Shown: positions 1 through 64,000 of the stretch, piece by piece | How the letters are laid out: each line of letters opens with the position of its first letter | How positions within the stretch are numbered: the stretch's first letter is position 1 | DNA from: Candidatus Omnitrophota bacterium | Lineage (GTDB): Bacteria > Omnitrophota > Gorgyraeia > Gygaellales > Profunditerraquicolaceae | DNA: 64,000 nucleotides | Direction of reading: 5' to 3' | Assembly (NCBI GenBank): GCA_028716705.1 | Contig: JAQUPI010000003.1 | Location: forward strand, 7,737 to 71,736 | Program-made: the position numbers and the translations under genes | Notes under the pieces: generated by a model | The model's database searches: none | What the model was told of the DNA's origin: nothing | Seen by the model: the letters and a program-made list of their open reading frames with translations, nothing else

Positions 1-1
1 G

Positions 2-3000
2 GAAAAGGCCCTTGCCGCTGCAAAGCGCATCCAGGATAATTACGGCATCACCAGATGGCTGGCAAAGCGCATCGCCGTTCATCATCCCATTAATCCGGAA
101 GATTTTGCCCAGAACGCCCTGAAGGTAGCCGCGCAGCTTCAGGATAAATACGGCATAGAAAAAGGATGGGCCCTGCATGCGGCGGTGCGTAACCCCACCG
201 ATCCGGATGCCTTCGTCGCAGGCATAATTAAAAAGAGAAAAAATGCGTATGAACGCATATTGGTCGGCCTCGTCCCGCAAGCGCCATCAAAGGTCAGATA
301 TGAGCTAAAAGACGGCTCCATAAGAGAGATCTCCGACGCCAAACATGAATATCGAATATCGTTAAGCAAAGAAGAAACATCCAGAGTGAGCCAGGTGACC
401 GTTGAAATAGAGCAGGCTAAACTGGTCAGGAATGTGATCAGCAGGATTCGCCTGGGAGTATTTAAGGGTTCGCCCTTGACGCGCATAGCCGGCATTTTGA
501 AATTCCTGGAAGTCAAACCCGGTGAAAAGTTCCTGGATCTGGGTTCAGGGGACGGTAGGGTGGTTTTCCTGGCCAATGCCTTATGCGGCGCCAACTCCAC
601 GGGGGTGGAGATAGATGAACGGCTATTGAATAAGGCAGAGCTTGCCCGTGGGCGGTTGATAGAAAAAGGCATCGTAAACCCCGAAAGAATAAAATTTGTC
701 AAAGGCGATTTCCTGCAAGAAGACTGGTCCGCTTATAACCTGTTGTTCTATTACTCCTTCGGAACGTTTAAAACCGATAGTATCGTGGAAAAAGCCATCC
801 GTGAGATAAGGCCGGGAGCCAAGCTGGTTGTCCTGGCGCTGAAAAGGGTCTCCTGGATGAACCACTTCGACGATTTTACCCGGCTTATGGACGCTAACCG
901 GTTTACCTTCCATTCGGAGCCAGGGCTGGGCGTCTGGGTATTTACGCGCAAAGGACCCGCAAATGACTGGTGGCAGGACAGCGGACTTTACGGGCCTTGC
1001 TATCGCATCGCCGGCGCGGAAAAGATCGAGGTCCATTTCTGGCCCAGGCCGTACCAGCTTAAGAGGGATATCATTAAATTACATTCGGCTTATCCGCAGA
1101 TCCGCAGCGTAACCAGGGAGGATCTTGCGCCTTTGGCACAAGCTATGCGTTTGGTCAGGGACGTCTGGCCTGGGAAACACGATGAAATATTGGATTATAC
1201 CAGGAAGATCAATATACGGCCGGAGCCGAAGCTTCCTTTAGCCCTTGGATTCACCGTACCCGGAATTAACGGATTAATGCTGCTCAACTCTTACTTCACG
1301 GATGTGCCTTCATTGACGGAAACCATTATCCATGAAAATCAACATTCCTATTTCATCAGGGAATATTATTCTCAAAAACTGGAAAACAGTTCAGAACATC
1401 TTAACAGGGCATGGGGCAAACAGCTTACGGTCCAGGGCCTTTTAAGCGAAACAGTCGCTTACCTGGAAATGGTGAAGTTCAGGATGCTCTACTGGCGCGG
1501 CATGATCAAAAACGACCCGGATACAGCCTTTAGAAAAACGTATCAGAAACAGACCGGGGACCTGTTGAAAGAGATCGGTTCGGTATGCGACCTGATAGCT
1601 TATAAGCTATTCGCCTGCCCCTCCGTCCTTGGCAAAAATCAGGTCGATCTATTCCTGAGAGCCAGAGAAGAACTTTCAGCTATTGAAAAAGAAGCAGGCG
1701 CGCCATTCGAGGCAACCTCCGGCCTCTTCAACAACCTGACCAAACGGAAGATTGCGCGGTTTTTCAAGGATATCGATTCAGGCAGGATCGGGCTTAAGGC
1801 AGCGGAAGGCTTCAGCGGTTTTGATACAAAGATAGAAGGCAAACAGGTGAAATTCTACGAAATGGTCTTCGCCGGCAAAGCGCCTCCCTGCGCCTTTGCC
1901 AGACAAAAAGACAATCTCCTTGAAATATACTTCTCTTCTGCCGCATTAGAACTCCTTGAAAAAGAATTCAAGCCCGAAGAATTCCCTGGGCTCTCCCAGG
2001 TCATCGCTCTACACGAATACGCTGAAACAGTCAAAGGCCTCTCGCATCAGGAAGCCGTCCTTTGCCAGCGCGTTGCAGGCCTGGAAGCTACAGCCGATAA
2101 ATTAGAGGCGATACAATGCAGGTTCTATACAACAACCATAAGCAAATTTATAAGCCAGGCATTCCCGAAAGGAACGATCCTCGCGCCTTCTTTCGCTAAT
2201 CCCACGGACACCAGAACAGCCGAGGGCAACCGAAATGCCTGCCTGGATATCCATAAGACCGGGGAAGGGTTCATAGTAGATATTCCCGAAGCGGAGGAAG
2301 GATCCAAAGGCAAGATCATTTATCCCTATTACGCAGTGGTCCCCGTAATCATCGCCGCCAAGGATATACCCGCTTCGCTCAAAGAGGCGATCGGCGCCAC
2401 AAAGGCAAAAGAAAAAGAAGTTACAGAAAAGACCGGCGAATATCTTAAGGAAGCCGCGTCTAAAGCAATGCTGCCGGTGATGGCAAAGCAGGCGCGTTCG
2501 CATAAATTGACGGATAAGGGCATGCGCGCCCTTGATGCCGAGTCAGTGATCGCCATTATTAATCCGGTTACGGGCGATCTCCTGGCGCAGGTGACCTTCT
2601 GGGCAAAGGATAAGGAAGAAATTCTCGCCGCAGGAAGGATCGCCGCTAAAGAAAGCATGCTTACAGATCTGCCTGAAGAATGGTACAGGCAGGCGGATAT
2701 CGCCGATTCTGTTTCCGCGTTAGGATTTTTATCCCTGAATGCCATCAGGTTTTTCGAAGAATTGCGCCAAAGTAATAAAGAAGCCAAAGACCTTCTGATA
2801 AGGGTCATCAGCGCCATTCAACCCGGGGAACTACTCAAACTGGATGGCATCGAATATGACCGGACTATGGGCGTCTTCAGGTCGGCAAAAGACAAGCCCG
2901 AAGAACTGTATATGGGCAAGAACCTGGAGTCATTCCTGGCGCAATTGAACACCGTCCAGCAGCTGGCCAGCCTGGTTTACTTTCTGGCTGTTCCTTCATA

Positions 3001-6000
3001 CGATCCTGTAACCCGGCGCGCGAAAGGCCTTACGCGCTACGCTGACCTGGAAGAAGCCGTTATCAGGTTCTATTACCGTTTATACAGGAAACTGGATGAG
3101 TCGGCTATCCGTAACTTCAAGGATATCCGGGTCTTCGAGCCGCTGAGAAAAGAAATCGGCATATTCGCCGGACGCCTTAACCGTGCGGTGCGCCGGAAAA
3201 ACGCCCTGGAATTCAACGCGCAGGACGCCGGATCGATAGTCAGCGGATTGAAAGGGAAAGCGGCGCTCAGCGAGGAGGAGATCTCGGATCTAAGCGCAGG
3301 GCACAGGTTGTATGATATTTTGCAGCTGGCCGAGATGCTCAGCGAAGATAATTTCGTCAGGGCCTTCTATTCCTGTAAAGTGGAGGCGCCGAAGAGAGTT
3401 TTACCCGAAGAAAAGCCATACGAGGCATATGACGGCACCGGCAGGATCGCGCGGCTGGCCATGGCCCTGAGATTGGTGAGCGACCTGAATAATCCGGCGC
3501 TTTCGCCTGATTACAAGAGCCGGTTCCTGGTCCGGAGCCGAAGTATCGCAGGCGCGACGATGGAAGAGAAATTCGCTAATTGCAGGGAGTCCCTTGAAGA
3601 AATGCTTGCCGACAGCGTTATCGCCTCTTCGAAATTGACCGTGAAGACAGCGCAAAAAGATGTCGAGCTTTCGGAGTTAATCGCGGATAGAAGGGTAACC
3701 TTTGTTGCCGGCGCCAGGGCGCTGAAGGCAAAGCTTGATTCTTTAACTGATATGGAAATAGAAAGCGTTTACCCGGTAAAGGTTCTTTTGGACGGCAGGG
3801 AGATCGCCCTGGCTTATTTCCTCGATTGCGACAAGGGTTTCAGGGCACGGGCTAAAGAAGAGCGCGTGAATGTGTACAATATACCCAGGCCGAATATCGT
3901 GATCGACAACGGCGTCGCTTACCATTTCAGCTTAATGATCGATGCTACGCCCGGAGGCGTTGAGGTAGTGGGGTGGAAGGAAGAAGAGGTTAAGGCCCTT
4001 TCCAAAGAAGAGTTAGACAAGAAGAAGATAAAGGAGCTGAGCGGCCCCACTGTTTTTGAAATGGTGGGAACAGAGAAGATCGACGATCCGGAGTATAAGC
4101 TGGAGCCGGTTTCCGAGCTCCGGGTGCTCAGGCAGCTGAGCAGGCAGATCGAAGAGAAGCGCCTTGAACCAGGAGAACGCCTTACCTATATCAAGGCCCA
4201 GATCGGCAAGCTCACCCTTCCTCTGGGAGGCGGGGTACATTTCTTCGGCAGGTTCCTGCACAAGCTTCCGCTCATAAAAGAGAATGGTTTTAACTATATG
4301 ACGCCTACCTCCTGCAGCACCAACGGCGCTTCTTATTTCAGCCTGGCTTTATCCACGATCACCGGCCTTGGCCTTAAGAACCTGTCGCTTCTGGGCCTGA
4401 CTTATCATATGTACACCTCAGGCAGCGACGCCAAGCAGGTCTATGGGCACCTTTCCCCGAAATCCACCGGAGCGGCCAAGGGCGTCACACAACATCTTAA
4501 ATTAGCAGCAGCGCTGTTTACCGCAGTGCGTACTCCTACCGCCTTTAAAGACGGCCAAACGGATGTAGTAGGAGGCTCTATATTCGATTTTATATTGCAG
4601 CTGCCGTATCCGGTAAAGAAACAGACCCTTATCGCATATTTAGAGAGAGTAGGGATGGAATTCCCTGAGATGCTCAAGGTCTTTGAGGGCCGCCCGGATT
4701 ATAAATGGCAAAATACGATCACCGGCCAAAGGACCGGCTCCATCTTTTATGAAGGGCTCTTTTCCCAGGTCAATGCGAATACGTTCCGGGCCTTCGTCGG
4801 TTATGACAATGAGATGAGCTATTCCTTTAAGATGGACGAAATGAAGGAGGCCTATTACGAACTTCTAAAGAGGCAGCGCGACAGGATGGAAAGATACTAT
4901 GCCCTGCCTTTAAACGGCGAAAAGATCGATAACTATATCCGCAAGGAACCCTGCGAGGAAGAAGGCACCGGGGGCAGTTCAGTGGTTTACAGGTGCAGCA
5001 TCGACTCGATCAAAGGAAACAAACTCTTCAACACTATCCGCATGGCGAAAAAAGTCCGTACAGAAGGGGAAAATACCTTTTACCGCAATGTCATCTTAAG
5101 CCTGCTGGATGAGTATTTCCTGAAGAAAGGCAATTATTCAGTTTCACATATACCGGCGCCCCTCGGATGGATCAAGAACGCCTGTTTCTACATCTTCGTG
5201 CAGGGAGAAGAAGGTTTCCCCTGGGATTTGGGGCCCTTCGGCCACGTGCAGATCGAGGAATGGAACAGCTGCATCGGCTCATTTGGCGCAGCGGGGGTTT
5301 CCCTTTCCAGCGATGTCACTACGCCTGACGACGGAAGGGTATCAAAGAACATCATCGTGGAACCTTATAAAATTTCCGAATTGTACGAAACCATGAAGCT
5401 TTCCAAGATCTGGAAGAGGATAGATGTAGACTCCGGAAGCGTGGGTATAAGGGAGGAAGAACTGGAAAGGTATATCAGGGAGAATCGTGATAGTCTGCAA
5501 AATATCCTGGGATGGAAATTTTCTTTATTGGAAACGGTTTTTGAGATATACTTCAAGGGCAAAAACGCGCAGAAAGAAGGGAATTTCACGCAGCTTTTCG
5601 GGAAGTACCAGAAAGAAATATTAAGGGAATACCTGTATCCTTACAGCAAGCAGGGGATAACCGACAAAATGACCGAATCGAGGAATAAAAAGATACGCCC
5701 TGTAATATTGATCATATTGGACGGTTTCGGTTACAACAGGGAGAGCCGGGATAACGCGGTCGTCCTGGCCAAAAAGCCGGTAATCGACAAGTTGATGAAC
5801 GAATGTCCTTCCACCCTTATCAATACTTCAGGTTTGGCCGTTGGGCTGCCGGAAGGCGAAATGGGTAATTCCGAGGTCGGGCATTTGAATATCGGGGCCG
5901 GAAGGGTGATCAGGCAGGATGTTGTGCGCATAAATGACAGCATAAAAGAGGGGGCTTTTTTCTCGAACGCTGCCTTAAAAGAAGCCGTGGTTCATCTCAA

Positions 6001-9000
6001 GAATAATCCCGGAAGCAAGTTGCATCTTATGGGATTAATTTCTAACGCCGTAGTGCACTCGAGCATAGGGCACCTCCACGCCTTGCTGCAATTTGCTAAA
6101 CAGGAAGGCTTAAAGGACGTATATGTGCACGCAATAACCGATGGCAGGGATTCGCCTCCGCAGAGCGGGAAGGTTTGGATCCAGGCGCTTTTGGAAGAAA
6201 TACGCAAGATAGGCGCAGGCAGGATAGCTACCGTGTGCGGCAGGTATTATGCCATGGACAGGGATAACCGCTGGGAAAGGGTGAATCTGGCGTATGATCT
6301 TTATACGCAGGGAACAGGCATAGAAGCTCAGGACGCCATAGCGGCTTTGGAGGGATCTTACCTTAATGAGCCCAGAGGCGATGAATTTGTAAAGCCGGTC
6401 GTCATGGTCAACCCGGAGCAAAAGCCCTTAGCCTTGATCAAAGACGGTGACGTGGTGATCTTCTTTAATTTCCGGGCTGACAGGGCCAGGGAGATAGCCC
6501 GCGCCTTCATGGATAAGGAATTCAAGGGTTTCGAAAGAAAAACCCATCCGAAGATAAAATGGCTTTGTATGACCGAACACGATAAATCATTCTACGATTT
6601 CGCCGGATTGTCGGTAATATTCTCTCCGGAGCCAAGGTCAAATACCCTGGGGGAGGTCATTTCCAAAAACGGATTAAGGCAGCTCCACATTGCGGAAACG
6701 GAAAAATACGCGCACGTGACCTTCTTCTTAAACGGCGGAATAGAAAGGCCTTTCGAGAATGAAGAACGGATATTGATACCTTCCCCGAAGGTCGCTACAT
6801 ACGACTTGAAGCCGGAGATGTCCGCCAGAGAAGTTACAGAAGCGTTAACGAAGAGGATAAGGGAAGGGACGGATGATTTCATTGTGGTCAATTACGCCAA
6901 CCCGGACATGGTCGGGCATACCGGCATCCTGGAGGCGGCGATCAAGGCGGTAGAAGCGGCAGATGCCTGCTTGGGAGAGACTTTAGAAGCAGTCAACCTC
7001 CAAAAGGGAGTAGCGCTGGTGATTGCCGACCACGGCAATGCCGAAGAAATGTCCGGACAGTATAAGACTTCGCATACGTTGAACCCGGTACTCTGCATTT
7101 TGGTTGATCCGCATAAGCATCTGGGGAAAGTTTCCCTGCGCGAAGGAGGAGCTTTATGCGATATCGCCCCGACATTGCTCGAGATCCTGCACATAGAACA
7201 GCCGCGGGAGATGACCGGAAAGTCGCTTTTCGATAAAAAGGGCCACGCCTTTTGCCCCAAAGACGGCTTTATCGCTTCCGCTATAAGCTTGGGGGCCGGC
7301 TTAACCATAGCGCTTGGGCTGACCTTCCTTTTGGGCAGCGTGTCGGCCATAATAATCGCGGGTTTATTTGCCGGTTACGGCATCTGGACTTCAGTAAAGT
7401 TTGCGCTTCTGGGCAGGGCGACTTTCAATATAGCCGCCAATATGAATCCGCATTTACCTGCCCGCACCGTCCTTTCTTACCCTGTTGCCAGATCCGACGG
7501 CACAATAACCTCTGAATTTGAAGCCCTCCGGAAAGAAAACCCCAAAGCCGCAAAAGAAATCCTTACGCACGAAAGCTCCAAGTCGCATTTCTTGGGGATG
7601 CTGAAGCTGCTGCCCGGCAAATTCATACTTTTATCTATCGGGATCGCGGCTTTAATCCTAATTTTAGGCCAGAAAATAGAGTGGGGATCCGGGACGGTTG
7701 GCTTGGCTATGGTATTCGGAGGGATGTTCGGCGGCGGTTTCCCGAAAGCAAAAATCCGCCTGTTCTTCAAGATAGCCATAGGAAAAGCTGAGGGCGATAA
7801 AGAATTTGCCGCGCAGATCCTGGAAGAAATAGCGAATAAAGGCATGGCCGTGGGTTTCGCCGCGTCAAAAGATGAGCGTATTTTAGCTTTTGAATTATGG
7901 AAACGGTTCCTGGAGATCCAAACCCTTAAGGATTACGCGAAGGACATATCAGAAGAAGAAGCCGAAACAAGGATTCTGGAGATCATCCGCAAGAGATACG
8001 CCGAAGAATCGCAGGTCATACTGGATAATGAGGCGCTGGCAAAGCTATTGGTCGGCTTAATGAGCCAAAACGAGGAGTTAAGCTTAGAGATAGACAGGAT
8101 ATTAACGAACGAATTGAATCTTGGTTTGGAGCTGCGGGAGATGATCAGGGCGGCGACCTCCGCTTCTGATCCTGAGTTGAGGGGATCCGCCCAAAAAGTA
8201 TGGAACGAATTCATAAGAGACGTCGTAAATTTCATAGACAGGGAGTTTAAGAAAGGCGCTGACTGGGGATACCCCATATTAGCGTATTTCGGCACTCCCG
8301 ACAACGCGGGCTTGAAAGCATTATTAAAGAAGATGTTGGAGGCGGACGATGATTTCTTTTACGACATTTACTTGTTTCTATCGTCAATAAGGCATTTGAA
8401 GGTATTGCACGGGGAATTATTGAAGGCCGGAGATTCCCAGGATGCGGAGTTATTGGAATATACGCAAGGCGTTTTCGAGCGTTTTAGCGTAATGAACGCC
8501 TCGGTAGTGGAATTATCTTTGTTCAAAGACGAATACGATGCCGCGGTCCATTCCTACATTAACTTCACGAATTTTTATTCCTTGGAAAAATTAAGGGCAG
8601 GGCTGGAGAGGGGCGCTTCCAGCGCATTAAATATATACAATGAAATTCAACCGTTATTGAGGGACGCGGATGAAAATGTAAGCGCAGAAGCCAAAGAACT
8701 GTTCGTTAAGCTGTTCCCCAAGAATGGGCGCACGCATAACCTGCGCCCCGTATTGCAGCTTGCGGCAGGAATAGCGACTTTGTTTGCGCCTGGAGCGGGA
8801 GCCGGGTTCTTAAGGGTTGCCCGGGAAACTTACAACGCTAATTTGAAGTACATCCGTGAAATAAACGGCAATAAAGGCCCTCCTGCCCTTAAGCAAAAGA
8901 TTTCAGCGTGGTTGCGGCCTGTTGCCTGCGGTATTTCCGCGGCTTACATAAAATGGTTTATTTCCGATGAAGCCAAAGACAGGCTATCTTCCGGGACGAT

Positions 9001-12000
9001 AACTTCCATTACCACGCATGAATCCCAGCCTACGGAAATAAAGGGCCTGCTCGCGCAATACAGGCAATTCACTCAACGCAGCTTTACCGTCCGCCTCAAG
9101 AAATTATTTAAAATATTCTTAGTTTGCGGTTTCGCTCCTTTAGGAATGATCATGGCAGCGCCCGGTCCGCGCAGAGAAGAAGGCGATGCGGAGAAAAGAT
9201 TCCTGGAAGGGGCCAGGCAGGCGCGGATTGCCTTGCAAAGAAAAGATTATCAGTTCGCGCTGGAGATCATCCGAAGCCTGGGCAGCTGGAAAAGGTATTT
9301 CTCAGGGGCATCATTTGACGAATTGTTCAAGCTTAACGGCCTTATCCCGGATTACAATAAGGAACTGAAGAATGCCCTTTCACAGGCATTGAGGCAGTTA
9401 CTGCGCGTCAAAGATCAGGCAGAGATAGGCAATCCGGTGCCCTTGGCTTCCATCATCTTCGCAAATTGCTTTTTAAGCAATGTCTTTCGGACCTGTCCAT
9501 GCCGTCTTTCCAGGCAGGATGTAGTGAATCTGCTTATGGATGCGGGTTTGAAAGTGCCGTTCCTCAAGGAAGAACCCACAAGCCAGACGGCCGTGCCTTT
9601 TTACCTCAAGTTCTTGCTGAACGCGCTTAAGAAGGATTACCTGCGTTCCGACGCGAATACATTTATCGCTTATTATGATACGGCGGGCGCGCTGCTGGCG
9701 TTTGATATATTGCCAAAGTCAAATTTAAGGCACATTTTGGTTTATATGGTTTATGGCGCGAATTGGCAATGGCATTCAAAGATACTGGATTCCGCAGGAC
9801 CGATACGTTTGAAGACGGCAGAAGGCGGATTACTTACTTACAAGATCGTTCAACTTGAGACCATCATCGGTGCGATAAAAGAAACGGATCTTGTCGCCGG
9901 CCTTCCGGATCAAATGGACGCTATTAGAAAAAGGATTGCTTTAATTGAGGGATACGCGGCTCCCTTGAGCGCATCGGGCAGGTCAACGCTGGATGAGATA
10001 AAAAGAAAAGCAGCGGGTAAAATGTCCGCCGAAGAGCAGGAAAAAGTCCTCGCGACCTTGAATAATCCGCCTTTCGCGTGGTTTGAGACATACTTTGAAA
10101 GGATAGAAAAAGAAAAGGCGCTGAAAATGGTTTTAAAAAGCAAGTCGCCTCTTGAGATGATCGTGACCAAGGGCTGTTCCGTGCAATGCGACTATTGCAT
10201 ACGCGCGTCGGAAGCGCTTAAAGGCCCTTATTACATGCCCTGGCCCTGGATAAAGGAATTGATCGGTTTTAACGGCGAGCTTAAGAGCCTGATAGAAAAG
10301 AAAACCCAAGACGCTTTTTCTTATAGAGACGAAGAGGCCAAGATCATCCGCACCTGGTTTGATAATGACCCGCTGCGCGACTACTATGACCCGCTTTATG
10401 ACAAAGATTACGCGGATATAATCCTTGAGATAATCAAGAACGGCTCAATTTCACAGGATGGGTTTTATATACCTACTTCCGGATGGGAGATCGGTTCGAT
10501 AGGGGAACGGGCGATGCGTAAGCTCATAGATATCAGGAGTGAAAATCCCCATATCTTATTTTTGATAAAATTCAATATAAGCACTGAGAAAGAATGGTCC
10601 AGAAAGTTAGGGCGGGATGAATACATCAGGCATATGAAAGCGGCATATGCCTTGGCCAGGCGTATACGTTGTTCCATTGAAACAGGCGAATTAGATAAAT
10701 TCACTTATTGGTCAACGGGGGCATTTGATGCCCAGCTGATAAAGGAAATAGTCGGTGAAGGAGTGGACGACCATCTTCTCGAGATTTTATCCAAAACGCA
10801 TAAGCCGAAAAAAGCCGGCAAAGCCGCCAAATACTCTAAAGAAGAGTCCTGCGAATATACGGACAAGGAAGATTGGATCCTTTTCAGGCCGGACAGAGAT
10901 ATTGAGAAATTCAAGCAATACGCGGAAGCGGGAAAAGGGTTAATAACCCGGGAGTCCTTATTGCCTGTGTTAAGTAAACAAGGCAAAAGGAGGATAAAAA
11001 TTATCGGCCACCTGCCCAAACCTATCCAGCGGCCTTTACTTAAGGCGTTAAGGCCGATGCGGTTTAATGTAAATTCGCCTGTAGAATTATTGACCTTGAT
11101 GACAAAAGAGGAATTATTAAGGGTGGGTAAGGGCTTGCGCCTGGGAGAAGGGGCTATACGCGAGTTGGAGGAGATCCTGTCAAAAGAGGGTCTGTCTCTT
11201 GGCGTAAGCTTGCCCGAAGGGCCCTCTTATGAAATTAGAATAACGGGCAGCGCAAGCGTACCCGGGATCAATGAGTTCTCTGCTTTAATCCAGGGGGAGA
11301 TCGATCATTTCAAGAAGCTTTTAATTTTAAGGGACAAAGAGGTTCTCACCCTGATCAAGGGCTTTCTTCAAGCGGTTATCCAGGATATAAAAGACACAAA
11401 CACGCTTTCCGATGAAGAGGCGATGGAAACGGCAAATTACGCTTTAAAGAATGATACTAATACCCTCCGGTCAGCGCAAGGCAGGGAAACCTGGAGATTT
11501 GTTAAGGGCAAGGGGGTCATGGTTGAGGGTAAGGATGAGATCATTAGTAAGGAAATATTCTTCAGCACCGCCCTGGGTAACCTGGTAAGCGGGATCACGG
11601 GGAACTTGGGGGTAGTAAGCGCTGATCCTTTTGCCCAACCCAAGCTTTTGGCCGACGAATTAATGCAGTTGATAGATAGCATTATGACTTATCTTGCATA
11701 CGTCCGGGCTCTAGAAATATGTTATCCGGTGCGCGGTCTCGGGCCTGGAACATACGAATTTTCGGGGGAAATAATATCAGATGGAGGCATTACCTCGCGG
11801 ACGCTGGAATCAGCGGGATTTGACGCGCATAAACGTTCCAGGGTTCTTGAGGCGCTGACAAAGATCCGCAAGTTTAATGTTCATAATCGCGATTTCTCCT
11901 TTGAAAGATTGCAGGAGAAAATAAAAGGCTTACTGTTATATGAAGGAAAATCAAAGGAATTGGCCCGCAGGGCCGTTTATAACGCGCTTATAAATATGGG

Positions 12001-15000
12001 AAAAGCCGCCTCCAAGGGCGATGCTGGGATAAGTCAGATCCTGGGATTGGCGGGCGAATTGTCCGGAGTATATGAGGTGGTTATAAACAGGGGTAATACG
12101 CTGGAAAAAATAAGCCTGGGAGACTTAGAGGCGATAAACCATATTGTTTATGATGATAATGCCGCGAAGAAAGAATTTGACGCGGTCAGCACGAATACTG
12201 TTTTTGAGTTTAAATTCCACCTTACACTGCGTAAGCTTTACCAGCAGGTGATCGGCATAGATTCGGCGCATCTGCCGCACCTGAAGGTGCTGGAAATGTA
12301 TCCCGAGAGATTTTCTAATATACGGAACATTGTTTATTTCGGAGAAGCGGAGAGCGGATACGTAGTAAAGGCGATAACGGCATTTCTTAACAGCCTCTCG
12401 CGTGAGCGCAGGGCTGATATTGTGAAGAGGATAACGATAACCAGGAATAAGGGAGTTTCCATAAAATTAACATTGGCGGAAACGGCGGAATTTCTCTGCG
12501 CCGGATCAACCATGGACTTTGTTATAGAGGAAGGGCGCAGGCACGGGAACGCATTCCCGGTAAGGGATTTTGCGCGTATACGCAATTGCGTAAGAGAGGC
12601 GATAGGAACTAAGATCAGGCAGCTTAGGGAGGGAGAGAAGTTCGATGTAATTATCGGCGTAAGCAGGACTTCCCCTCAAAATATAGAAGGTATCAGCGGC
12701 GTAAAGAGTTCAAGCGCCGCGGAGGCGGGAGAAGCCTCCTTACTCCTGACCAAGCCGGATAATACGGTATTTTTATCCGCTATGCAAAAGGATAGATTCA
12801 CCAGAGACGGGCTTTATACTTTTAAAGATATTATAGCCAGTATTATGGCAGAACCGTTTTCAAGAGCTGCCGCGATGGCGGAAGAAGAAACATTGAATGA
12901 GGCAAACAGTATAAAGCGCAGCATCCCCGGATACGAAGGTTTTGAAATCAGGGATATTATTAAACGAATGGCAAAGACGCCTGAGACATGGGAAGATGTT
13001 TTAATCCAGGATTTAATAGCGTTGAAAAATCTAAGGGAGTTTTACGAAAGGAAAAAATACCTGGAGGAAGCTTCGAGACAGGAGCTGATTAATGAAACTT
13101 ACAACCACGAAGTCCTGATGCGCGCCTGGAATATCGTGAGCAGCCGCGCCGCACAGGAGAGTAAATTACGCACTGCCTTAGAGCACGAAGAAGCCGGTAT
13201 AGCCGCTTCGAAAACAGGGGATTACGCTTATGAAATAGCCGCTTACAGGTTAGCTTTAAATCATCTTCCCCAAGGCGGGAATTTCGCAGCTTACAGGCAG
13301 CGGATTGAAAGCCGGCTTAAGAATGCTATAGAATCGGCAAGGTTGAGAAACCAGGGCAAAGGCAAGATGAATGGGAACACGCGAGGCCAGGGCGGGATCG
13401 GCAACTTAGATGATAATCAAGCAGAAGAGATAAAGGGTTTGATAAGCCAGAATAAACGCAGGCTCCTTCCGGCCGCCAGGAAACTTATAGACTTATTTGA
13501 CGGCGTTCCGGTTAATGTCTATTTTCTCACCAGCCAGATCACCCGCGCCCCGCCGAAGGGCTTCATCTGGGAACAGATCAAAGACGGCGAATTACATATT
13601 TATTTCTCCTCCTTAACCTGCTACAAGCAATACGCTCAGATACCTTCCGCCTTAAATTTCTTCTCCTGTCACGGTACTATCGAAATCAGCACGATGATGC
13701 AAGGGGTTTCCCCCGGGCAGGCGCATACCATCGCCTGGGAAAAGGCTGCCCAAAGATATCCCCAGGCCGCCAGGGAAATAAAGGCGTTGCTTAAGAAGAG
13801 AGTCTGGCGCGAAGACGGCAGGATAAGGGTTTCACAACACAGCTACATCGCCAGGAAGACAAGAGATGTCACCAGGTATGTTTTAAGCGAGGGCGCGGCA
13901 ACCCACAGGACAATGTGGGAGGCATTCCGGGCCGAAGACCACCGTATTGATTCGGAGTTGGAGGACAGGATCAAATGTATCCGCAATATGGGATTGATCT
14001 CGCAAGCGGTCAGATCACTTGAAGGCCAGAAATCGCCATTAAAAGAAGAAGAACGCGGCAAGGTCATAGAGATCGTCCGGGAAATGAGCGCCTCAATGGT
14101 AAAACCCGCGGGCAGGCCGAAGATCTCGGAAAAGATAATCTCGCAGATCCTCTCAATAACCGCTCAGGAATTGATCGACACAGTCCAGGAGCCGCGCCAT
14201 GAAGCCATTGAACTGCTTAAGAACATCCATGAAAACCTGAAGCTGCGCAAAGAAGGCGCCGAAAGGATAATTGCCGGCAGGCGGATTGCGCTTAAGGAAT
14301 TGAGAGAAATGTCCAGGTCTACTAATATGGATATCTCGCGCCGGGCGGAAGCGGCGGCTAAACTGGCGCAAAGCGGCGAATTGAATAAGGCCAAAGGCCA
14401 GATACTGGGCATAACCAGGCTAGGCATTATCAAGGGAGAGCCGGAGTATTCCCCGGTCAAACGTCTGCTCTTTGCGGCCTCAGGCGCCAAGGATGAGAAG
14501 AGGGTTTCTGCGGTCCTGGATATGGTCAAGCAAAAGTTAAGAGAGATCGAGTTTCTTTATGAATTCATGATCAAATACCGCGATGACCTTTTATCCAAAG
14601 AACTTAAGGAAGACGCGCCTGTCGATAAGCAACAGCTCTTGAAGGAGACCTTTGTATTTTTCTGGAAGACTGCCAATTCCGAATTCGCCGATCTGTTGAA
14701 CAGATCGCTGAAACAACGCGCCATCTGGTGGGCTAAGGTATACAGGGCAATTTGTATTTCCCTGAATATCAATGACCCTGAAAACAGGTCGCAGCGGATC
14801 CCCAATCCGGTATTTCTGGGCATAGCGCGCTATATCCGTTTACTGGAATACAATTTTATCGAAGATCTGTTGGGGAAGAGGGACATCGGCGCCAAGGTGA
14901 GGGATATTCTGAAGGAGGCGCAGAGCGAAAAGAGAAAAAGCGGCAATGTAATACGTAAAGAAAATGAGCTTAAAACCTATATTGTCCAGGATGACCTGGA

Positions 15001-18000
15001 TGGATTAGCAGAAGCGATCTCGCAGGATCTCAAATTAAACCCGGGAAAAGAAAGACAGGATCTGCGGGGTTGCGTATGGAAAGAAGACAGGCCCAGGCCG
15101 CAGCAAAGCGCAACCAACGTGAAAACCTTACCCGGTCCTCCCGCTGAAAATGTGGGAGAAAAAGCCGGCGAAAATAAAGAGCCGCAAACAGAACTGCGGC
15201 ATATAAGATCGGTTTTAGGATCCGGCCTGTTCAGGCAGCGTTCTCCGGAAGAGCTAGCGTATATTGAGAGGGACAATTACGAGCGCTTTATGAGAGAAGT
15301 AAGGATGAACTGGGTATATCATAACGCCAAAAACTATATCCTGGAATACGCCAGGGAAATGAACGAATATGAAAAGACCGCCTCAAAGATAAGCGCCTAT
15401 GAGAAAAAGACCCCAAAGAGGAAGAGAAAGATAAGAGGGCAGATATGGTTTCTTCTGAAATGGGCGGCCGAGGGAAGGCATTTTACGAAAATCCAATCCG
15501 AGCGCCTGGCCAGGCTTGTCCCGGCTCCGGAGCCTGTTCCGCAAGACTCAAAGCCCGCATTCGAGCCCAGGCAGTTAAGCTTCGATCTCGGACAGATCAA
15601 ATTCGGCGTTGCCGAAGGCAATATCAACGGCAAGAAAGTTAATTTCCTTGCGGATGGAACCGGCATGACGGATAACCTCTGGATCCCTCCGGTACATTCC
15701 GGTTTTTCAGTTTTCCAAGGAGATTTGGAAAGGTTTATCCGCATGACCCCGGAGAAGTTCACGGCATTGATCCTGGGCTTGCTGGCAGGCAAAGCGCTGA
15801 CCTTGAAGCAGAAAGAAGAGATAGGCGCTTTTTGCTCTGCCATAAAAGAGATTTACGGGTTGAGAGAAAATTATCTTTTTGAGGGCCACTACCCTTATAT
15901 TTGCGACAGTTACGCAAGAAGTACGGCCGAAATACTTCAAAAACACGGCTTGAAAGCCAGAGAACAAGACAGGAGTTGGCCTGAATTGAAACGGGTGCTG
16001 ACCGATCCGGCCGACGATCCCGAGCACCATTTTGTCAGGTGCCGCATAGCCGGGTACAATTTCATCGTCGACATCACCGCTGACCAGTTCGAGAGGGAAG
16101 ATGAAAAGGGCAAATACCAGCAATTAGGCATTGTGGTCCTGCCCGTGCAAGAGGCGCGCAAAGACCCCGCCAGGTTCTGGATGTATAACAGGAAGCTGTC
16201 CGATTCATTCTCCGTTGTTCCGCCGGGGGAACGGCCGGACGCGCTTGGGCAGTTCGCGGAATTCCTAAGGATATTTGAAGAAGAAAAAAGGGAGGCGTTA
16301 GCGGATATCCTCTGGCCTGCCGTTAAAGCCAAAGATAAAAAGAAAGAGGTTTTCAACAGGGAAGATCAAGGGCGGATCTCGAGGTTAAAATACGCCCTGG
16401 CCGAACTGAAGGCAGAGAAGATAAAAGTCTTATCCGTAAAGGAAAAATACCCGTTCGATATAACCGACTCCAAGCTTACATTCGTGGCCGATATGGTTTT
16501 GGATGGCAATAAAGGCAGGTATTTCATAAAGACCCGAAGGACGTGGACGAATGAGCCCGAAGACGATGCCTGCAAAGTGCTGGAAGAATTGTGCCTGCCT
16601 AACTCCGCTACCGTTGTGGTAAGGGATTATTTTGTTTCCAAATACGTGGGCGACGCGGACCTGACATGGGTATCAGCCGAACAGATGAAGAACAGGGAAT
16701 TCAGGAGGGGGCTGTGTTTCGAATTGGGCCGGGCATCGGCAGCGGCTTATATCATAGGGTTAGCAGACAGGTCGCCGACCAACATACGCATATGCATGGC
16801 CAGGGATAAAAAATGCGTTTTGGCGATCAATACCGACTTGACTACCGCCTTCCAGCTGCTTGAGCTGCCTTCTGAAGTGGGCGAGCAGTGCATTATCTTG
16901 AGCTTTCTTTTCAACCTATCAAAAGAAGCAGGATTGGAAAAAGAAGAGTTCAGGTGGATAATCCGTTACTTTATAGAAGGATTCTGCCAGCAATATTCGA
17001 CCACAGGCAAATATTACCTTAAAAACTCCGGCAAGATAGATAATTGGTTATCAAATCTGAAGTATTACCCTCTTGTCAAAAAAAGATTATTGTTGCAGGA
17101 GGAAAAGATCTCAGGGCTTTCACAAGAGATTGAAAATAAGTTCAAGCAGGATTATTGCCGCGATCCGGAACTGATTGGGGACGCGGAAGATATGAAATTG
17201 GAAGTATTGATCCGCATGACCGTGGAAAAAGCGGAAAACCTAGGGATGCCGCTTACGAGATTCGATGAGCTGCTGATAAGGGGCACCGGGCAGCTGGTAA
17301 AAGAAGCGCATAAGGACCAGAAGCGCAAGTCCGGGGAGCCTTATTTTAATCACCAGTTGGAGGTTGCGACAGAGGCAAATAATTTTGACCTGTCGGAGTT
17401 CATAATCAACGGCCTGTATACGCTGATGACCAATATAGCGCTCTTCCATGATACCCGTGAGGACCAGGGTAAATCTTACCGCGAGATCAAGCACGGGATA
17501 GAGAGACGGCTTGAAGAGACAAAGCTGCACAGGACGGGCGAAAAAGAAGCCTTAAGGGCGTATAACCTGCTGCGTTTAGGCGTAGCCATGCTTTCGAAAT
17601 TGGAAGGCGGGGAGTGGAGATGGATTCCGTCGACCCTGGGAACGCGGCCGGATGTTTCCTGCGAACCGGAAGACGGGATAACCCCGGAAGAATTGACGCC
17701 TCCGGCAAGAAAGATCGAAGGCAAAGGCGGCTTGTGGGTTTGGCAAGATATGAGCCCCGGAGAGATCAAGGCGGAGTATTACCGCCGGCTCGTAAACCCG
17801 CGCAGCTTATTTAATAAACATATATTATTCCCCGAGTCGAACCGTTATGCCGACTACAGCGATCTGTTCATCAGAATGATACAGGTGATCAAATTGGCCG
17901 ACCGGATCGCGAATTTCCGCGACCTGGCCAGTTTATTCAAAGCAGGCATGGATATTACAGAGTCAAAGGCCTTTGTAGAGAAGGTTTTCAATGAAACCGC

Positions 18001-21000
18001 GGAATATTTCCTCCCTGCGTTCGTGGAAAGCTCGCAACACCTTACTTTTACCGAAAAAATCAATTTCTATACTATCCTTACAGAGATAATAGACGGATAT
18101 ATCAAGAACGAAGACCCGGCCGCAAAGTGCCTGAAGGATGCGGCCGCGGATTTCAGGCTGAAGATCGAAGTGGTAATACCCGGCCAGGCCGAGGGCACAT
18201 TGTATTATCCTGCGGCGAGAAGAGATTTTAAGACGGTGGCATACTGGCTGGATGTTTTCACGGGGATAAGCACGGTGATCCTGGCTGACCCGCTGGTTTT
18301 CCCGAGGCGTTTAAGGGCGGTCGAGGAACAGGATAAGCGAGCAGAGATAAGCCTGTTCAAAGAAAAACTCCCCGAGGCATTGTTAAGCTCCGGATTCAGG
18401 CTGATTAAATTGCGGGAATTCAAAGATAAGGTCATATTCTACGCCTACTATAAGGCAAGGAAGATAAGATTCAATTATTATTTTCTCGATTATGCCGATA
18501 TGTATTTCAGGTATAAGAAAGGCCTTCCGTCAGTGGTCATCGCCTCCTACGCCGGCTGGATGGGGAATCTGCTCAGGGATTCGAATTTTTATACCAAGAT
18601 ATTAAGCCAGATGCGAAAGCCCGGATATCTCATAGCATACGCCGATTCTTACGAGGAAAGGCCGGAGGCGGTACTGGGAGACATCAAAAGATACGGAATG
18701 ACGCCGGTTAAAGGCAATCTTCCGGCAGGTTGTTATATTTACGTTAAGAAAGATGATTTTGCCTGGGAACAGATATCGGCATTGGAGGAGAGGCCGGGTA
18801 ATGTCAAAGTCGCGCTCAGGACATTAAAAAGCCATTTTTCCGACCGCGGCTGGTTTACCTTGAAAGATTTCCTCGGCAATTTAGATTCGCAGTTCGCAAA
18901 TTACCCGAGAATGAAGAACGGCCATGTCCTGAACAGCCGCAGGGCGATAACCAATCTCTTGAGGTTGAAAGACCGCGGAGTAGAAGTCAGAAATAACGGC
19001 AAGGCTTATGAGTTTCGTTACCGGCAAGAGTCGGGGGAAAAATCCAGGAACTGGCCGAAAAAAGTTCCTTTAAAGGCGAAAGAAAAATACGCGAAAGAGC
19101 CTTCATATGAATACAGGGTCATCGCCGGTTTTGATCTCGATAAGCGCAAGAAAGCCCCGGGTATTTCTTACGAAACGGCCAGGGCAAGAGAAGCGATCAT
19201 GATCAGGCTGCTTAAATTAATAAACAAGACCTCCTTGCCTTTGGCGCCGCCTTTTAATTTAAAGATTTCCCCGCAGATCGACACCTATGCAGGGACAGAG
19301 ATAGAAGGGCAGAATGTCATCCTGCATCCCGCCTTTTTTGAATTATCTGCCGCAATGCAGTTTATTATCCTCTATCATGAAGTAGCCAGCCACCTGAAAA
19401 AAAGGATATCCTCCGAACCCCGCGCGCTTTTTGATACGTTAACCGGCGTCTTGCGCGCCTTGCCTTTCATGTTTAATGCCGAAAAAGAAAGAAGGTTCAT
19501 TAAGGAGGTATTCCGCAGGAACGCCCGTTTCCTGGGAACGGGTAAAAAGAAACATCTGCCTCCCGTAAGCTATGATACGGAATGGCTGATCAGAAGGTTC
19601 GTATGCGGTGACGAAGATATAAAAGCGTTGATCCTCGGACTCTGCAAGCGATATTCCGGATCGCTGCAGAAAGGCCTGAAGCACTATTTTTGCGTCAAAC
19701 CGAGCGCGGAATTACTGGTCACGGTTTTAGTTTATGGCGATAAGTCAAACAGAGCGATCGCCTTGAAATGTATTACGGAGTTTGTTTACTCCTATGGCTT
19801 AGACGAAAAGAAAGTTATCGACGGCTGGTTGCAGGGCGATGACGGGTGGCTTAACAATATGGTCAGCAATATGACTATCCTGGAAAGCCTGGAAAGGGAA
19901 AGGCCGGGATCCGCCAGAGTTTTATTCAGGGAATTCGGGATCGCGGATTTCGGCAGATACAGCCTGGGTATGCTGATCACTCAATACGACGAAAGGGATA
20001 ATGCCGCTTCGCCTTACGGCCTGGTTATCTACCCGAGGCAGGATAATGACATAGAGAACGGCGGCGCCTTCTATAAAGATTCGCAAGTCCTGGATAATCT
20101 GCAAAAACAAGCCGGTGACTGCGGATTACTGTTAAGGGTAGTGGAATGTTCAAGTAAATATGATGTGGCCCGCAGGGTCATCAGGGCATACGAGCGTTAT
20201 GGAAAGATATCTTTCGCGGTCCTTGGAGGGCATGGGACCGAAAATTCAGTACAGTTCGGAAAAGCAAAGGACGCAGGAAGGCTTGTCAAAGGGGACCTGA
20301 GCGGTGCCGCGGAGAAAGCCGCCAAATTCTTTATCCCCGGGCCGTCAGTAATATTATCCTCTTGCTTTACCGGCCGCCCCGGAGGATTCGCCCAGCAATT
20401 ATCGCATGCGCTCTCTGCCACGGTCATTGGCCCGGAAGAATCCACCTTTATAGATAATATCAGTGTTTATGTAGAGGAAGACAGGGCAGCTTTCCAGGTA
20501 GAGTACCGTAAAGGATCCGCGAAGACATACTTAGCAGGAAAGCCGCTTGAAAACCGCTTCGAGGAGAATTCTTCCGCGCCATTGGGAGAATTGGCGGAGG
20601 CCAGAGAAGCGCCTGATAAAGATAACGGCAAGAACAGGGGCGGATCAGGGTCCAGATTCGATTTTGCTCCGGAAATAGACCAGGAGAAAAGAGACCAGCT
20701 AAAGAGTGCCGTTTTGAAAGAGGATTTCCTGAAGAGCAGCGTTAAGAATATCCTGGGGATAGACGGACTGGAGCTGGATGATGTAGAGCGGATTTCGCTC
20801 AGCTTGATAGAGAAGGCCAGGTTTACCGAGGTTTACAGGATGACGCTCAAGACAAAATCCGACGGCTTAAATACCCGGCGCAACGGCGAAAGCGCGTATA
20901 TAGTTTTGAAACAATTCACTGTCGGGGCGACTATGGACGAAAAAACGAACCGCATCAGCCGCCTGAGAAAATTATCATTCGAAAAGAAATCAGGGCTTGT

Positions 21001-24000
21001 TCCAAGGTTCGGAGATTATCTGCCGGAAGAAGAGATATACTCGGTTGAATTCATACCGGGAGCGGATCTGGCAGGAATGTTGCGGCAAAAAGACATCCTG
21101 GAGCAGAAGAAGCGGCATTTAAAGGAGCAGGCGATAGTCCTTGCTCTGCAATTAGCCAAATCTCTGGGAGAGGAAGACCATGCGCTGGAGTTCCTGATAG
21201 AGATGAGGAATCCGGCTAACGTCATGTTCCGCGATGCCGGAGGAAAATGCGAGCAGCCGGTTTGCGTCGATGTCGGATATTTTACGACCAGGGAGCCGCG
21301 CGAAATAATGCTTACCCTGGGAAATTACATAGACGGCATCTATTTTGGGAATAAGGAACCGCAAGAGTTTTTATTTAACGCGGTTTTAAAAGCCCTGGGT
21401 GACGAAGAAGGCTGCGCTTTCCTTAAACAGGCGTTTGACAGCAAGCTTAATTATCACATAAAGGAAGAATTAGACGCGTATTTGAATAAGAAGACCGGAG
21501 TGAGTCTTCAGAAAGAAAAGGTCACCGCTATCTTTAAGGCCATGGCGAGGGGTAGGGCCGCTCCTGCCAACGCTGCCTTCAAGCAGCTCTGCAGGGACTT
21601 CGGTTTTGACCACCGCGACGCGAATGCCGGGCTAAAAGCGTTGATCATCGGGGTAAAGAGAGGTTTTATCGCGGAAAAACTGGATATAAGGCATCTTTCG
21701 GGAAAGATAAGCAAGATAACGGCGATAACCGGGATGCCAATAGAGATGGACATAAATAATTTAGAGAATGACATAATTGACTTGATAGATGCCGGTTATA
21801 CGGAAGAAAAAATAACCATGGAACTACTTATAGATAACGCTTCCTTGGAAGATTACATAAAGCGGATCAACGATAAATTAGACATATCGGCCAGACAGGT
21901 TCCTGAGGCCGAGGTCATAAATTGGGGTAATGAAAAAGAAGATGACGAAGTTCCTCTCTCCCAGGATGAAAAAAAGATATTAAGGGCAAGAGGCAATTCT
22001 TTGAAAGAGATGATGCCTGAGTTAAATATGGGCGGAGCCCAGATCAGCAATCTCATTTCCAGTATTTGCATTAAATTACAGGCGAACAGTTTCTCGGAGG
22101 CAAGAGAGAAATTCTTCTCCTCAGTAAAAGCGTATGTTATAAGCAAGGGGTGCCACTCGCTCATAGCCGAAGAGGTAGTAAGAGACGCGGATCCCCTGAA
22201 AACATCCCAAGTCCTTATGAACGAAAAACAAAAACTGACCGAGCAGGGTTATACGCTTATTTTAGCTTTATTCCTGGCGATAAGAGAAAGAAATTCAAAT
22301 AAGGTTGTGACGCAGGGATTAAAAGAAGCCATAAAAGAATCCTTTGCTACCGGGAATCCCAAGTGCGGCGATTTCCTTAATGAACTCTGCGATATTGCCG
22401 GCAAAGAGCGCATCGTCAGCGAAATAAAAAATATATTATTAACGGACATGGAAATACTGGAAAGGCTCTGCTCGGAAGAAACCCTGTCCAGATTAAATGC
22501 GTTAATTAAAGGTATCGCTCCGCAGATTGTCCTCAGGACAGCAAACCAGGTACGCATTTTAAAAGAAGTCGTGGCTTCTTCCAAAGCTAAGCAGGTATTG
22601 ACTCAGAAAGATATAGCCGGGAAGATCGGTGTTTCCACGGCTACCGTCAGCCGGGACATAAAGATCCTTCAGGAATCCGGATTTATCGATGTCCGCAAGA
22701 TCATCATTGAGAAGAGGGTTTATCTCTTCGGCCAGGCCCCCGAGTTCATCCTTAATGATGCGGAAGGGGCGATCATGAAAGAGTTGGAAAGGGCGAATTT
22801 ACCTTTATCGGCCCGTGAGCTGGCGAAAAACACCGGCTTACCCAAGAACAACATCCGCAGGAATACCAAAAGCCTCAAGAAAAAGGCACCGGTCAAAGAG
22901 GTTCTGATCAATAAGAGCGTCAAATTTTACCTGGGAGATAAACTTCCTAAATTTATCCTTACGCCTATCGAAAAGCGGATCCTGGAAATACTCTGGAGAA
23001 AAGGCCCTTCGACGCAAAAAGAAATAGCCGGGGATGGGATATCAAGCGGCATGGTCAGCGTTTATGCTAAAGAATTAAAGAGTTGGGATTTGATCAAGGC
23101 GCAGGGTGAAGGCAGAAGCAACGTTAAGCTTAGCTTGACTCCGGAAGGAGCGAAATTTATAGCGCCTGAAATAAAGTTCGGAGTGGCGCAAGGTAATATA
23201 GGGGATAAGAAAGTTTATTATTTTGCGGACGGAATTCAGAATGAAGATATGCAAAACGTATGTTTCTTCCAGGGCAACATGATAAAGATATCCGCTGCCG
23301 CTGACAAAGGTAACAAGCTGCCCTTATCAAAAGAATCATTGTCTTTAAGAATCGCGTCTGTAATGGATAAGTTATATGGCTTTACGAGCCTGAAAGAATT
23401 ATCGGGTATCTTAGGCATACCCGATTCTACGCTATCTCCTTACATGAAGCGCTGTTTCAACAGGATAAACAGCAGGCGCAGGAAAAAAGAAGAGCCCGTG
23501 TACCGGGTCTACAACGATAATACGGTGCAGGCGATGAGAAGCGTGATCGCGGTGCTCAAGAAATGGGGAAGGATAACCGTGGAAGAACTGGCTCTGCAAT
23601 TAAGCCAAGGAAATAGATGCGTAGAGAAGAAACAAGTCATTTCCATCGCCGCGAGGATCGATTTTGCCCTGGTGAACTGGTGCATGGTCAAAAACAATGA
23701 AGAGACGATAGGGATCCAGGGGCTTGAGCCGGTATACAACCGCAATAATACGCAAGAAATACTGGCAGGGTTAGGCAAAAAATTCAGAAAAATATCCATG
23801 AAACAGATAGCGGACGCTTTAAGAGGCATGCCTGAATCTAATGTCAGGCGTTTGATAGAGGCGATGCAAAAGGAAGGCACTCTTCCTTTTGAGGAGATCA
23901 TCCCTTACGAATCGGTGCGCAAAGACATAGTATTTAAGGCGATGGAGGAATTGTCCGCGGAGCGGGCCTCCGGATCATCCGCCAAGCAAATAACTGAAAG

Positions 24001-27000
24001 GGCGATAGCCATAGGTTCGGCATTAGGGGTGCCCATATCAAAAGATATCTCGCTAAGGAAGATACGCGCGATAAAAGAGGAAGGTGTGTTGCCGGCCAAG
24101 ATCATCTCCCATCCCAGGACGCAACAACCGCTCCGCAAGGCCAAGACGCCGAAGGTAAAGGCGCGTAAAAGCACTAAGAAAGCGATAGACCTCCGCTCAG
24201 CCGGCGTTTCAGCCCGGGAAGTACCGCTGGTTAAGCCGGCTGATCAGCCCGTACAGGAGCGTGACGCCGCTTGGTATGCGAGCAAGGATTTTGAGGTCGG
24301 GAAAGAAAGAAGGAACGGCTCAGCGCAAAACGGAAATAGAAATACTCTGCCGGAAAAGAATGTGACGATATTTATAAAACAAGTAAATAAAAAGGTGGAA
24401 TTTTCCATAAAAGAAGCGCTTATCTTGATCGCCAAAGGGTATTCGGCTAAAGAGATCCGCGAAGAGATCGGCAACGGCTTGCTTGAAAATCATATCACGT
24501 CATTCAAAATAAGCATCTTTGTGAAATTAAAAGATACGGGCCTGAGGATTATCGCGGAAGATACTTTGGAGTCATTAAATATGGCCAGGACTATATGTTC
24601 GGGACCAGTAAGAGAAGAACTCATAAAACGCGGATATCCATTGCCCGAAAAGCTCGCGGATAAACCGGCCGTATCAATAACCAGCCAGCCCAGGCAGGCA
24701 GGATTTTACGTTAACGGAGTGTTAAGGGCCCAATTCACCGATGCGGTTGATCCGGAAGATTGCTCTGCCAGGCGCATGCTAAGCGGGAATGGAACCTATA
24801 TCTTTGATGCGGGCTGCTTCTGGAGCGCGAGGATAGAGTATCTAAGGAAGATAGGGGCGATGCTTCCGCAGAATAATCAAAGGAAGCGGTGCTTGTACAT
24901 AGCTTCTGCCGCGGACTATTCTACGGCGCAGATAGTATCTGACGGCGCGAAAGAGACTATTTTTGTGGAAAAACTTCCCTTTGAAGGCGTGGCCGGGTTT
25001 CCCGAAGAGGAATTAGAATATTTCAAAAATTCGTACCATATGCAAGGTTTTGACAGCAACTTCCATCACGTATGCAGCCTCGGAAAAGGGATAGGTATAA
25101 AACAGTACCTGCTCTGGGAGCTTGAAGCGATGGGGGTTAAGACGCAAGCCGTAAGCGTTGAATTTGACACAGCCTTAAACGCGCACAGGATGAAATTTAC
25201 TGTCCCGGGCGCATCGCAAGAAAGAAGCATCCTCTATTTTAATACAGAGGCGGAGGCCATAAGCAGGTACCCGCCGTTAGTTGACCTTATCCGCGAAGGG
25301 TTGGATTCTTTTATTATAAAAGCCGCGGTAGATGTTTGTCTCAGCGATGAAACCATAGGTCTGATAGTTACCTCTATGAACCCTGACGGGATGATGTTCT
25401 TAGACGCGAATTTTGCCTTTTTCAGCGGATCCCTGGAGTGGTTAAACGAGGAACAAATGCGGCAGATCAGGGCCTTAGAGAGGGGCCATGGTTTTGCTTT
25501 CGGGTACAAAGAGATAATCCTGGCCAGGCCCAGGAAGCTTTGGGGAATAGGGCCCAGGAAGGCGGGATTTTATATTAATGGGAAACCTGCCGCGCAATTC
25601 ACAGATGCGGTTTCAGAGGATGACGCAGGTTCGGGGCAGCATGGAGCGCAAGGTTCTGTAGGCCCGTCTGCGCACAAAGGGTTAAGGGCGATATGCTTAT
25701 CATTGATCCTTATCTTGTTATCAGCCCGCGCGGGCGCAGTTAATGCGATGATCGACCTGGCGATCCCCATGAAATCCGCCATAGCGAATACTGTTTCCAT
25801 CGAAAGCCTGTCAGTAGATAACGCGACGGTCGGCGAACGCTTCGCCCATAAAGTCGTTCCATGGGATAGGTTTAATGTGTTGGACAGGCCTGTCTCGCTT
25901 GAAGAAAAGGCCCTTTTGAGAAAGTTTTCGCAACCATCTGCCGCCTACGATAATAGCTTCACGCAGCTAGTAGATAAAATATTTGAGAAAGAAGGGTATA
26001 CAGACAACCGTTTAAAGGAGATCGGCAAGGACGACCCGAAAAAACTGGTTCAGCTTATTGCGGAAATTGTCTACAGGAATGTCCAGTACGATCATACAGC
26101 GTTAAAGGCATCGCAAAAATACAATAAGATTTTTACCGCCAATCTTGGCAATAATAATTTAACAGCTCTGCTTGAACAGGGGTTGACCGCGGAAGAAAAA
26201 ACCTTATTAAACAGAAATCTGACAGAAGTCATTAAAGAAGGCGGTTTATGCGATGATATATCCGGAGTATTTTCAGCCGTCGTCGATTATATGCAAAAGA
26301 AGAACGTATTGACTCAAAATTTATATGCCAATAATTTTACCGGCATAAAAATTGATTCCACGAACCCGATGGCTTATCCTTATACAAAAATAGGCTGGCA
26401 TGAATGGAATAGGATATTTACGCTGGACGAATCCGGAAACCTTATATCGACGCATATCGATATAACAATATATAGCCCTTCTTTGACATGGCTAGATTCG
26501 GTTTTAACATTCAAAAAATCCGGATTAAACGCCGTTGATATAAACCACCGCATTAATATGGGTGTATTGTCCGATAAAGGTTTCAAAACAGAGAGGAATC
26601 TGCATTTAGATAATATCCGCCGATATTTTGCGTTCATAAACTCTACCGTTTCCTACGATCCTAAGATACTTTTGCCGATGCATGTACGAAGAAAAGGCAA
26701 GGTTTCTTCAGTTCCCGGCAAAGGCGAACCGGAAGAAGAACCTTTATTCGATAAATTTAAATGTTACAAAATAGAAGATGACGGCAGCCTTACTGTAAGT
26801 TCTGACTACGGATCTTATCAGGACAACATAAAAACAGGGTTGTCCAAATATTCAGAGAAAGTATTTTGCGTTATGGGGATTAACCGGGTTGTCCTCGCGG
26901 AAGTTTGGCCCGGCCTGAATATCAGCTCGCGCCGCTACTGCGATTGCGCAGGCATAGTGATCAAAGACGGGACATGGATGATCGTATTCCACGTATTATC

Positions 27001-30000
27001 CAGCCTTCTCAGAAAGGCCTGGCCGAATATCCTAAAGATCTATAAAGATCGCGCATCCAAAAACGCGGAAGCAGTCATATTTGGTATCGAGCAGGACGTC
27101 CGCTGGATGAAGAAGAATACCCCCCCTGGCGTAAAAATCATTAAAGAAAAGATTAATGCCTATCCTTCTGAGGCGTACGACCTGTACACGGATGCCGATG
27201 AAGGGGTATTGGCAAGAAGCATTAAAGGCCCTTCCGGGATAGAACTGGAAATATATAGAGACGAATTCAGGTTCACTAACATCGCTGAAAGGGATCCTTA
27301 TTCCGAAGACAGAAGCGTCATGGCGGAGGACCTTAAGGAAAATGGCATAAATGACGAAAGAGTATTATCTGCGATCAGAAATATCCCGCGCCATGAATTT
27401 GTCCCTGAAGAAGAGATGAAAGAATGCGCCTACCTTTACGAGAACAGGGCTTTGCCCATAGGCGAAGGCCAGACTATCTCTTCCGCCAATACGGTTGCCA
27501 TGATGACCCAGGCCCTGGGATTAAAAGAAGGCGACAGGGTCCTTGAGGTCGGCACAGGCAGCGGATACCAGGCAGCGGTCCTCGCAGAAATGGTGGGCAA
27601 AACCGGCAGGGTTTACACTATAGAAATAGTAGAGGCATTGCAAAACAGGGCAAGGGATCTGCTGTCCAAGCTTGATTATGACAATATTGAATATAAAGCT
27701 GCCGATGGGTATGAGGGATGGGCCGAAAAAGGGCCGTTTGACGCCATTATCATTACAGCTGCTTGCAGCGAGTATCCATTGCCTTTGATCGGGCAACTAA
27801 GAGAAGGCGCGAATTTAATCTTCCCGCTTGATTCGGGGATCGAAAAGCTTTTGGTCATAAAGAAGGCAGGCAAAGATTTAGAGGTAAGCACTTTAGCAGA
27901 GCGCATTAAATTCGTGCCTTTCGTAAGAGGCGCGGTAAAACTATATCCGCGGCCAGTCCAAACATATAAGAGAACACTCTTTGACGAAAAAGAGTATCTT
28001 TCAGCGAAAAAAGAAGCCGCGCAGAAATTAGCCAAATTAGACCCCCAGGAAGCAATATCTACATTCATCCAAGTTATAGAGAATTCTATTTCTCCTTTGT
28101 CAGAAGTACTGCTGGAACTGGCAGGAAATATCGGCACGCCGGAAGCGGTCGCATTCATTATAAAAGCGTTAAACAACAGGACCATGTCTGTCAGGCAGCA
28201 GGCTATTTCACTTCTGGAGAAGTTTGAAGATGAAAGGATCTATGGGGCATTATTGCCTGTTATTTGTACAGCCGGTGAATCCCTCGTACAGGAGGCGATC
28301 CGCGTGCTCTATTCCAAGAAAGAAAATCCCCTGTACAGAAAAGAAATATTAAAAGCGGTTATCAGCCAGGATCCCGCAACGCGCTTTGGCGCGGCGACTA
28401 TGCTTGCCACGATCATCGATGATGAAACAATGCGGATGTTGGATTTACTCGCCAAATCTGATCCGCAGGAGGAAGTAAGAAAACACGCGAAGTTCGTATT
28501 GGTTTGCGTACAGAGCAGGCTTGAGGAAGACAAATTAACCGCAGGGATAAAATTAAAAGAGGACAAGGTATTATCTCTTATAGATTCGTTCGCTTTTGAA
28601 AAGAAAGCGCCGCTTAAAGCGATCGATATCGGTTCGGGAGCGGGGGAATTCAGGCGTAGAATAAACATCCTTTGGCAGGGAAGGGAGATAGACATTGAAT
28701 GCGTGGATTCAAATAGCGAAGCGGCAAAAATAGGGTTTATCCATTATGGCATGCCGATATTGATAAGGAATGCCGAAGATCATATCTTTGAAGAAAAAAG
28801 TTTTGATATCGCCTTTTTAAACTATCCTAATCCGGGCTACATGAAAGTGTTAAAATTGCTCCCAGAGGCCGAAAGGATACTGCGGGATGGAGGTTTATTC
28901 TTTTTTGCCAGCAGCCGGGACGATTACCAGCCTGAAGAGATAAAGGATATATTGTCAAGGTCGCATTTTGAAATAATAGCTCAATACAACGGAAAAGAAA
29001 ACATACCGGCGGGCTATCCGCTAAGCCAATGCGCGGAGCAGGCAGTTGCATCCGGCAATATCGGTCCGGAGATGGTCTATCTTATAATTGCCCGCAAAAA
29101 TCGTACAGAGCTGTTATTAGGTTCGGGCGCTGTCAAAGATCATCTGAAGGATCCGGGGATTTTATCCGCCAGGCAGGCAGGGTTTTACATTAACGGGCAG
29201 TTAAGAGCGCAATTCACGGATTCGATTTCTGAAGAAGACGCTGCCGTTGGAGATCGCCGGTTCCCGCAAGATCGATTGAGCCCGGGTCCCCAGGTTCCAG
29301 ACGTTGAGATTATCAGGCTCTTATCCGGCAGCGATACGAAAGAGATAGATAGGGCGCTTGAAATCATGGAAAGCATTCACGACCCGGAAAGGGTATCGTC
29401 AATTGTAGAAAAGGTATTTGCCAATCGCCGGCTGGAGCCGGTATTTATGGAGGAGGATAACACATTGGCAATAATCGGGGAAAACAGGAGCCATAAGGGC
29501 ACTTATGAGATCGCGGAATTACAGGGCGAAGATCCATACGTTCATTTCTATAATGCCTGGATATCCGAAGAATTAAGAGGCAAGCGTATCTTGCCGTTAT
29601 TACTGCGTTGGGCAGCCGCTCATGGTTCCTTCCGTAAATTTTCCGGATGGCGGACAGAGGTGGATAACGCCAATTATATGTCAGCCAGGGCTTGGTGGCG
29701 CAGCGGATTTACTGACATCGAACTATTTGAAAGGGAAAGCAAAGAGCCGGTCAGTTCGATAGAGGAGCTTAAGCCTTCAGAAAAACGCTATATTGTAAAA
29801 GCCAGATTCCCGTTATGGACAAAACAGGCCGGCATACCGAATGTGCCTTTTGATAAAGGCGCGGTACGCTTGACATGCAACTTGGGTAACATGCTTCCGG
29901 GCAGTGTAAGCACGGCTTATTTGGCTTTTCCCGATCCCGGTGACCTGCGAGCGCAGGGAAAAGGATTCGCGGAATGCGCTTACAGGATCTTAAGAGAGGG

Positions 30001-32797
30001 CGGAGAGTTTTTGATATATTACGAGGTGCCGATGTCTTCAGCCGCCGTATTCTTATATGAAGAGAACATAGAGGGATTTGTAATATCCCTGAAAAAAGCG
30101 GGCTTTATTGTAGAAGGGCCGGAACATATCCTGTCTTCTGTGAATTATGCCGTAACCATAAGAGCTAAGAAGCCGCGGAAGGAAGACTCAATTTCAGCAA
30201 AAGCGCTGCGGGAGAAAGCCGTCCCGATCCTTTATGATCTGGGGTATTCAAAAGGATCCCTGGATCCGCTGCTAAAGGAACTTGAGACCCTGTTCAAGGA
30301 GATCGATGCCAGAATGGGGCTGGCCAGGCTTCAAAATGAATTAAGCCAGGCCCTGCAAGCGAATAATGCCGCGCGTCTTATAGCCCCTCTTAACGGATTG
30401 AATTCGCTGTTTGAGGAAAACAACTATAAGAACGTTTACCGTCCAAGGCCGATAATAAATCTATTGATCAACGGCTTAAACGCGGAGGATATCTTTGAGC
30501 GCATAATGCAGACCGAGATCCCGACCATGCTCAAGCTTAAAGCCAATGAAACGCTCATTTCCTGCACTGCCATTTCCCAGCTGGGTTACACCGTTTTGAG
30601 GTCATTGGGCGTGGATGCCAAGGGAGCGATCTCCCCAAGGCACGCTTTCCTCGGAATGGAGCTTAGCGGCGGCCGGGTCCTGTTCATTGATTTCTACAGG
30701 AATATATTCCGTGCGGTCAATATCGCCAGGTATTACAGGAAAGAAGGGGTGTATTTTGTCCTTAAGGAAAAATACAGGCTCAGCCGGAAGGAGTTAGGGG
30801 GGATTACGGAAAGAGTTGCCGCTGTTAAGGGCGGAGAAAGAATAACTGTGGTAGAGAGTTTGAGAGGCAACAAACTTCTGCATTGGAAGTTCTTTTACAT
30901 TAAAATGATCAGTTCCGGGGGAGTTTCCCGCCTTATCCATAACAACCTGGGCCTGGCTTACGGGACTCTAGGCATCTATAATGAAGCGATCTTGGCCTGC
31001 AAAAAAGCCATAAGATTGGACCCGAATTACGCGGATGCCTACAACAACCTGGGGATCATTTACGCCCACCTGGGGCAATACGATAAGGCTATCACGGAAT
31101 TAAGGAAGGCAAAGAAATTGAATCCCAACGATAACGGCATCATTTCCAACTTGGATAAGCTTTATGGTATGCAGGGCGGGATAGGCAAAACCAGTTACCT
31201 GGCTGAAGGCGAACCGCTGGGCATAGACACCCCGGCCGTATCTTTAAATAAGATGTTATTAGGCTGGGCAGGAAGATACAGCGAAGATGAGATTTTGATG
31301 CTGATAAAAAAAGCCAAGGCAGAAAAACGCATAAAGAACCCGGGGCTTAAGCTTGGATTACGTTTATGGATGGCGCAAATACGAACCAACACTTTATTAG
31401 AAACCCTGGCCAAACAAGGGCGGATCGCGGGGCCTCCTTTTATCAAGGGTTTCCGGTTGATCATGAATGAGAATAACGCGCTGACATTCGGCGCTTACAT
31501 CAAACAAGGCATCCTTTATATCGAGCAACCCCTCCTTCAAGACCGTTCCCTCGAAGAGATCATCCTGCATGAAAAAATCGAGATTGTTGCCAAAGACCAT
31601 GCGATAGCGCAAGGCCTGACAAGAGAAGTTCTCACCACTTCGCTGCGCGTACATACATCTAATATCAGGCATATCATTGGCACGGTGCTTAAGCACCGTT
31701 ATTTCCCGCTGTCGATTTTTATTTCCATGATCGCGTTTACCGCCCTAATTTTTACCTACAGGGACACGATTATAAATTTGGGCGTTTTTGATTACCGGCT
31801 GGCGGCATTCCTTACTTCGGCAGTGACTAATGCCACCGTTTTTATTCCGGACACAGGCCTTGTTATAATCCTTTCCCTGGCCGCGGCGTATAATCCTGTT
31901 ATAGTGGGGATTATGACCGGTTTGGGAGCGATCACAGCATTGCTTATGACCTATTTTGGAGGCCGCATTATCCGTTCTTTAGTAAAAGGAGACCGCATAG
32001 ACCGTATCGAGCAAAGGGTAAATCACGGGATAGAGAAACGGGGATGGCTCTTTATCCTATTCGCTTACGGCATCCCCATACCTTCTCCCCTTCCTGAGAT
32101 CACGGGCATAGTAGCCGGAGCCACGAAGTTTTCCATTTCCAGATTCCTTATGTTTATCGTATGCGCTACGGCGGGAAATGTGATAAAAAGCGTTTTTTAC
32201 GCCTGTATCGGCGCATGGCTGTTGAATTTATACGGGCCTGCAGTATTGAACTTTTTCAAGGAGAATGTGCTTATCTTCGCGCCTTTAGCGGGAATAGCCG
32301 TGATCTTCATCGCTTTTGTAGCGATCTTAAAGCTGGTCCCGGAAATAAAAAGGATCCCCGCGTTTGCGTCTATAGACAGGTTACTGACAATTGAGGGCAT
32401 AAAGTTGTTGTTTGAGAAATCCGGGCAAGGCATAAGGATTTCGAAGATAAGCGTAAAGAAAATCAGCATAAAGCCGGTCAGGATAATCATAAAGGGAATA
32501 AGGATCAGGGTCAGGCCGTTGAAAATAAAGGTCAGGGCGCTCAGGATAAAGATCAAAAAGTTAAGAATAAAAGTAAAGAGGCTAAAGATAAGTATAAAGA
32601 AGCTGATTATAAAGAAGGGGGGGATTTCGGAGAACCGGGAAGAAAAAGCCTGCCCGGAAAATAATACAAAAAGAACGCAGGAGAAAACTAATAACCAGGA
32701 CCTTGCCATCGAAAATCTGAGCAATGGTATGGAATCTATGCAGGGAGGTAAGACGGCGCAGATAGAGAATGCCACGGTTATTTCCAGCCGGATATAA
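2..32797 (+). CDS. Giant multidomain protein, 5'-partial. The reading frame is open from window position 2. The first start-like codon in the window is GTG at 185. More than 10,930 aa lie in the window.
   Basis: Continuous stop-free frame for 32.7 kb in ~50% GC DNA. Many recognisable protein motifs occur in this single frame (listed as sub-features). The frame is still open at the window start, so the true start lies upstream. Confidence 0.9.
   Translation, partial: [10931 protein letters not shown]
440..960 (+). other. Domain in giant ORF: class I SAM-dependent methyltransferase fold
   Basis: Motif I '[12 protein letters not shown]' (glycine-rich SAM loop) followed by an acidic residue ('VEIDE') and a post-II region, in the usual Rossmann order. 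Confidence 0.6.
5692..7240 (+). other. gpmI: Domain in giant ORF: 2,3-bisphosphoglycerate-independent phosphoglycerate mutase (iPGM/GpmI-like), apparently full length
   Basis: '[10 protein letters not shown]', '[22 protein letters not shown]', '[10 protein letters not shown]', 'TSHTLNPV' and the C-terminal '[23 protein letters not shown]' match the iPGM family signatures in correct order over ~515 aa. Confidence 0.85.
7255..7790 (+). other. Cluster of ~4 predicted transmembrane helices inside the giant ORF, immediately after the iPGM domain
   Basis: Hydrophobic stretches '[40 protein letters not shown]', '[16 protein letters not shown]' and '[17 protein letters not shown]'. Confidence 0.5.
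10175..10198 (+). other. CxxxCxxC motif (radical-SAM-like [4Fe-4S] cluster motif) in the giant ORF
   Basis: In-frame 'C-S-V-Q-C-D-Y-C'. It is a single motif and no further radical-SAM landmarks were recognised. Confidence 0.3.
17300..17935 (+). other. Domain in giant ORF: RelA/SpoT-type HD ((p)ppGpp hydrolase-like) domain
   Basis: '[14 protein letters not shown]...[10 protein letters not shown]' and downstream '[13 protein letters not shown]' mirror the SpoT/RelA HD-domain blocks ('GEPYI.HPL.VA', 'LLHDVVEDT', 'IKLADRLHNMRTL'). Confidence 0.6.
20000..20470 (+). other. Domain in giant ORF: CHAT / caspase-like (clan CD) peptidase-like segment
   Basis: '[12 protein letters not shown]' (His block) and '[14 protein letters not shown]' (Cys block) resemble the His/Cys dyad motifs of CHAT domains. 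Confidence 0.35.
22580..23150 (+). other. Three helix-turn-helix / winged-helix DNA-binding-like motifs inside the giant ORF
   Basis: '[30 protein letters not shown]' (DeoR-like HTH), '[24 protein letters not shown]', and '[39 protein letters not shown]' (MarR/TrmB-like wHTH). Confidence 0.45.
26238..26475 (+). other. Domain in giant ORF: transglutaminase-like cysteine-protease core (C...H...D)
   Basis: '[17 protein letters not shown]...[23 protein letters not shown]' shows the Cys / His-x-Trp / Asp spacing of the transglutaminase-like superfamily. Confidence 0.3.
27340..27935 (+). other. pcm: Domain in giant ORF: protein-L-isoaspartate O-methyltransferase (PIMT/Pcm)
   Basis: '[15 protein letters not shown]', '[19 protein letters not shown]', '[19 protein letters not shown]' and 'GRVYTIEI' match PIMT blocks in order. 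Confidence 0.8.
28045..28515 (+). other. HEAT-like helical repeats in the giant ORF
   Basis: Repeated '[25 protein letters not shown] / [10 protein letters not shown] / [13 protein letters not shown] / EEVRKHA' helical-pair pattern typical of PBS-lyase/HEAT repeats. Confidence 0.45.
28600..28990 (+). other. Second class I SAM methyltransferase-like domain in the giant ORF
   Basis: '[11 protein letters not shown]', an acidic residue at 'IECVDS', and 'FDIAFLNYP...[10 protein letters not shown]' are in the usual motif I / II / post-III order. Confidence 0.45.
29461..29735 (+). other. GNAT-like acetyltransferase segment in the giant ORF
   Basis: '[41 protein letters not shown]' resembles the GNAT motif A region (R/Q-x-x-G-x-G/A-like with the following helix). 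Confidence 0.3.
30925..31160 (+). other. TPR repeats (about 2.5) in the giant ORF
   Basis: '[63 protein letters not shown]' fits the canonical 34-aa TPR consensus. Confidence 0.7.
31690..32365 (+). other. C-terminal multi-pass TM block with DedA/SNARE-associated-like signature in the giant ORF
   Basis: Several hydrophobic helices plus '[48 protein letters not shown]', which resembles the DedA/TVP38 family core. Confidence 0.4.
32400..32625 (+). repeat. Periodic K/I/R-rich low-complexity tail near the C-terminus of the giant ORF (in-frame ~9-nt periodic DNA repeat)
   Basis: '[60 protein letters not shown]'. The DNA shows repeated AGGATAAAG-like units. Confidence 0.8.
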
Positions 32798-32848
32798 AAT
32801 TGGTTTTAAAAATAGGATTAATTAACAAATTTAGAGGAGGTGAGAAGG

Positions 32849-33178
32849 ATGGACGAGAATAACGGGTTTAAAGAGGACCGCAGGATTTTCGAAAGATTTT
32901 CTGCTGTCATGCCCGCGAATTTGATCGATCTGGACGCGGGAAAGGAATTGGAAGCAACTACTTGCGACGTAAGCGCAAAAGGCGTAGGGGTAGTGTGCGA
33001 AGAGCATTTAACACCGGGAAACCGTTTAGAGTTGTGGTTAAGGATCAAAGACGGGAGAGAACCGCTTTACACCAAAGGCACGGTAATGTGGGCCAGGCCG
33101 GAAGAAGGCAAATGCAGGGCGGGTATCTTGTTGGAGAGGGCAGAATTGATGGGTATGGCGCGAATACTCAGATCGTAA
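32849..33178 (+). CDS. Single-domain PilZ protein (predicted c-di-GMP receptor). A GTG at 32840 is an alternative start.
   Basis: AGGAGG RBS at 32835-32840. Canonical PilZ motifs 'RRIFER' (RxxxR) and 'DVSAKG' (DxSxxG). It lies 52 nt after the giant ORF stop. Confidence 0.8.
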   Translation: MDENNGFKEDRRIFERFSAVMPANLIDLDAGKELEATTCDVSAKGVGVVCEEHLTPGNRLELWLRIKDGREPLYTKGTVMWARPEEGKCRAGILLERAELMGMARILRS

Positions 33179-33231
33179 GGAATAAAGGGTAAAATCTACA
33201 ATAAAATCCAGTAAAAAAAAGAAATTCTTGC

Positions 33232-33259
33232 TTGACAAAACGTATTTATATGTTATACT
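33232..33259 (+). promoter_or_regulatory. Sigma70-type promoter: TTGACA - 16 bp - TATACT with TGn extended -10
   Basis: TTGACA at 33232-33237 and TGTTATACT at 33251-33259, at near-consensus spacing. Confidence 0.55.
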
Positions 33260-33276
33260 TTCAACTAGTTAAGGAA

Positions 33277-33376
33277 TTAAGAAAACGCTTTCTTAACTAT
33301 TTTATAAAGTCTGAACTAAAGGAACGCCACGGTCCTTTAACGAACTTTTTTTGTTATAGGATGGTGGCGTTTTTTA
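33277..33376 (+). promoter_or_regulatory. Structured 5' leader with three hairpins, two of them terminator-like and mutually exclusive (possible attenuator or riboswitch-like element)
   Basis: H1: TTAAGAAA-acgc-TTTCTTAA (33277-33296). H2: AAAGGA-[9-nt loop]-TCCTTT (33318-33338), followed by a run of 7 T. H3: AACGCCAC (33323-33330) pairs with GTGGCGTT (33364-33371), followed by TTTTT and then the RBS GGAG and the ATG at 33393. H2 and H3 share the 'ACGCCAC' segment, so they cannot form together. Confidence 0.45.
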
Positions 33377-33392
33377 TTGGAGTAAAAAACCA

Positions 33393-34916
33393 ATGTTGAG
33401 AAAATTCAGGCTAAAGCTGGTTTACGGTTTCATATTCAGCCTCTTTATTCATGCCTTTTCTTTTGCCATGGCGAAAGAAATCAACATCCCCAGCCAGTTC
33501 GGTAGCACAAAAGAAATATTCCAGCCCGCGAATCCCGGCCCTTCCGCAGAACGCACCATCATCCATATACAGGACGCGCATTGTAATTATGAGGCCCAAA
33601 AAAACATGGCCCAGCTCTTAGATTATTTGGCCAAAGATGACAATCTTAAACTGATCATGGTCGAAGGCGGTAGCGGGGACGTCAGCTTGCGGTTTTTAAG
33701 GGGCTACGCGGATAAGAAGGCCAGAGAACAGGTCGCGGAAAAATACCTTAAGGCGGGAAAGATCTCCGGCGAAGAGTATTTGGATATCGTTTCCGATCAC
33801 GCTATAGAGCTTTACGGGATAGAGGATGAAGGCTTGTATGAAGCGCATTTGGCGAGTTTCCAAAAAGTGGATTCTTTCAGGCAGAAGGCGCTGCAAGATT
33901 TAGGGGCCTTAGCAGGCATAGTAAATGGGCTCAAATCCAGGATATATCCGGAAGATCTGCGGCGTTTAGACGAACAAAAAAGCAGTTATGAGGGGCAAAA
34001 GACCGCGTTAGCCGAATATTGCCGCTTCCTTAATAATACAGCCGCAAAAAAGAGGATCGGCCTTGGCGCTTACCCGCACCTGGGCGCCTTTTCAGAGACT
34101 GCCCGCCTGGAAAAAGAACTGGACCTTAGGCAAGCGGAAGCCCAGCGCAACGCTTTCATCAAGGATCTGGCCAAGCTTTTAAACGAAAGAGAGGCGCAGA
34201 ACCTTATCCTTATGACCCAGGGTTTTAAGGCAAAAATGATCACTCCTGAGAAATATTATTCTTTTTTGTTGGACACCGCCACCGAACAAAAGATCAACCT
34301 GAGCCGCAGGTACCCTGAGCTTGGCGCTTATATCAGGTACGTGACCACAAGCGGGAATGTAGACGCGGCCGAGCTTTTAAAGGAAGTAAACGCGGCAGAA
34401 GAGAAGATAAAAGACGCTTCATTGAGCAGCCCTGAACAGAAGAAATTATCCGAGATTGACAAATCCCTCCATATCTTGACCAAAATACTGAACTTGGAAT
34501 TGACCCCTGAAGATTACGCGTATTTCAAAGAAAACACGCGCCGGTTCATGACTGCCGGTTGGATAGGTTTTTTAAATGAAGAGTGCGACAAATATAATTT
34601 TTCCACCCGGCCTTTTTTTGTCAAGGCCATCGATGAAAACCTGAAGGAGCTTGACGGATTTTACCGGTTGGGAGTAGCAAGGGAAGAGGCCTTTATCAAT
34701 AATTTGGCGGCCAAGCTCGACGATTCAAAAGAAAAGACCGCGGCGCTCATTACCGGCGGGTTCCACACGCCGGGCATTACCCGCAATTTAAAGAACCGCG
34801 GTTATTCTTATATAGTAGTCACCCCGGTGATCACGCAGAAAAGCGAACCGGACCTTTATTTTTCCGTGCTAAGAAGCGAGAAAAGACAGCCCGTAAGGGT
34901 TTCCGATGAAGAATAG
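33393..34916 (+). CDS. Exported hypothetical protein (507 aa) with an N-terminal signal peptide; possible ChaN/EreA/Tiki-superfamily fold
   Basis: RBS GGAG. Hydrophobic N-terminus 'LVYGFIFSLFIHAFSFAMA'. The 'TIIHIQDAHCNYEAQKNMAQLLDYLAKDDNLKLIMVEGG' pattern is reminiscent of the ChaN/EreA N-terminal block (weak). The stop overlaps the next gene by 11 nt. Confidence 0.7.
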   Translation: MLRKFRLKLVYGFIFSLFIHAFSFAMAKEINIPSQFGSTKEIFQPANPGPSAERTIIHIQDAHCNYEAQKNMAQLLDYLAKDDNLKLIMVEGGSGDVSLRFLRGYADKKAREQVAEKYLKAGKISGEEYLDIVSDHAIELYGIEDEGLYEAHLASFQKVDSFRQKALQDLGALAGIVNGLKSRIYPEDLRRLDEQKSSYEGQKTALAEYCRFLNNTAAKKRIGLGAYPHLGAFSETARLEKELDLRQAEAQRNAFIKDLAKLLNEREAQNLILMTQGFKAKMITPEKYYSFLLDTATEQKINLSRRYPELGAYIRYVTTSGNVDAAELLKEVNAAEEKIKDASLSSPEQKKLSEIDKSLHILTKILNLELTPEDYAYFKENTRRFMTAGWIGFLNEECDKYNFSTRPFFVKAIDENLKELDGFYRLGVAREEAFINNLAAKLDDSKEKTAALITGGFHTPGITRNLKNRGYSYIVVTPVITQKSEPDLYFSVLRSEKRQPVRVSDEE

Positions 34917-37900
34917 ATTAAATAGAAAACAATTAAAAAGGAGAATGAAAATGAACGCAGGGAATTTCCACAAGAGTTTATTGGCCAGGATAATGAGCCT
35001 TATCATTATCGTAAATTTCATTATTACCACCGGCCCTGTGAGCCTTTACGCGCAGGACATGTTGAAGGCGCCGTCAGCGGTCCAGAAAAATGACAGTCCT
35101 GTCCAGAATTTGATCGACGATCTCAGGGCGACGCAGGCAGGCCGTGAAATAGCCGCCTTTAAACGGATCGGCATACTCACCAGCGGCGGCCCGGCTTCCG
35201 GACATAACGCGGCCATTTACGCGGCAGTCGAAAAAATGAAAGAGCAGGGCATAGAGGCAGTGGCGATCCTGGACGGTTTTGACGGATTATACGAGGAGAA
35301 ATTAGTCAGCCAGGCACGGCCCCTTAGCCTGGAAGAGGCAAGGTCCCAGCGCAATAAAGGCGGGACAATGCTCGGTACTGACCGCATGAACCCCTTTGAG
35401 GCTAAAAATGTCGCAAACGGAGTTCCGCAGGCGATCTGGACGAATATCCAGAAGCTGAAACTGGACGGCTTGATCGTTCTCGGAGGCAACGACAGCCAGA
35501 GCACGTCTTATAAATTACAACAAGAGCATCCGGATTTCCCGATCATAGGCCTGGCTAAGACTATGGATAATGATCTGGCTTTACCTGAATTGGATGCTTT
35601 AACCTACGGTTTTGATACTTTTGTCAGGGAAACCACAAGGGCCCTGATAAAAATGATCCGCGATTGCCGCTCTATGAGAAGGATCGGGGTGGTTGAGGTA
35701 TTCGGCAGGAGCGCGGGGCATGTAGCGTTGCACGCCGGAGCCAATGTCAGGGCAAGCCGTACACTTTTACCCGAGGAAGGCAACCTTGATCTAGAGCAAC
35801 TGGTGAGCGACCTTAGAGAGAGCAAAAATAATGATAAATACAGAGCAGCCTTGTTAGTAGTTTCAGAAGGCATAAGTATAAGCAAGGATTACAAGAATAA
35901 CGCAGGCATATTGGAAAAAGCTTTTGCCGAAGACGAAGTGGCCAAGGCGGCTTTTGAAAAGGCGGTTAAGGGCGCCAAAAAAGATTCCTTCGGTAATCCT
36001 AAACTGGAGAATACCGGGAAAATCATCGCCGCGGTCTTGCGCTCGCAGGGTTTAGCCGTGAGCGAAGACCAGGTTAAATACATCGCGCGTTCGGCCAACC
36101 CTTCAAAGTTAGATATCGCCATGACAGAGCTTATAGGCCGCGCGGCGGTAGAAAATCTTTTGCAGGGAAACCATGGCCGCATTTTATACGCCTATAACAA
36201 TCAAGCCAGGTCTATCCCGTTCGCCTCGGACGTGGGGGGCAGAGTAGCGGACCTGACAGGGCATAAGCAGCTGTATTTAAGGGCGAACCAGGCCTTTGAT
36301 ATTAAGGTATCGGATAAGCCGGCTCTGAATTTTGCGAATACGGCTGAAGTCAATAGCGCGATAGCCGGCATATTGGCTGTCAGCGACAAGGCTGTCAGCG
36401 TGCTTGATGAAGAACGCCTGAGGAGCCAGCTTATTGATAACCTGGTTTATGACGCTACATTCGGCAGCGATAAGGAAGTAGTTAAGCTTTGCCGCCGGCT
36501 CATTAAAGACACCGCAGCCGCCCAAGGCGCGGTGCTCGGTTCTGTTTATGAGCTTTACAGGGCGAAAGCGAAAGATAAAAAACAATATACAGTCCCGGCG
36601 ATAAATATCAGGGGCATGGGTTACAATACCAGCAGGGCGGTATTCGCCTCAGCCATAGATAACAATGCCGATAAGTTCATCTTCGAGATCGCAAGGAGCG
36701 AGATAGGTTATACGGCTCAGCGGCCGGCGGAACTAGTTACCTCCGTTTTAGCGGCGGCGATCAAGGAAGGCTATAACCTGCCTGTATACCTGCAAGGCGA
36801 TCATTTTCAGGTTACGCTTAAGGACTATACGGCAAGCCCGGAAAAAGCAAAAGATTATATTAAAGGGTTGATCCGCGAGGCGATAGAAGCGGGCTTCTAT
36901 CAGGTAGACCTGGATATGTCACAACTAGTGGATTATACCAAGGCCGATGTTCAAGAGCAGCAGGAACTGAACTACAAATTAGTGGCTGAACTTACCGCTT
37001 ACGTGAGGGATTTGGAAAGGGAATTAGGTTTAGACAGAGCGGGTATCGTTGTTAATTTGGGCGGTGAAATAGGAGAGATCGGCAAGGGCTTAGCCGAAAA
37101 GGACCAGAAGAACAGCACCGTCGCGGAATTAAGGGCGTTTATGGACGGTTACAACGCTGAATTAAAGCGCCTCAGCCAGGAAAAAGGATACGAGCTGAAC
37201 CCTATCACAAAAATCGCGATCCAGACCGGCACTCAGCATGGCGGCATCAGAAACGCCAAAGGTGAATTGGTCAGGGCCAAGGTTAGTTTTAACGCCATTG
37301 CCGAACTCGGTAAAGTAGCCAGGGAAGAATACAGCCTGGCGGGCGTAGTGCAGCATGGCGCGTCCACCCTTCCCGAAGATAATTTTACGCTTTTCGCGGG
37401 CAACACCCCGGAAGGCCTGGTTATTGATGAAAGCCTTTTGAATGAGGCTTCTAAAAATATATTGAGCACCAACCCCGCCGCCGAAGTGCATCTGGCTACG
37501 GCTTATCAAGACACGATCATCGATCATCCCAGGATGCCCGCTTCTATGGTTTCCCAAATGAGGGAATACATTTTCAGCAAAAATCCGGTTAAGGAAAACC
37601 AGAACGCGGACGGAGTCTTTGTTTCCAACCGCAAAAATGTTTGGGGCCCGTTCAAGGCCCAGGTATGGAACCTGCCTGCTGGCGTGCAAGAAGCTATGCG
37701 CGACAGCCTGCGCGGACAATTCGACGTGGTCTTTAACAATATGGGGGTGAAGAATTCATCCCAGGCGCTTATCGCGCAAAAGGCCTCCGAAAAGGCAAAG
37801 CTTGTTAAAACAAGACTGGCTATAAATAACCCCGGTGGGCAAGAACGGGAGCTTATCAGGCTTTGGCTGGCAGGCAAATCCGCCGGTATCGACTTAGTCG

Positions 37901-40900
37901 GCGTAAACGGTATTTCTCCGGGCAGCCTGTATTATCTTTTAACCAAGGATTTCACCGCCTCCCCGGATGTCAGGGCATGGTTCACCGCTAATTTCACTTC
38001 GCTGCCGGAAGGCATAGGCGACAAAAACAAGAAACTCATTCTGCCTGTCACTGAAATTATCGACGCTAAGGACTTGCCTTGGAAGAAATTGAACCCGGAT
38101 GTCGTGCTTGAGGGTTCGGATCCGCAGCTGGCGGCCAGCCATAAGAGCCAGGGCGCGAAATCCGTCATTGTTGCCCACCCGGCTTTAACCGCGGTCAGCG
38201 CCTTAATGCCGGTCATTTCCGTCATGGGCGACCAGATCAAAGGCATCAATTTTACGGATATCCAGCCGCCTACGCCTTTACAGCGCGGCCTTGATAATTC
38301 CGGTCCGGACCCGGTATTGATGCGGGCCATGGGGATTAACCTCGTTCCTTCATTAAGAAAGGACATAGACAAATATGTGCAGGCATTATGCCCCGCGGAT
38401 CTAGCCGCGCATATAAAGGGCGCGATCAATTTTGCGCCTCAGGCGTTAGGTTCATTGCTGGACGTTCATATAGTCGTAAATAAAGATACTGACGCCGCGG
38501 CTATAAATAAACTGTTCAAGGCCGCGATCGAAGGCGTTTTAAAAGGCAAGGTATCTTACTCGCAGGATTCCTCTCTGGTATCCGTGGATACTTACCAGCA
38601 GCCGCAGCTTATCTTCTTGGCCAACAACACGAAGGTTACCGGGAAGAGGATCGTGCATTTACAATTCATGCACAATGAGGAGGCGACCTTTGCCGCGACG
38701 CAAGTACCTTTATTACTGCAGGCGCTGAAGGAGGGAAAAGCCCCCTCGATTATTACATCCAAAGATACTCAAACTATCTCCGCGGACGCTCAGGTAGTCT
38801 TGGATATCATCCAGGCAGAGCAGTCTAAGATGGCCAGGCCCGCGTTCCTGGGTACCAACCTGGCTTTTATTCCCGCTCTCGACGGCAACGTCAAGCCGCG
38901 TATCGTAGTTCGCGGCAAGGCCGTTAGTCCCGCGATCGTAGGTATAAACGGTCCCGGAAGAGTGGGCAGGCCTTCGACCTGGGCAATGCAGGGGGACCCG
39001 AATGTCGACCTGAGGATGATCAACGGTTCTTCCAGCGCTTTGATCCTGTCATGGTTATTGTCCGAAGATTCCGTGCAGCAGTCAATATCAAAGCCGGTCA
39101 CAAGAATAGTAATAACCCCCGCGCAGTTAAAGAGGGAAGTTTCCTCTCTGCTGGGCAGCTACAGTATCGAGCAGGTAAACGGATTCTTGACCGGCCTGCT
39201 TAGCTCTCAAAGATTATACCTGCTTAAAGAAAAAGAAGAATTCGTTCCTTACATCAAAAACCTCCTGGCCTCTTGGGGCAAGCCCAGTAATGAGCTTGAT
39301 TCCGCGGCCAATTGGTTGCTGAAGAGCCTGGTAGGCGTTTTAGATATTAACGGTAAAAAAGTCCTGGTAGTTAACGAGAGAAAAGCGATCACGGAACTTC
39401 CCTGGGACGTAGCAGGCATAAAGACGATCATGGAGTGTACCGGGGATCTGAAGAACGCTGACGAAGCCAGGCAGCATCTGGCGCATATTTCCGGAGGCAA
39501 GGTGATCATATCCGCTCCGGCCGAAGGAGCAGGCCAGTCTATCGTCTTGGGCGTAGTAGAGCCCAGCCGCGCTGCTCAGATCGTGGATAATGCCAGCTGC
39601 ACCACCAACTGTTTAATGCCTATGGTCGCGGTTTTGAATAAGGCATTCGGCGTGCTCATGCAGGAGATCACCACTGTCCATGCTTATACCACCGACCAGA
39701 CTTACGCCAGACAGGCAACACATAAAAAGGAAGCTACCCGCGGGAGGGACGCAAGGACGAACAGCCTTCCCGGTTCTACCGGAGCTGCCAAAACCGCCGC
39801 CGTTATATATCCGGACCTTGCCGGAAGGTCCGACGGTTGGGCAGTGCGCACGCCTCACGTCACCGGTTCTGCCGTAGCCCTGACCGCTACACTTAAGGGC
39901 AATGTGACCAAAGAACAGATACAGGCGGCGTTTAAGAGCGCCAGCGAAAAGGAAATGGCCGGGATCATGGCTTATACCCAGGCCCCGATCGTTTCTTCAA
40001 TGATCATCGGCAACCCGGCTTCCAGCATCATTGACGGTAATGCCATTGAAATCATCAGCTACGACGAAGAACTTGACCAGACCACAGCCGGTATTACCTC
40101 CTGGTATGACAATGAATATGGTTTCTCAAACCGTATGGTGAACCTTGCCGTAGCCCTGCAAGGCTTCTCTTTGATCAAAGGGAAAGCCCTGGCAGACATA
40201 GGCCCCAAAACCGTCGAGTTATTTGAAAACAAAATAAAAGAGATCTCTCCTGCCACGGTAGTCTGGAACGGGCCGATGGGCGTAGTGGAAGTTGCGGCTA
40301 CGAGCAAGGGTACTGACGGAGTGGCCATGGCGATCACCGCCTTAGGCGATAAAGTAGTTAAGGTTGTGGGAGGGGGGGATACCTTAAAGACGCTTTCGGA
40401 AGAAGAACGCGAGAAATTCACGCACGTCTCAACCGGCGGCGGCGCCTTCCTGGAGGCATTTCAATTCGGCGTGGATAATCTCCCGGGGATTAAGGCCCTG
40501 ATCGATCCTTCCACGGGCAAGATGGCGACGATGGACGGGCTCCTGCCGGTTTTGAAAGAGGGAGATACCGTCTTGATACGAGTTGACTTCAACGTGCCTT
40601 TGGATTCGCAATTAAAAGTAACAGATAGCACCAGGATCAAAGAAACAATGGTTACCATAAGGCCGTTGTTAGAGAAAAAGGCCAAGGTCATCCTGATGAG
40701 CCATTTAGGCCGGCCTAACGGGAAATTCGACGCTAAGCTTACCATGAACCCGGTGGCTTATGAACTGCAGAAACTCTTGCTAAAAACCAAAGTACATAAA
40801 TTGGATGACTGCGTGGGTAAGCCCGTGCAGGATTTTATCCAGAATACGGTAAAGCCCGGTGAAGTCGTAATGCTGGAGAATACCCGTTTTCGGTTAGACG

Positions 40901-42408
40901 AAGAACAGAATGCCTCTGGTTTTTCAAAGGATTTAAGCCAGCTGGCCACATATTACATTGATGACGCCTTTGGCACCGCGCACCGCGCGCATGCTTCGAA
41001 CGGCGGCATTACCTCAAATTACGCCTGGGGCAAGAAGTTCGCTGGCAGGCTTCTGGAGAAAGAAGAGCAGTATCTGAAACAGGTCTGCGAGAGTCCCAAG
41101 GAGCCCATGGTCGTAGTTTTGGGCGGAGGCAAGGTCAGCGATAAGATACATATCATCAATACCTTGAAACAGAAAGCGTCTGCTTTCCTGATCGGCGGAA
41201 GGATGTCTTTGGCATTCTTGGCAGCTCAGGGTCAGCAAGTCGGTGATTCCACGCCCGATAAACTTGACGTGGATACCGCCAAACGTTTCCTCGCCGATCC
41301 GCAGTTAAAAGGCAAGATCATTCTGCCGCAGGATAACATGGTGGTTACCGATATCTCTACGGGCGCGGACGCGACAGTTGTAGAAGGCAGTGTTGAGCCT
41401 TCGGATATGAGCGCGTTCCAGGAACAATTCCTGGCTTACCTTAAGTCTTATGTTGCTCTTGAAAGCGCGGAAGGAAAAGCGCTCGCTGCCGTCCAGAAAG
41501 CTGAAACCGAAGCCAGGCGGCTTATAGGTCTTCCCACCGCGCCAGAAGCTGCTCCTACTGTAACTCAGGCGGCAGTCGATCCCGCTCAATTAAGGTTCGG
41601 CGAGGCGAATGGTTTCCTTACTCCTGAGTCGCAGGCCAGAAACAAACCGGATTTCCAATATACCATGGGTTTTGGGGATGCCGCTAATTCCTACAGACCA
41701 GCCTCTGATTTAAGCCCGGCACTGCTGGTTCCCGAAGGCACCGTGTATACGGGAACTTCCGTGCTTTTCGGTAATTTCGCAAATGCCGTTAAGAATCGTG
41801 ATATAGCCGAAAGGGACGGCGCTGTCGTCATAGGGGCGAACGTGATATTGGAGAACGCGGGCTCTTTGACCAGCCTGAAGGCATTCAAGGATACAGGAAA
41901 AATCGTTGTTTATGCGCAAGACACTTCAACCCTGGAAGTTTTAAAAGCCATGGGGATAGATTCGGTAACGAAAAATATCATAAACGGGGAAACAAAAGGC
42001 GTCTCGATCGAGAATATCGCCATAGAATACAGCATGTCGGGCGAGACCGTCCTGGTTACCGCTCCCGTGGATCGTAAAGATATCAACTTAGGCAACATTC
42101 AAAAGGCTGGTGTCCGGATGTTGAATCTGGAGACGCCCAAAACTGAAGTAGGCAAGATAAACAGCATGCCGCTGGTTATCGCCAGGGCATTTGCCAGGAT
42201 TTACCAGGAAGACGCGAATGTGCCCAGGCAATTTAACACCTTAAGCAACAATTACGCAACGAAGAACCAGGTATTGGCGACAGATATCGAGAAGCTTAAC
42301 AACCTGGCTTCCCAGATCTGCGACGTGCCTTTAGTGCAGTTGAATATGGAGCAGGATAAAGAGATAATCGCGGCCCAGATGGCTTACCAGGCGGCCGTAA
42401 GCATATAA
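34906..42408 (+). CDS. 2500-aa fusion protein: N-terminal signal/anchor, then phosphofructokinase, class II fructose-bisphosphate aldolase, a ~400-aa unknown module, GAPDH, a circularly permuted phosphoglycerate kinase, and a conserved C-terminal domain
   Basis: Single stop-free frame. All four enzyme families are recognisable by their hallmark motifs in series (see sub-features). The start overlaps the upstream gene, which implies translational coupling. Confidence 0.9.
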   Translation: MKNRLNRKQLKRRMKMNAGNFHKSLLARIMSLIIIVNFIITTGPVSLYAQDMLKAPSAVQKNDSPVQNLIDDLRATQAGREIAAFKRIGILTSGGPASGHNAAIYAAVEKMKEQGIEAVAILDGFDGLYEEKLVSQARPLSLEEARSQRNKGGTMLGTDRMNPFEAKNVANGVPQAIWTNIQKLKLDGLIVLGGNDSQSTSYKLQQEHPDFPIIGLAKTMDNDLALPELDALTYGFDTFVRETTRALIKMIRDCRSMRRIGVVEVFGRSAGHVALHAGANVRASRTLLPEEGNLDLEQLVSDLRESKNNDKYRAALLVVSEGISISKDYKNNAGILEKAFAEDEVAKAAFEKAVKGAKKDSFGNPKLENTGKIIAAVLRSQGLAVSEDQVKYIARSANPSKLDIAMTELIGRAAVENLLQGNHGRILYAYNNQARSIPFASDVGGRVADLTGHKQLYLRANQAFDIKVSDKPALNFANTAEVNSAIAGILAVSDKAVSVLDEERLRSQLIDNLVYDATFGSDKEVVKLCRRLIKDTAAAQGAVLGSVYELYRAKAKDKKQYTVPAINIRGMGYNTSRAVFASAIDNNADKFIFEIARSEIGYTAQRPAELVTSVLAAAIKEGYNLPVYLQGDHFQVTLKDYTASPEKAKDYIKGLIREAIEAGFYQVDLDMSQLVDYTKADVQEQQELNYKLVAELTAYVRDLERELGLDRAGIVVNLGGEIGEIGKGLAEKDQKNSTVAELRAFMDGYNAELKRLSQEKGYELNPITKIAIQTGTQHGGIRNAKGELVRAKVSFNAIAELGKVAREEYSLAGVVQHGASTLPEDNFTLFAGNTPEGLVIDESLLNEASKNILSTNPAAEVHLATAYQDTIIDHPRMPASMVSQMREYIFSKNPVKENQNADGVFVSNRKNVWGPFKAQVWNLPAGVQEAMRDSLRGQFDVVFNNMGVKNSSQALIAQKASEKAKLVKTRLAINNPGGQERELIRLWLAGKSAGIDLVGVNGISPGSLYYLLTKDFTASPDVRAWFTANFTSLPEGIGDKNKKLILPVTEIIDAKDLPWKKLNPDVVLEGSDPQLAASHKSQGAKSVIVAHPALTAVSALMPVISVMGDQIKGINFTDIQPPTPLQRGLDNSGPDPVLMRAMGINLVPSLRKDIDKYVQALCPADLAAHIKGAINFAPQALGSLLDVHIVVNKDTDAAAINKLFKAAIEGVLKGKVSYSQDSSLVSVDTYQQPQLIFLANNTKVTGKRIVHLQFMHNEEATFAATQVPLLLQALKEGKAPSIITSKDTQTISADAQVVLDIIQAEQSKMARPAFLGTNLAFIPALDGNVKPRIVVRGKAVSPAIVGINGPGRVGRPSTWAMQGDPNVDLRMINGSSSALILSWLLSEDSVQQSISKPVTRIVITPAQLKREVSSLLGSYSIEQVNGFLTGLLSSQRLYLLKEKEEFVPYIKNLLASWGKPSNELDSAANWLLKSLVGVLDINGKKVLVVNERKAITELPWDVAGIKTIMECTGDLKNADEARQHLAHISGGKVIISAPAEGAGQSIVLGVVEPSRAAQIVDNASCTTNCLMPMVAVLNKAFGVLMQEITTVHAYTTDQTYARQATHKKEATRGRDARTNSLPGSTGAAKTAAVIYPDLAGRSDGWAVRTPHVTGSAVALTATLKGNVTKEQIQAAFKSASEKEMAGIMAYTQAPIVSSMIIGNPASSIIDGNAIEIISYDEELDQTTAGITSWYDNEYGFSNRMVNLAVALQGFSLIKGKALADIGPKTVELFENKIKEISPATVVWNGPMGVVEVAATSKGTDGVAMAITALGDKVVKVVGGGDTLKTLSEEEREKFTHVSTGGGAFLEAFQFGVDNLPGIKALIDPSTGKMATMDGLLPVLKEGDTVLIRVDFNVPLDSQLKVTDSTRIKETMVTIRPLLEKKAKVILMSHLGRPNGKFDAKLTMNPVAYELQKLLLKTKVHKLDDCVGKPVQDFIQNTVKPGEVVMLENTRFRLDEEQNASGFSKDLSQLATYYIDDAFGTAHRAHASNGGITSNYAWGKKFAGRLLEKEEQYLKQVCESPKEPMVVVLGGGKVSDKIHIINTLKQKASAFLIGGRMSLAFLAAQGQQVGDSTPDKLDVDTAKRFLADPQLKGKIILPQDNMVVTDISTGADATVVEGSVEPSDMSAFQEQFLAYLKSYVALESAEGKALAAVQKAETEARRLIGLPTAPEAAPTVTQAAVDPAQLRFGEANGFLTPESQARNKPDFQYTMGFGDAANSYRPASDLSPALLVPEGTVYTGTSVLFGNFANAVKNRDIAERDGAVVIGANVILENAGSLTSLKAFKDTGKIVVYAQDTSTLEVLKAMGIDSVTKNIINGETKGVSIENIAIEYSMSGETVLVTAPVDRKDINLGNIQKAGVRMLNLETPKTEVGKINSMPLVIARAFARIYQEDANVPRQFNTLSNNYATKNQVLATDIEKLNNLASQICDVPLVQLNMEQDKEIIAAQMAYQAAVSI
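35160..36235 (+). other. pfk: Domain: 6-phosphofructokinase (PFK-A family; residues suggest a PPi-dependent type)
   Basis: 'RIGILTSGGPASGHNAAI', 'LIVLGGNDSQST', 'GLAKTMDNDLALPELDALTYGFDT' and 'EVFGRSAGHVALHAG'. The D in GGNDS and the K in AKTMDND correspond to the Asp/Lys pair typical of PPi-PFKs. Confidence 0.8.
36580..37650 (+). other. fba: Domain: class II (metal-dependent) fructose/tagatose-bisphosphate aldolase
   Basis: 'YTVPAINIRGMGYNT', 'LPVYLQGDHFQV', 'YQVDLDMS', 'IQTGTQHGG' and 'VVQHGASTLPED' correspond to class II FBA blocks. Confidence 0.65.
38895..40160 (+). other. gap: Domain: glyceraldehyde-3-phosphate dehydrogenase
   Basis: 'IVGINGPGRVGR', 'GGKVIISAP', 'IVDNASCTTNCLMP', 'TVHAYTTDQ', 'SLPGSTGAAK' and 'WYDNEYGFSNRMVNL'. 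Confidence 0.9.
40190..40510 (+). other. pgk: Domain: the last ~105 residues of PGK (nucleotide-binding half), placed upstream of the PGK N-domain
   Basis: 'DIGPKTVELF', 'VVWNGPMGVVEV', 'VVGGGDTL', 'HVSTGGGAFLE' and 'LPGIKAL' are normally the C-terminal blocks of PGK. Confidence 0.85.
40565..41395 (+). other. pgk: Domain: PGK N-terminal (3-phosphoglycerate-binding) domain through the hinge and the first part of the C-domain
   Basis: 'LIRVDFNVPL', 'ILMSHLGRPNG', 'VMLENTRF', 'YIDDAFGTAHRAHAS', 'VVLGGGKVSDKIHIINTL' and 'FLIGGRMSLAFLAAQG'. Confidence 0.9.
41740..42405 (+). other. Conserved ~222-aa C-terminal domain of unknown function, shared with the next ORF
   Basis: 'VYTGTS..GNFA', 'GxNVILENAG.xTSL', 'VVYAQD', 'KINSMPL.I.RAF' and 'LNNLASQ.CDVPLV.L' align colinearly with 47470-48138. 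Confidence 0.8.
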
Positions 42409-42453
42409 GCCACACTTTAACACAATAACACACCTTAAAACGGAGGTTATGTC

Positions 42454-45400
42454 ATGCGGCCTTTGAAGCCCGGCTCATTACGCAAAATCATTATATTCCT
42501 TACCCTTGTCAGTTTCATTGCGTCTTTCGCGCCGGCTCAACTCTACGCGCAGATCCTTTCCGATACGCTCAGGACATCTTCGGCCAGGGCTACTGCCGTA
42601 AAGGATGAGATCGCCGTTGATCTGCTTAGAAGCGGCAAGCTTCCCTATGTGGTCACCTACGCAGACCCGCGCTCCGAAAGGAAAGAGACTGCCGGGGGAA
42701 AGTGCGCGCAGCTGGCCTGGGCATATAACCGGGGGATCCCCAATCCTCTGGGTTTTAGCATAACCGTGGAAGCGGTGAGGGAGTATTACAGGTACAATCC
42801 CAAACTCATAGAGATGATCAAAGATGCGCGTAACCTTGACATAAACGATGCCAAGAAACGCGCGGAGACAGCTTTACGGATACAGAATTTTATGATGAAG
42901 GAAACGAAGCTCCCTCCGGCCGTTTTTAAGGCGGTAAGCGATGACCTCGTGATGATGAGCAGGGTCTTGGGTTATGAAGAGGACGAGATGGTCCCGGTCG
43001 CCTACCGGGGAAGCGGCGTTATCGAAGACTTTGAAGGAGCCATACCCTGGTTCAAGAAAACGATCGGAGCCCAGCCGGGGCAAGGCACCACGCTGCTCAA
43101 CAAGCGCGGTTTTACCGATATTGAGCCATCGGTGATCGAAGTTATCGCCGGCTTGTTCAATGACCAGATATTCGTCTACCGCGATGTCCAGATCTTTTTT
43201 GATTTTGTGAGCAAGATGCGGGATGTCTCAGAGTATAACAAATTGATCCTTTGGGCGAAGAAATACGGTTTTAACGTTGCGGCCAGCAGGCTGGAGAATG
43301 AAAATTCACCCGGCTATGTCAACCTGCGCAAGATGATCGAGGAGATCGAGGCAAAGGAGCCGGGGGCGAAAGAGCAATATAAATGGGGTGATAAACTTGA
43401 GAAATCGGCAAACGATATCCTGGAGCCCATGAATTTTGTTACCGGCATTGCCGTGCTGGAAATGGCGGATAGTTTATTTTCCGGAACCGCATTCACTTCA
43501 CACCTGGGAACCGGATTCGACGGCTCAACATTCGCCAAGAAAACAAAAGGTCTTTTCCCGAAGAAGAGAGGGGATAAGTTCGATGGTTATACCCGCTATG
43601 TAAAAATAAATTTAGGCACAGGGTTAGGGCCCGGCATTGTAGAAGGAAAATTCCAGCCGAATATCGTAACCTTCTTTGATATTACCGGCCAGGGCAAATG
43701 GGTGCCTACCGAATTTTCAGTGGGCAAGAAACACATGAGTTTGATATATATAGATAAGGTTATCGATTCTTTAGCACCAAAATTCGCAAGGGAACAGATC
43801 TACCTCTTTGCCCAGTTATACGCGGATTGGCAAAACCCGATCAAGCAGCAGGGGGTCCGGGTCGCCCTTAAAACGGAGTTCAATATCGAAGCGGAAAGCT
43901 GGATACGGGCGATGATGGACCTGTGGTATTTTTATGATAAACCCGATAAACATAAAGCCACCGCCCAGGAAAAAGCGGTTTTATTGAAGGAACTCAACGT
44001 AAACGAAAATGAATTCTTTACCTTAAGCCATTTAGTCAAACATATCAATAAGGTCGCGACCAGTTATGATACGGCCTCTTATATGCTTACTTCCCCGGAA
44101 CTCGCGTCGAGCAGGCTTTTAAGCGATGAAGGTTACAAGAAACTCGCGGACATGATCGCTAAAGTCGGCAATCTTATGGCCCAGGAGCGGTTTGAGGCCG
44201 CCGACAAGGGCTGGCGCGAGCGCAGGGATATCGAGTTTTCGGTTGTCCGCTGCAACGAAAACGACACAAGTAAATATAAGGTAAAACTGGAACATATTTA
44301 TGACCTGGTAACCGGCAATGACCTGGGGGAGGGCTGGGTAAAGATACTGCATATCCAGAACCGGCCGATCAATCCGGAAAAAGAGATACAGGACCCGGAT
44401 AACATAATTTTCAAGAAGATGAAGGTCGACGAAGATTTTGTGGACGGCCAGGGTATTTTGCCTATCGCGAAAAACGGGCTGGTTGGCTATGGAGCGGCTG
44501 AAGGCATGCTTTATTTTGTCGATCCTTACAACGACCTGGCTGAGCAAGAAGAAGAAGTCGCGAAGATGAAAGACCAGGGAAAGAGCGTGATCGTGGTCCT
44601 GGAAGAAATGGGCCCTGAGCATGATCCTATAGTAGAAAAAGCGGGCGCCGCGATCGTGTGGAGGGGTAATGACACCAGCCACGCTTATATATTCAGCCTG
44701 GAATTAAAGATCCCCATCGTTATAAACGCGGCTACGCAGCCAGGGTTCGAAGGATATCTTAAGGACCGCATGAACGCGGTTATTGACGGCTCAGGGGGAA
44801 TGATCTATCCCGGAGATAAAGAGATCCCTCTGCTTCCGGACAATCTGATCATACGCGTAGACATGCTTCCGGAGACGAAAGTCGGGATGATCGTTTCCAC
44901 GCTGCAAAGCGCGCAGGAGGTAGCGCGGTTAGGAGCGAAGAGTGTCCTTACCCGTATGGAATTTTTGATCAATAATGTAGTCAAAATATACCCGCAGGCG
45001 GGTTGGGCCTATGACCTGATGACCAAGCTGGATAACGGGCAGATAAGCGAGTCCGGCCTTACTCCCGAAGAGCTGAAAGACGTAGCGGCATTAAGGCAGC
45101 ATCCGGAGATAATAGAAGAGATCAGAAAGATGATCACAAGCTTTCCGTCGGCAACTGAATTCATGGCTGAAAAGATGCGTTATGCCGGCAACGCGCTTGG
45201 TTCTATCTTTCCTATACTTAATGAAATGCGCGCCTACGATAATAAGGAAAAAGAAGCGCTTCTTTACGGGCTTATCGGCGCCAAACTTTATCTGCGTTAT
45301 GACGATAAAAATCCTGAATTCGATTCCCCGTTGGTCGGCATGCGCGGCTCAGCGTTAATGAGCCATCCGCATCTAAAGAAGGGATTTCAGGCTTTAAACA

Positions 45401-48141
45401 GGGGCGTCATCCGCTCGGTGAAAGACGGGTTTAAAAACAATGCCTTTTTCTTCGTTTATCTGAGGAATACCCATGAGCTGAAAACGCAGCTTGCAGACTT
45501 CGAGAGACTATGCCAGGAGGAAGGGGCCTATCCTGAAGAGATCGGCACCATGATCGAACTGGGAGGCAATCTCTGGATGATAAAAGAGGTCAGCCAGATA
45601 TTTTCCGATTTTGTGGCAAAACATAAAAAAGACGGCGTTAAGCGGTGGTATATTTCTTTCGGGACCAATGACCTTACCAATTCGCTCGGCAAGACCTCGA
45701 GGGACGATAAAGACTTTACCGGGGAGCTAAAGGTGCTGCAACCGGCGTTGATCAACGCGGATCCAGCTGAGGCAAAGATTGAAGTTGTCCCTGGCGCGGT
45801 TTACGGGCCCAAAGAATACGGCCAGCCTTTTACCGTCACTCTTAACGATGAGGCGGCTCCGGGGGTAATACGCTTTATAGAAAATGCCACCGCGGTTGTC
45901 AGAAATATGGGCGGCCATGTATATTTGTGCGGACAGGCGGTGAGCAAGGCCATCAACAAGGGGGATGTGCAGACCGGGATGAAACTTTTATCTGTATTGG
46001 ACGCGGTCGGCACGCAGAGTATTACCTTTGTATCCGGGGCAATGCTTGATTTTGATACCCGGGTTTCGCTTACCCGGATATCGAAAGACGCCTTATCCGA
46101 CAAGACGCCCGCCGCTAAATTATCCGACATTAAAAAAGAGGCGGAAAACGCGGTTTTGATTTCAGAGTCTGTGGTAGTGGAAAAACCGCAGGATATACTT
46201 AAGCTCCGTGAAGGGCAGAATAAACAGAAGATAGTGATAATGAAAACAACCTGGGAGCGCAAAGACCTGGAAGATATGGGTATCCCGTGGGATTACCTTA
46301 ATTACGCCGGAGCTATCCTGTTGTCTAACGGGGTAAAACCCGGGACAGGCATCCTCGCGGAGCCGGGAGTAAAATCCAGGGTTAAGGCCAGGCTTATCGG
46401 GGGAGCGACCATCGTTTCCGGAGAACCGTTGACAATAGCATACGGCGAACAAGCTGTGTATAAAGGCGTCTATTCTACGTATGCCGAAGAGACCAGGGTC
46501 CCGCAGCTGCGTATGCCTAAAGAGGGGATGATCCCGGTGGCCAAACCCATAATACGCATAAGCGCGGGCGACCTCTTCGTGCGCCGGGGCGATAGCCCCG
46601 CGGCAATTGACATACATCCTTTGGCATTCGCGCTGTATAAAGCGAACCCCGACGCGGTCTCTCAAGAGACCCGCGCGGCGATCGTGGGGCTTATCGGCGG
46701 CGAAGATCCGTTAATTTACCTGCATGAACGTTTTGTCGAATATGTGGCGGCGAAGGCACAAGAGGCGGTCCAGAATAACCGGGTCCCGGTTTATACTCTT
46801 TTGCGGCTTACCCGTAACCAGTTGAGGGATCTTAAGGAGGGTGAGGCGATAGAAAAGACAAAGGGCAAAGAGGGGGTTAACTTTGACGACCCGCAGTGCC
46901 GCTTACAGGGAGGCGCCAGGGCACTTAATGATTTTTGGCAGATATTTAACACGGAAATAGCGGCGTTTAGGGAAGTAAAAACCGGATACCCGGCCATGGC
47001 GTTGCAATTGTCGGCAATGGGAACGCGTTCCCAGGAAGTAATAGAGATGCTGTTTCGCGCCCTCAAGCCCTTGGGCATAACCCCGCAGGATCAGGAGATA
47101 GGACTTGAACTTACTACGGCGCTTGACCCTTTGCAGGTAGAAGATTATATAAAGCAAGGCATTAAGTTTTTCAGTTATAATGACAGGGAATTGGCGGAAG
47201 CCCTTCTTTCTGTTAATTTGAACCACCCCGATATATTCTCCGTAGAAGGCAAAGAAGCGATGGTTAAACAGGCACTGGAAGCCCCCGTCGCTTACATAAA
47301 AGGCATTGTTGCGGAAAACGCCGATAGCGGCGTATGGGTAGGCTTAAACCCGCAGCAATCAGCAGTTGAAACCGCAGTTATCCCCGCGGCTCCCCTCGAG
47401 CCTTTGGTTACCGCGCCCGCGGAGCGTCTTAGGCGTGAGCTTGATGAAACAACCCTCTACACATCTGAGAGCGCGGTTTACACAGGCACTTCCGAGCGCT
47501 TGGGAAATTTTGCTGATTCAATAAAAGATTCAAAGCTTGAGAAAAATAGCGCGACAATAATCTTAGGCGGGAATGTAATACTTGAAAACGCGGGGGCAAT
47601 GACTTCCCTTATGAGATTTAAAGGGACCGGTAATTTAGTGGTCTATGCCCAGGATGGAGCAATATTAAATGCTTTGAAAGCCATGGGGGCGGATGAAGTT
47701 GTGAACGCCATAATAAGCCGGCAGGAGGTTCAACAGGATCTGGCTGAGCTTGCCTTTGATTATGCTAAAAAAGGGCCAACCGTTTTGATCACTTCTCCCC
47801 TGGACCGTAAGGGCGTGGATTTGACGAGTATTCCTTATGGAGTGCAATTAGTGAATCTTGATTCACCCAAGCCCGAAGAGGGGAAAATAAACAGCATGCC
47901 GCTGGCTATTTCCCGGGCATTTACCGCCATTTTGAAGAATGACCCGGCTGTGGTCAGTCAGTTCAATGCCCTAAGCCAGAATTACGCCGCTAAGGGTCGG
48001 ATATCCGGTAGAGATTTAGAGGCATTGAACAACCTGGCCTCGCAGGTTTGCGACGTACCGCTTGTAGAGTTAACTCAACAAAAAGACAGGGAAGTGATCG
48101 AGGCCCAGATAGCCTATCAAGCTACGGTAGGCCAGATTTAA
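42454..48141 (+). CDS. 1895-aa fusion protein: signal peptide, a pyruvate phosphate dikinase / PEP synthase-family enzyme (ATP-grasp N-domain, phosphohistidine domain, PEP-utilising TIM barrel), a ~480-aa unknown region, and the shared C-terminal domain
   Basis: RBS GGAGG. Signal 'IIIFLTLVSFIASFAPAQLYAQ'. Dikinase motifs 'AGGKCAQLA...GIPNPLGFSIT', 'VWRGNDTSHAYIFSLELKIPIV', 'WYISFGTNDLTNSLG' and 'VYLCGQA'. Confidence 0.85.
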   Translation: MRPLKPGSLRKIIIFLTLVSFIASFAPAQLYAQILSDTLRTSSARATAVKDEIAVDLLRSGKLPYVVTYADPRSERKETAGGKCAQLAWAYNRGIPNPLGFSITVEAVREYYRYNPKLIEMIKDARNLDINDAKKRAETALRIQNFMMKETKLPPAVFKAVSDDLVMMSRVLGYEEDEMVPVAYRGSGVIEDFEGAIPWFKKTIGAQPGQGTTLLNKRGFTDIEPSVIEVIAGLFNDQIFVYRDVQIFFDFVSKMRDVSEYNKLILWAKKYGFNVAASRLENENSPGYVNLRKMIEEIEAKEPGAKEQYKWGDKLEKSANDILEPMNFVTGIAVLEMADSLFSGTAFTSHLGTGFDGSTFAKKTKGLFPKKRGDKFDGYTRYVKINLGTGLGPGIVEGKFQPNIVTFFDITGQGKWVPTEFSVGKKHMSLIYIDKVIDSLAPKFAREQIYLFAQLYADWQNPIKQQGVRVALKTEFNIEAESWIRAMMDLWYFYDKPDKHKATAQEKAVLLKELNVNENEFFTLSHLVKHINKVATSYDTASYMLTSPELASSRLLSDEGYKKLADMIAKVGNLMAQERFEAADKGWRERRDIEFSVVRCNENDTSKYKVKLEHIYDLVTGNDLGEGWVKILHIQNRPINPEKEIQDPDNIIFKKMKVDEDFVDGQGILPIAKNGLVGYGAAEGMLYFVDPYNDLAEQEEEVAKMKDQGKSVIVVLEEMGPEHDPIVEKAGAAIVWRGNDTSHAYIFSLELKIPIVINAATQPGFEGYLKDRMNAVIDGSGGMIYPGDKEIPLLPDNLIIRVDMLPETKVGMIVSTLQSAQEVARLGAKSVLTRMEFLINNVVKIYPQAGWAYDLMTKLDNGQISESGLTPEELKDVAALRQHPEIIEEIRKMITSFPSATEFMAEKMRYAGNALGSIFPILNEMRAYDNKEKEALLYGLIGAKLYLRYDDKNPEFDSPLVGMRGSALMSHPHLKKGFQALNRGVIRSVKDGFKNNAFFFVYLRNTHELKTQLADFERLCQEEGAYPEEIGTMIELGGNLWMIKEVSQIFSDFVAKHKKDGVKRWYISFGTNDLTNSLGKTSRDDKDFTGELKVLQPALINADPAEAKIEVVPGAVYGPKEYGQPFTVTLNDEAAPGVIRFIENATAVVRNMGGHVYLCGQAVSKAINKGDVQTGMKLLSVLDAVGTQSITFVSGAMLDFDTRVSLTRISKDALSDKTPAAKLSDIKKEAENAVLISESVVVEKPQDILKLREGQNKQKIVIMKTTWERKDLEDMGIPWDYLNYAGAILLSNGVKPGTGILAEPGVKSRVKARLIGGATIVSGEPLTIAYGEQAVYKGVYSTYAEETRVPQLRMPKEGMIPVAKPIIRISAGDLFVRRGDSPAAIDIHPLAFALYKANPDAVSQETRAAIVGLIGGEDPLIYLHERFVEYVAAKAQEAVQNNRVPVYTLLRLTRNQLRDLKEGEAIEKTKGKEGVNFDDPQCRLQGGARALNDFWQIFNTEIAAFREVKTGYPAMALQLSAMGTRSQEVIEMLFRALKPLGITPQDQEIGLELTTALDPLQVEDYIKQGIKFFSYNDRELAEALLSVNLNHPDIFSVEGKEAMVKQALEAPVAYIKGIVAENADSGVWVGLNPQQSAVETAVIPAAPLEPLVTAPAERLRRELDETTLYTSESAVYTGTSERLGNFADSIKDSKLEKNSATIILGGNVILENAGAMTSLMRFKGTGNLVVYAQDGAILNALKAMGADEVVNAIISRQEVQQDLAELAFDYAKKGPTVLITSPLDRKGVDLTSIPYGVQLVNLDSPKPEEGKINSMPLAISRAFTAILKNDPAVVSQFNALSQNYAAKGRISGRDLEALNNLASQVCDVPLVELTQQKDREVIEAQIAYQATVGQI
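44640..44730 (+). other. Phosphohistidine (PEP-utilising mobile) domain motif
   Basis: 'GNDTSHAYIFSLELKIPIV' parallels 'GGRTSHAAIIARELGIPAVVG'. Confidence 0.8.
47470..48138 (+). other. Second copy of the shared ~222-aa C-terminal domain (paralogous to 41740-42405)
   Basis: See 41740-42405. Confidence 0.8.
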
Positions 48142-48156
48142 GGTGGGGTTTCTAAT

Positions 48157-48205
48157 AAGGCCTCTGAAAAAATCAATGAAAACTTTTCAGGGGCCTTATT
48201 TCCTT
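48157..48205 (+). terminator. Rho-independent terminator after the 1895-aa ORF
   Basis: AAGGCCTCTGAAAA (48157-48170), a 13-nt loop, then TTTTCAGGGGCCTT (48184-48197), followed by a T-rich 'ATTTCCTT'. Confidence 0.6.
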
Positions 48206-48233
48206 ATAATTATGTGTTGCATAATCTTATAAT
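48182..48233 (+). promoter_or_regulatory. AT-rich region with two TATAAT boxes (48205-48210 and 48228-48233) upstream of the second PilZ gene; candidate promoter
   Basis: Perfect TATAAT hexamers, but only weak -35 candidates. Confidence 0.3.
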
Positions 48234-48299
48234 TTATGATAGCATGAATTTCTTAGAAAAAGCCACCACGGAAAAAGCCACGGAGAAAGGAAAGGAGGC

Positions 48300-48629
48300 A
48301 TGGACGACCGTAGGGTTTTTGAGCGCATCGGCACGAAGCTGCCCGTCAGATTCTTAGACCCCATAAGCGGCAAAGAAGGTACCGCGGATACAACTGATAT
48401 CAGCGCCAACGGCCTTGGTATGGTGACCAATGAGAGCTTAAGAACCATGACTCCTTTAGAGATGTGGCTGGGAATCCCCGATAAACACGAGCCCCTTTAT
48501 ACGCGAGGCCAGGTAGTCTGGTCAGAATCCCTCCCCAGTTCCGGAGAATACCGCATCGGCATACGGCTGGAAAAAGCAGAATTAATGGGCTTAGCCAGGG
48601 TGTTATGGCTTAAGAGGCGCGCAGGTTAA
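48300..48629 (+). CDS. Single-domain PilZ protein, a paralog of the one at 32849-33178
   Basis: RBS AAGGAGG. Motifs 'RRVFER' and 'DISANG'. The sequence is colinear with the first PilZ, including the shared C-terminal 'EKAELMG.ARVL'. Confidence 0.8.
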   Translation: MDDRRVFERIGTKLPVRFLDPISGKEGTADTTDISANGLGMVTNESLRTMTPLEMWLGIPDKHEPLYTRGQVVWSESLPSSGEYRIGIRLEKAELMGLARVLWLKRRAG

Positions 48630-48680
48630 GCGCAGTTTCCGGCGACAGGAACCCTTAACCTCTTTGGGAAAATTGATAGT

Positions 48681-49970
48681 ATGCGTAAATTCCCCGTATT
48701 TTATATTCTTTTTCTTTTAATTTTTGCCGGATGCTCCGGCGCGAACAAAGGGTCCAAGCCGTCTGTGACCGTCTGGCATTGGATGACCGACCGCGATCCC
48801 GCCTTCCAGGAATTAGCCAAAAAATACGAAACTGACACAGGAATAAAAATAAATTTTGAGTTATACGCGCCATCCGACGCTTATTCCCAGAAAGTCCGCG
48901 CCGCGGCTCAAGGGCAGAACCTCCCGGATATTTACGGGATACTAGGCGAAAAGAGGGACTTTTCTTCCTTTGTGAAGGCGGGGCATGTCCTGGAACTGAC
49001 GCCGTACATGGAAGAATCGGGCGCGGCATGGAAAAACGCCTTGTTCGCGAAGGCGCTGGCCATAAATGAATTTCGCGAAGGGAACAGTTATGGCGTCAAG
49101 CCCGGTATTTACGGCGTGCCTATAGATACCATGACCATCCAGATGCTCTACAACAAGGATCTATTCAGGCAGTTAGGCCTTGATCCCGATAGCCCTCCGA
49201 AAACTTTCCAGGAATTTTTAGATATCGGTAAAAAGATCAAACAGGCTAATCTTCAGGGATTGGTTTCCGGATGGGACGAGACCTGGATAATTGACAGCCT
49301 GGCCAGTAATTATGCCTTCAATATCATGGGCGAAGGTAAGGTCATGGCAACCATAAGGGGAGAAGTGCCGTATACCGATCCGGATTGGATAAGGGTGTTG
49401 GCCATTTTTAAAGAGATGCAGGATTCCGGCGTATTGGCGAACGGCCTGGTAACCATGATAAACAAGACCGCGGAACAGCTTTTTGCCAACGGAAGAGCGG
49501 TTTTTGCCTTTAATGGTTCCTGGTGCGTCAATGTCTATAAGGGCATGAACCCGGACCTGAACTATGGGGCCATGATTCCGCCGTCCGCCGGCGATAAGTA
49601 TCCGATGACCATATGGGGAGGGGCAGGTTCTTCTTTTATGGTCAACCTCCGTTCAAAGAACATGGAAGAGGCGGTGAAATTCTTAAGGTGGCTGACGGAT
49701 AAGGACCAGCAAGTTTATCTTGCCCAGTCCACAAATAACCTTCCGGCAAATAAAGAAAGTTTAAGCAAATTATCCCCGTTGTTATCCCAGTTTGCCTATG
49801 TTATGGAGCATACGACGCATCCAAGCGCCTGGGGTATCTCGGAATTCCCTCAGGTAATCGAGGCTATCGATAAAGGCATTCAATCCATAATAATCGGGGA
49901 GAAGTCTCCCGAGCAGGTCGCCCAAGAAGTACAGAGGATGAAAGAGCGTGAATCAGCCAGAAAACGTTAG
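48681..49970 (+). CDS. Sugar ABC transporter substrate-binding lipoprotein (family 1 SBP)
   Basis: Lipobox 'LIFAGCSG'. Size and sequence are typical of MalE/UgpB-like SBPs. It is followed by two permease genes. Confidence 0.75.
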   Translation: MRKFPVFYILFLLIFAGCSGANKGSKPSVTVWHWMTDRDPAFQELAKKYETDTGIKINFELYAPSDAYSQKVRAAAQGQNLPDIYGILGEKRDFSSFVKAGHVLELTPYMEESGAAWKNALFAKALAINEFREGNSYGVKPGIYGVPIDTMTIQMLYNKDLFRQLGLDPDSPPKTFQEFLDIGKKIKQANLQGLVSGWDETWIIDSLASNYAFNIMGEGKVMATIRGEVPYTDPDWIRVLAIFKEMQDSGVLANGLVTMINKTAEQLFANGRAVFAFNGSWCVNVYKGMNPDLNYGAMIPPSAGDKYPMTIWGGAGSSFMVNLRSKNMEEAVKFLRWLTDKDQQVYLAQSTNNLPANKESLSKLSPLLSQFAYVMEHTTHPSAWGISEFPQVIEAIDKGIQSIIIGEKSPEQVAQEVQRMKERESARKR

Positions 49971-49973
49971 ACG

Positions 49974-50852
49974 ATGAGGTTCAAAGCCACCCTCGAAAAC
50001 TACGTATTTGTCTTGCCGGCAGTCCTGATTTTTTTGATCTTCTATGTCATACCGTTTATCTGGGTTTTCCAGTTGGGTTTATTCGACTGGGACGGTATCC
50101 TCCCCACCAAAACATTCGTCGGCTTGGATAATTTTAAAGAGATATTCTTTCAGGATAAGATCTGGTGGCAGTCGATGCTTAATGCCGGATGGATAACTTT
50201 TATTGCCCTGACCCTGCAAAATGCCGTTGCCTTTTTGCTAGCCATGGCTTGCAATAGAGAGATAAAATTAAAGCATTTTTACCGGCTCATATTCTTCATA
50301 CCCCCGGTATTGTCGGAGGTGGTGGTGGGGCTGGTCTGGCAATGGATTCTCGACGGAAATTATGGGCTCCTTAACGGCTGGTTAGTGCAATTAGGCTTGC
50401 CTAATTTAGTAAGGAACTGGCTTTCGGACCCGAATACCGCTTTGACCACGGTTGCCATTGTGCATTCATGGAAAGGCTTCGGCTGGGGATTTTTGATCTT
50501 CCTGGCGGGACTGCAGACCATACCGCGTGAATTTTACGAAGCCGCGCGCGTAGACGGGGCAAACGCCTGGGATTCTTTCCGGAAGATCACTATTCCCCTT
50601 ATGGTACCTGTTGCGGTATTAGTGGCCATACTTACGGTTTTGGGGACGATGCAGGCGTTTGTTTTGATCACCGCTATGACCGGCGGCGGCCCCGCGTATC
50701 ATACTCAAGTCCCTGTTTTGAGGATTTTGGCGTCTATGCGCGGATCATCCAGGTTCGGTTACGCCTGCGCGCAAGGGATCAATTTTGGTTTAATACTGAT
50801 GGCGATATCCTTTATCCAATACCGCTTCTCACGCAAGGCGCGCAATACTTAA
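49974..50852 (+). CDS. Sugar ABC transporter permease (MalF/UgpA-like)
   Basis: Six hydrophobic helices and the EAA loop 'EAARVDGANAWDSFRKITIPL'. Confidence 0.8.
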   Translation: MRFKATLENYVFVLPAVLIFLIFYVIPFIWVFQLGLFDWDGILPTKTFVGLDNFKEIFFQDKIWWQSMLNAGWITFIALTLQNAVAFLLAMACNREIKLKHFYRLIFFIPPVLSEVVVGLVWQWILDGNYGLLNGWLVQLGLPNLVRNWLSDPNTALTTVAIVHSWKGFGWGFLIFLAGLQTIPREFYEAARVDGANAWDSFRKITIPLMVPVAVLVAILTVLGTMQAFVLITAMTGGGPAYHTQVPVLRILASMRGSSRFGYACAQGINFGLILMAISFIQYRFSRKARNT

Positions 50853-50857
50853 AAGAG

Positions 50858-51706
50858 ATGAGGACGATAGCGTATTATAAATCCAAGAAGATAGCCGTAA
50901 ACGCGATCATCCACCTTTTATTGATCGCCGTCACTATCACCTGCCTCTTTCCTTTATTCTGGATGGTTTCGTCCAGCCTCAAGACCCAGGAGACGATATT
51001 CAAGGATATGTCTCTGATACCTAGAGAATTTCATTTTGAGAATTATATCCTTGCCTGGAGAGAAGGGGGCTTTGGCAGGTATTTCCTGAACAGTATACTT
51101 TACACTGTCTCGGTGGTGGCCGGCATTATTATTATCGCCTCCTTAGCCGCTTACGCGTTTTCCCGCTTGCGTTTCCCGGGGAAGAATTTTCTCTTCTTTA
51201 TGTTTATGGCGGCGATGATGATACCCATACCCGGAAGTTTTGTCCCCTTATACGTCCTTTTGAGTAAATTGCACTTAAGGAATACCGCGCTGGGCTATAT
51301 CCTATGCATGGTAAATGTAGGGTTATCCACGAGCATATTCCTCTTAAAGACTTTTTTTGATAAGCTTCCGCTTGAATTGGAAGACGCGGCCAGGATGGAC
51401 GGGTGCTCCAAATTAGGCATCTGGTGGCATGTGGCTTTACCCCTGGCAAAACCGGTATTGGCGGTAGTCGTGGTATTTAACGCCCTGAATGTCTGGAACG
51501 AGTATGTGCTGGCCCTGATAATATTCGACAATAAAAACCTGATGCCCCTGCAGCGGGCGTTGATGATGTTCCGGGGGGAGTTCTTGACCGATTATCCGCT
51601 TTTGATGGCGGGCTTGACTATAACGGCCCTGCCTATAATCATAGTATACCTGTTGATGCAGAAGTATATTGTCAAGGGAGTAACTAGCGGCGCGCTATTC
51701 GGATGA
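50858..51706 (+). CDS. Sugar ABC transporter permease (MalG/UgpE-like)
   Basis: EAA loop 'EDAARMDGCSKLGIWWHVALPLAKP'. Confidence 0.8.
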   Translation: MRTIAYYKSKKIAVNAIIHLLLIAVTITCLFPLFWMVSSSLKTQETIFKDMSLIPREFHFENYILAWREGGFGRYFLNSILYTVSVVAGIIIIASLAAYAFSRLRFPGKNFLFFMFMAAMMIPIPGSFVPLYVLLSKLHLRNTALGYILCMVNVGLSTSIFLLKTFFDKLPLELEDAARMDGCSKLGIWWHVALPLAKPVLAVVVVFNALNVWNEYVLALIIFDNKNLMPLQRALMMFRGEFLTDYPLLMAGLTITALPIIIVYLLMQKYIVKGVTSGALFG

Positions 51707-51711
51707 AAAAA

Positions 51712-51743
51712 TTGTTTAATGTGGAAGGTATATTTGTTATAAT
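51712..51743 (+). promoter_or_regulatory. Promoter with extended -10 (TGTTATAAT at 51735-51743) upstream of the MFS gene; an imperfect palindrome lies downstream (about 51764-51793)
   Basis: Consensus TATAAT with a TGn extension. 'CACCCAAACC...GGTTTGGTGTG' is a near-inverted repeat lying between the promoter and the RBS AAGGAG. Confidence 0.45.
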
Positions 51744-51822
51744 GCCATTTTAATTGTGATTAACACCCAAACCTATTTGATGGTTTGGTGTGCACTTGCT
51801 GCGTAAGGAGAAAGGGTAATTA

Positions 51823-53319
51823 ATGGAACAATCAGCTTGTAAGCCACGGCATGTTACAGCCCGCGAAGACCGCATCCCTCTGTTTCAAAAGGCCATATAC
51901 AGCATAGGAGGGCTCGTCAATAGCATTCAGGCCGCGGCTATTGGGGCGATGGTCATTGTTTTAAACATCGGATTAGGCGTGAATCCCGCTTTGGTGGGCC
52001 TTGTCGGGGCCATTCCGCGCATTATCGACGCCATATCAGATCCCCTTACGGGTTACTTTTCGGATAATGTCCGGACCCGATGGGGGCGCCGCAGGCCCAT
52101 TATATTCTTTGGAGCGATCATCGGGGGGGTTTTATACGCGTTGATGTTCCAGTTATATAAGGGTCATAGCGAAAGCTTCTATTTCTGGTATTTCGCGATA
52201 TTCCAGAGTATTTATTTTCTCGGATTTACCTGTTTTTCCATCCCCTGGATCGCACTAGGGTATGAAATGACCCCCGATTATCATGAGCGCACACGCTTGC
52301 AGGCAGCGAGCAATTTTATCGGTCAATTCGCCTGGATAATCGCTCCCTGGTTCTTCAAGATCATGGACAACAAGAGCATGTTCACGGATATTGTCCATGG
52401 AGCGCGGATCCTCTCAATACTCCTCGGCGCCTTTATCGTGGTCGGCGGCATACTTCCGGCAATTTTTATCAAAGAGCGTTTCGGTGACATAGCCAAACCA
52501 AAAAGAGGAGTGGGCCCTTGGAATATTACGAAAGACTTCTTTAACGGTTTCGCGGTCGCTTTCAAATGCCGCCCGTTCGTTAAACTTTGCGCGGCGACAT
52601 TCTTGATCTTCAACGGATTCATGCTTGCCTCGGCTTTCTCAGCTTATGTTATCTTCTTCTATGTTTATGGCGGCGATTATTCCAAAGGCGGCACATTGCT
52701 TGGCTGGTTCGGCTCGCTTAGCGCCGTTTGTACTTTCTGCGTCATTTTCATAGCCACATGGCTCTCCACGAAGATCGGCAAGCGCAATACCTTTTTGATC
52801 ACCGTTTCCATTTCCATCGTCGGTTACGCTTTGAAATGGATAGGATATAATCCGGCCCATCCATATTTACTGCTCATCGCGGCGCCTTTTATCGCGTTCG
52901 GCCTGGGATCGCTCTTCACATTGGTCAGTTCCATGGTAGCCGATGTTTGTGACTTTGACGAGCTTTTAACCGGCACGCGCAGAGAAGGCATGTTTGGCGC
53001 TATCTACTGGTGGATGGTAAAACTGGGGCTCGCGATTTCATCGCTTCTCTCCGGGATCCTCCTGAATGTAACCGGATTCAATGTCGCGTTAGGCGCCAAC
53101 CAGACAGTCAGCGCTTTATTCTGGATGAGGATATGCGATATCGGGATCCCGATCGCGACCTCTTTAATCGCCATTTTCATTATTATGACTTTTGAAATCT
53201 CGGAAGCCAAGGCATGCGAGATCCGCGCGCAGGTCGAAAGGCGAAGAGGGGAAAGGCGAAGCGAAGAAAAGCGGGTAGAAGAAGAAAGGCGAAGGGGAGA
53301 AAGACGGGAACAGGGTTAG
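51823..53319 (+). CDS. GPH-family (glycoside-pentoside-hexuronide:cation symporter-like) MFS transporter with an Arg/Glu-rich C-terminal tail
   Basis: 12 predicted TM helices and 'RWGRRRPIIFFG' (a GPH signature after TM2). The tail is 'ERRRGERRSEEKRVEEERRRGERREQG'. Confidence 0.75.
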   Translation: MEQSACKPRHVTAREDRIPLFQKAIYSIGGLVNSIQAAAIGAMVIVLNIGLGVNPALVGLVGAIPRIIDAISDPLTGYFSDNVRTRWGRRRPIIFFGAIIGGVLYALMFQLYKGHSESFYFWYFAIFQSIYFLGFTCFSIPWIALGYEMTPDYHERTRLQAASNFIGQFAWIIAPWFFKIMDNKSMFTDIVHGARILSILLGAFIVVGGILPAIFIKERFGDIAKPKRGVGPWNITKDFFNGFAVAFKCRPFVKLCAATFLIFNGFMLASAFSAYVIFFYVYGGDYSKGGTLLGWFGSLSAVCTFCVIFIATWLSTKIGKRNTFLITVSISIVGYALKWIGYNPAHPYLLLIAAPFIAFGLGSLFTLVSSMVADVCDFDELLTGTRREGMFGAIYWWMVKLGLAISSLLSGILLNVTGFNVALGANQTVSALFWMRICDIGIPIATSLIAIFIIMTFEISEAKACEIRAQVERRRGERRSEEKRVEEERRRGERREQG

Positions 53320-53325
53320 GGCTGG

Positions 53326-55689
53326 TTGCAGATAGACATGTTAAATCTAAAATCCAAATACTACAAAATCCAAAATAAATCCAAAATCCCAAATTCAAAG
53401 ATTAACTTTTGGGATTCTGAAATTAGGATTTGTTTGGTAGCATTGGTAGTATTGGGATTTGGGATTTGTCGTGCCTATGCTGAAGATAAGCCGTCTTCCG
53501 GAGAGCTGATCACGAAGGCCTGGGAGGCGCACGGGAAAAGAGACATCGAAAACACCTTTAAATACACCCAGCAGGTTATAGACCTATACAAGGATGAGGC
53601 GGACAGGCTTCAGGGGTCTTTAACGGCGCTTCCGAAGAACAAAGAAGAAATTGAGCAGGTAGCGGTTTTAAATAATGTAGCCACAGCCTATTTTATCCAG
53701 GCGGAGAGTTTAATGCGGCAAGAGAAGACGCAGGAAGCGAAGAAGGTCTTCCAGCTGATCATCGAAAAATACCCTTATGCCCAGGCTTGGGATCAGCGCG
53801 GATGGTATTGGCAGCTCGCCGAGGCTTCAGGGCAGAGCGTAAAGAAAATAGAGAGCGGTTTGATCGAAGTGGAGAGGAAGAAGGCTGTCAGCCAGATACC
53901 GACGAAGGTCGTCTTATACGACCCGGGCAAGGAAGAATTCGTGGATTACGCCAAATACGGCGAGTTTCAGAACTCCGGGACGAAGGATTATAAGTATGTG
54001 ATCAAGGATCAGGCGGGCTTGAGCGCGGCAGTAGGCGAGGGGATATATCCAAATACCACTTCCGTAAGATGGGATCCGGAATTTAAGAAAGCGCAAAAAG
54101 AAAAACGGCTCGATGCCGGTCACTGGGACTTTTTACATTCTCCGGACCTGGAAGCCGCGTTCTTAAAATGGGCGACTTCCTCGGAGCCGCAAGGCGTGAA
54201 ATTATTTTACACCGGGTTGGTCCTGGAAAAAGCGGGCCTCTTGAAGCACGCCATTAAATGTTATTACGCCATAGTTATGCACTTTCCGGGCGCGTACGGA
54301 TGGACTTACTGGCATACGCCCTGGTATGTCGGCCAGGCCGCCATTGCGAAGATAAAATTCCTGCTCAGAAAGAACCCTGAGCTGGGTTATAAACTCGAGG
54401 GAGCGGATATAACGGTTCAAAATGGCAACGATAACGATGTTTCTAACGACGTTGTCATAACCAGCCCCGGGAAATTCATAAAAACAGGCCCGTTTGATAA
54501 ATTAAAACTTCCCCATAAAGAAAAACGCGAAATAAAAAATAAAGTAGGGGAAGGCAGGGCCCGGTTGGAACAGTATACAAACGGCGACTGGCAGCTCATG
54601 GTGGATGATAAACCTTATGCGATCAAGGGGATCACCTATTCGCCCACCAAGGTCGGGCAGTCCCCGGACGACGGCACGCTAACCAACTGGATGGAAGATG
54701 ATTTTAATGATAACGGGAAGATCGACGGCCCTTACGATTCATTTGTGGACAAGAATGGGAATAACGCGAGGGATAACGACGAGCCTGTTACCGGAGACTT
54801 TCAGCTTTTAAAAGACATGGGGGTCAACACGATAAGATGGTACCAGCAGCCTTTTAAGGCAAACAAGCAATTGCTGCGCGAGCTTTATGAAAAATACGGC
54901 ATACGTGTCATAATGGGTGATTTCCTCGGAAAATACGCCCTTGGTTCGGGAGCCAGCTGGTATCCCGGAACCGACTATAATAATGAAGAGCATAAGAAGA
55001 ATATGATGAAATCGGTCCTTGATATGGTCAATGAATTCAAGGGCGAGCCTTATATCCTCTTCTGGCTTTTGGGAAACGAAAATGTCTACGGATTCGCCTG
55101 TAACGCGGACAAAGAACCCGAGGCTTATTTTAAATTCGTAAATGAAGTGGCCCGGGCGGTAAAGGCCGCGGACCCGGAACATCTTGTGGCGACCTGCAGC
55201 GGGGACACATTATTCCTGGATGTATTCGGGAAGAACTGCCCTGACGTGGATATCTTCGGCACAAACGCTTACAGGGGGGATTACGGGTTTGTGCATATTT
55301 GGCAGGATGTGAAGGCCGCGTCCGATAAGCCGGCCTTCATTACCGAATACGGCTGCCCGGCGCACGCCGAAGGCAGATCCGCGGAAGACGCCGAAAAAAT
55401 GCAGTCCGATTACCATCAGTCCGCCTGGGAAGACATCCATGCGAATATGGCTTTCCGGGAAGGCGCGGGCAACGCGATAGGCGGCGTAATATTCGAATGG
55501 ATCGATGAATGGTGGAAGGCTTATGAGCCGGGGCTTCACGATAAAAAGGGTCTATTTACCGGCCCATTTCCTGATGGGTATATGCACGAGGAATGGTTAG
55601 GAGTCTGCGGCCAGGGGGATGGAAAACTTAGTCCATTCTTAAGGCAATTACGCAAGTCCTATTTTACTTATAAAAAAATGTGGAAATAA
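53326..55689 (+). CDS. 787-aa secreted protein with a C-terminal clan GH-A-like (TIM-barrel) glycoside-hydrolase domain; paralog of 56911-58194
   Basis: Signal-like 'ICLVALVVLGFGICRAYA'. The C-terminal half shares 'LGNEN', 'ITEYG' and 'FEWIDEWWK' blocks with the 427-aa ORF. The 'GNE' acid/base and 'EYG/EFG' nucleophile spacing resemble clan GH-A. The start is ambiguous, and repeats and a hairpin lie in the first 150 nt. Confidence 0.6.
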   Translation: MQIDMLNLKSKYYKIQNKSKIPNSKINFWDSEIRICLVALVVLGFGICRAYAEDKPSSGELITKAWEAHGKRDIENTFKYTQQVIDLYKDEADRLQGSLTALPKNKEEIEQVAVLNNVATAYFIQAESLMRQEKTQEAKKVFQLIIEKYPYAQAWDQRGWYWQLAEASGQSVKKIESGLIEVERKKAVSQIPTKVVLYDPGKEEFVDYAKYGEFQNSGTKDYKYVIKDQAGLSAAVGEGIYPNTTSVRWDPEFKKAQKEKRLDAGHWDFLHSPDLEAAFLKWATSSEPQGVKLFYTGLVLEKAGLLKHAIKCYYAIVMHFPGAYGWTYWHTPWYVGQAAIAKIKFLLRKNPELGYKLEGADITVQNGNDNDVSNDVVITSPGKFIKTGPFDKLKLPHKEKREIKNKVGEGRARLEQYTNGDWQLMVDDKPYAIKGITYSPTKVGQSPDDGTLTNWMEDDFNDNGKIDGPYDSFVDKNGNNARDNDEPVTGDFQLLKDMGVNTIRWYQQPFKANKQLLRELYEKYGIRVIMGDFLGKYALGSGASWYPGTDYNNEEHKKNMMKSVLDMVNEFKGEPYILFWLLGNENVYGFACNADKEPEAYFKFVNEVARAVKAADPEHLVATCSGDTLFLDVFGKNCPDVDIFGTNAYRGDYGFVHIWQDVKAASDKPAFITEYGCPAHAEGRSAEDAEKMQSDYHQSAWEDIHANMAFREGAGNAIGGVIFEWIDEWWKAYEPGLHDKKGLFTGPFPDGYMHEEWLGVCGQGDGKLSPFLRQLRKSYFTYKKMWK

Positions 55690-55720
55690 AAAACAGCCCT
55701 TCTGGGCAAGGAGGTAAAAG

Positions 55721-56872
55721 ATGAAAAAAATATTAGTAGTTCTGGCTTTAGCGGTTTTGGCGATGCCGATTCTCGCGCTGGCTCAGGAACAAGCCGGTGA
55801 ACAGCCTAAGGAATTTGTAGTTTATACGGACAAGAATGCCCGTGATAACCACTATATTCCTTCAGGCTGGATGGGTGATTACGGCGACCTCAAGATGAAT
55901 GACCAGTCGATGGACAGCCCGCATTCAGGCACTACCTCTATCCAGTTTACTTATACCGCAAAGAAATCCCAGGGACAGGGTTGGGCGGGGATGCATTGGC
56001 AGAATCCCGCGAACAACTGGGGTTCCAAAAAAGGCGGTTTTGACCTTACCGGCATGACCAAGCTTACCTTCTGGGCGCGCGGCGCAAAAGGCGGGGAAAT
56101 AATACAGAAGGTAACGGTCGGAGGCATCAAGGGGGTATACCCGGATACAGCCAGCGCGGAATCAGGCCCTATCGAATTGACCGACGCCTGGAAGCAGTAT
56201 ACCGTCAACCTCTCCGGGAAGGATCTTAGCTATATCAACGGCGCTTTCGGCTGGGTAACCAATGCCGACCTTTGCCCGGACGGCGCGACTTTCTATATCG
56301 ACGATATCAAATTCGAAGCCGACCCTTCGATGAAACCTGAAGGCAAGAAACAGGAGAACATGCCTTTTTATGTCTATTCCGACAAGGGCTCCCTGAACAA
56401 CCATTATATCCCTTCCGGTTTCATGGGTGATTACGGAGACATTAAGATCGACGGGGCATCCGCGGATGACCCCTACCTGGGGAGCTCTTGCATCAAGATA
56501 GTGTATTCACCCCAGGCAACCCAAGGCGCCCGCTGGGCGGGGATGTATTGGCAGAACCCTCCCAACAACTGGGGCACGGTTGATGCCGGCTTTGACCTTT
56601 CTAAAGCGCAAAAACTTACCTTCTGGGCGCGCGGCGTCAATGGGGGCGAGAGGATAGAAGAGTTTAAAATCGGCGGGATCATGGGAGAATATTCAGATTC
56701 AGATACCGCTGTCATCGGCCCTGTCGTGCTTACTCCGGAATGGACGCAATATACCATTGATCTAAAAGGCAAAGACATGTCCTACATTATCGGCGGTTTT
56801 TGCTGGTCGGCCAATCTGGATGTGAATCCGGAAGGCGCGAGTTTCTATTTGGATGAGATAAAGTACGAATAA
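55721..56872 (+). CDS. Secreted protein built of two tandem ~190-aa homologous domains (possible carbohydrate-binding/lectin-like)
   Basis: Perfect RBS AAGGAGG. Signal 'MKKILVVLALAVLAMPILALA'. The two halves share 'HYIPSG.MGDYGD', 'WAGM.WQNP.NNWG' and 'KLTFWARG..GGE'. Confidence 0.75.
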   Translation: MKKILVVLALAVLAMPILALAQEQAGEQPKEFVVYTDKNARDNHYIPSGWMGDYGDLKMNDQSMDSPHSGTTSIQFTYTAKKSQGQGWAGMHWQNPANNWGSKKGGFDLTGMTKLTFWARGAKGGEIIQKVTVGGIKGVYPDTASAESGPIELTDAWKQYTVNLSGKDLSYINGAFGWVTNADLCPDGATFYIDDIKFEADPSMKPEGKKQENMPFYVYSDKGSLNNHYIPSGFMGDYGDIKIDGASADDPYLGSSCIKIVYSPQATQGARWAGMYWQNPPNNWGTVDAGFDLSKAQKLTFWARGVNGGERIEEFKIGGIMGEYSDSDTAVIGPVVLTPEWTQYTIDLKGKDMSYIIGGFCWSANLDVNPEGASFYLDEIKYE

Positions 56873-56910
56873 CGAATAACGAATAAGATAAGGCAGGGTA
56901 AGAGAAAAAC

Positions 56911-58194
56911 ATGGGGACGGTTCTATTTTTCAAAAAAAGGAAAAGCGATAAAAATAGAACCGTCCCCTTTCTTTTGGTTCTGGCCTTTATTTTTCTTTGC
57001 TGTTCTTCATGCGCACAGACTAAGAATAAGATTTTTATCCGAAAACTCAAAAACAGCCATTATCAGCTGATCGTCGAAGGTAAGCCTTATATTGTCAAAG
57101 GCGTTTGTTATAATCCCGTCCCTATAGGCCAGAGCCACGATTACCAATGGTGGTCTGACCCGAACAGCCCATGGATAACCGACGGCAAGCTGATGAAGGA
57201 TATGGGAGCCAACACGGTCAGGCTTTACAGGGTCCCCACTGATACCCAGGAAACAAAAAAGGTCATCCGGGACCTCTACCAGCTTTACGGCATCCGCACA
57301 ATACTTGGCCACTGGCTCGGATTCTGGGAATATCCATGCCCGTTCTACGCCGACAAGACATTCCGGGACAGGATAAAAAAAGAAGTTTTAGATATGGTCG
57401 CCCTCTATAAGGATGAACCGGGGGTCCTTATGTGGATCTTGGGAAATGAGAATAATTACTCCTGTTTCGGCAGGGTAAATCCCTGGTCAAGCGATGAGAT
57501 CGACAAAGAGACAGACCTGCAGAAGAAAAATCAGCTGCGCGCCAGGATCTATTATTCTTTCGTAAATGAGCTGGCAAGGGAGATCCACAAGATCGACCCT
57601 CTACACCCGGTCGCGCTCGGCAACGGTGAGCTGGTGGGCCTGGATGTCGCCGGCAAGGTTTCCGGCGACATAGACCTGGTTGCCTGCATTATTTACCGGG
57701 GAAAGACTTTCGGGAACCTCTTTCAGTCCTTAAGGGCGACTTTTGATAAGCCGATACTCCTGTCGGAATTCGGAGCGGATAGCTACGACGCTTATTTGAA
57801 TAAGGAAGACCAGAACATGCAGGCGTTTTTCCTGGAATCGCAGTGGCGCCAAGTATACGAGAACTTAGCCGGTGTTAAAAAAGGCGCCGGCAATTGTATC
57901 GGAGGAACGCTCTTCGAGTGGACCGATGAATGGTGGAAGCATAATGAAAGCTTCGCCAGCGATTGGCAAGTGCACAATACGGAGCCGGGCTGGTCAAGCG
58001 GAAGCTACTACTTTGATATACAGGCCCCCCGCAACATGAACATGAATGAAGAATTTTTCGGGATAACCGCCCTTTCGGAAGAGTTGGAAAACGGGATAAA
58101 TAAGCGCATACCCAAGAAGGGCTATTACGTCATAAGGGAATTTTGGAAAAATCCGGCTCAGGGAACAAAGAAAAATCCGGTGAAGGGGAAATGA
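56911..58194 (+). CDS. 427-aa lipoprotein-like glycoside hydrolase (clan GH-A-like), paralog of the C-terminal half of 53326-55689
   Basis: 'FLLVLAFIFLCCSSC' signal/lipobox-like. 'WILGNENNY', 'LLSEFGADSYD' and 'FEWTDEWWKH'. The start is uncertain because of the overlapping hairpin; TTG at 56974 is an alternative. Confidence 0.65.
   Translation: MGTVLFFKKRKSDKNRTVPFLLVLAFIFLCCSSCAQTKNKIFIRKLKNSHYQLIVEGKPYIVKGVCYNPVPIGQSHDYQWWSDPNSPWITDGKLMKDMGANTVRLYRVPTDTQETKKVIRDLYQLYGIRTILGHWLGFWEYPCPFYADKTFRDRIKKEVLDMVALYKDEPGVLMWILGNENNYSCFGRVNPWSSDEIDKETDLQKKNQLRARIYYSFVNELAREIHKIDPLHPVALGNGELVGLDVAGKVSGDIDLVACIIYRGKTFGNLFQSLRATFDKPILLSEFGADSYDAYLNKEDQNMQAFFLESQWRQVYENLAGVKKGAGNCIGGTLFEWTDEWWKHNESFASDWQVHNTEPGWSSGSYYFDIQAPRNMNMNEEFFGITALSEELENGINKRIPKKGYYVIREFWKNPAQGTKKNPVKGK
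56914..56980 (+). terminator. Perfect 18-bp inverted repeat hairpin with a T-rich tail (a terminator-like structure overlapping the annotated start of the next ORF)
   Basis: GGGGACGGTTCTATTTTT (56914-56931) pairs with AAAAATAGAACCGTCCCC (56951-56968), followed by TTTCTTTTGG. Confidence 0.5.
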
Positions 58195-59807
58195 GAAAAA
58201 TCAAAATAATATCTTTGTTTTTATTATCTTTTATGATTTTAGAATTGCGATGCGCGGATCATGTATCCTTCGCCTTAGATAATAACGCCGTGCTTTCCCT
58301 AAGCAAGCAGATCATTGAGGCAAAGTCCCGGGAGGAGCTTTATCCTTATTTTCAGGAGCTGAAAGAACTGTATTTTAAGGAAAATAGATACTCGGAGCTG
58401 GTGGATTTCTTAAGATCCATCGGCAGCCAGAAGGAACCATCAGCGCCTTTTATTGATTATTACACGGCGTTGGCGCGTTATTCCCAGCTCAAATATCTGG
58501 AAAGCACGCAAAGCTGGGATGAATATTTCAGCAAGGGAAATGATTACCGCGACGACATAACGGCATCCGCCAAAAATGTGATCAAAGCTGCCCCCAATAC
58601 TGAACCTTTGAATATCTATGCGCGCCTTATCCTTTGGCAATTCCATAACGACCAGCAGGATGCCTTCGCCGAATCCAGCCGCGCGGAATTGATGAACGCG
58701 CTTTCGGAGTATTCCGCGAAGGCTTTATACATAAAGCCGATAAAAGACGCGGCTGACGCTTTATTGTCGTACGGAGAAAAGGGCGAATCTTCGCGTTTGT
58801 ATAAAATGTATGTGAGCAAGCTCTTCGTCTCAACCAAGGATCCGGACGAATTGCGGCAGATCGCTTCTGATTTCTATAAAGAAGGGAACCTGGAACTATC
58901 CGAGTCAGTTTATGATACTTACATCGAACAGATCGCAAAGACGTATCCGAAGGAACAGCTTGTGCCTGTTTTGATTAATATTGCCAGGGATTTCGCCTAT
59001 AAAGACGAGGGGATAAACGATCCTTCTTACGCCGAGAAAATATTCAAGAAAATAGGGTCGCAAGGGATGAATGACGCCTTTGATGAGGAATTAAGTTATT
59101 TACGCGCTTTGAACGCGGAAAAAAGCAAAGATTTCCAGGCGGCAAAAGGCCTGTATCTCGATTTGCTGGAACGCTTCCCCCAAACAAAGTACACCGATGA
59201 GGCGCATTTTAAGGTAGCGATCATTTCTTCTTTTATATTGAAGGATCCAAAGACAGGAAAGGATTATTTCCTGATGTTATCGGCCAAGGAAAATTCAAGC
59301 CCGCAGGTTATCGCGAGCTTTTATTACCTGGGCCTGCTTGCGCAGTGGGAGAATGACCCCGAAAAAGCCGTTGAATATTATAATGAGCTTATCGAGAAAT
59401 CCGGCGGCGAATTTCCGGAGACAACTGCCGCGGCCGAAGAGAGGATAAGCGAAATAACCGATTCGGTACCGATGGAATACAACCTGAAGACATTCCTTGA
59501 CCTTTCTTTAAAAACTGAAAGCCCCGCGTTCGAATCGGGCAGGGCAGAATTAACATCTTCTAAGCGCCTGGTAAATAAAGGAGAAGCCGTTGAGATCTCC
59601 TGCGTTCCTTACGGCGTCCAAAGCGGTTGTATGCAGGTGGAAGTCCAGTATCTCTGGTCCGGCGATACCGGCACAGCCAAGCCCGCGCTTGAGGTAGCCA
59701 GTTTTAATACCTCCTATGCGCAACCCGGCATCAAGCTGGTAAGCCTGGTCATAGTCTCTCCCGGAGGCATTCTCGACCGGAGCATAGAAATAATCGATGT
59801 CCGTTAA
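58191..59807 (+). CDS. Secreted TPR-like repeat protein (538 aa from the ATG at 58191; ATGA overlap with the upstream stop)
   Basis: 'MRKIKIISLFLLSFMILELRCA' signal, with helical TPR-like repeats throughout. The ORF track gives an upstream ATG at 58143, but 58191 forms the classic ATGA overlap with the GH gene stop. Confidence 0.6.
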   Translation: MRKIKIISLFLLSFMILELRCADHVSFALDNNAVLSLSKQIIEAKSREELYPYFQELKELYFKENRYSELVDFLRSIGSQKEPSAPFIDYYTALARYSQLKYLESTQSWDEYFSKGNDYRDDITASAKNVIKAAPNTEPLNIYARLILWQFHNDQQDAFAESSRAELMNALSEYSAKALYIKPIKDAADALLSYGEKGESSRLYKMYVSKLFVSTKDPDELRQIASDFYKEGNLELSESVYDTYIEQIAKTYPKEQLVPVLINIARDFAYKDEGINDPSYAEKIFKKIGSQGMNDAFDEELSYLRALNAEKSKDFQAAKGLYLDLLERFPQTKYTDEAHFKVAIISSFILKDPKTGKDYFLMLSAKENSSPQVIASFYYLGLLAQWENDPEKAVEYYNELIEKSGGEFPETTAAAEERISEITDSVPMEYNLKTFLDLSLKTESPAFESGRAELTSSKRLVNKGEAVEISCVPYGVQSGCMQVEVQYLWSGDTGTAKPALEVASFNTSYAQPGIKLVSLVIVSPGGILDRSIEIIDVR

Positions 59808-59828
59808 AAGTTTTACATCCATTAATAC

Positions 59829-59867
59829 TTGACTTATTTTGCTTTTGTTGGTAGTATAAAACCAACA
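59829..59867 (+). promoter_or_regulatory. Promoter (TTGACT - 17 bp - TGgTAGTAT) with an overlapping 7-8-7 palindrome TGTTGGT-N8-ACCAACA that ends at the ATG; candidate autoregulatory operator on a leaderless-like start
   Basis: TTGACT at 59829-59834, TAGTAT at 59852-59857, inverted repeat at 59846-59852 and 59861-59867. No RBS precedes the ATG at 59867. Confidence 0.45.
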
Positions 59868-61102
59868 TGCCCCACGTAGACCTTCAAAGAGAAGAACTCA
59901 CCGAAAAAGAAAGGCGCATTATAGATATTCTAGAGATTCTGCGCCGCCGCGGACCCCTTACCCGCCCCGATATTTCCAAAGAATTAGGCATTAATGTCGT
60001 CACTATCTCCAATTACATCGATGAATTCGTGAAGAATAACCTGGTGTTGGAGAAGGAGTTAGATATATCGGAGGGCGGAAGAAGGCCGGCGCTCCTTGAA
60101 CTTAATCCTCAAGGAGGGTATATTATCGGCGTGGGCTTGAATCTCATGAATATGGTCGGCCTGTTGATGGACCTTAAGGGCAATATCATCACAAAGACGC
60201 AGATCGTCAGGCCGAAACCCTCGGTCAAAGAGATCACCGAATGTTTATTGGAGATCATCCGCGAAATACTCAGGCGTTCAAAGCAATATACTTCAAATAT
60301 CAGGGGCGTGGGCATAGGTATCGCCGGGTTAATCAGTAAAAAAACCGGCTCGATACACTGGCCGCAAAGGCAGAACGGCCGCTATAGTTACGCGTCCGTG
60401 GATATACCCCTGTTAGATCTGATCGAAAGGGAATTTGACCTTCCCGCCCTAGTCGAAAACGACGCTACCTGCGCCTGTTTCGGCGAATACTGGCAGAGCC
60501 TAAAAGGCCAATTCAAGAATATCGTGTATATGTTCTCCGGGGTAGGCTGCGGGATAATCATCAACGGGGACATCTACACGGGCACAAGCGGTTACGCCGG
60601 GGAAGTCTCGATTTATAATTACAAAGAGGACGACCTGCTTAAATGCCCGGAACAAGGCGGATGTTACTTGAAGCGCTGGGAAGCGGACTTGGGGATCGTC
60701 GATGAAATAAAATCGCTGTTGGCTAAAGACGCCTCCGGAGCCGAGAATTTCTTTAAATTGACCTCAAGCAACATAAACAACGTGGATTTAAAGAGCGTAT
60801 TTGCCGCCGCGAAATCAAACGACCCGATCGCCCGCCTGGCCCTGCAAAAAGGAGCCACGCGCCTGGGAATAAGGATAGCCTATATCGTGAATTTATTGAA
60901 TCCGGAAGTGATAATAATAGGCGGGGGCCTGGAAGAAGCAGGGGAAGAATTCCTGAACCGGGTAAGCGCCTCTATCAAAGAGTGGGCCTTCAGGGAAACA
61001 TCTGAGAATTTGAAAATTATTTATTCTCAACTTCGGGAAAACGCCGTGGCCATAGGAGCGGCAAGTTTAGTCACGCAGAAAGTTTTCGCCAGGATATTAT
61101 AA
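59867..61102 (+). CDS. ROK-family transcriptional regulator (NagC/Mlc/XylR-like): N-terminal wHTH plus sugar-kinase-like domain
   Basis: 'ERRIIDILEILRRRGPLTRPDISKELGINVVTISNYIDEF' is a wHTH. It is followed by ROK blocks 'GVGIGIAGLI' and 'ENDATCACFGE', and by Cys/His-rich segments ('CPEQGGCYL'). Confidence 0.75.
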   Translation: MPHVDLQREELTEKERRIIDILEILRRRGPLTRPDISKELGINVVTISNYIDEFVKNNLVLEKELDISEGGRRPALLELNPQGGYIIGVGLNLMNMVGLLMDLKGNIITKTQIVRPKPSVKEITECLLEIIREILRRSKQYTSNIRGVGIGIAGLISKKTGSIHWPQRQNGRYSYASVDIPLLDLIEREFDLPALVENDATCACFGEYWQSLKGQFKNIVYMFSGVGCGIIINGDIYTGTSGYAGEVSIYNYKEDDLLKCPEQGGCYLKRWEADLGIVDEIKSLLAKDASGAENFFKLTSSNINNVDLKSVFAAAKSNDPIARLALQKGATRLGIRIAYIVNLLNPEVIIIGGGLEEAGEEFLNRVSASIKEWAFRETSENLKIIYSQLRENAVAIGAASLVTQKVFARIL

Positions 61103-62055
61103 TGGACCGCAAAGTAAAATTTGTGATCACGATGGCTCTCGGCATAATGCTGGCAATAAGCCTTTTTAACGGCCTGGCGACTTACAACGCGAAAAGGGCG
61201 CTTGAGGTTGAGTTCAGCTCGTTAAAGGTCGAAAATGGAAATTTATCCAAAAAGCTTAATGACATCGCCAGGGACAGGAAACTGCTTGAAGAGCGGGTTA
61301 CTGTTTTAAATAACGATTTAGAAAAGTCATCGCGAGAAACTCAGGATTTGCGTACCCGGTATGATTCGGCGGTAAAAGAAAGAGATGAATTGATTGAAAA
61401 AGCAAAAACCCTGCAAAAGAATTATGACAAATTACGGGCGGACCTGGCCAATGTGACCCGGGAAAAGCAGAAGCTGGGCCAGAAGATGGAAGAAGGCCTG
61501 AATCCCTTAAAAAATGAGAATGTCAAGCTAAAGCAAGAGCTCGCTAATGTAAATAAGATTAAGAGCGGATTGGACGCGGAGTTAAGCAAGCTTAAAGGAG
61601 AAAAGTCCGGTTTGGAGCAGAAGCTGAGCCGCATAGATTCCGTCCTCCAGGAGAAGCTGACAAATTTAAGGTACCTTAGTATCAAAGAGGAGCTGGACGC
61701 CATCGGCGCCGGGACACAAGCCGGTCAGGCGCCTTCCGAACCGCAAGCGCAAAAGGAATCCGTTGAGCTGCCGCCGATAATCGTAAAGCCTCAAACACCG
61801 GCGCAGCCTTTCGAGACAAGTTCGTCAGCTTCGGCGAGGCCCGCCGGCAGCGTCTTGGAAATAAATAAGGCAAATAAATTTGTGATAGTAGATCTGGGCA
61901 GGGACTCCGGCGTAAAGACCGGAGACACATTCAGGGTATTCAGGCACGGTTCTCCCATAGCGATCATTGAAGTCATCCAGGCGCGGCAGGGCATATCCGC
62001 CTGCGACATAAAAGAAGAGAGCCTGCCCGTAGAAACAGGCGATATAGTTAGATAA
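61102..62055 (+). CDS. Membrane-anchored coiled-coil protein with a small C-terminal beta-rich domain
   Basis: TAATG overlap with the ROK stop. N-terminal TM 'FVITMALGIMLAISLF'. Long heptad-rich K/E/L region. C-terminal 'KFVIVDLGRDSGVKTGDTFRVFRHGSPIAIIEVIQ'. Confidence 0.55.
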   Translation: MDRKVKFVITMALGIMLAISLFNGLATYNAKRALEVEFSSLKVENGNLSKKLNDIARDRKLLEERVTVLNNDLEKSSRETQDLRTRYDSAVKERDELIEKAKTLQKNYDKLRADLANVTREKQKLGQKMEEGLNPLKNENVKLKQELANVNKIKSGLDAELSKLKGEKSGLEQKLSRIDSVLQEKLTNLRYLSIKEELDAIGAGTQAGQAPSEPQAQKESVELPPIIVKPQTPAQPFETSSSASARPAGSVLEINKANKFVIVDLGRDSGVKTGDTFRVFRHGSPIAIIEVIQARQGISACDIKEESLPVETGDIVR

Positions 62056-62077
62056 AGTTTCCACGTTTTCATTTTAA

Positions 62078-63103
62078 ATGCGCATTAAAAAAGGGCCTTC
62101 AAAAACTGTTTCTATAAACGACGTTGCCCGCCTTGCAGGGACTTCCATCACCACAGTCTCGCGCGTAATAAATAAAATACCCACGGTAAAGGAAAAGAAC
62201 CGCCTGCGGGTGCTGGATGCGGTAAAACAGCTCAAATTCCAGCCTTCCATCTTCGCGCAGCGTTTGGCTACGGGGAAAAGTAATGTCGTAGCGCTGGTTA
62301 TCCCCCGTTATGAAGGCATTTTTTACTCTTTTTACGCCCTGGAGCTGATCCGCGGCATAGGCACGCTTTGTGAGGCGCTGAAACTGGATTTATTGCTGCA
62401 TCTGGCGGATCCGAAATCCGCGATCAATTTAAAAGGTATCGGCGGGATAATCTTCGCCGATATCATCAGTAACCGCCTGCAGCTTGAGGATGCTTTGGTT
62501 TCCGGAATACCGTCCATAGTCATAAATAATTACGTCGAGGATCTGGAGGTAAGCTGTATCTCCATCGATAATATCGGCGGCGCGTATGAGGCGGTAAATT
62601 ACCTGATCGGCCTGGGCCATAAAAAGATCGCGCACATAACCGGCGACTTGATCACCCAGGCGGCAGCCTGGCGGTTTGAGGGCTATAAGAAAGCGCTGAA
62701 AAAAAATAACATAGAATTACGGCAGGAGTATATATTTAAGACCGACTACTCAAGGGGCCAAGCGCGCCAAGCCGCTGAGAAATTAATTAATATGCCCGAC
62801 AGGCCCACCGCGGTATTTGTCGCCTCCGACTCGATGGCCCTTGAGGTGATGGCGGTGGCGAGGGAATCAGGCCTTAAACTCCCGTCCGAGTTGTCGATCA
62901 TGGGTTTTGACGATAACCCTTCCGGGCTTTACGGCCCGGTAGCCTTGACTACCGTCCGGCAGCCGTTGATAAAGATGGCGGAAGACAGCGTAAAGGAACT
63001 GAACCTTTTAATATCGCGTAAAGATAAAAACGCCAAACCTAAGAGGATTTTGCTTCCGACGGAACTGGTGATCAGGGAATCCTGTCAGCCCCCGGCTCAT
63101 TAG
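62078..63103 (+). CDS. LacI-family transcriptional regulator
   Basis: N-terminal 'VSINDVARLAGTSITTVSRVIN' HTH_LacI, then a periplasmic-binding-protein-like sugar-binding domain of typical length (341 aa). Confidence 0.85.
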   Translation: MRIKKGPSKTVSINDVARLAGTSITTVSRVINKIPTVKEKNRLRVLDAVKQLKFQPSIFAQRLATGKSNVVALVIPRYEGIFYSFYALELIRGIGTLCEALKLDLLLHLADPKSAINLKGIGGIIFADIISNRLQLEDALVSGIPSIVINNYVEDLEVSCISIDNIGGAYEAVNYLIGLGHKKIAHITGDLITQAAAWRFEGYKKALKKNNIELRQEYIFKTDYSRGQARQAAEKLINMPDRPTAVFVASDSMALEVMAVARESGLKLPSELSIMGFDDNPSGLYGPVALTTVRQPLIKMAEDSVKELNLLISRKDKNAKPKRILLPTELVIRESCQPPAH

Positions 63104-63161
63104 TCCTTGCACAAAATATTGTATACAAATAATATTCCAATACCATATATTGTATTTTGTC

Positions 63162-63189
63162 TTGACAAAAAATTTTGAGGTGTTATATT
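63162..63189 (+). promoter_or_regulatory. Promoter TTGACA - 16 bp - TGTTATATT (extended -10) upstream of nrdJ
   Basis: TTGACA at 63162-63167 and TGTTATATT at 63181-63189. Its architecture is very similar to the promoter at 33232. Confidence 0.5.
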
Positions 63190-63240
63190 GATTTTATTAA
63201 CATTTGGCGTAACAGTTTTTCTTTTTAATCCGGAGGACAA

Positions 63241-64000
63241 ATGAAACTCGAGCTTTCAGACAACGCTTTAAAAGTCCTGGAGAGAAGGTATCTGAGCAAG
63301 GATGAAACCGGAAAAGTGACGGAGACACCGGAAGGGATGTTCCGGCGCGTCGCCAAGGCGATCGCGGCAGCGGATAAGTTTTACGGCGGCAAAGACGAGG
63401 AGATTACCGTTTTGGAAGATGCCTTTTACCGGATCATGACCGCGCTCGAATTCATGCCGAATTCGCCTTGCCTGATGAATTCCGGAAAAGAATTGGGACA
63501 GCTTAGCGCCTGCTTCACGCTTCCTATAGACGACTCCATGGATTCCATATTCGAGACGCTTAAAGCGACCGCCATGATACACAAGAGCGGAGGAGGCACA
63601 GGGTTTTCCTTTTCGAGATTGCGCCCCAAAAACGCGGTAGTTAAGACTACCGGAGGAGTGGCTTCCGGGCCGGTTTCCTTCATGAAGGTCTATGACGCCG
63701 CGACCGAGGCCGTGAAACAAGGCGGGACCCGGCGGGGAGCGAATATGGGGATACTGCGGGTGGACCATCCGGATATCATGGAATTCATCACCTGCAAAGA
63801 GAATAATAAGGAGATCACGAATTTCAATATCTCTGTTTCCATAACAGATGAATTCATGAGTAAGCTTGAAAATAATGAAGAATATGATCTCATCGATCCG
63901 CATACGCATGGCCCCGTCCAGCGCCTTAACGCCAAAGAGGTATTCGACCTTATCGTAAAACAGGCGCATAAGAACGGAGAGCCGGGTCTTATTTTTATCG
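63241..64000 (+). CDS. nrdJ: Class II (adenosylcobalamin-dependent) ribonucleotide reductase, N-terminal part (continues beyond the window)
   Basis: RBS GGAGGA. '[14 protein letters not shown]', 'NSPCLMNSG', 'SACFTL', '[16 protein letters not shown]' and '[12 protein letters not shown]' are NrdJ hallmark blocks. Confidence 0.85.

What the first reader, a model, noticed from the sequence alone, without database searches (positions are those of the whole stretch)
40190..41395. Circularly permuted phosphoglycerate kinase inside the fusion
The PGK blocks that are normally C-terminal ('DIGPKT', 'WNGPMGV', 'GGGDT', 'STGGGAFLE', 'LPGIKAL') lie directly after the GAPDH C-terminus and before the canonical PGK N-terminus ('LIRVDFNVPL'). 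The N-domain segment then runs through the hinge ('FLIGGRMSLAFLAAQG') and stops roughly where the relocated piece would normally begin. The two pieces therefore complement each other as a circular permutation, with the breakpoint just before the DIGPKT block. A natural permutation of PGK would be unusual, and it may be an adaptation for packing next to GAPDH (substrate channelling of 1,3-BPG).
Basis: seen in the sequence. Interest (0 to 1): 0.8.

Follow-up and report, generated by a model that had tools for sequence, protein, structure and literature searches.

The report
Naturally circularly permuted phosphoglycerate kinase
Inside a 2,500-residue glycolytic fusion protein of an uncultured Omnitrophota bacterium, phosphoglycerate kinase is encoded with its last quarter moved in front of its first three quarters, a natural rearrangement that looks functional and that I found described only for engineered versions of this enzyme.

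Summary
ORF 34906..42408 (+) encodes a 2,500-aa fusion with a signal-like N-terminus: PFK, class-II aldolase-like, Cys-less GAPDH-like domain, active GAPDH, PGK and a C-terminal domain (CTD).

PGK is circularly permuted:
- Residues ~1759-1865 match T. maritima PGK 292-392.
- A 7-residue connector follows.
- Residues ~1873-2166 match PGK 11-280.
- The cut lies in the loop between 'IP(S/D/E)' and 'GWxGLDIGP'. I see no overlap or loss.

Evidence that it is real and probably active:
- 99 of 111 near-invariant PGK columns are kept, including all substrate, nucleotide and Mg residues.
- AlphaFold gives pLDDT 91 and pTM 0.88.
- Three assemblies reproduce the gene. A strain variant differs at 14 codons, 13 synonymously.
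- No other PGK piece lies in the window.

An exhaustive search of 1.84 billion representatives found only three other clusters with this order. At least one of them, like the window, is Omnitrophota. All share the breakpoint, directly follow GAPDH, and form one clade.

Tandem PGK-PGK proteins exist elsewhere, which fits a duplication-truncation origin.

Channelling of 1,3-BPG is untested. The literature searched describes only engineered permuted PGKs. Verdict: a new variant of a known enzyme.

The parts
34906..42408 (+). Whole ORF, 2,500 aa. Order: signal/anchor-like N-terminus, PFK, class-II aldolase-like region, Cys-less GAPDH-like domain, active GAPDH, permuted PGK, conserved helix, linker, CTD.
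   Evidence: Identical protein in NCBI (MDD4939506.1 / MDD5552554.1, Candidatus Omnitrophota).
34972..35046 (+). Hydrophobic helix (residues 23-47) after a Lys/Arg-rich N-terminus, ending ...SLYAQ. It looks like a signal peptide or signal anchor.
   Evidence: Kyte-Doolittle scan. The same feature occurs in the neighbouring megaproteins and in relatives.
35164..36225 (+). Phosphofructokinase domain (residues 87-440).
   Evidence: Pfam PF00365 E 4.6e-59; NCBIfam PFK models.
36706..37086 (+). Core of the class-II aldolase-like region (residues 601-727 matched; the domain probably spans about 560-950).
   Evidence: Weak Pfam GatZ/KbaZ-like match, E 4.9e-4, below the curated cut-off. Homologous fusions carry PF01116.
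37783..38925 (+). GAPDH-like domain (residues ~960-1340) without the catalytic SCTTNC motif; probably non-catalytic.
   Evidence: Pfam Gp_dh_C E 1.4e-8. Sequence read. Conserved in P0147 and P0150.
38938..40170 (+). Active-looking type I GAPDH (residues 1345-1755), with SCTTNC and WYDNEYGFSNR motifs and an ~80-aa insertion in the NAD domain (residues ~1399-1478).
   Evidence: Pfam Gp_dh_N and Gp_dh_C; TIGR01534 E 9e-89; insertion conserved in P0146, P0147 and P0150.
40180..40500 (+). PGK C-piece (residues ~1759-1865), equal to T. maritima PGK ~289-392: DIGP, WNGPMG, GGGDT, STGGGAFLE, LPGIKAL. It starts about three residues after the GAPDH C-terminal helix.
40501..40521 (+). Connector IDPSTGK (residues 1866-1872) joining the native PGK C-terminus to the native N-terminus.
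   Evidence: AlphaFold pLDDT is 97-98 across this junction.
40522..41403 (+). PGK N-piece (residues 1873-2166), equal to PGK ~1-288: the N-domain, the hinge helix and the first part of the C-domain. It ends at ...VEPS, equivalent to canonical 'IP(S/D/E)'.
41404..41490 (+). Conserved helix after the break (DMSAFQEQFLAYLKSYVALESAEGKALAA), present in all four permuted lineages. It may be a vestige of the helix that follows DIGP in a lost second copy.
   Evidence: Conservation. Weak hhalign extension with a 6-residue gap (overall probability 69.5%).
41719..42405 (+). CTD, about 225 aa (residues ~2272-2500). It is shared with the extreme C-termini of the next ORF and of many Omnitrophota PFK-aldolase-GAPDH fusions. 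It is not PGK.

Best explanation
This is a genuine, catalytically competent phosphoglycerate kinase whose polypeptide order is circularly permuted. The chain leaves the GAPDH C-terminal helix and enters the PGK C-domain at the strand carrying DIGP. It then runs to the native PGK C-terminus, crosses a 7-residue connector into the native N-terminus, builds the N-domain, the hinge helix and the first part of the C-domain, and exits at the loop where it entered.

The enzyme should fold into the normal two-lobed PGK and convert 1,3-bisphosphoglycerate plus ADP into 3-phosphoglycerate plus ATP. The substrate would come from the GAPDH fused directly upstream. Because of the permutation, PGK is spliced into the polyprotein through one surface loop of its nucleotide-binding domain, so the N-domain and hinge stay untethered (inference).

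The most likely origin is a head-to-tail pgk duplication or fusion. The first ~288 codons of copy 1 and the last ~105 codons of copy 2 would then have been lost. This happened once, in an Omnitrophota lineage that already built glycolytic fusion proteins (inference).

Shown: homology, complementarity of the pieces, conservation, purifying selection, a confident predicted fold. Inferred: activity, intrachain assembly, the origin pathway, any kinetic benefit.
For: - Two complementary matches to PGK in swapped order. A single collinear HSP against a tandem PGK.
- The cut falls exactly between canonical 'IP(S/D/E)' and 'GWxGLDIGP', with no overlap or deletion.
- 99 of 111 columns that are >=95% conserved in 120 canonical PGKs are identical. 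They include D1894/N1896, R1910, H1933, R1936, R1994, H2026/R2027, K2076, K2080, N1788, E1795 and GGGD 1822-1825. By my mapping to human PGK1 these are D23/N25, R38, H62, R65, R122, H169/R170, K215, K219, N336, E343 and G371-D374.
- AlphaFold2 model of residues 1755-2175: pLDDT 91.3, pTM 0.88, with pLDDT 97-98 over the joined native termini.
- Two Logan assemblies are 100% identical. A JGI contig is 99.8% identical with no indels. Of its 14 codon differences 13 are synonymous.
- Three further clusters (P0146 67%, P0147 58%, P0150 49% identity) match the whole module in one stretch. They share the same breakpoint, connector and post-break helix and always follow GAPDH.
- dN is 0.24-0.51 with saturated dS.
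- The four form an exclusive clade among 249 PGKs.
- Tandem PGK-PGK proteins exist (P0148, P0149).
Against: - No enzymatic or structural experiment exists.
- I could not superpose the model with a permutation-aware aligner, because model coordinates are not exportable. Placement of the C-piece therefore rests on pTM and pLDDT only.
- The alignment behind the model covers the C-piece with only about six collinear rows.
- 12 conserved columns differ. The residue before D of DIGP, part of the adenine pocket in canonical PGK, is Ala in all permuted forms instead of Leu or Val.
- I could not check whether the genome also has a canonical pgk that could make this copy dispensable.
- The tandem PGKs found lie outside the permuted clade, so they show feasibility and are not the ancestors.
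Confidence: 0.85

Rival explanations
1. The two PGK pieces complement each other between chains (domain swapping). In a GAPDH-driven oligomer, the C-piece of one polypeptide would complete the N-piece of a neighbour.
For: GAPDH is normally tetrameric (established knowledge), which would bring several PGK modules close together. The C-piece follows GAPDH after only about three residues. Nothing in my data distinguishes intra-chain from inter-chain assembly.
Against: The native termini are joined by a short, conserved connector that AlphaFold models at pLDDT 97-98 within one chain. The monomer model has pTM 0.88. An engineered permuted yeast PGK was solved as a single chain (PDB 1FW8).
Confidence: 0.08
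2. The module is a non-catalytic relic. It would be a degenerate leftover of PGK used only as scaffold in the megaprotein, while a canonical PGK elsewhere in the genome does the chemistry.
For: The same ORF already holds a GAPDH-like domain that has lost its catalytic cysteine motif. P0147 and P0150 show more substitutions in conserved PGK motifs, for example RIDGNVPL and DSFSVDHRAHAS. Canonical PGKs exist in other Omnitrophota. I could not inspect the rest of this genome.
Against: Every substrate-binding, phosphoryl-transfer and Mg-binding residue is retained in the window protein. The same residues are visibly retained in all four lineages. Purifying selection is strong. A scaffold would not need to keep the GGGD, K-x3-K, WNGP and HLGRP motifs.
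Confidence: 0.06
3. Assembly or gene-calling artefact: a chimeric join of two partial pgk copies.
For: The source is a metagenome-assembled genome. Some apparent tandem PGKs may be gene-call merges; NCBI calls a 400-aa PGK in the cluster of the 795-aa P0149.
Against: The same 7.5-kb ORF is recovered in Logan assemblies of two runs and in a JGI contig with 14 SNPs and no indel. NCBI holds it under two accessions. Three divergent lineages from other samples share the same breakpoint. No direct DNA repeats flank the junctions.
Confidence: 0.01

Closest known systems
Canonical bacterial phosphoglycerate kinase (e.g. T. maritima 1VPE; Omnitrophota PGKs P0030, P0035, P0131)
   Same: Same family and the same catalytic, substrate and nucleotide residues, with about 45-51% identity per piece. 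The same two-lobed fold is predicted.
   Different: The chain order is permuted. The termini lie in a C-domain loop (about T. maritima residues 288/289) and the native termini are covalently joined. The module sits inside a 2,500-aa polyprotein and is not a free ~395-aa enzyme.
Engineered circularly permuted yeast PGK (PDB 1FW8; Tougard et al. 2002)
   Same: PGK with the native termini joined and new termini created elsewhere. It shows that the fold tolerates permutation.
   Different: It is man-made. Its new termini are at residue 72 in the N-domain. Here the break is natural and lies in the C-domain just before DIGP. It is conserved across four lineages and coupled to a GAPDH fusion.
Natural PGK fusion enzymes, e.g. 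bifunctional PGK/triosephosphate isomerase (NCBIfam NF010569)
   Same: PGK covalently fused to another glycolytic enzyme.
   Different: From the family model, PGK there is colinear and N-terminal, with TIM as partner. Here PGK is permuted and internal, and its upstream partner is GAPDH, the enzyme that makes its substrate.
Omnitrophota PFK-aldolase-GAPDH-CTD fusions (P0004-P0018) and very long Omnitrophota proteins ('Archaeovorins', West-Roberts et al., bioRxiv 10.1101/2023.11.21.568195)
   Same: Same phylum, the same signal-like N-terminus and the same CTD, with metabolic enzyme domains embedded in very long proteins.
   Different: Pfam lists no PGK domain for any of those fusions. The papers I searched mention neither glycolytic fusions nor a permuted PGK.
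Tandem PGK-PGK proteins (P0148 797 aa, P0149 795 aa)
   Same: They contain the C-piece-to-N-piece junction in the same order, which is the postulated intermediate of permutation by duplication.
   Different: Both copies are complete. They are not fused to GAPDH and they fall outside the permuted clade.

Membership tests
Phosphoglycerate kinase (Pfam PF00162, EC 2.7.2.3) | Significant sequence homology over both lobes | tested here: met
   Pfam E 6.8e-111, 371 bits against a cut-off of 27. The two pieces cover T. maritima PGK 11-280 and 292-392.
Phosphoglycerate kinase (Pfam PF00162, EC 2.7.2.3) | Colinear order: N-domain, hinge, C-domain, C-terminal helix | tested here: not met
   The order is PGK ~289-392, then PGK ~1-288. 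NCBIfam full-length models stay far below their cut-offs.
Phosphoglycerate kinase (Pfam PF00162, EC 2.7.2.3) | Basic patch for 3-PG/1,3-BPG (human R38, H62, R65, R122, R170; D23/N25) | tested here: met
   R1910, H1933, R1936, R1994, R2027 and D1894/N1896 are identical to invariant columns of 120 PGKs. The human numbering is my mapping from established knowledge.
Phosphoglycerate kinase (Pfam PF00162, EC 2.7.2.3) | Nucleotide, Mg and phosphoryl-transfer residues (K215, K219, N336, E343, GGGD 371-374) | tested here: met
   K2076, K2080, N1788, E1795 and G1822-D1825 are conserved. They are also conserved in P0146, P0147 and P0150.
Phosphoglycerate kinase (Pfam PF00162, EC 2.7.2.3) | Two-lobed PGK fold | tested here: inconclusive
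   The model is confident (pLDDT 91.3, pTM 0.88). PGKs are the top matches. The sequential aligners cover only the N-piece (282-296 residues), and a permutation-aware superposition could not be run.
Phosphoglycerate kinase (Pfam PF00162, EC 2.7.2.3) | PGK catalytic activity | not testable with these tools
   Needs an enzyme assay of the recombinant module.
Natural circular permutant arising by duplication and truncation | The two segments are complementary, without overlap or loss, and the native termini are joined by a short linker | tested here: met
   The cut lies between 'IP(S/D/E)' and 'GWxGLDIGP'. The connector is 7 residues long, and the native N-terminal segment follows it.
Natural circular permutant arising by duplication and truncation | Tandem-duplicate intermediate in the same lineage, or vestiges of the deleted parts | tested here: inconclusive
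   Tandem PGKs exist but lie outside the clade. The only possible vestige is the post-break helix, which aligns weakly to the helix after DIGP.
Natural circular permutant arising by duplication and truncation | Heritable and under selection (not an artefact or pseudogene) | tested here: met
   Independent assemblies. 13 of 14 strain differences are synonymous, and dN is far below dS between lineages. Four lineages share the breakpoint.
Substrate-channelling GAPDH-PGK complex | Direct transfer of 1,3-BPG between the active sites | not testable with these tools
   Only the covalent adjacency and the ~3-residue linker are shown. Geometry and kinetics are unknown.

The most novel reading that the evidence does not exclude
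The permutation is adaptive. By moving the chain ends of PGK to a loop on its nucleotide-binding domain, it lets PGK dock rigidly against the C-terminal helix of a tetrameric GAPDH. The PGK N-domain stays free to close over the substrate. This would create a covalent GAPDH-PGK unit that hands over labile 1,3-bisphosphoglycerate. The unit would sit inside a membrane-tethered (possibly exported) glycolytic assembly held together by the shared CTD.
Probability: 0.15. Interest if true: 0.85.

Novelty: new variant of a known kind. Interest (0 to 1): 0.66.

Why it matters
- **Protein folding.** PGK is a textbook two-domain enzyme and a classic model for folding and hinge-bending catalysis. Its circular permutants have so far been laboratory constructs. 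A natural permutant conserved across lineages shows that evolution has used this route in a core glycolytic enzyme. It offers a natural sequence set for studying how chain connectivity affects domain closure.
- **Channelling.** It is always welded to GAPDH with almost no linker. That makes it a ready-made covalent GAPDH-PGK pair for testing the old, unresolved question of whether 1,3-BPG is channelled.
- **Annotation.** Full-length PGK models score far below their cut-offs on it, so pathway reconstructions could misjudge it.
- **Context.** Glycolysis spread over signal-bearing megaproteins that share a C-terminal domain may be the larger puzzle.

Tried and rejected
- **Word-indexed homologue search, PGK module.** It returned only canonical ~393-aa PGKs and missed even the identical protein. 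Its candidate filter hides long fusion proteins. The exhaustive representative search was needed to find the permuted relatives.
- **Same tool, 334-aa tail.** It found nothing, not even self. Local phmmer then showed the tail is a widely shared C-terminal domain.
- **Genome-contig scan with the junction alignment.** It was swamped by canonical PGKs because the patterns chosen were WNGPMG and GGAFLE. The one hit that seemed to span the junction (L012) is an ordinary PGK C-terminus.
- **Metagenome-contig scan with the family-specific post-break region.** It returned only the window's own population.
- **Foldseek against AFDB50.** The library was unavailable.
- **Is the tail a diverged second PGK C-piece?** Rejected.
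- **Are tandem PGK-PGK proteins the direct ancestors?** Rejected by the NJ tree.
- **Recent duplication visible in the DNA?** No direct repeats were found.
- **Literature.** Searches for a natural permuted PGK, a natural GAPDH-PGK fusion or Omnitrophota glycolytic fusions found only engineered yeast permutants.
Full report
**What is in the window.** The finding lies inside one long ORF, window 34906..42408 on the + strand, 2,500 codons. Pfam and NCBIfam place four enzyme families along it:
- phosphofructokinase, residues 87-440;
- a weak class-II aldolase-like match, residues 601-727;
- GAPDH, with the N-domain from residue 1345 and the C-domain at 1570-1718;
- PGK, in two separate stretches, the larger being residues 1885-2159 against profile positions 7-276 of 379.

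Residues ~960-1340 are a second GAPDH-like domain that lacks the SCTTNC active-site motif. An identical protein is in NCBI as MDD4939506.1 / MDD5552554.1, 'phosphoglycerate kinase [Candidatus Omnitrophota bacterium]'.

**Check of the observation.**
- A search of the PDB sequences with residues 1741-2215 gave T. maritima PGK (1VPE) as best hit, with two alignments in swapped order. ORF residues 1762-1864 match PGK 292-392 (E 3e-20). ORF residues 1885-2159 match PGK 11-280 (E 5e-58).
- tblastn of two canonical Omnitrophota PGKs against all six frames of the 64 kb finds only these two pieces.
- The natural tandem PGK-PGK protein P0148 aligns to the module as one uninterrupted HSP. P0148 residues 283-687 match window 40156-41400, at 39% identity and E 2e-74. 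A circular permutant should behave exactly this way against a duplicated reference.
- I de-permuted the module and aligned it with 120 canonical PGKs. The N-piece ends '...VVEGSVEPS', where canonical enzymes have '...IP(S/D/E)'. The C-piece begins 'GKALADIGPKT', where they have 'GW(M/I)GLDIGPKT'.
- The cut is therefore clean to within a residue or two. It lies in a loop of variable length between two strands of the nucleotide-binding domain, at about T. maritima residues 288/289.
- The native C-terminus (LPGIKAL) is joined by seven residues (IDPSTGK) to a segment that aligns with the native N-terminus (MATMDGLLPVLKEGDTVLIRVDFNVPL).

**Is it a working enzyme?**
- Of 111 alignment columns that are at least 95% conserved in the 120 canonical PGKs, 99 are identical in the window protein.
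- Mapping to human PGK1 numbering is from my knowledge of the family. By that mapping the conserved residues include the 3-PG/1,3-BPG ligands, the catalytic lysines, the nucleotide, ribose and phosphate ligands, and the Mg-binding GGGD motif. In order these are D1894/N1896, R1910, H1933, R1936, R1994 and R2027; K2076 and K2080; N1788 and E1795; and 1822-1825.
- An AlphaFold2 model of residues 1755-2175 was built with an alignment that included the permuted relatives and tandem PGKs. It has mean pLDDT 91.3 and pTM 0.88, with pLDDT 97-98 across the joined native termini and low confidence only at the new ends.
- These aligners are sequential, so they can cover only the N-piece. Model coordinates cannot be exported, so a permutation-aware superposition remains to be done.

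**Not an artefact, and under selection.**
- Logan assemblies of two sequencing runs carry the 7,503-nt gene with 100% identity. A JGI contig from another project carries it with 14 substitutions and no indel.
- Thirteen of those 14 codon changes are synonymous. The three that fall in PGK are all synonymous.
- There are no direct DNA repeats around the junctions.

**Relatives.**
- The word-indexed protein search was misleading here.
- The exhaustive HMMER search of 1.84 billion cluster representatives found, besides the window's own protein (P0001), three proteins that match the whole permuted module in a single stretch: P0146 (67% identity, JGI 3300035208), P0147 (58%, NCBI MCX5695737.1, Candidatus Omnitrophota, GCA_026387335.1) and P0150 (49%, JGI 3300009538).
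- In all four lineages the module follows GAPDH directly. They share the same 'WYDNE.GFSNR...S..K....ADIGP' junction, a similar connector, the same end point '(E)PSDM', and a conserved helix after the break.
- Downstream partners differ. The window and P0146 have the CTD. P0150 has enolase. P0147 has aldolase-like, TIM and enolase domains.
- Between lineages dN is 0.24-0.51 while dS is saturated.
- In a neighbour-joining tree of 249 PGKs (permuted ones de-permuted), the four form an exclusive clade. This indicates a single origin.
- Everything else in the top 150 is a canonical PGK matched in two stretches, a PGK fusion, or a tandem PGK.

**What lies downstream.**
It does not.
- Residues 2167-2195 form the conserved helix. 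A low-complexity linker follows.
- Residues ~2272-2500 are a ~225-aa domain that recurs at the extreme C-terminus of several other proteins. These are the next ORF (a PPDK fusion, E 5e-71), P0146, and about fifteen Omnitrophota PFK-aldolase-GAPDH fusions.

**Origin.**
- The anatomy fits the classical duplication-truncation route: two pgk copies fused head to tail, then loss of the front of the first and the back of the second. Every intermediate would remain functional.
- Supporting but not proving this, complete tandem PGK-PGK proteins exist in nature. P0148 is 797 aa, is seen on two contigs, and its second-copy start codon has been replaced. P0149 is 795 aa.
- The window's connector is followed by 'MA...', like a native start, though this is not conserved in the relatives.
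- hhalign extends the match of the N-piece end across the break. It aligns the post-break helix 'QEQFLAYLK' with the helix after DIGP if six residues are deleted. This is a weak hint only; the overall probability is 69.5%.
- The tandem proteins found are outside the permuted clade. Many Omnitrophota relatives have PFK-aldolase-GAPDH-CTD without PGK. So PGK seems to have been added between GAPDH and the downstream part in one sublineage.

**How it probably works.**
- Shown: a complete set of PGK parts in permuted order, conserved and selected, directly after an active-looking GAPDH.
- Inferred: the module folds intramolecularly into a normal PGK and phosphorylates ADP with the 1,3-BPG made by the adjacent GAPDH.
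- In a permutant the new N- and C-termini are neighbours in space. PGK is therefore attached to the polyprotein at a single point on its nucleotide-binding lobe. The substrate-binding N-lobe and the hinge stay free for the closure that catalysis needs.
- Whether this gives channelling is open. The very short GAPDH-PGK linker argues for a fixed geometry. However, the tether is on the lobe that does not bind 1,3-BPG.
- Assembly between chains within a GAPDH oligomer cannot be excluded.

**Comparison with what is known.**
- PDB 1FW8 is an engineered yeast PGK with new termini at residue 72 in the N-domain. It is cited as Tougard et al. 2002 in PMC7761438.
- PGK-TIM bifunctional enzymes are a curated family.
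- Full-text searches for natural permuted PGK, GAPDH-PGK fusions and Omnitrophota glycolytic fusions found no description of this arrangement. That includes three Omnitrophota genomics papers. The library covers open-access papers only.
- I therefore class it as a new variant of a known enzyme, not a new kind of system.

**Context worth noting.**
- The upstream 10,870-aa ORF contains a cofactor-independent phosphoglycerate mutase domain, the step after PGK.
- The downstream 1,895-aa ORF contains pyruvate phosphate dikinase domains plus the same CTD.
- Sugar transporters, a GH2-like protein and a ROK kinase follow.
- All these megaproteins, and their relatives, begin with a basic stretch and a hydrophobic helix that looks like a signal peptide or signal anchor. 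That is hard to reconcile with ATP- and NAD-dependent glycolysis and remains unexplained.

Noticed in passing
window 185-32797 (+); iPGM domain about 5699-7198; PCMT-like methyltransferase about 27317-27928: A 10,870-aa ORF directly upstream contains a cofactor-independent phosphoglycerate mutase domain (PF06415 and PF01676, E about 1e-80). That is the glycolytic step after PGK. It also has methyltransferase, HTH and HEAT matches. Glycolysis seems to be spread over several giant proteins at this locus.
   Followed up: partly
window 34972-35046, 42487-42543 and 33417-33473; also the N-termini of P0147, P0002-P0005, P0008 and P0013: The glycolytic megaproteins start with a Lys/Arg-rich stretch and one hydrophobic helix, ending in motifs such as LYAQ or FAQE. 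This looks like a signal peptide or signal anchor. Export of ATP/NAD-dependent enzymes would be very odd, and the topology is unexplained.
   Followed up: partly
[not shown]
   Followed up: partly
window 37783-38925: A GAPDH-like domain lacks the catalytic Cys motif and sits immediately before the active GAPDH. It is conserved in P0147 (390-767) and P0150 (391-772). It may be an intrachain pseudo-dimer partner.
   Followed up: partly
window about 39100-39340 (ORF residues ~1399-1478): An ~80-aa insertion in the NAD-binding domain of the active GAPDH is conserved in P0146, P0147 and P0150. Its function is unknown.
   Followed up: no
window 42454-48141 (+): A 1,895-aa ORF has pyruvate phosphate dikinase domains (PPDK_N, PEP-utilizers, PEP-utilizers_C) in its first ~1,100 residues. 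About 550 unassigned residues follow, and then the shared CTD.
   Followed up: partly
window 41404-41490: The helix just after the PGK break (SAFQEQFLAYLKSY...) is conserved in all four permuted lineages. After a 6-residue deletion it aligns weakly with the helix that follows DIGP in canonical PGK. It may be a vestige of the truncated second copy.
   Followed up: partly
L003 10001-20803 (P0147) and L004 9383-16696 (P0150): Relatives combine the same GAPDH-like/GAPDH/permuted-PGK module with other partners. P0147 (3,600 aa) adds aldolase-like, TIM and enolase domains. P0150 (2,437 aa) adds enolase. The first ~390 residues of both are unassigned.
   Followed up: partly
P0148 (797 aa), P0149 (795 aa), P0151, P0152, P0250: Complete or partial tandem PGK-PGK proteins occur in other metagenomes. 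In the P0149 cluster NCBI calls a 400-aa PGK, so some of these may be merged gene calls. P0148 looks like a true in-frame fusion.
   Followed up: partly
window 32840-33178; L005 3507-4231: Small PilZ-domain genes lie next to the fusion gene, both here (upstream) and beside P0146 (two copies downstream). This may link to c-di-GMP signalling.
   Followed up: no
window 40186-40194 (ORF residues 1761-1763): The residue before Asp of DIGP is Ala in all four permuted PGKs and Leu or Val in canonical ones. In human PGK1 this stretch (M311-L313, from memory) lines the adenine pocket. The nucleotide site next to the new N-terminus may therefore be remodelled.
   Followed up: no
window 48681-62055: Downstream genes are a sugar-type ABC transporter (SBP plus two permeases), an MFS_2 transporter, a GH2-like hydrolase and a ROK-family protein. 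This fits a sugar uptake and catabolism neighbourhood.
   Followed up: partly

Follow-up and report, generated by a model that had tools for sequence, protein, structure and literature searches.

Two adjacent open reading frames in a 64,000-nucleotide stretch of a Candidatus Omnitrophota contig (the window) encode long fusions of glycolytic enzymes that end in the same domain (the C-terminal domain, CTD), which raises the question of what one terminal module contributes to proteins with different enzymatic parts. The initial annotation took it for a sorting, docking or assembly domain on two exported or anchored enzymes, possibly tethering both to the giant protein encoded upstream. Of this interpretation, the discrete shared terminal module is supported by the analysis described here, whereas binding to the giant protein, export and sorting are not. 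We tentatively propose that the CTD has no catalytic role and serves for assembly or docking, as a mark on the enzymes of the glycolytic pathway.

The first fusion protein, of 2500 residues (positions 34906–42408; this and all features below lie on the forward strand), comprises a leader, a PFK domain (residues 87–417), a class II aldolase-like region, GAPDH (residues ~1345–1750), a circularly permuted PGK (residues ~1762–2160) and the CTD. The enzyme domains were assigned with the help of Pfam, NCBIfam and PDB sequence searches. The aldolase-like region, at approximately residues 600–730, gives a weak GatZ_KbaZ-like match below the Pfam cut-off and is 56% identical to P0027. The database gene call for this protein, P0002, starts at Met16. 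The second fusion protein, of 1895 residues (42454–48141), has a leader, PPDK_N, mobile and PEP-binding domains between residues 78 and 1099, and then approximately 570 residues that match no family, followed by the CTD.

The two CTDs are homologous and colinear, as had been claimed for the last ~222 residues of both reading frames. BLASTP gives one strong local alignment between residues 2273–2498 of the first protein and 1668–1892 of the second, with 115 identities in 226 positions (51%), one gap and an E-value of 3e-64, and all of the motifs quoted in the initial annotation (VYTGTS..GNFA, NVILENAG..TSL, VVYAQD, KINSMPL.I.RAF and LNNLASQ.CDVPLV) are found in both copies in the same order. 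A tblastn search of the whole window with both copies detected these two only (E < 0.01). The alignment starts at 41722 and 47455, approximately 15–18 nucleotides upstream of the starts given before; with the additional helix seen at the N-terminal side in the AlphaFold model, the domain is set at approximately 41701–42405 (the last ~235 residues of the PFK-FBA-GAPDH-PGK fusion) and 47434–48138 (the last ~235 residues of the PEP synthase/PPDK-like fusion). The earlier limits, 41740–42405 and 47470–48138, were thus nearly right, the domain of ~230 residues beginning slightly further upstream.

At the nucleotide level, the codon-aligned copies are 58% identical, with 45% identity at the third positions of identical residues, so that synonymous sites are nearly saturated; the copies are therefore old paralogues rather than the product of a recent duplication. 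The alternative that the similarity arose by chance, from low complexity or through recent duplication in place, without functional meaning, is refuted by the BLASTP E-value, by the existence of 94 relatives under selection and by the near-saturation of synonymous sites, and is also opposed by the confident fold prediction; its probability is negligible. Separately, the CTD tail weakly resembles a PGK segment of the same protein in a local alignment (E 0.03–0.12), a resemblance judged to be due to chance.

The 94 relatives were identified among 1.84 billion representative proteins by an exhaustive HMMER search. This exhaustive search was needed, as word-indexed protein searches with the CTD (a 2- or a 46-sequence alignment) returned P0001 as the sole relative; a scan of a genome collection with six closer CTD sequences returned two loci. 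Both genome matches come from Candidatus Omnitrophota, as do all of the representative clusters whose source is named, five in number. Each protein carries one copy, which ends 0–7 residues from the C-terminus in all 56 full-length matches, and the longest match does not exceed 2543 residues. As judged from these sequences, the CTD is a member of an undescribed C-terminal domain family restricted to Omnitrophota; a description of it was not found in literature searches on fused or leader-bearing glycolytic enzymes in this phylum. CTD proteins in Omnitrophota genomes are currently named after one enzyme domain or as "hypothetical".

Tabulating the cargo, a check proposed with the initial annotation, revealed enzymes of nearly every step of glycolysis. 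Among the 66 relatives of at least 300 residues, the domains detected are PEP-utilizers_C (16), PPDK_N (12), GAPDH (9), PFK (9), PGK (6), class II FBA (6), cupin GPI (5), enolase (4) and TIM (3), together with FBPase, aldose epimerase and UDPGP. The cargo is thus almost entirely glycolytic, comprising GPI, PFK, FBA, TIM, GAPDH, PGK, enolase, PEP synthase/PPDK and FBPase. Because the CTD is attached to enzymes of almost all steps in a single pathway, co-localisation fits better than catalysis or allostery specific to a single step.

The CTD matches no recognised domain, in agreement with the initial annotation: Pfam, NCBIfam and PDB sequence searches gave no match, the only Pfam hit at E ≤ 10 being a meaningless one to Herpes_U44 (0.053) and NCBIfam giving none in the CTD region of either window protein. 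The AlphaFold model (pLDDT 95.5; an earlier run with three sequences reached 57.8 and was left out of the fold comparison) has an N-terminal helical hairpin, a capless HAD-like core of five strands and a C-terminal helical subdomain of ~80 residues. The core is a Rossmannoid three-layer α/β assembly with HAD topology. A Foldseek search of the model against the PDB returned no significant match (best E-value 1.4e-3, TM ≤ 0.35), the hits being generic Rossmann folds. A regulatory domain of the ACT or CBS type, which the initial annotation had considered, is ruled out by the Pfam and fold searches, the CTD having neither a match to nor the fold of either type.

The residues of HAD motifs I and II are replaced in most of the family. 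In the 46-sequence alignment, the motif I (DxD) position, G45, is Gly in 63% of the sequences, Ser in 15% and Thr in 9%, with Asp outside the three commonest residues, and the Asp+2 equivalent, N47, is Asn in 57%, Asp in 15% and Glu in 11%. At position 72, the counterpart of the motif II Ser/Thr, which pairs with the Thr of the NagD sequence FFTNN, 78% of the sequences carry Ala, 9% Ser and 7% Thr. As regards the motif III Lys and the motif IV acidic pair (GDxxxD/DD), strand 4 is followed by N-S-x-x-D (S121, 74%; D/E124, 87%), and no KP-type motif III is recognised in the sequence alignment. In the model, the CTD adopts a HAD-like fold, with the catalytic residues of motifs I and II lost, and it is probably non-catalytic. 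An active enzyme performing non-canonical chemistry on the HAD-like scaffold could draw on the conserved polar residues N52 (89%), N154 (96%), Y229 (93%) and D/E124; however, the near-invariant set consists of Ala, Asn, Leu, Pro and Tyr, with no conserved Asp nucleophile, Cys, His or Ser, and a single reaction needed on every glycolytic enzyme is implausible, making this explanation very improbable. The most conserved motifs (IN[SA]MPL, PLV and Y-E-E-T) are located in the C-terminal helical subdomain.

The CTD diverges faster than the enzymes that carry it. The 1895-residue protein and its ortholog P0048 are 57% identical overall (over 1928 residues) and 27% identical in the CTD, and the corresponding values for the 2500-residue protein and P0022 are 56% and 37%. 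The highest CTD identity can occur between the two copies of a single genome, as in the window (51%) and in L007 (55%). This is suggestive of concerted evolution within a genome, which the sequences indicate at two of four loci only. Faster divergence combined with closest pairs within a genome is the pattern expected from co-evolution with a shared partner. The same divergence bears on the alternative of a regulatory ligand-binding domain, in which the dead HAD pocket would bind a phosphorylated metabolite, phosphate or pyrophosphate, or a metal, and couple the activity or ligand-dependent oligomerisation of the tagged glycolytic enzymes to one signal. Rapid evolution would be unusual for a conserved metabolite pocket; moreover, motifs I and II, which bind phosphate, have been lost, a motif III Lys was not recognised in the sequence, and allostery at the near-equilibrium TIM, GPI, enolase and PGK steps has no obvious rationale. 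We consider such a regulatory role unlikely.

At the other end of the proteins, both fusions begin with a signal-peptide-like leader. In the 2500-residue protein (34906–35085), a basic n-region and a hydrophobic stretch (...IIIVNFIITTGPVSLYAQ) precede DMLKAPSA, a variant of the motif D-x-L-R-P-x-x-A; in the 1895-residue protein (42454–42600), ...FLTLVSFIASFAPAQLYAQ is followed by ILSDTLRTSSA. Of the 46 family members with a complete N-terminus, 43 have the D-x-L-R-P motif, preceded by Pro/Gly and small residues. The description of both window proteins as exported or anchored is consistent with these N-termini, but it is a prediction from sequence and is at odds with the cargo's need for ATP and NAD.

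The leader also bears on the possibility that the CTD acts as a signal for sorting or secretion. After leader-directed Sec export, a dedicated machinery would recognise the domain and fix the enzymes to the cell surface or "coat", with a logic similar to that of T9SS C-terminal domains or sortase signals. The Pro/Gly and small residues before the motif agree with this, as do the strict location of the CTD at the extreme C-terminus and its conserved tail, ...Y-E-E-T-V-x-K-I-COOH. A tail of ~45 residues that resembles the end of the CTD (hhalign probability 45%, P 2.2e-4) is found by itself on fusions lacking the domain, a signal-peptidase S26 domain is found in the large upstream protein of L004, and glycolytic domains of giant Omnitrophota proteins were earlier predicted to be extracellular (10.1101/2023.11.21.568195). 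Known C-terminal sorting domains, however, are short β-sandwiches or peptides rather than 230-residue α/β domains, and neither Pfam nor NCBIfam gives a match. The cargo needs ATP/ADP and NAD+ and keeps its catalytic motifs (SCTTNC in GAPDH, AYEPRWAIGTG in TIM), which argues for a cytoplasmic site, and the giant protein contains SAM methyltransferase and HTH domains typical of the cytoplasm. A sorting function therefore appears improbable. A common terminal module lacking catalytic residues accords with the sorting, docking or assembly role first suggested; sorting cannot be distinguished from docking or assembly by the sequence and structure-prediction methods used here.

The genes surrounding the fusions indicate which proteins might act together with the CTD. 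Upstream lies a giant reading frame of at least 10,870 residues (2–32797), open at the 5′ edge of the window and encoding iPGM, several SAM methyltransferases, HTH, HEAT and TPR domains and, at its C-terminus, a VTT/DedA membrane domain. Between it and the fusions, in every locus, is a conserved Omnitrophota protein without an assigned function, which in the window has 507 residues and its own signal-like N-terminus (33393–34916). Homologs with 45–55% identity occupy the same position in L004, L007, L009 and L010–L012, and the family comprises at least 346 clusters and has no Pfam family. An assignment of this protein as TraB/Tiki/ChaN-like, from its H-x-Q-D-A-H and G-G-F-H motifs, was not supported by Pfam at E ≤ 1 or by PDB sequence search.

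The window also encodes two small PilZ-domain proteins. The first, at the upstream edge of the cluster (32840–33178), matches NCBIfam TIGR02266 and has homologs in L004 and L009; the identical gene of L002 gives a match to PF07238 PilZ. The second (48300–48629) directly follows the second CTD protein and is 58% identical to a homolog that L004 encodes downstream of its CTD protein. The order giant reading frame, ~500-residue protein, glycolytic fusions is seen in all seven loci examined, with PilZ, placed after the giant reading frame, in three. Because CTD genes adjoin the giant reading frame in each of the seven, a functional link between their products, suggested by gene neighbourhood, is plausible.

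In the assembly or docking role that we favour, the CTD would mark Embden–Meyerhof enzymes and gather them into one membrane-associated assembly, either by CTD–CTD association or by binding a common partner. We infer the protein binding, the partner and the compartment from the features above. Such a partner could be the conserved mature N-terminus of the CTD proteins themselves, the neighbouring ~500-residue protein, which could instead be a processing factor, or the giant protein, a candidate scaffold by synteny only. In a bolder form, which we regard as considerably more speculative and doubtful, the leader with its D-x-L-R-P motif and the dead-HAD CTD would constitute a dedicated Omnitrophota system that exports a complete, catalytically competent glycolytic pathway beyond the cytoplasmic membrane as a tethered array on or beside the giant "Archaeovorin"-type protein, with the ~500-residue protein as receptor or processing factor. 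If true, an ultra-small bacterium with a predatory or epibiotic life would possess a glycolytic metabolon outside its cytoplasm.

To our knowledge, one terminal module common to the enzymes of an entire central pathway has not been described in any bacterium. The family tags almost all glycolytic steps in a phylum of ultra-small bacteria that may be predatory and whose cells measure ~0.2 µm, and its genes are clustered with the largest genes known. If the CTD is an assembly tag, it would provide a handle on the organisation of energy metabolism in such cells, on the role of the giant proteins, and on the published puzzle of glycolytic domains predicted outside the cytoplasm. The CTD profile and the ~500-residue protein are possible annotation markers for the cluster in Omnitrophota genomes, and the family would form a new pseudo-enzyme branch of the HAD superfamily.

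The closest known systems include the capless C0 members of this superfamily, such as magnesium-dependent phosphatase-1 (PDB entry 1u7o), with 7–17% identity to the CTD and no significant sequence or Foldseek match. In contrast to HAD enzymes, the CTD lacks the motif I Asp and Asp+2, has Ala in place of the motif II Ser/Thr and has no recognisable motif III Lys; in contrast to capless HAD proteins, it possesses the N-terminal helical hairpin and the ~80-residue C-terminal helical subdomain. The Tim50 presequence receptor (PDB entry 4qqf) and SCP1/FCP1 (PDB entry 1t9z), which we take to be non-catalytic HAD/FCP1-like peptide-binding domains, show no sequence relationship to the CTD and are not among its top structural matches. 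T9SS and other sorting domains (TIGR04183, Por_Secre_tail) are β-sandwiches of 80–100 residues or short peptides, unlike the α/β CTD of ~230 residues, which has no NCBIfam match.

The Thermotoga-type PGK-TIM fusion (NCBIfam PRK13962) likewise has a domain of ~230–250 residues after PGK at the C-terminus. The PRK13962 match covers model positions 12–293 of 645 only, corresponding to the PGK part of the window protein. In other proteins, the CTD is found after PPDK, enolase, GPI and true TIM, with a genuine TIM upstream of the CTD in P0003 and P0005. Identification of the CTD itself as a TIM was rejected, as it has no PF00121 match and is not a TIM barrel.

TIM, GPI, FBPase, FBA and PPDK domains, predicted to be extracytoplasmic, have been reported within giant Omnitrophota "Archaeovorin" proteins (West-Roberts et al. 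2023, 10.1101/2023.11.21.568195). That study concerns the same phylum and the same puzzle, and the giant reading frame of the window contains iPGM; its domains, however, lie inside giant proteins, and the CTD, the leader motif and the synteny of giant protein, 500-residue protein and fusions were not found there.

The dockerin–cohesin system of cellulosomes differs from the CTD in fold and size. Dockerins are Ca-binding modules of ~70 residues, whereas the CTD has no PF00404 match and no cohesin-like receptor was identified; dockerin cargo consists of extracellular glycoside hydrolases, and CTD cargo of normally cytoplasmic glycolytic enzymes. The logic of the two is nevertheless alike, with a common terminal module on many enzymes of one process and a large scaffold, here a candidate, encoded nearby.

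The 2500-aa (34906–42408, + strand) and 1895-aa (42454–48141, +) glycolytic fusion proteins of the window share a C-terminal domain (CTD) of approximately 230 residues. Comparison of the two proteins by BLASTP gave a single strong alignment, of residues 2273–2498 with residues 1668–1892, the rest being noise; the copies are 51% identical over 226 residues with one gap (E = 3e-64). This bears out the clear homology claimed in the initial annotation, and every motif that it quoted as shared and colinear was found, in the same order; the probability of a chance similarity is negligible. It had recognized no domain here, and the last ~230 residues of both proteins are indeed without a match in Pfam (E ≤ 10) or NCBIfam. 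Domain boundaries were set from the structure model at approximately 41701 and 47434, slightly upstream of those first assigned, and the copies extend to 42405 and 48138; searches with both copies (tblastn) found no third copy in the window. The coding regions share 58% nucleotide identity, and where the residues agree only 45% of third positions do, so the copies are old paralogues held similar by selection rather than a recent duplication.

The 2500-aa protein contains PFK (residues 87–417), a class II aldolase-like region, GAPDH and PGK. The aldolase-like region has a weak, GatZ_KbaZ-like Pfam match (E = 4.9e-4, under the curated cut-off) and is 56% identical to the CTD relative P0027, in which, by sequence, the same aldolase-like region comes after a PFK domain. 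In the 1895-aa protein, ~570 residues that match no family separate the three domains of a PEP synthase/PPDK-type enzyme from the CTD. Readable catalytic signatures are kept, such as SCTTNC in GAPDH and TMDNDL in PFK. The PGK domain (residues 1762–2160, ~40189–41385, +) appears to be circularly permuted, with the C-terminal ~100 residues (WNGPMG...GGGD...STGGGA) preceding the N-terminal domain; Enolase_C likewise lies ahead of Enolase_N in the family member P0054 (locus L008, 946–4338). Residues 1036–1220 of the 2500-aa protein (~38011–38565, +) align weakly with part of the GAPDH region in the ortholog P0022 (24%, E = 8e-4) and, lying upstream of the active GAPDH domain, may be a second GAPDH-like domain in degenerate form.

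A word-indexed protein search with the CTD returned one relative only; the sole source name on this first relative, 'Lrp family regulator', was without Pfam support. With exhaustive HMMER searching of 1.84 billion cluster representatives, 94 proteins passed E ≤ 0.001, and 35 of these had E-values below 1e-30. The domain ends 0–7 residues from the protein C-terminus in all 56 matches covering the whole profile, and is internal in one partial match (P0045). For the 66 relatives with 300 or more residues, the enzyme domains that Pfam assigns N-terminal to the CTD (cargo) are almost purely glycolytic or gluconeogenic: PEP-utilizers_C (16), PPDK_N (12), GAPDH (9), PFK (9), PGK (6), class II FBA (6, with a further 3 GatZ-like), cupin-type GPI (5), enolase (4), TIM (3) and one case each of glpX FBPase, aldose 1-epimerase, UDPGP and DHH, together with an F420_oxidored-like domain (6). 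Both matches in the species-representative genome collection, and every looked-up cluster with a named source, belong to Candidatus Omnitrophota, and the databases name these proteins for one enzyme domain or as hypothetical. The main argument for a non-catalytic interaction module is this distribution: one copy, at the extreme C-terminus, on enzymes of nearly every step. The CTDs would join pathway enzymes in a membrane-associated assembly, through either CTD–CTD contacts or a common binding partner, a reading that we consider quite possible and hold tentatively. A metabolite-sensing regulatory domain on the same enzymes is unlikely, given that the cargo includes near-equilibrium steps needing no regulation.

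The AlphaFold model of the CTD, based on a 46-sequence alignment (pLDDT 95.5, pTM 0.92), comprises a helical hairpin (residues 4–31), five β–α units (strands 41–45, 67–72, 92–95, 116–120 and 139–142) and a helical C-terminal subdomain with a small β-element (156–234). A profile search of PDB sequences gave no significant match, and four of the eight sub-threshold matches were proteins of the haloacid dehalogenase-like (HAD) superfamily, aligning the CTD pattern 'NAG-tiaaLkklKe..kvvvwAkd...LkamGv..vadii' with the canonical 'PG..e.L..LK..g.k.vvTn...L..lGl..yFD.iv'. By column statistics, the HAD nucleophile position is occupied by Gly (63%), Ser (15%) or Thr (9%), with Asp outside the top three; at +2 the residue is Asn (57%) or Asp (15%), and Ala (78%) stands in place of the motif II Ser/Thr. 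Since the catalytic positions are gone, the CTD is assigned, on sequence and model, to a predicted pseudo-enzyme branch with a HAD-like fold lacking the defining catalytic motifs, rather than to the active HAD enzymes. The most conserved residues are A46, N52, W71, N154, L158, P210, E221, Q226 and Y229, and most of the polar ones among them follow strands S1, S2, S4 and S5; we infer that they mark the former active-site face and the interface with the C-terminal subdomain. That the CTD is an unconventional enzyme is very improbable.

The CTD diverges faster than its cargo, as comparisons with two orthologs indicate: between the 1895-aa protein and P0048, identity is 57% over 1928 residues and only 27% in the CTD, and the 2500-aa protein is 56% identical to P0022 overall and 37% in the CTD. 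The two CTDs of the same genome are mutual closest relatives in the window (51%) and at locus L007 (55%, versus at most 38% to all others), but not at L005 (40%) or L008 (23%). Same-genome similarity combined with fast divergence hints at co-evolution with a partner common to both CTDs.

In the N-terminal leaders of both window fusions (34906–35085 and 42454–42600), a basic stretch precedes a hydrophobic segment that ends in LYAQ, and a leader with a basic n-region is found on nearly all N-complete family members (P0003–P0094). Among 65 family members surveyed with window protein 2, all of at least 400 residues, 46 proteins have an N-terminal hydrophobic segment; the remaining 19 start mid-domain and look 5′-truncated. 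A [DNSHEG]-x-L-[RK] motif, typically D/N-x-L-R-P-x-x-A, is present in 43 of these 46, a few residues past a P/G-containing stretch with a small-residue end (such as SYA, AYS, LYAQ or AFA), and a DGG motif often lies 20–35 residues further on. DGG recurs in inter-domain linkers of several fusions (for example P0036, P0047 and P0051). By its sequence the leader resembles a signal peptide of the SPase-I type ahead of a conserved mature N-terminus, and together with DGG it may form a dedicated signal with an added motif for sorting, processing or linking. The leader predicts export, and a C-terminal sorting signal of exported proteins would suit the terminal position of the CTD; such a sorting role we judge improbable. 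A cytoplasmic site is argued by the dependence of the cargo on ATP and NAD, and by the methyltransferase and HTH domains of the neighbouring giant protein. West-Roberts et al. (10.1101/2023.11.21.568195) described the same compartment conflict for glycolytic domains within giant 'Archaeovorins'. The leader also occurs on a CTD-less fusion. In L010–L012 the first fusion gene past the ~500-aa gene, of FBA/FBPase type (L010 11613–15887, L011 11571–14672, L012 11535–14486), has no CTD; L006 426–4175 encodes a similar fusion, likewise without the CTD. Within their C-terminal ~50 residues, these four share a conserved ~45-aa end (..E-D/Q-L..L-D.L.S.D..G-N....Y....) that resembles the last CTD helices (hhalign probability 45%, P = 2.2e-4), and this outermost C-terminal element may function as a unit in itself.

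The window genes run on one strand as a giant ORF, a small ORF, a 507-aa ORF, the two fusions, and sugar-uptake and glycoside-hydrolase genes. The giant ORF (2–32797, +; start counted at 185, with no in-frame stop before it) encodes at least 10,870 residues and is open at the 5′ edge, so its true length is greater. It contains a DOT1-like methyltransferase near the start, iPGM (~5699–7198), HEAT repeats, an HTH cluster (~21760–23560), PCMT and other SAM methyltransferases (~27317–28900), TPRs (~30935–31150) and a C-terminal VTT/DedA membrane domain (~31856–32212), all on the + strand, with transmembrane-like segments at residues 2366, 2469, 2974, 8502 and 10506–10696; the iPGM places a further glycolytic step in the giant protein. 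The order giant ORF, sometimes a PilZ gene, ~500-aa protein, glycolytic fusions is conserved at seven of seven loci: the window, L004, L007 and L009, reached via CTD proteins, and L010, L011 and L012, reached only via the ~500-aa protein. The giants have 18,064 residues at L007 and 32,476, 31,973 and 6,624 at L010, L011 and L012. At L004 (Omnitrophota SAG AM-311-M22), the ~500-aa gene is preceded by one for a large protein (48–2942, +) that carries a fusion of a signal-peptidase S26 domain with a CheR-type methyltransferase, which is noteworthy beside fusions whose leaders resemble signal peptides.

The ~500-aa protein (window 33393–34916, +; L004 3226–4734, L007 8208–9920, L009 8446–9957, L010 10001–11548, L011 10001–11518, L012 10001–11494) lies between giant ORF and fusions at all seven loci and has its own signal-like N-terminus. 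It matches no Pfam or other family; its own family comprises at least 346 clusters, with 45–66% identity among the 120 listed, and all named members are Omnitrophota. Two conserved motifs in it, H-I-Q-D-A-H-C-N and I-T-G-G-F-H-T-P-G, hint at a metal site. Two small PilZ-domain genes (32840–33178 and 48300–48629, +) bracket the 507-aa gene and both CTD genes, others occur at the same cluster in L004 (~10912–11247) and L009 (8019–8363), and they may connect the cluster to c-di-GMP signalling. Downstream (48681–63103, +) are a sugar ABC transporter (SBP and two permeases), an MFS sugar transporter, two GH2/GH72-like TIM-barrel proteins with TPRs, a ROK-family protein with HTH and a coiled-coil protein; these uptake and hydrolysis genes are consistent with supplying the adjacent glycolytic fusions.

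Embden–Meyerhof glycolysis is generally present in Omnitrophota according to earlier literature, and glycolytic domains in their giant proteins have been described (10.1101/2023.11.21.568195). In the searchable literature, including a 2026 preprint on giant-gene flanks, we found the shared CTD, the conserved leader and the synteny of giant, 500-aa and glycolytic-fusion genes nowhere mentioned. The shared CTD is a genuine and unusual finding, a new domain family whose fold type, that of a HAD-like pseudo-enzyme, is known. Its role may be of a known kind, a common terminal module on pathway enzymes, in a setting not seen before, bacterial glycolysis adjoining giant genes.

Besides distribution, the interaction-module reading draws on three further points: catalytic residues are lost, divergence is fast and at times specific to a genome, and the gene cluster is conserved. 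The sorting, docking or assembly role suggested in the initial annotation is partly supported: a common non-catalytic terminal module fits the evidence, and the tether to the giant upstream protein stays conjectural, with synteny in its favour. By analogy, a candidate ligand of the CTD would be the conserved D-x-L-R-P N-terminus of the same set of proteins. Dead HAD/FCP1-like domains, Tim50 among them, bind targeting peptides within what used to be the active-site groove, and provide a structural precedent for a non-catalytic, binding CTD.

Follow-up and report, generated by a model that had tools for sequence, protein, structure and literature searches.

What kind of enzyme is encoded by a 1895-residue dikinase ORF of an Omnitrophota bacterium, and why is this enzyme bounded by a signal-like leader at one end and by an additional domain at the other? 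Glycolytic and 'PPDK' domains have been known in the giant proteins of Omnitrophota since 2023 (West-Roberts et al., bioRxiv 10.1101/2023.11.21.568195). The passages considered here of this preprint and of a later one describe 'Archaeovorins' (10.1101/2023.11.21.568195) and 'multi-enzyme metabolic clusters' (10.64898/2026.06.07.730766), respectively, as long signal-peptide-bearing or membrane-associated proteins with glycolytic and 'pyruvate-diphosphate kinase' domains, and both treat the predicted extracytoplasmic location of their metabolic modules as puzzling. The ORF lies in a 64,000-nucleotide stretch of contig JAQUPI010000003.1 (assembly GCA_028716705.1), referred to here as the window. 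It belongs to a row of genes on the plus strand that also holds a PFK-aldolase-GAPDH-PGK fusion and a giant protein carrying an iPGM module. The features of this row are as follows.

185..32797, plus strand: 10,870-aa giant membrane protein (ORF table; Pfam; hydropathy scan)
33393..34916, plus strand: 507-aa signal-peptide-bearing protein with the motif 'IIHIQDAHCNYEAQK' (synteny in loci L001 and L002)
34906..42408, plus strand: 2500-aa upstream partner (Pfam; BLASTP; PFK motifs)
42442..42446, plus strand: GGAGG, Shine-Dalgarno-like, 7 nt 5' of the ATG at 42454 (read from the sequence)
42454..48141, plus strand: 1895-aa dikinase ORF with an ATG start (mechanical ORF list)

The gap between the stop of the 2500-aa gene and the start of the dikinase ORF is only 45 nt (ORF table). 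Full-length homologues of the 1895-aa protein with 55-66% identity are found in independent metagenomes, and the ORF is therefore a gene and not a chance reading frame. A scan for promoters and terminators over positions 32500-49000 gave counts no better than those of shuffled sequences. On the 3' side of the row are genes for a sugar ABC transporter, an MFS transporter, GH2-like proteins, and ROK/LacI regulators.

The 2500-aa protein consists, in order, of a leader, PFK, a GatZ-like class II aldolase, a degenerate GAPDH copy, GAPDH, PGK, and a C-terminal domain (aa 2273-2498, nt 41722-42399). Its PFK module contains 'GGNDS' and 'AKTMDND', which we take to be the Asp/Lys hallmarks of PPi-PFKs. 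The 507-aa protein gave no informative match to the PDB or to family models. The 10,870-aa giant lacks an N-terminal signal peptide, and its iPGM module (aa 1839-2338, nt 5699-7198) is N-terminal of the first hydrophobic segment and is predicted to be cytoplasmic. The order of a giant gene, a protein of about 500 aa, and enzyme fusions is repeated in L001 and L002 with other combinations of enzymes. In the syntenic loci of relatives, PFK is replaced by FBPase_3, of the gluconeogenic FBP aldolase/phosphatase family, together with TIM, and the classical role of PEP synthase is in gluconeogenesis. The direction of the pathway is thus not fixed as glycolytic, and the label of a 'glycolytic' set, given in the first-pass annotation, is not established. 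Enolase and TPI, which the first-pass annotation had named as unaccounted for, were not detected in the scanned parts of the window. One relative, P0007 (locus L004), stands alone without glycolytic neighbours.

The 1895-aa protein itself is divided as follows.

42454..42588, plus strand: N-terminal leader, aa 1-45 (hydropathy; conservation among homologues and other carriers of the C-terminal domain)
42643..44388, plus strand: ATP-grasp nucleotide-binding domain, aa ~64-645 (Pfam PPDK_N; MAFFT against E. coli PpsA; invariant columns)
44551..44823, plus strand: phosphohistidine swivel domain, aa ~700-790 (Pfam PEP-utilizers; alignments to 2ols, 9dae, and E. coli PpsA)
44851..46038, plus strand: PEP/pyruvate-binding TIM barrel, aa ~800-1195 (Pfam PEP-utilizers_C; PpsA alignment; invariant columns)
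46078..47373, plus strand: degenerate second swivel (aa ~1209-1340) and PEP-binding TIM barrel (aa ~1364-1640) (profile against the PDB; AF2)
47452..48138, plus strand: C-terminal alpha/beta domain, aa ~1667-1895, ending at the protein C-terminus 'AQIAYQATVGQI' before the stop codon

Three dikinase modules had been claimed for this protein, and a Pfam search recovers all of them, PPDK_N (aa 78-435, E 4.6e-21), PEP-utilizers, which is the mobile domain (aa 710-781, E 2.9e-8), and PEP-utilizers_C (aa 807-1099, E 7.9e-6), each above its gathering cut-off and in the order found in PEP synthase. The protein aligns collinearly with E. coli PpsA over the whole of PpsA, and the inserts that the first-pass annotation had noticed are seen in both the ATP-grasp and the barrel domains. 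The large inserts of the ATP-grasp domain occupy roughly aa 246-330, 437-590, and 598-630, and the motifs GGK83, R185, E191/D192, GQ, E336, GLGPGIVEG, D592/E594, and Q635-N-R-P are retained. In the swivel domain, the segment 'RGNDTSHAYIF' is matched to the corresponding segment of the solved PEP synthase 2ols and to PpsA T419/H421. The catalytic His743 within 'GNDTSHA' (codon 44680-44682) is aligned to PpsA His421, as the catalytic role proposed for the 'TSH' histidine demands, and Thr741 occupies the position of the regulatory Thr419. The TIM barrel retains the family-invariant residues R834/E836, R964, E1035, N1072/D1073, and Cys1159 in the PpsA alignment; its motifs 'SFGTNDLT' and 'LCGQA' pair with 'SIGSNDMT' and 'ICGQG' of PpsA, Cys1159 corresponds to Cys751, and the barrel is interrupted by inserts around aa 855-885 and 1085-1130. 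Each catalytic or ligand motif that was checked is present, and none varies among eight homologues with identities as low as 41%, a pattern indicative of purifying selection at the classical active sites. Judged by its sequence, the 1895-aa protein is a divergent but catalytically intact PEP-synthase-type enzyme. The conserved residues suggest a reaction in which His743 of the swivel domain would be phosphorylated from ATP by the ATP-grasp domain, the swivel would ferry this phosphate to the TIM barrel, and the barrel would interconvert pyruvate and PEP with Cys1159 as the proton donor.

Among the NCBIfam models, the protein scores 155.2 bits with PRK06464 and 141.6 with TIGR01418, below the curated PEP-synthase equivalog cut-offs of 598 and 739.75, and 43.6 bits with the PPDK model TIGR01828, below the cut-off of 843.45 and with a match that covers only aa 65-130. 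Its PDB matches at E < 1e-5 are PEP synthases without exception (E about 1e-20), and PDB chains of PPDK appear at E about 6.8e-4 to 7e-3. Leader, second barrel, and C-terminal domain recur in two less diverged Omnitrophota relatives, P0022 and P0044. Both exceed the curated PEP-synthase cut-offs, with 938 and 866 bits where 598 are required and 879 and 821 where 740 are required, but fall short of that for PPDK (about 114 against 843). Compared with P0022, the 1895-aa protein is 24% identical in the dikinase core and 36% in the C-terminal domain. The enzyme is probably a rapidly evolving PEP synthase (pyruvate, water dikinase) with many inserts, from a branch of this family that is specific to Omnitrophota. 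As the core has diverged far more than the tail and scores far below the curated cut-offs, its substrate or acceptor may have changed.

Two other assignments of the core have to be weighed against that of a PEP synthase. One, in line with the PPi-based glycolytic set of the first-pass annotation, is an enzyme of the PPDK type, linked to PPi, that would close such a glycolysis by converting PEP + AMP + PPi to pyruvate + ATP + Pi. The adjoining PFK module with its PPi-type Asp/Lys residues is in line with such an enzyme, the sugar ABC transporter, MFS, GH2-like, and ROK/LacI genes downstream suggest sugar catabolism, and a dikinase that passes no equivalog cut-off has a phosphate acceptor that is unreadable from sequence. 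We nevertheless regard the PPDK assignment as decidedly unlikely, since the margin of the PEP-synthase models over that for PPDK exceeds 100 bits, the PPDK match is limited to its short N-terminal stretch, the nearest solved structures are PEP synthases, the less diverged tagged relatives P0022 and P0044 are PEP-synthase equivalogs, and the loci of relatives hold gluconeogenic FBPase_3 or glpX FBPase. What stands of the proposed 'PPi-based' set is the PPi-type residues of the PFK module; with a dikinase that sides with PEP synthase, a PPi-based bottom step is not indicated. It is most improbable that the core has been repurposed for another acceptor, or for a mainly structural or scaffold role, with the canonical pyruvate/PEP step left to an enzyme of the P0022 type that is encoded at another place in the genome. 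Such a change of function would agree with the lower identity of the core than of the tail to the tagged canonical-type PEP synthase, with the presence of five or six large inserts, and with the frequency of degenerate duplicates here (the dead swivel and barrel, the degenerate GAPDH copy in the neighbour), but the catalytic and PEP/Mg-binding residues are all kept and do not vary among the eight homologues, even at 41% identity.

Behind the PEP-synthase core, about 480 aa had been left unassigned; the real tail comprises about 700 aa (aa ~1196-1895) and consists of a degenerate second PEP-synthase half followed by the C-terminal domain. A profile of the second module matches only PEP synthases in the PDB (2ols, E 1.7e-4; 8a8e, E 2.5e-4), and relatives contain two PEP-utilizers_C stretches. 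When module 1 was aligned with module 2 by hhalign, the swivel part matched weakly (E 0.019, probability 2.5%). An AF2 model of aa 1190-1895 from eight sequences has a pLDDT of 66 and is confident at aa 1209-1340 and 1364-1520, with aa 1520-1678 not resolved; a Foldseek search with this model returned no informative match. The second swivel is without the histidine, and in the second barrel 'YNDRE' is found in place of 'GTNDL' and 'VWVGL' in place of the 'LCGQ' cysteine. The second copy is probably non-catalytic.

The C-terminal domain is a new, previously undescribed domain and is the main result of this analysis. The family profile matches aa 1665-1895, a domain of about 225 aa, and the tail and inserts matched no family in Pfam at E<=10 or in NCBIfam at E<=1. 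A homologue search with the C-terminal domain alone gave no match, and a six-sequence profile found three short proteins only; the family was recovered by an exhaustive search of representative proteins. This search yielded 80 representative matches, about 60 of them through a C-terminal domain at the extreme C-terminus, and the domain lies no more than 5 aa from the protein end in 56 of 72 carriers. The copy in the 1895-aa protein is 51% identical to that of its 2500-aa neighbour (BLASTP) and 36-51% identical to those of other carriers. The 10,870-aa giant has no copy (hmmsearch --max, filters off). In 37 carriers that were scanned, the accompanying domains are PEP-utilizers_C (12), PPDK_N (8), GAPDH (7), PGK, PFK, and class II aldolase (6 each), TIM and cupin GPI (3 each), and FBPase glpX, PGI, and aldose epimerase (1 each). 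Both tags, the leader and the C-terminal domain, recur on PGI, PFK, aldolase, FBPase, TIM, GAPDH, PGK, and PEP synthase of Omnitrophota, and the tagged enzymes occur singly or in shuffled fusions, often directly after the gene of a giant membrane protein. Enolase, pyruvate kinase, and PGM are absent from the sampled tagged proteins, so the tagging does not extend to the 'whole pathway'.

The C-terminal domain is modelled as a three-layer alpha/beta structure with a generic Rossmann/HAD-like core, for which Foldseek found no match at E<=1e-3. A glycine-rich loop, VIGANxIxENAG, follows strand 1 and an acidic residue follows strand 2; both would fit a ligand-binding regulatory domain. Activity as a HAD phosphatase was rejected, as the position of the DxD nucleophile, assigned by eye, is G-A-N in the consensus. 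A T9SS-type sorting domain and an autotransporter barrel were likewise rejected on the basis of the three-layer alpha/beta model.

The leader of the 1895-aa protein has a basic n-region (R2, K5, R10, K11), a 15-residue hydrophobic core (aa 12-26), and Pro27, followed by a signal-peptidase-I-like site, 'PAQLYA/Q' (a slash denotes the putative cleavage position), and by 'DTLRT', an instance of the family motif [DN]xLR[PT]. The signal-like N-terminus described at the outset is present, and by inspection it fits the Sec signal-peptide layout of a basic n-region, an h-region of 7-15 hydrophobic residues, a helix breaker, and small residues at -3/-1, here with 'LYA/Q' as the site. It resembles exported proteins of the window ('RAYA/ED', 'ALA/QE'), and its core is the only hydrophobic segment of the protein in a hydropathy scan. 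A leader is found in 38 of 50 complete-looking carriers, all 38 of which have the L[RK]x motif, and the hydrophobic core follows a conserved pattern among carriers, polar-F-I-L-T-S-x-P. The 'LYAQ' likeness to the 2500-aa ORF is real and forms part of this wider conserved leader. A Tat signal was rejected, as in many leaders the arginine pair is missing or KK stands in its place, as was a lipoprotein signal, as there is no lipobox; '...GYC/S' occurs in some relatives, but Tyr at -1 is unsuitable.

We propose to group the glycolysis/gluconeogenesis enzymes of Omnitrophota that are tagged by the leader and the ~225-aa C-terminal domain, with the 1895-aa protein as a member. In a model to which we give an even chance as a whole, the leader would bring each tagged enzyme to the cytoplasmic membrane, the C-terminal domain would bind the tagged enzymes together or to a common partner, and the result would be one membrane-associated pathway assembly in which the 1895-aa protein provides the pyruvate/PEP step. 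The putative role of the C-terminal domain in assembly is suggested by its distribution.

The tagged enzymes could also be truly exported, with the leader as a cleaved Sec signal peptide and the enzymes at work in the periplasm, at the surface of the cell, or in its coat; in this case a predatory nanobacterium would process prey-derived phosphosugars, and the C-terminal domain would be a surface or sorting anchor. We consider export possible but somewhat doubtful. It agrees with the n-h-c layout and the small-x-small sites ('LYA/Q', 'SYA/', 'GYA/'), which are like those of the window's exported proteins, with basic residues that are more numerous ahead of the hydrophobic core than behind it, and with the absence of a second hydrophobic segment from the 1895-aa protein. 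Known two-step sorting systems pair a signal peptide with a conserved domain at the very end of the protein, a layout that the leader and C-terminal domain match. Extracytoplasmic metabolic modules are also predicted in the passages considered of both preprints (West-Roberts 2023, bioRxiv 10.1101/2023.11.21.568195; 10.64898/2026.06.07.730766). On the other side, the predicted cytoplasmic location of the giant's iPGM module would split the pathway by the membrane, and the PEP-synthase equivalogs bear the leader and may be the cell's only copy. Export would also require ATP, AMP, NAD, and PPi beyond the cytoplasm, and we know of no availability of these compounds there. Furthermore, the conserved polar-F-I-L-T-S-x-P core is unusual for a generic signal peptide, and the C-terminal domain is neither a beta-barrel nor an Ig-like sorting domain. 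A more extensive proposal we hold to be unlikely, namely that Omnitrophota sort and assemble the enzymes of central carbon metabolism by a dedicated system and run an exported, extracytoplasmic, prey-fed sugar-phosphate pathway, with a nearly full Embden-Meyerhof/gluconeogenic set tagged for the periplasm or surface coat of predatory or episymbiotic nanobacteria and with this PEP synthase as the ATP-linked end. Sequence predicts export, whereas the cytoplasmic face is favoured by the cofactor logic and by the topology of the neighbouring iPGM module. The description 'secreted or anchored' is a sequence prediction and conflicts with the iPGM module. Of the earlier interpretation overall, the dikinase family, the inserts, the signal-like N-terminus, and the gene row are upheld, and the PPDK type, the glycolytic label, and the size of the tail are revised.

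The chemistry of PEP synthase is textbook and its packaging is the surprise. The published puzzle of giant proteins whose metabolic domains are predicted outside the cell is turned into two defined, testable sequence modules, and it can now be asked whether the leader serves for export, anchoring, or docking, and what the binding partner of the C-terminal domain is. Either of two outcomes would be informative: cells of about 0.2 um in diameter may tether a pathway assembly to the membrane, or sugar-phosphate metabolism may take place beyond the cytoplasm. For annotation, Omnitrophota domains of this type should be called PEP synthase and not PPDK, and pathway calls for this phylum should state that the matches are tagged, fused proteins. 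Earlier papers call these domains PPDK because the Pfam N-terminal model is named PPDK_N. The passages considered of the two preprints contain no mention of a C-terminal domain common to these enzymes, of a leader specific to the family, of a dead second barrel, or of an affinity to PEP synthase rather than PPDK.

The 1895-aa protein can be compared with several known systems. The giant proteins of Omnitrophota come from the same phylum, and the 1895-aa gene adjoins one of them; the dikinase, however, is a separate gene of 1.9 kaa outside the 10,870-aa protein. The largest giant class comprises proteins of at least 30,000 aa in the part of the preprint considered (West-Roberts 2023, 10.1101/2023.11.21.568195), and at 1,895 aa the present protein falls short of the size that defines giant proteins and Archaeovorins. 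The HAD-superfamily Rossmannoid fold shares 7-16% identity with the C-terminal domain, half of which is alignable. PPDK (EC 2.7.9.1; TIGR01828; 1dik, 2x0s) belongs to the same superfamily and uses the same swivelling-histidine mechanism. PEP synthase (PpsA, EC 2.7.9.2; 2ols, 8a8e, 9dae) has the same order of ATP-grasp domain, His swivel, and TIM barrel and has the catalytic Thr-x-His, Cys, and PEP/Mg ligand motifs in common with the 1895-aa protein. Unlike PpsA, the 1895-aa protein is more than twice as long, begins with a signal-like leader, contains inserts in the ATP-grasp and barrel domains, and adds a tandem dead swivel and barrel and a 225-aa C-terminal domain.

G1895, the dikinase gene, opens with an ATG that is preceded by GGAGG 7 nt upstream, and only 45 nt separate it from the stop codon of the 2500-aa fusion gene. 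The features of this region are as follows.

Features of G1895 and its neighbors (window positions; aa, residue numbers)
185-32797, +: giant, an ORF of 10,870 aa without a signal peptide
Giant aa 101-217: DOT1-like methyltransferase
Giant aa 1839-2338: complete iPGM, just ahead of the first hydrophobic segments
Giant aa 2373-2404, 2469-2493, 2974-2995: first hydrophobic segments
33393-34916, +: 507-aa signal-bearing protein, between the giant and the 2500-aa fusion
34906-42408, +: 2500-aa fusion of PFK, aldolase, degenerate GAPDH, GAPDH, and PGK, in that order
42454-48141, +: G1895, 1895 aa (ORF table)
G1895 aa 78-435: PPDK_N, Pfam E 4.6e-21, above gathering score
G1895 aa 710-781: PEP-utilizers mobile domain, Pfam E 2.9e-8, above gathering score
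G1895 aa 807-1099: PEP-utilizers_C, Pfam E 7.9e-6, above gathering score
G1895 aa 1196-1895 (approximate): tail, roughly 700 aa, in the two parts that follow
G1895 aa ~1209-1640: module 2, from a six-sequence profile against the PDB
G1895 aa ~1667-1895: C-terminal domain, 51% identical to the final 226 aa of the 2500-aa neighbor
48681-63103, +: sugar-uptake and polysaccharide block, 3' of G1895

Only 11 relatives of G1895 (41-100% identity) emerged from a word-indexed search across 5.8 billion proteins; one of them is labelled Candidatus Omnitrophota, and conservation extends across nearly the full length of an eight-sequence alignment. Because of these relatives, the label, the conservation, and the Pfam domains, G1895 is a real and rare gene of Omnitrophota origin. 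The cluster representative P0001, listed at 100% identity, departs from the translation of 42454-48138 by at least two residues (e.g., D314E and P497S), and the window therefore belongs to a very close strain rather than to the identical contig.

The family is collinear with E. coli PpsA when aligned with the fetched ppsA, and a phmmer alignment pairs RGNDTSHAYIFSLELKIPIVI of G1895 with a 21-residue segment of Neisseria PEP synthase (2ols). Residues kept relative to PpsA include GGK83, R185, E191/D192, the GQ motif, E336, GLGPGIVEG, D592/E594, and Q635-N-R-P, the barrel residues R834/E836, R964, E1035, and N1072/D1073, and Cys1159, equivalent to Cys751; each of these motifs is invariant in the eight-sequence alignment. 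The three dikinase modules recognized in the first-pass annotation are borne out by the three Pfam matches, and its phosphohistidine TSH falls on the catalytic histidine, T741-S-H743 being equivalent to PpsA Thr419/His421 and likewise invariant in that alignment. The added length within the core is due to inserts at about aa 246-330, 437-590, 598-630, 855-885, and 1085-1130.

Among NCBIfam models, G1895 scores 155.2 bits with PRK06464 and 141.6 bits with TIGR01418, both PEP synthase models, versus 43.6 bits for the PPDK model TIGR01828 over aa 65-130 only, all far under the curated cut-offs. Its PDB matches at E < 1e-5 are exclusively PEP synthases. Two Omnitrophota proteins retrieved through the shared C-terminal domain, P0022 (1473 aa) and P0044 (1417 aa), begin with the same leader as G1895 and exceed the PEP-synthase equivalog cut-offs (938 and 866 bits versus 598; 879 and 821 versus 740), but fall below that for PPDK (about 114 versus 843). 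G1895 and P0022 share 24% identity in their cores and 36% in their tails. We read G1895 as a probable fast-evolving, insert-rich branch of the tagged PEP synthases (those carrying both leader and C-terminal domain), in which, from sequence, the phosphate acceptor could be either water or Pi. Of the earlier PPDK/PEP-synthase-family assignment, the dikinase part thus stands and PPDK is not supported, and given the PEP-synthase affinity a PPi-linked bottom step is not indicated.

The tail had been described as ~480 aa of unassigned sequence and is both longer and assignable. The six-sequence profile of module 2 matches only two PDB entries, both PEP synthases: 2ols (E 1.7e-4), across the end of the swivel domain and the barrel, and 8a8e (E 2.5e-4), where GIKFFSYDDRELAEALL is paired with GIDFVSFGTNDLTQYTL. 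The swivel position lacks the histidine, and VWVGL stands where LCGQ is expected; because of these features and the PEP-synthase-only matches, module 2 is read as a tandem swivel and barrel copy, almost certainly non-catalytic. Two PEP-utilizers_C stretches are directly visible in less diverged relatives. In the 2500-aa fusion (34906-42408, +), aa ~970-1250 hold a degenerate extra GAPDH copy (Gp_dh_C, E 6.5e-8) ahead of the good one. These proteins seem prone to tandem "ghost" duplicates, the GAPDH copy paralleling module 2.

The main finding is the C-terminal domain. Queried with aa 1190-1895, 1.84 billion representatives yielded 80 matches in an exhaustive HMMER search, about 60 of them through this domain alone, which nearly always forms the very C-terminal end of a protein 200-2500 aa long. 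In the fetched proteins, the chain ends within 5 residues of the domain end in 56 of 72 carriers, typically with AQ[IV]xYEETVxKI, and all four loci located in genomes of GTDB species belong to Candidatus Omnitrophota. Among 37 carriers scanned with Pfam, the families were PEP-utilizers_C (12), PPDK_N (8), mobile domain (8), GAPDH (7), PGK, PFK, and class II aldolase (6 each), GatZ-like aldolase (4), TIM and cupin GPI (3 each), and aldose epimerase, FBPase glpX, and PGI (1 each); the only other families were one DHH and one Polysacc_synt_C, the latter inside the cupin GPI stretch of P0047. Carriers with a single enzyme include TIM (668 aa), aldolase (645 aa), GPI (635 and 660 aa), PFK (1178 aa), and PGK (about 1600 aa). 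No copy was found in the 10,870-aa giant. A HAD phosphatase identity was rejected: after strand 1 the consensus reads VIGANxIxENAG where, by our reading of the position, HAD enzymes carry DxD.

The DHH-family protein P0058 also carries the tag. At the related locus L001, positions 16066-17940 encode an F420_oxidored-family (NADP oxidoreductase-like) protein of 624 aa with both leader (NNLRKPDARDGG) and C-terminal domain, and the tag is therefore not strictly confined to textbook glycolytic enzymes.

At the other end, G1895 has exactly one hydrophobic segment (aa 12-30), arranged like a Sec signal peptide, its LYA|Q resembling RAYA|ED and ALA|QE of exported proteins in the window. The resemblance of this LYAQ to the 2500-aa ORF, already pointed out, proves to be one visible piece of a leader conserved far more strongly than signal peptides in general. 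Its approximate pattern in the different enzymes is M..(Q)FFK[KR]x[LF]Fx[KR], a hydrophobic stretch, polar-F-[IV]-[LF]-[TS]-[SG]-x-P, x-S-x-Y-A, 3-8 aa, and [DN]xLR[PT], frequently with KDGG further downstream. The hydrophobic segment is present in 38 of 50 complete-looking carriers, all 38 with an L[RK]x motif behind it; most of the remaining 12 are evident fragments.

On which side of the membrane the tagged set resides is a matter of balance. True export, which the layout and charge distribution of the leader favor, together with extracytoplasmic predictions made for giant-protein metabolic modules in passages of the published work, may apply, but is somewhat the less likely reading. Against it, the tagged enzymes depend on ATP/AMP, NAD, and PPi; the PEP-synthase equivalogs themselves bear the leader, and the leader has a sequence-specific motif within its hydrophobic core. 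In addition, the giant's iPGM is predicted to be cytoplasmic because it lies N-terminal of the first hydrophobic segment in a protein without a signal peptide. A membrane-associated or scaffolded assembly on the cytoplasmic side would, judged from these sequence features, come close to an even prospect, and the small remainder of our expectation goes to some other location.

All genes of the row lie on the + strand, from the giant through the 507-aa, 2500-aa, and G1895 genes to transporter, GH2-like, and regulator genes. Further on, the giant contains HTH domains, PCMT and other methyltransferases, HEAT/TPR repeats, and many hydrophobic segments, with a VTT domain within the C-terminal membrane-segment cluster. 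In the block at 48681-63103, a sugar ABC transporter (lipoprotein solute-binding protein and two permeases) and an MFS_2 transporter are accompanied by two GH2-like/TPR proteins and by two regulators, one of the ROK family with an HTH and one of LacI type; the 540-nt gap before it (48142-48680) contains no ORF of at least 150 aa on either strand. A near-consensus sigma-70-like site (33232-33259, +; TTGACA, 16-nt spacer, TG, TATACT; 11/12 matches) lies about 130 nt 5' of the 507-aa gene and could drive the 507-aa, 2500-aa, and 1895-aa genes as one operon, promoter-like counts in the region being not above those of shuffles. Related loci keep the order and exchange the enzymes.

Gene order at two related Omnitrophota loci
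L001: giant; 497-aa protein (5362-6855); FBPase_3 protein; PEP-synthase-like protein; F420_oxidored-family protein with leader and tail; TIM-GAPDH-PGK
L002, first half: 19,004-aa giant; PilZ; 506-aa protein (1994-3514); TIM+FBPase_3; PEP-synthase-like+PGK
L002, second half: three short genes without an informative family; second PilZ; ABC transporter and GH2-like genes as in the window

The ~500-aa signal-bearing protein, with the motif TIIHIQDAHCNYEAQK, keeps its position between giant and enzyme fusions in three loci and might serve the tagged enzymes as a factor in their processing or assembly; searches with the 507-aa protein gave no family or PDB match. A further relative, L004, is isolated and has no glycolytic neighbors.

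In bacteria the classical role of PEP synthase is in gluconeogenesis, and FBPase_3 is the likewise gluconeogenic FBP aldolase/phosphatase family. In the PFK module of the 2500-aa ORF (35100-36200), GGNDS and AKTMDND place Asp and Lys at the two sites where PPi- and ATP-dependent phosphofructokinases differ, the mark of a reversible PFK; the Asp of the catalytic-loop GGDxS is replaced by Asn. Because of these gluconeogenic enzymes and the reversible PFK, the pathway may run in either direction, and "completing lower glycolysis", as first proposed, is only one of two readings. The observation on G1895 is confirmed overall; of its interpretation, the dikinase survives, PPDK and the PPi-linked step do not, and direction and location each allow more than one reading.

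Omnitrophota "Archaeovorins" with TIM, GPI, FBPase, PGM/PMM, and aldolase domains appear in passages of West-Roberts et al. 2023 (bioRxiv 10.1101/2023.11.21.568195), and those of a 2026 preprint (10.64898/2026.06.07.730766) report "multi-enzyme metabolic clusters", signal-peptide/TM statistics, and GAPDH, PGK, and enolase in 176/176 complete genomes. The passages of both, and likewise those of Seymour et al. 2023 (PMC10066038), make no mention of such fusions, of a leader specific to the family, of a C-terminal domain in common, or of a dead second barrel. Compared with these accounts, the leader and C-terminal domain together form an apparently undescribed, phylum-wide feature of Omnitrophota central metabolism that is now directly testable.
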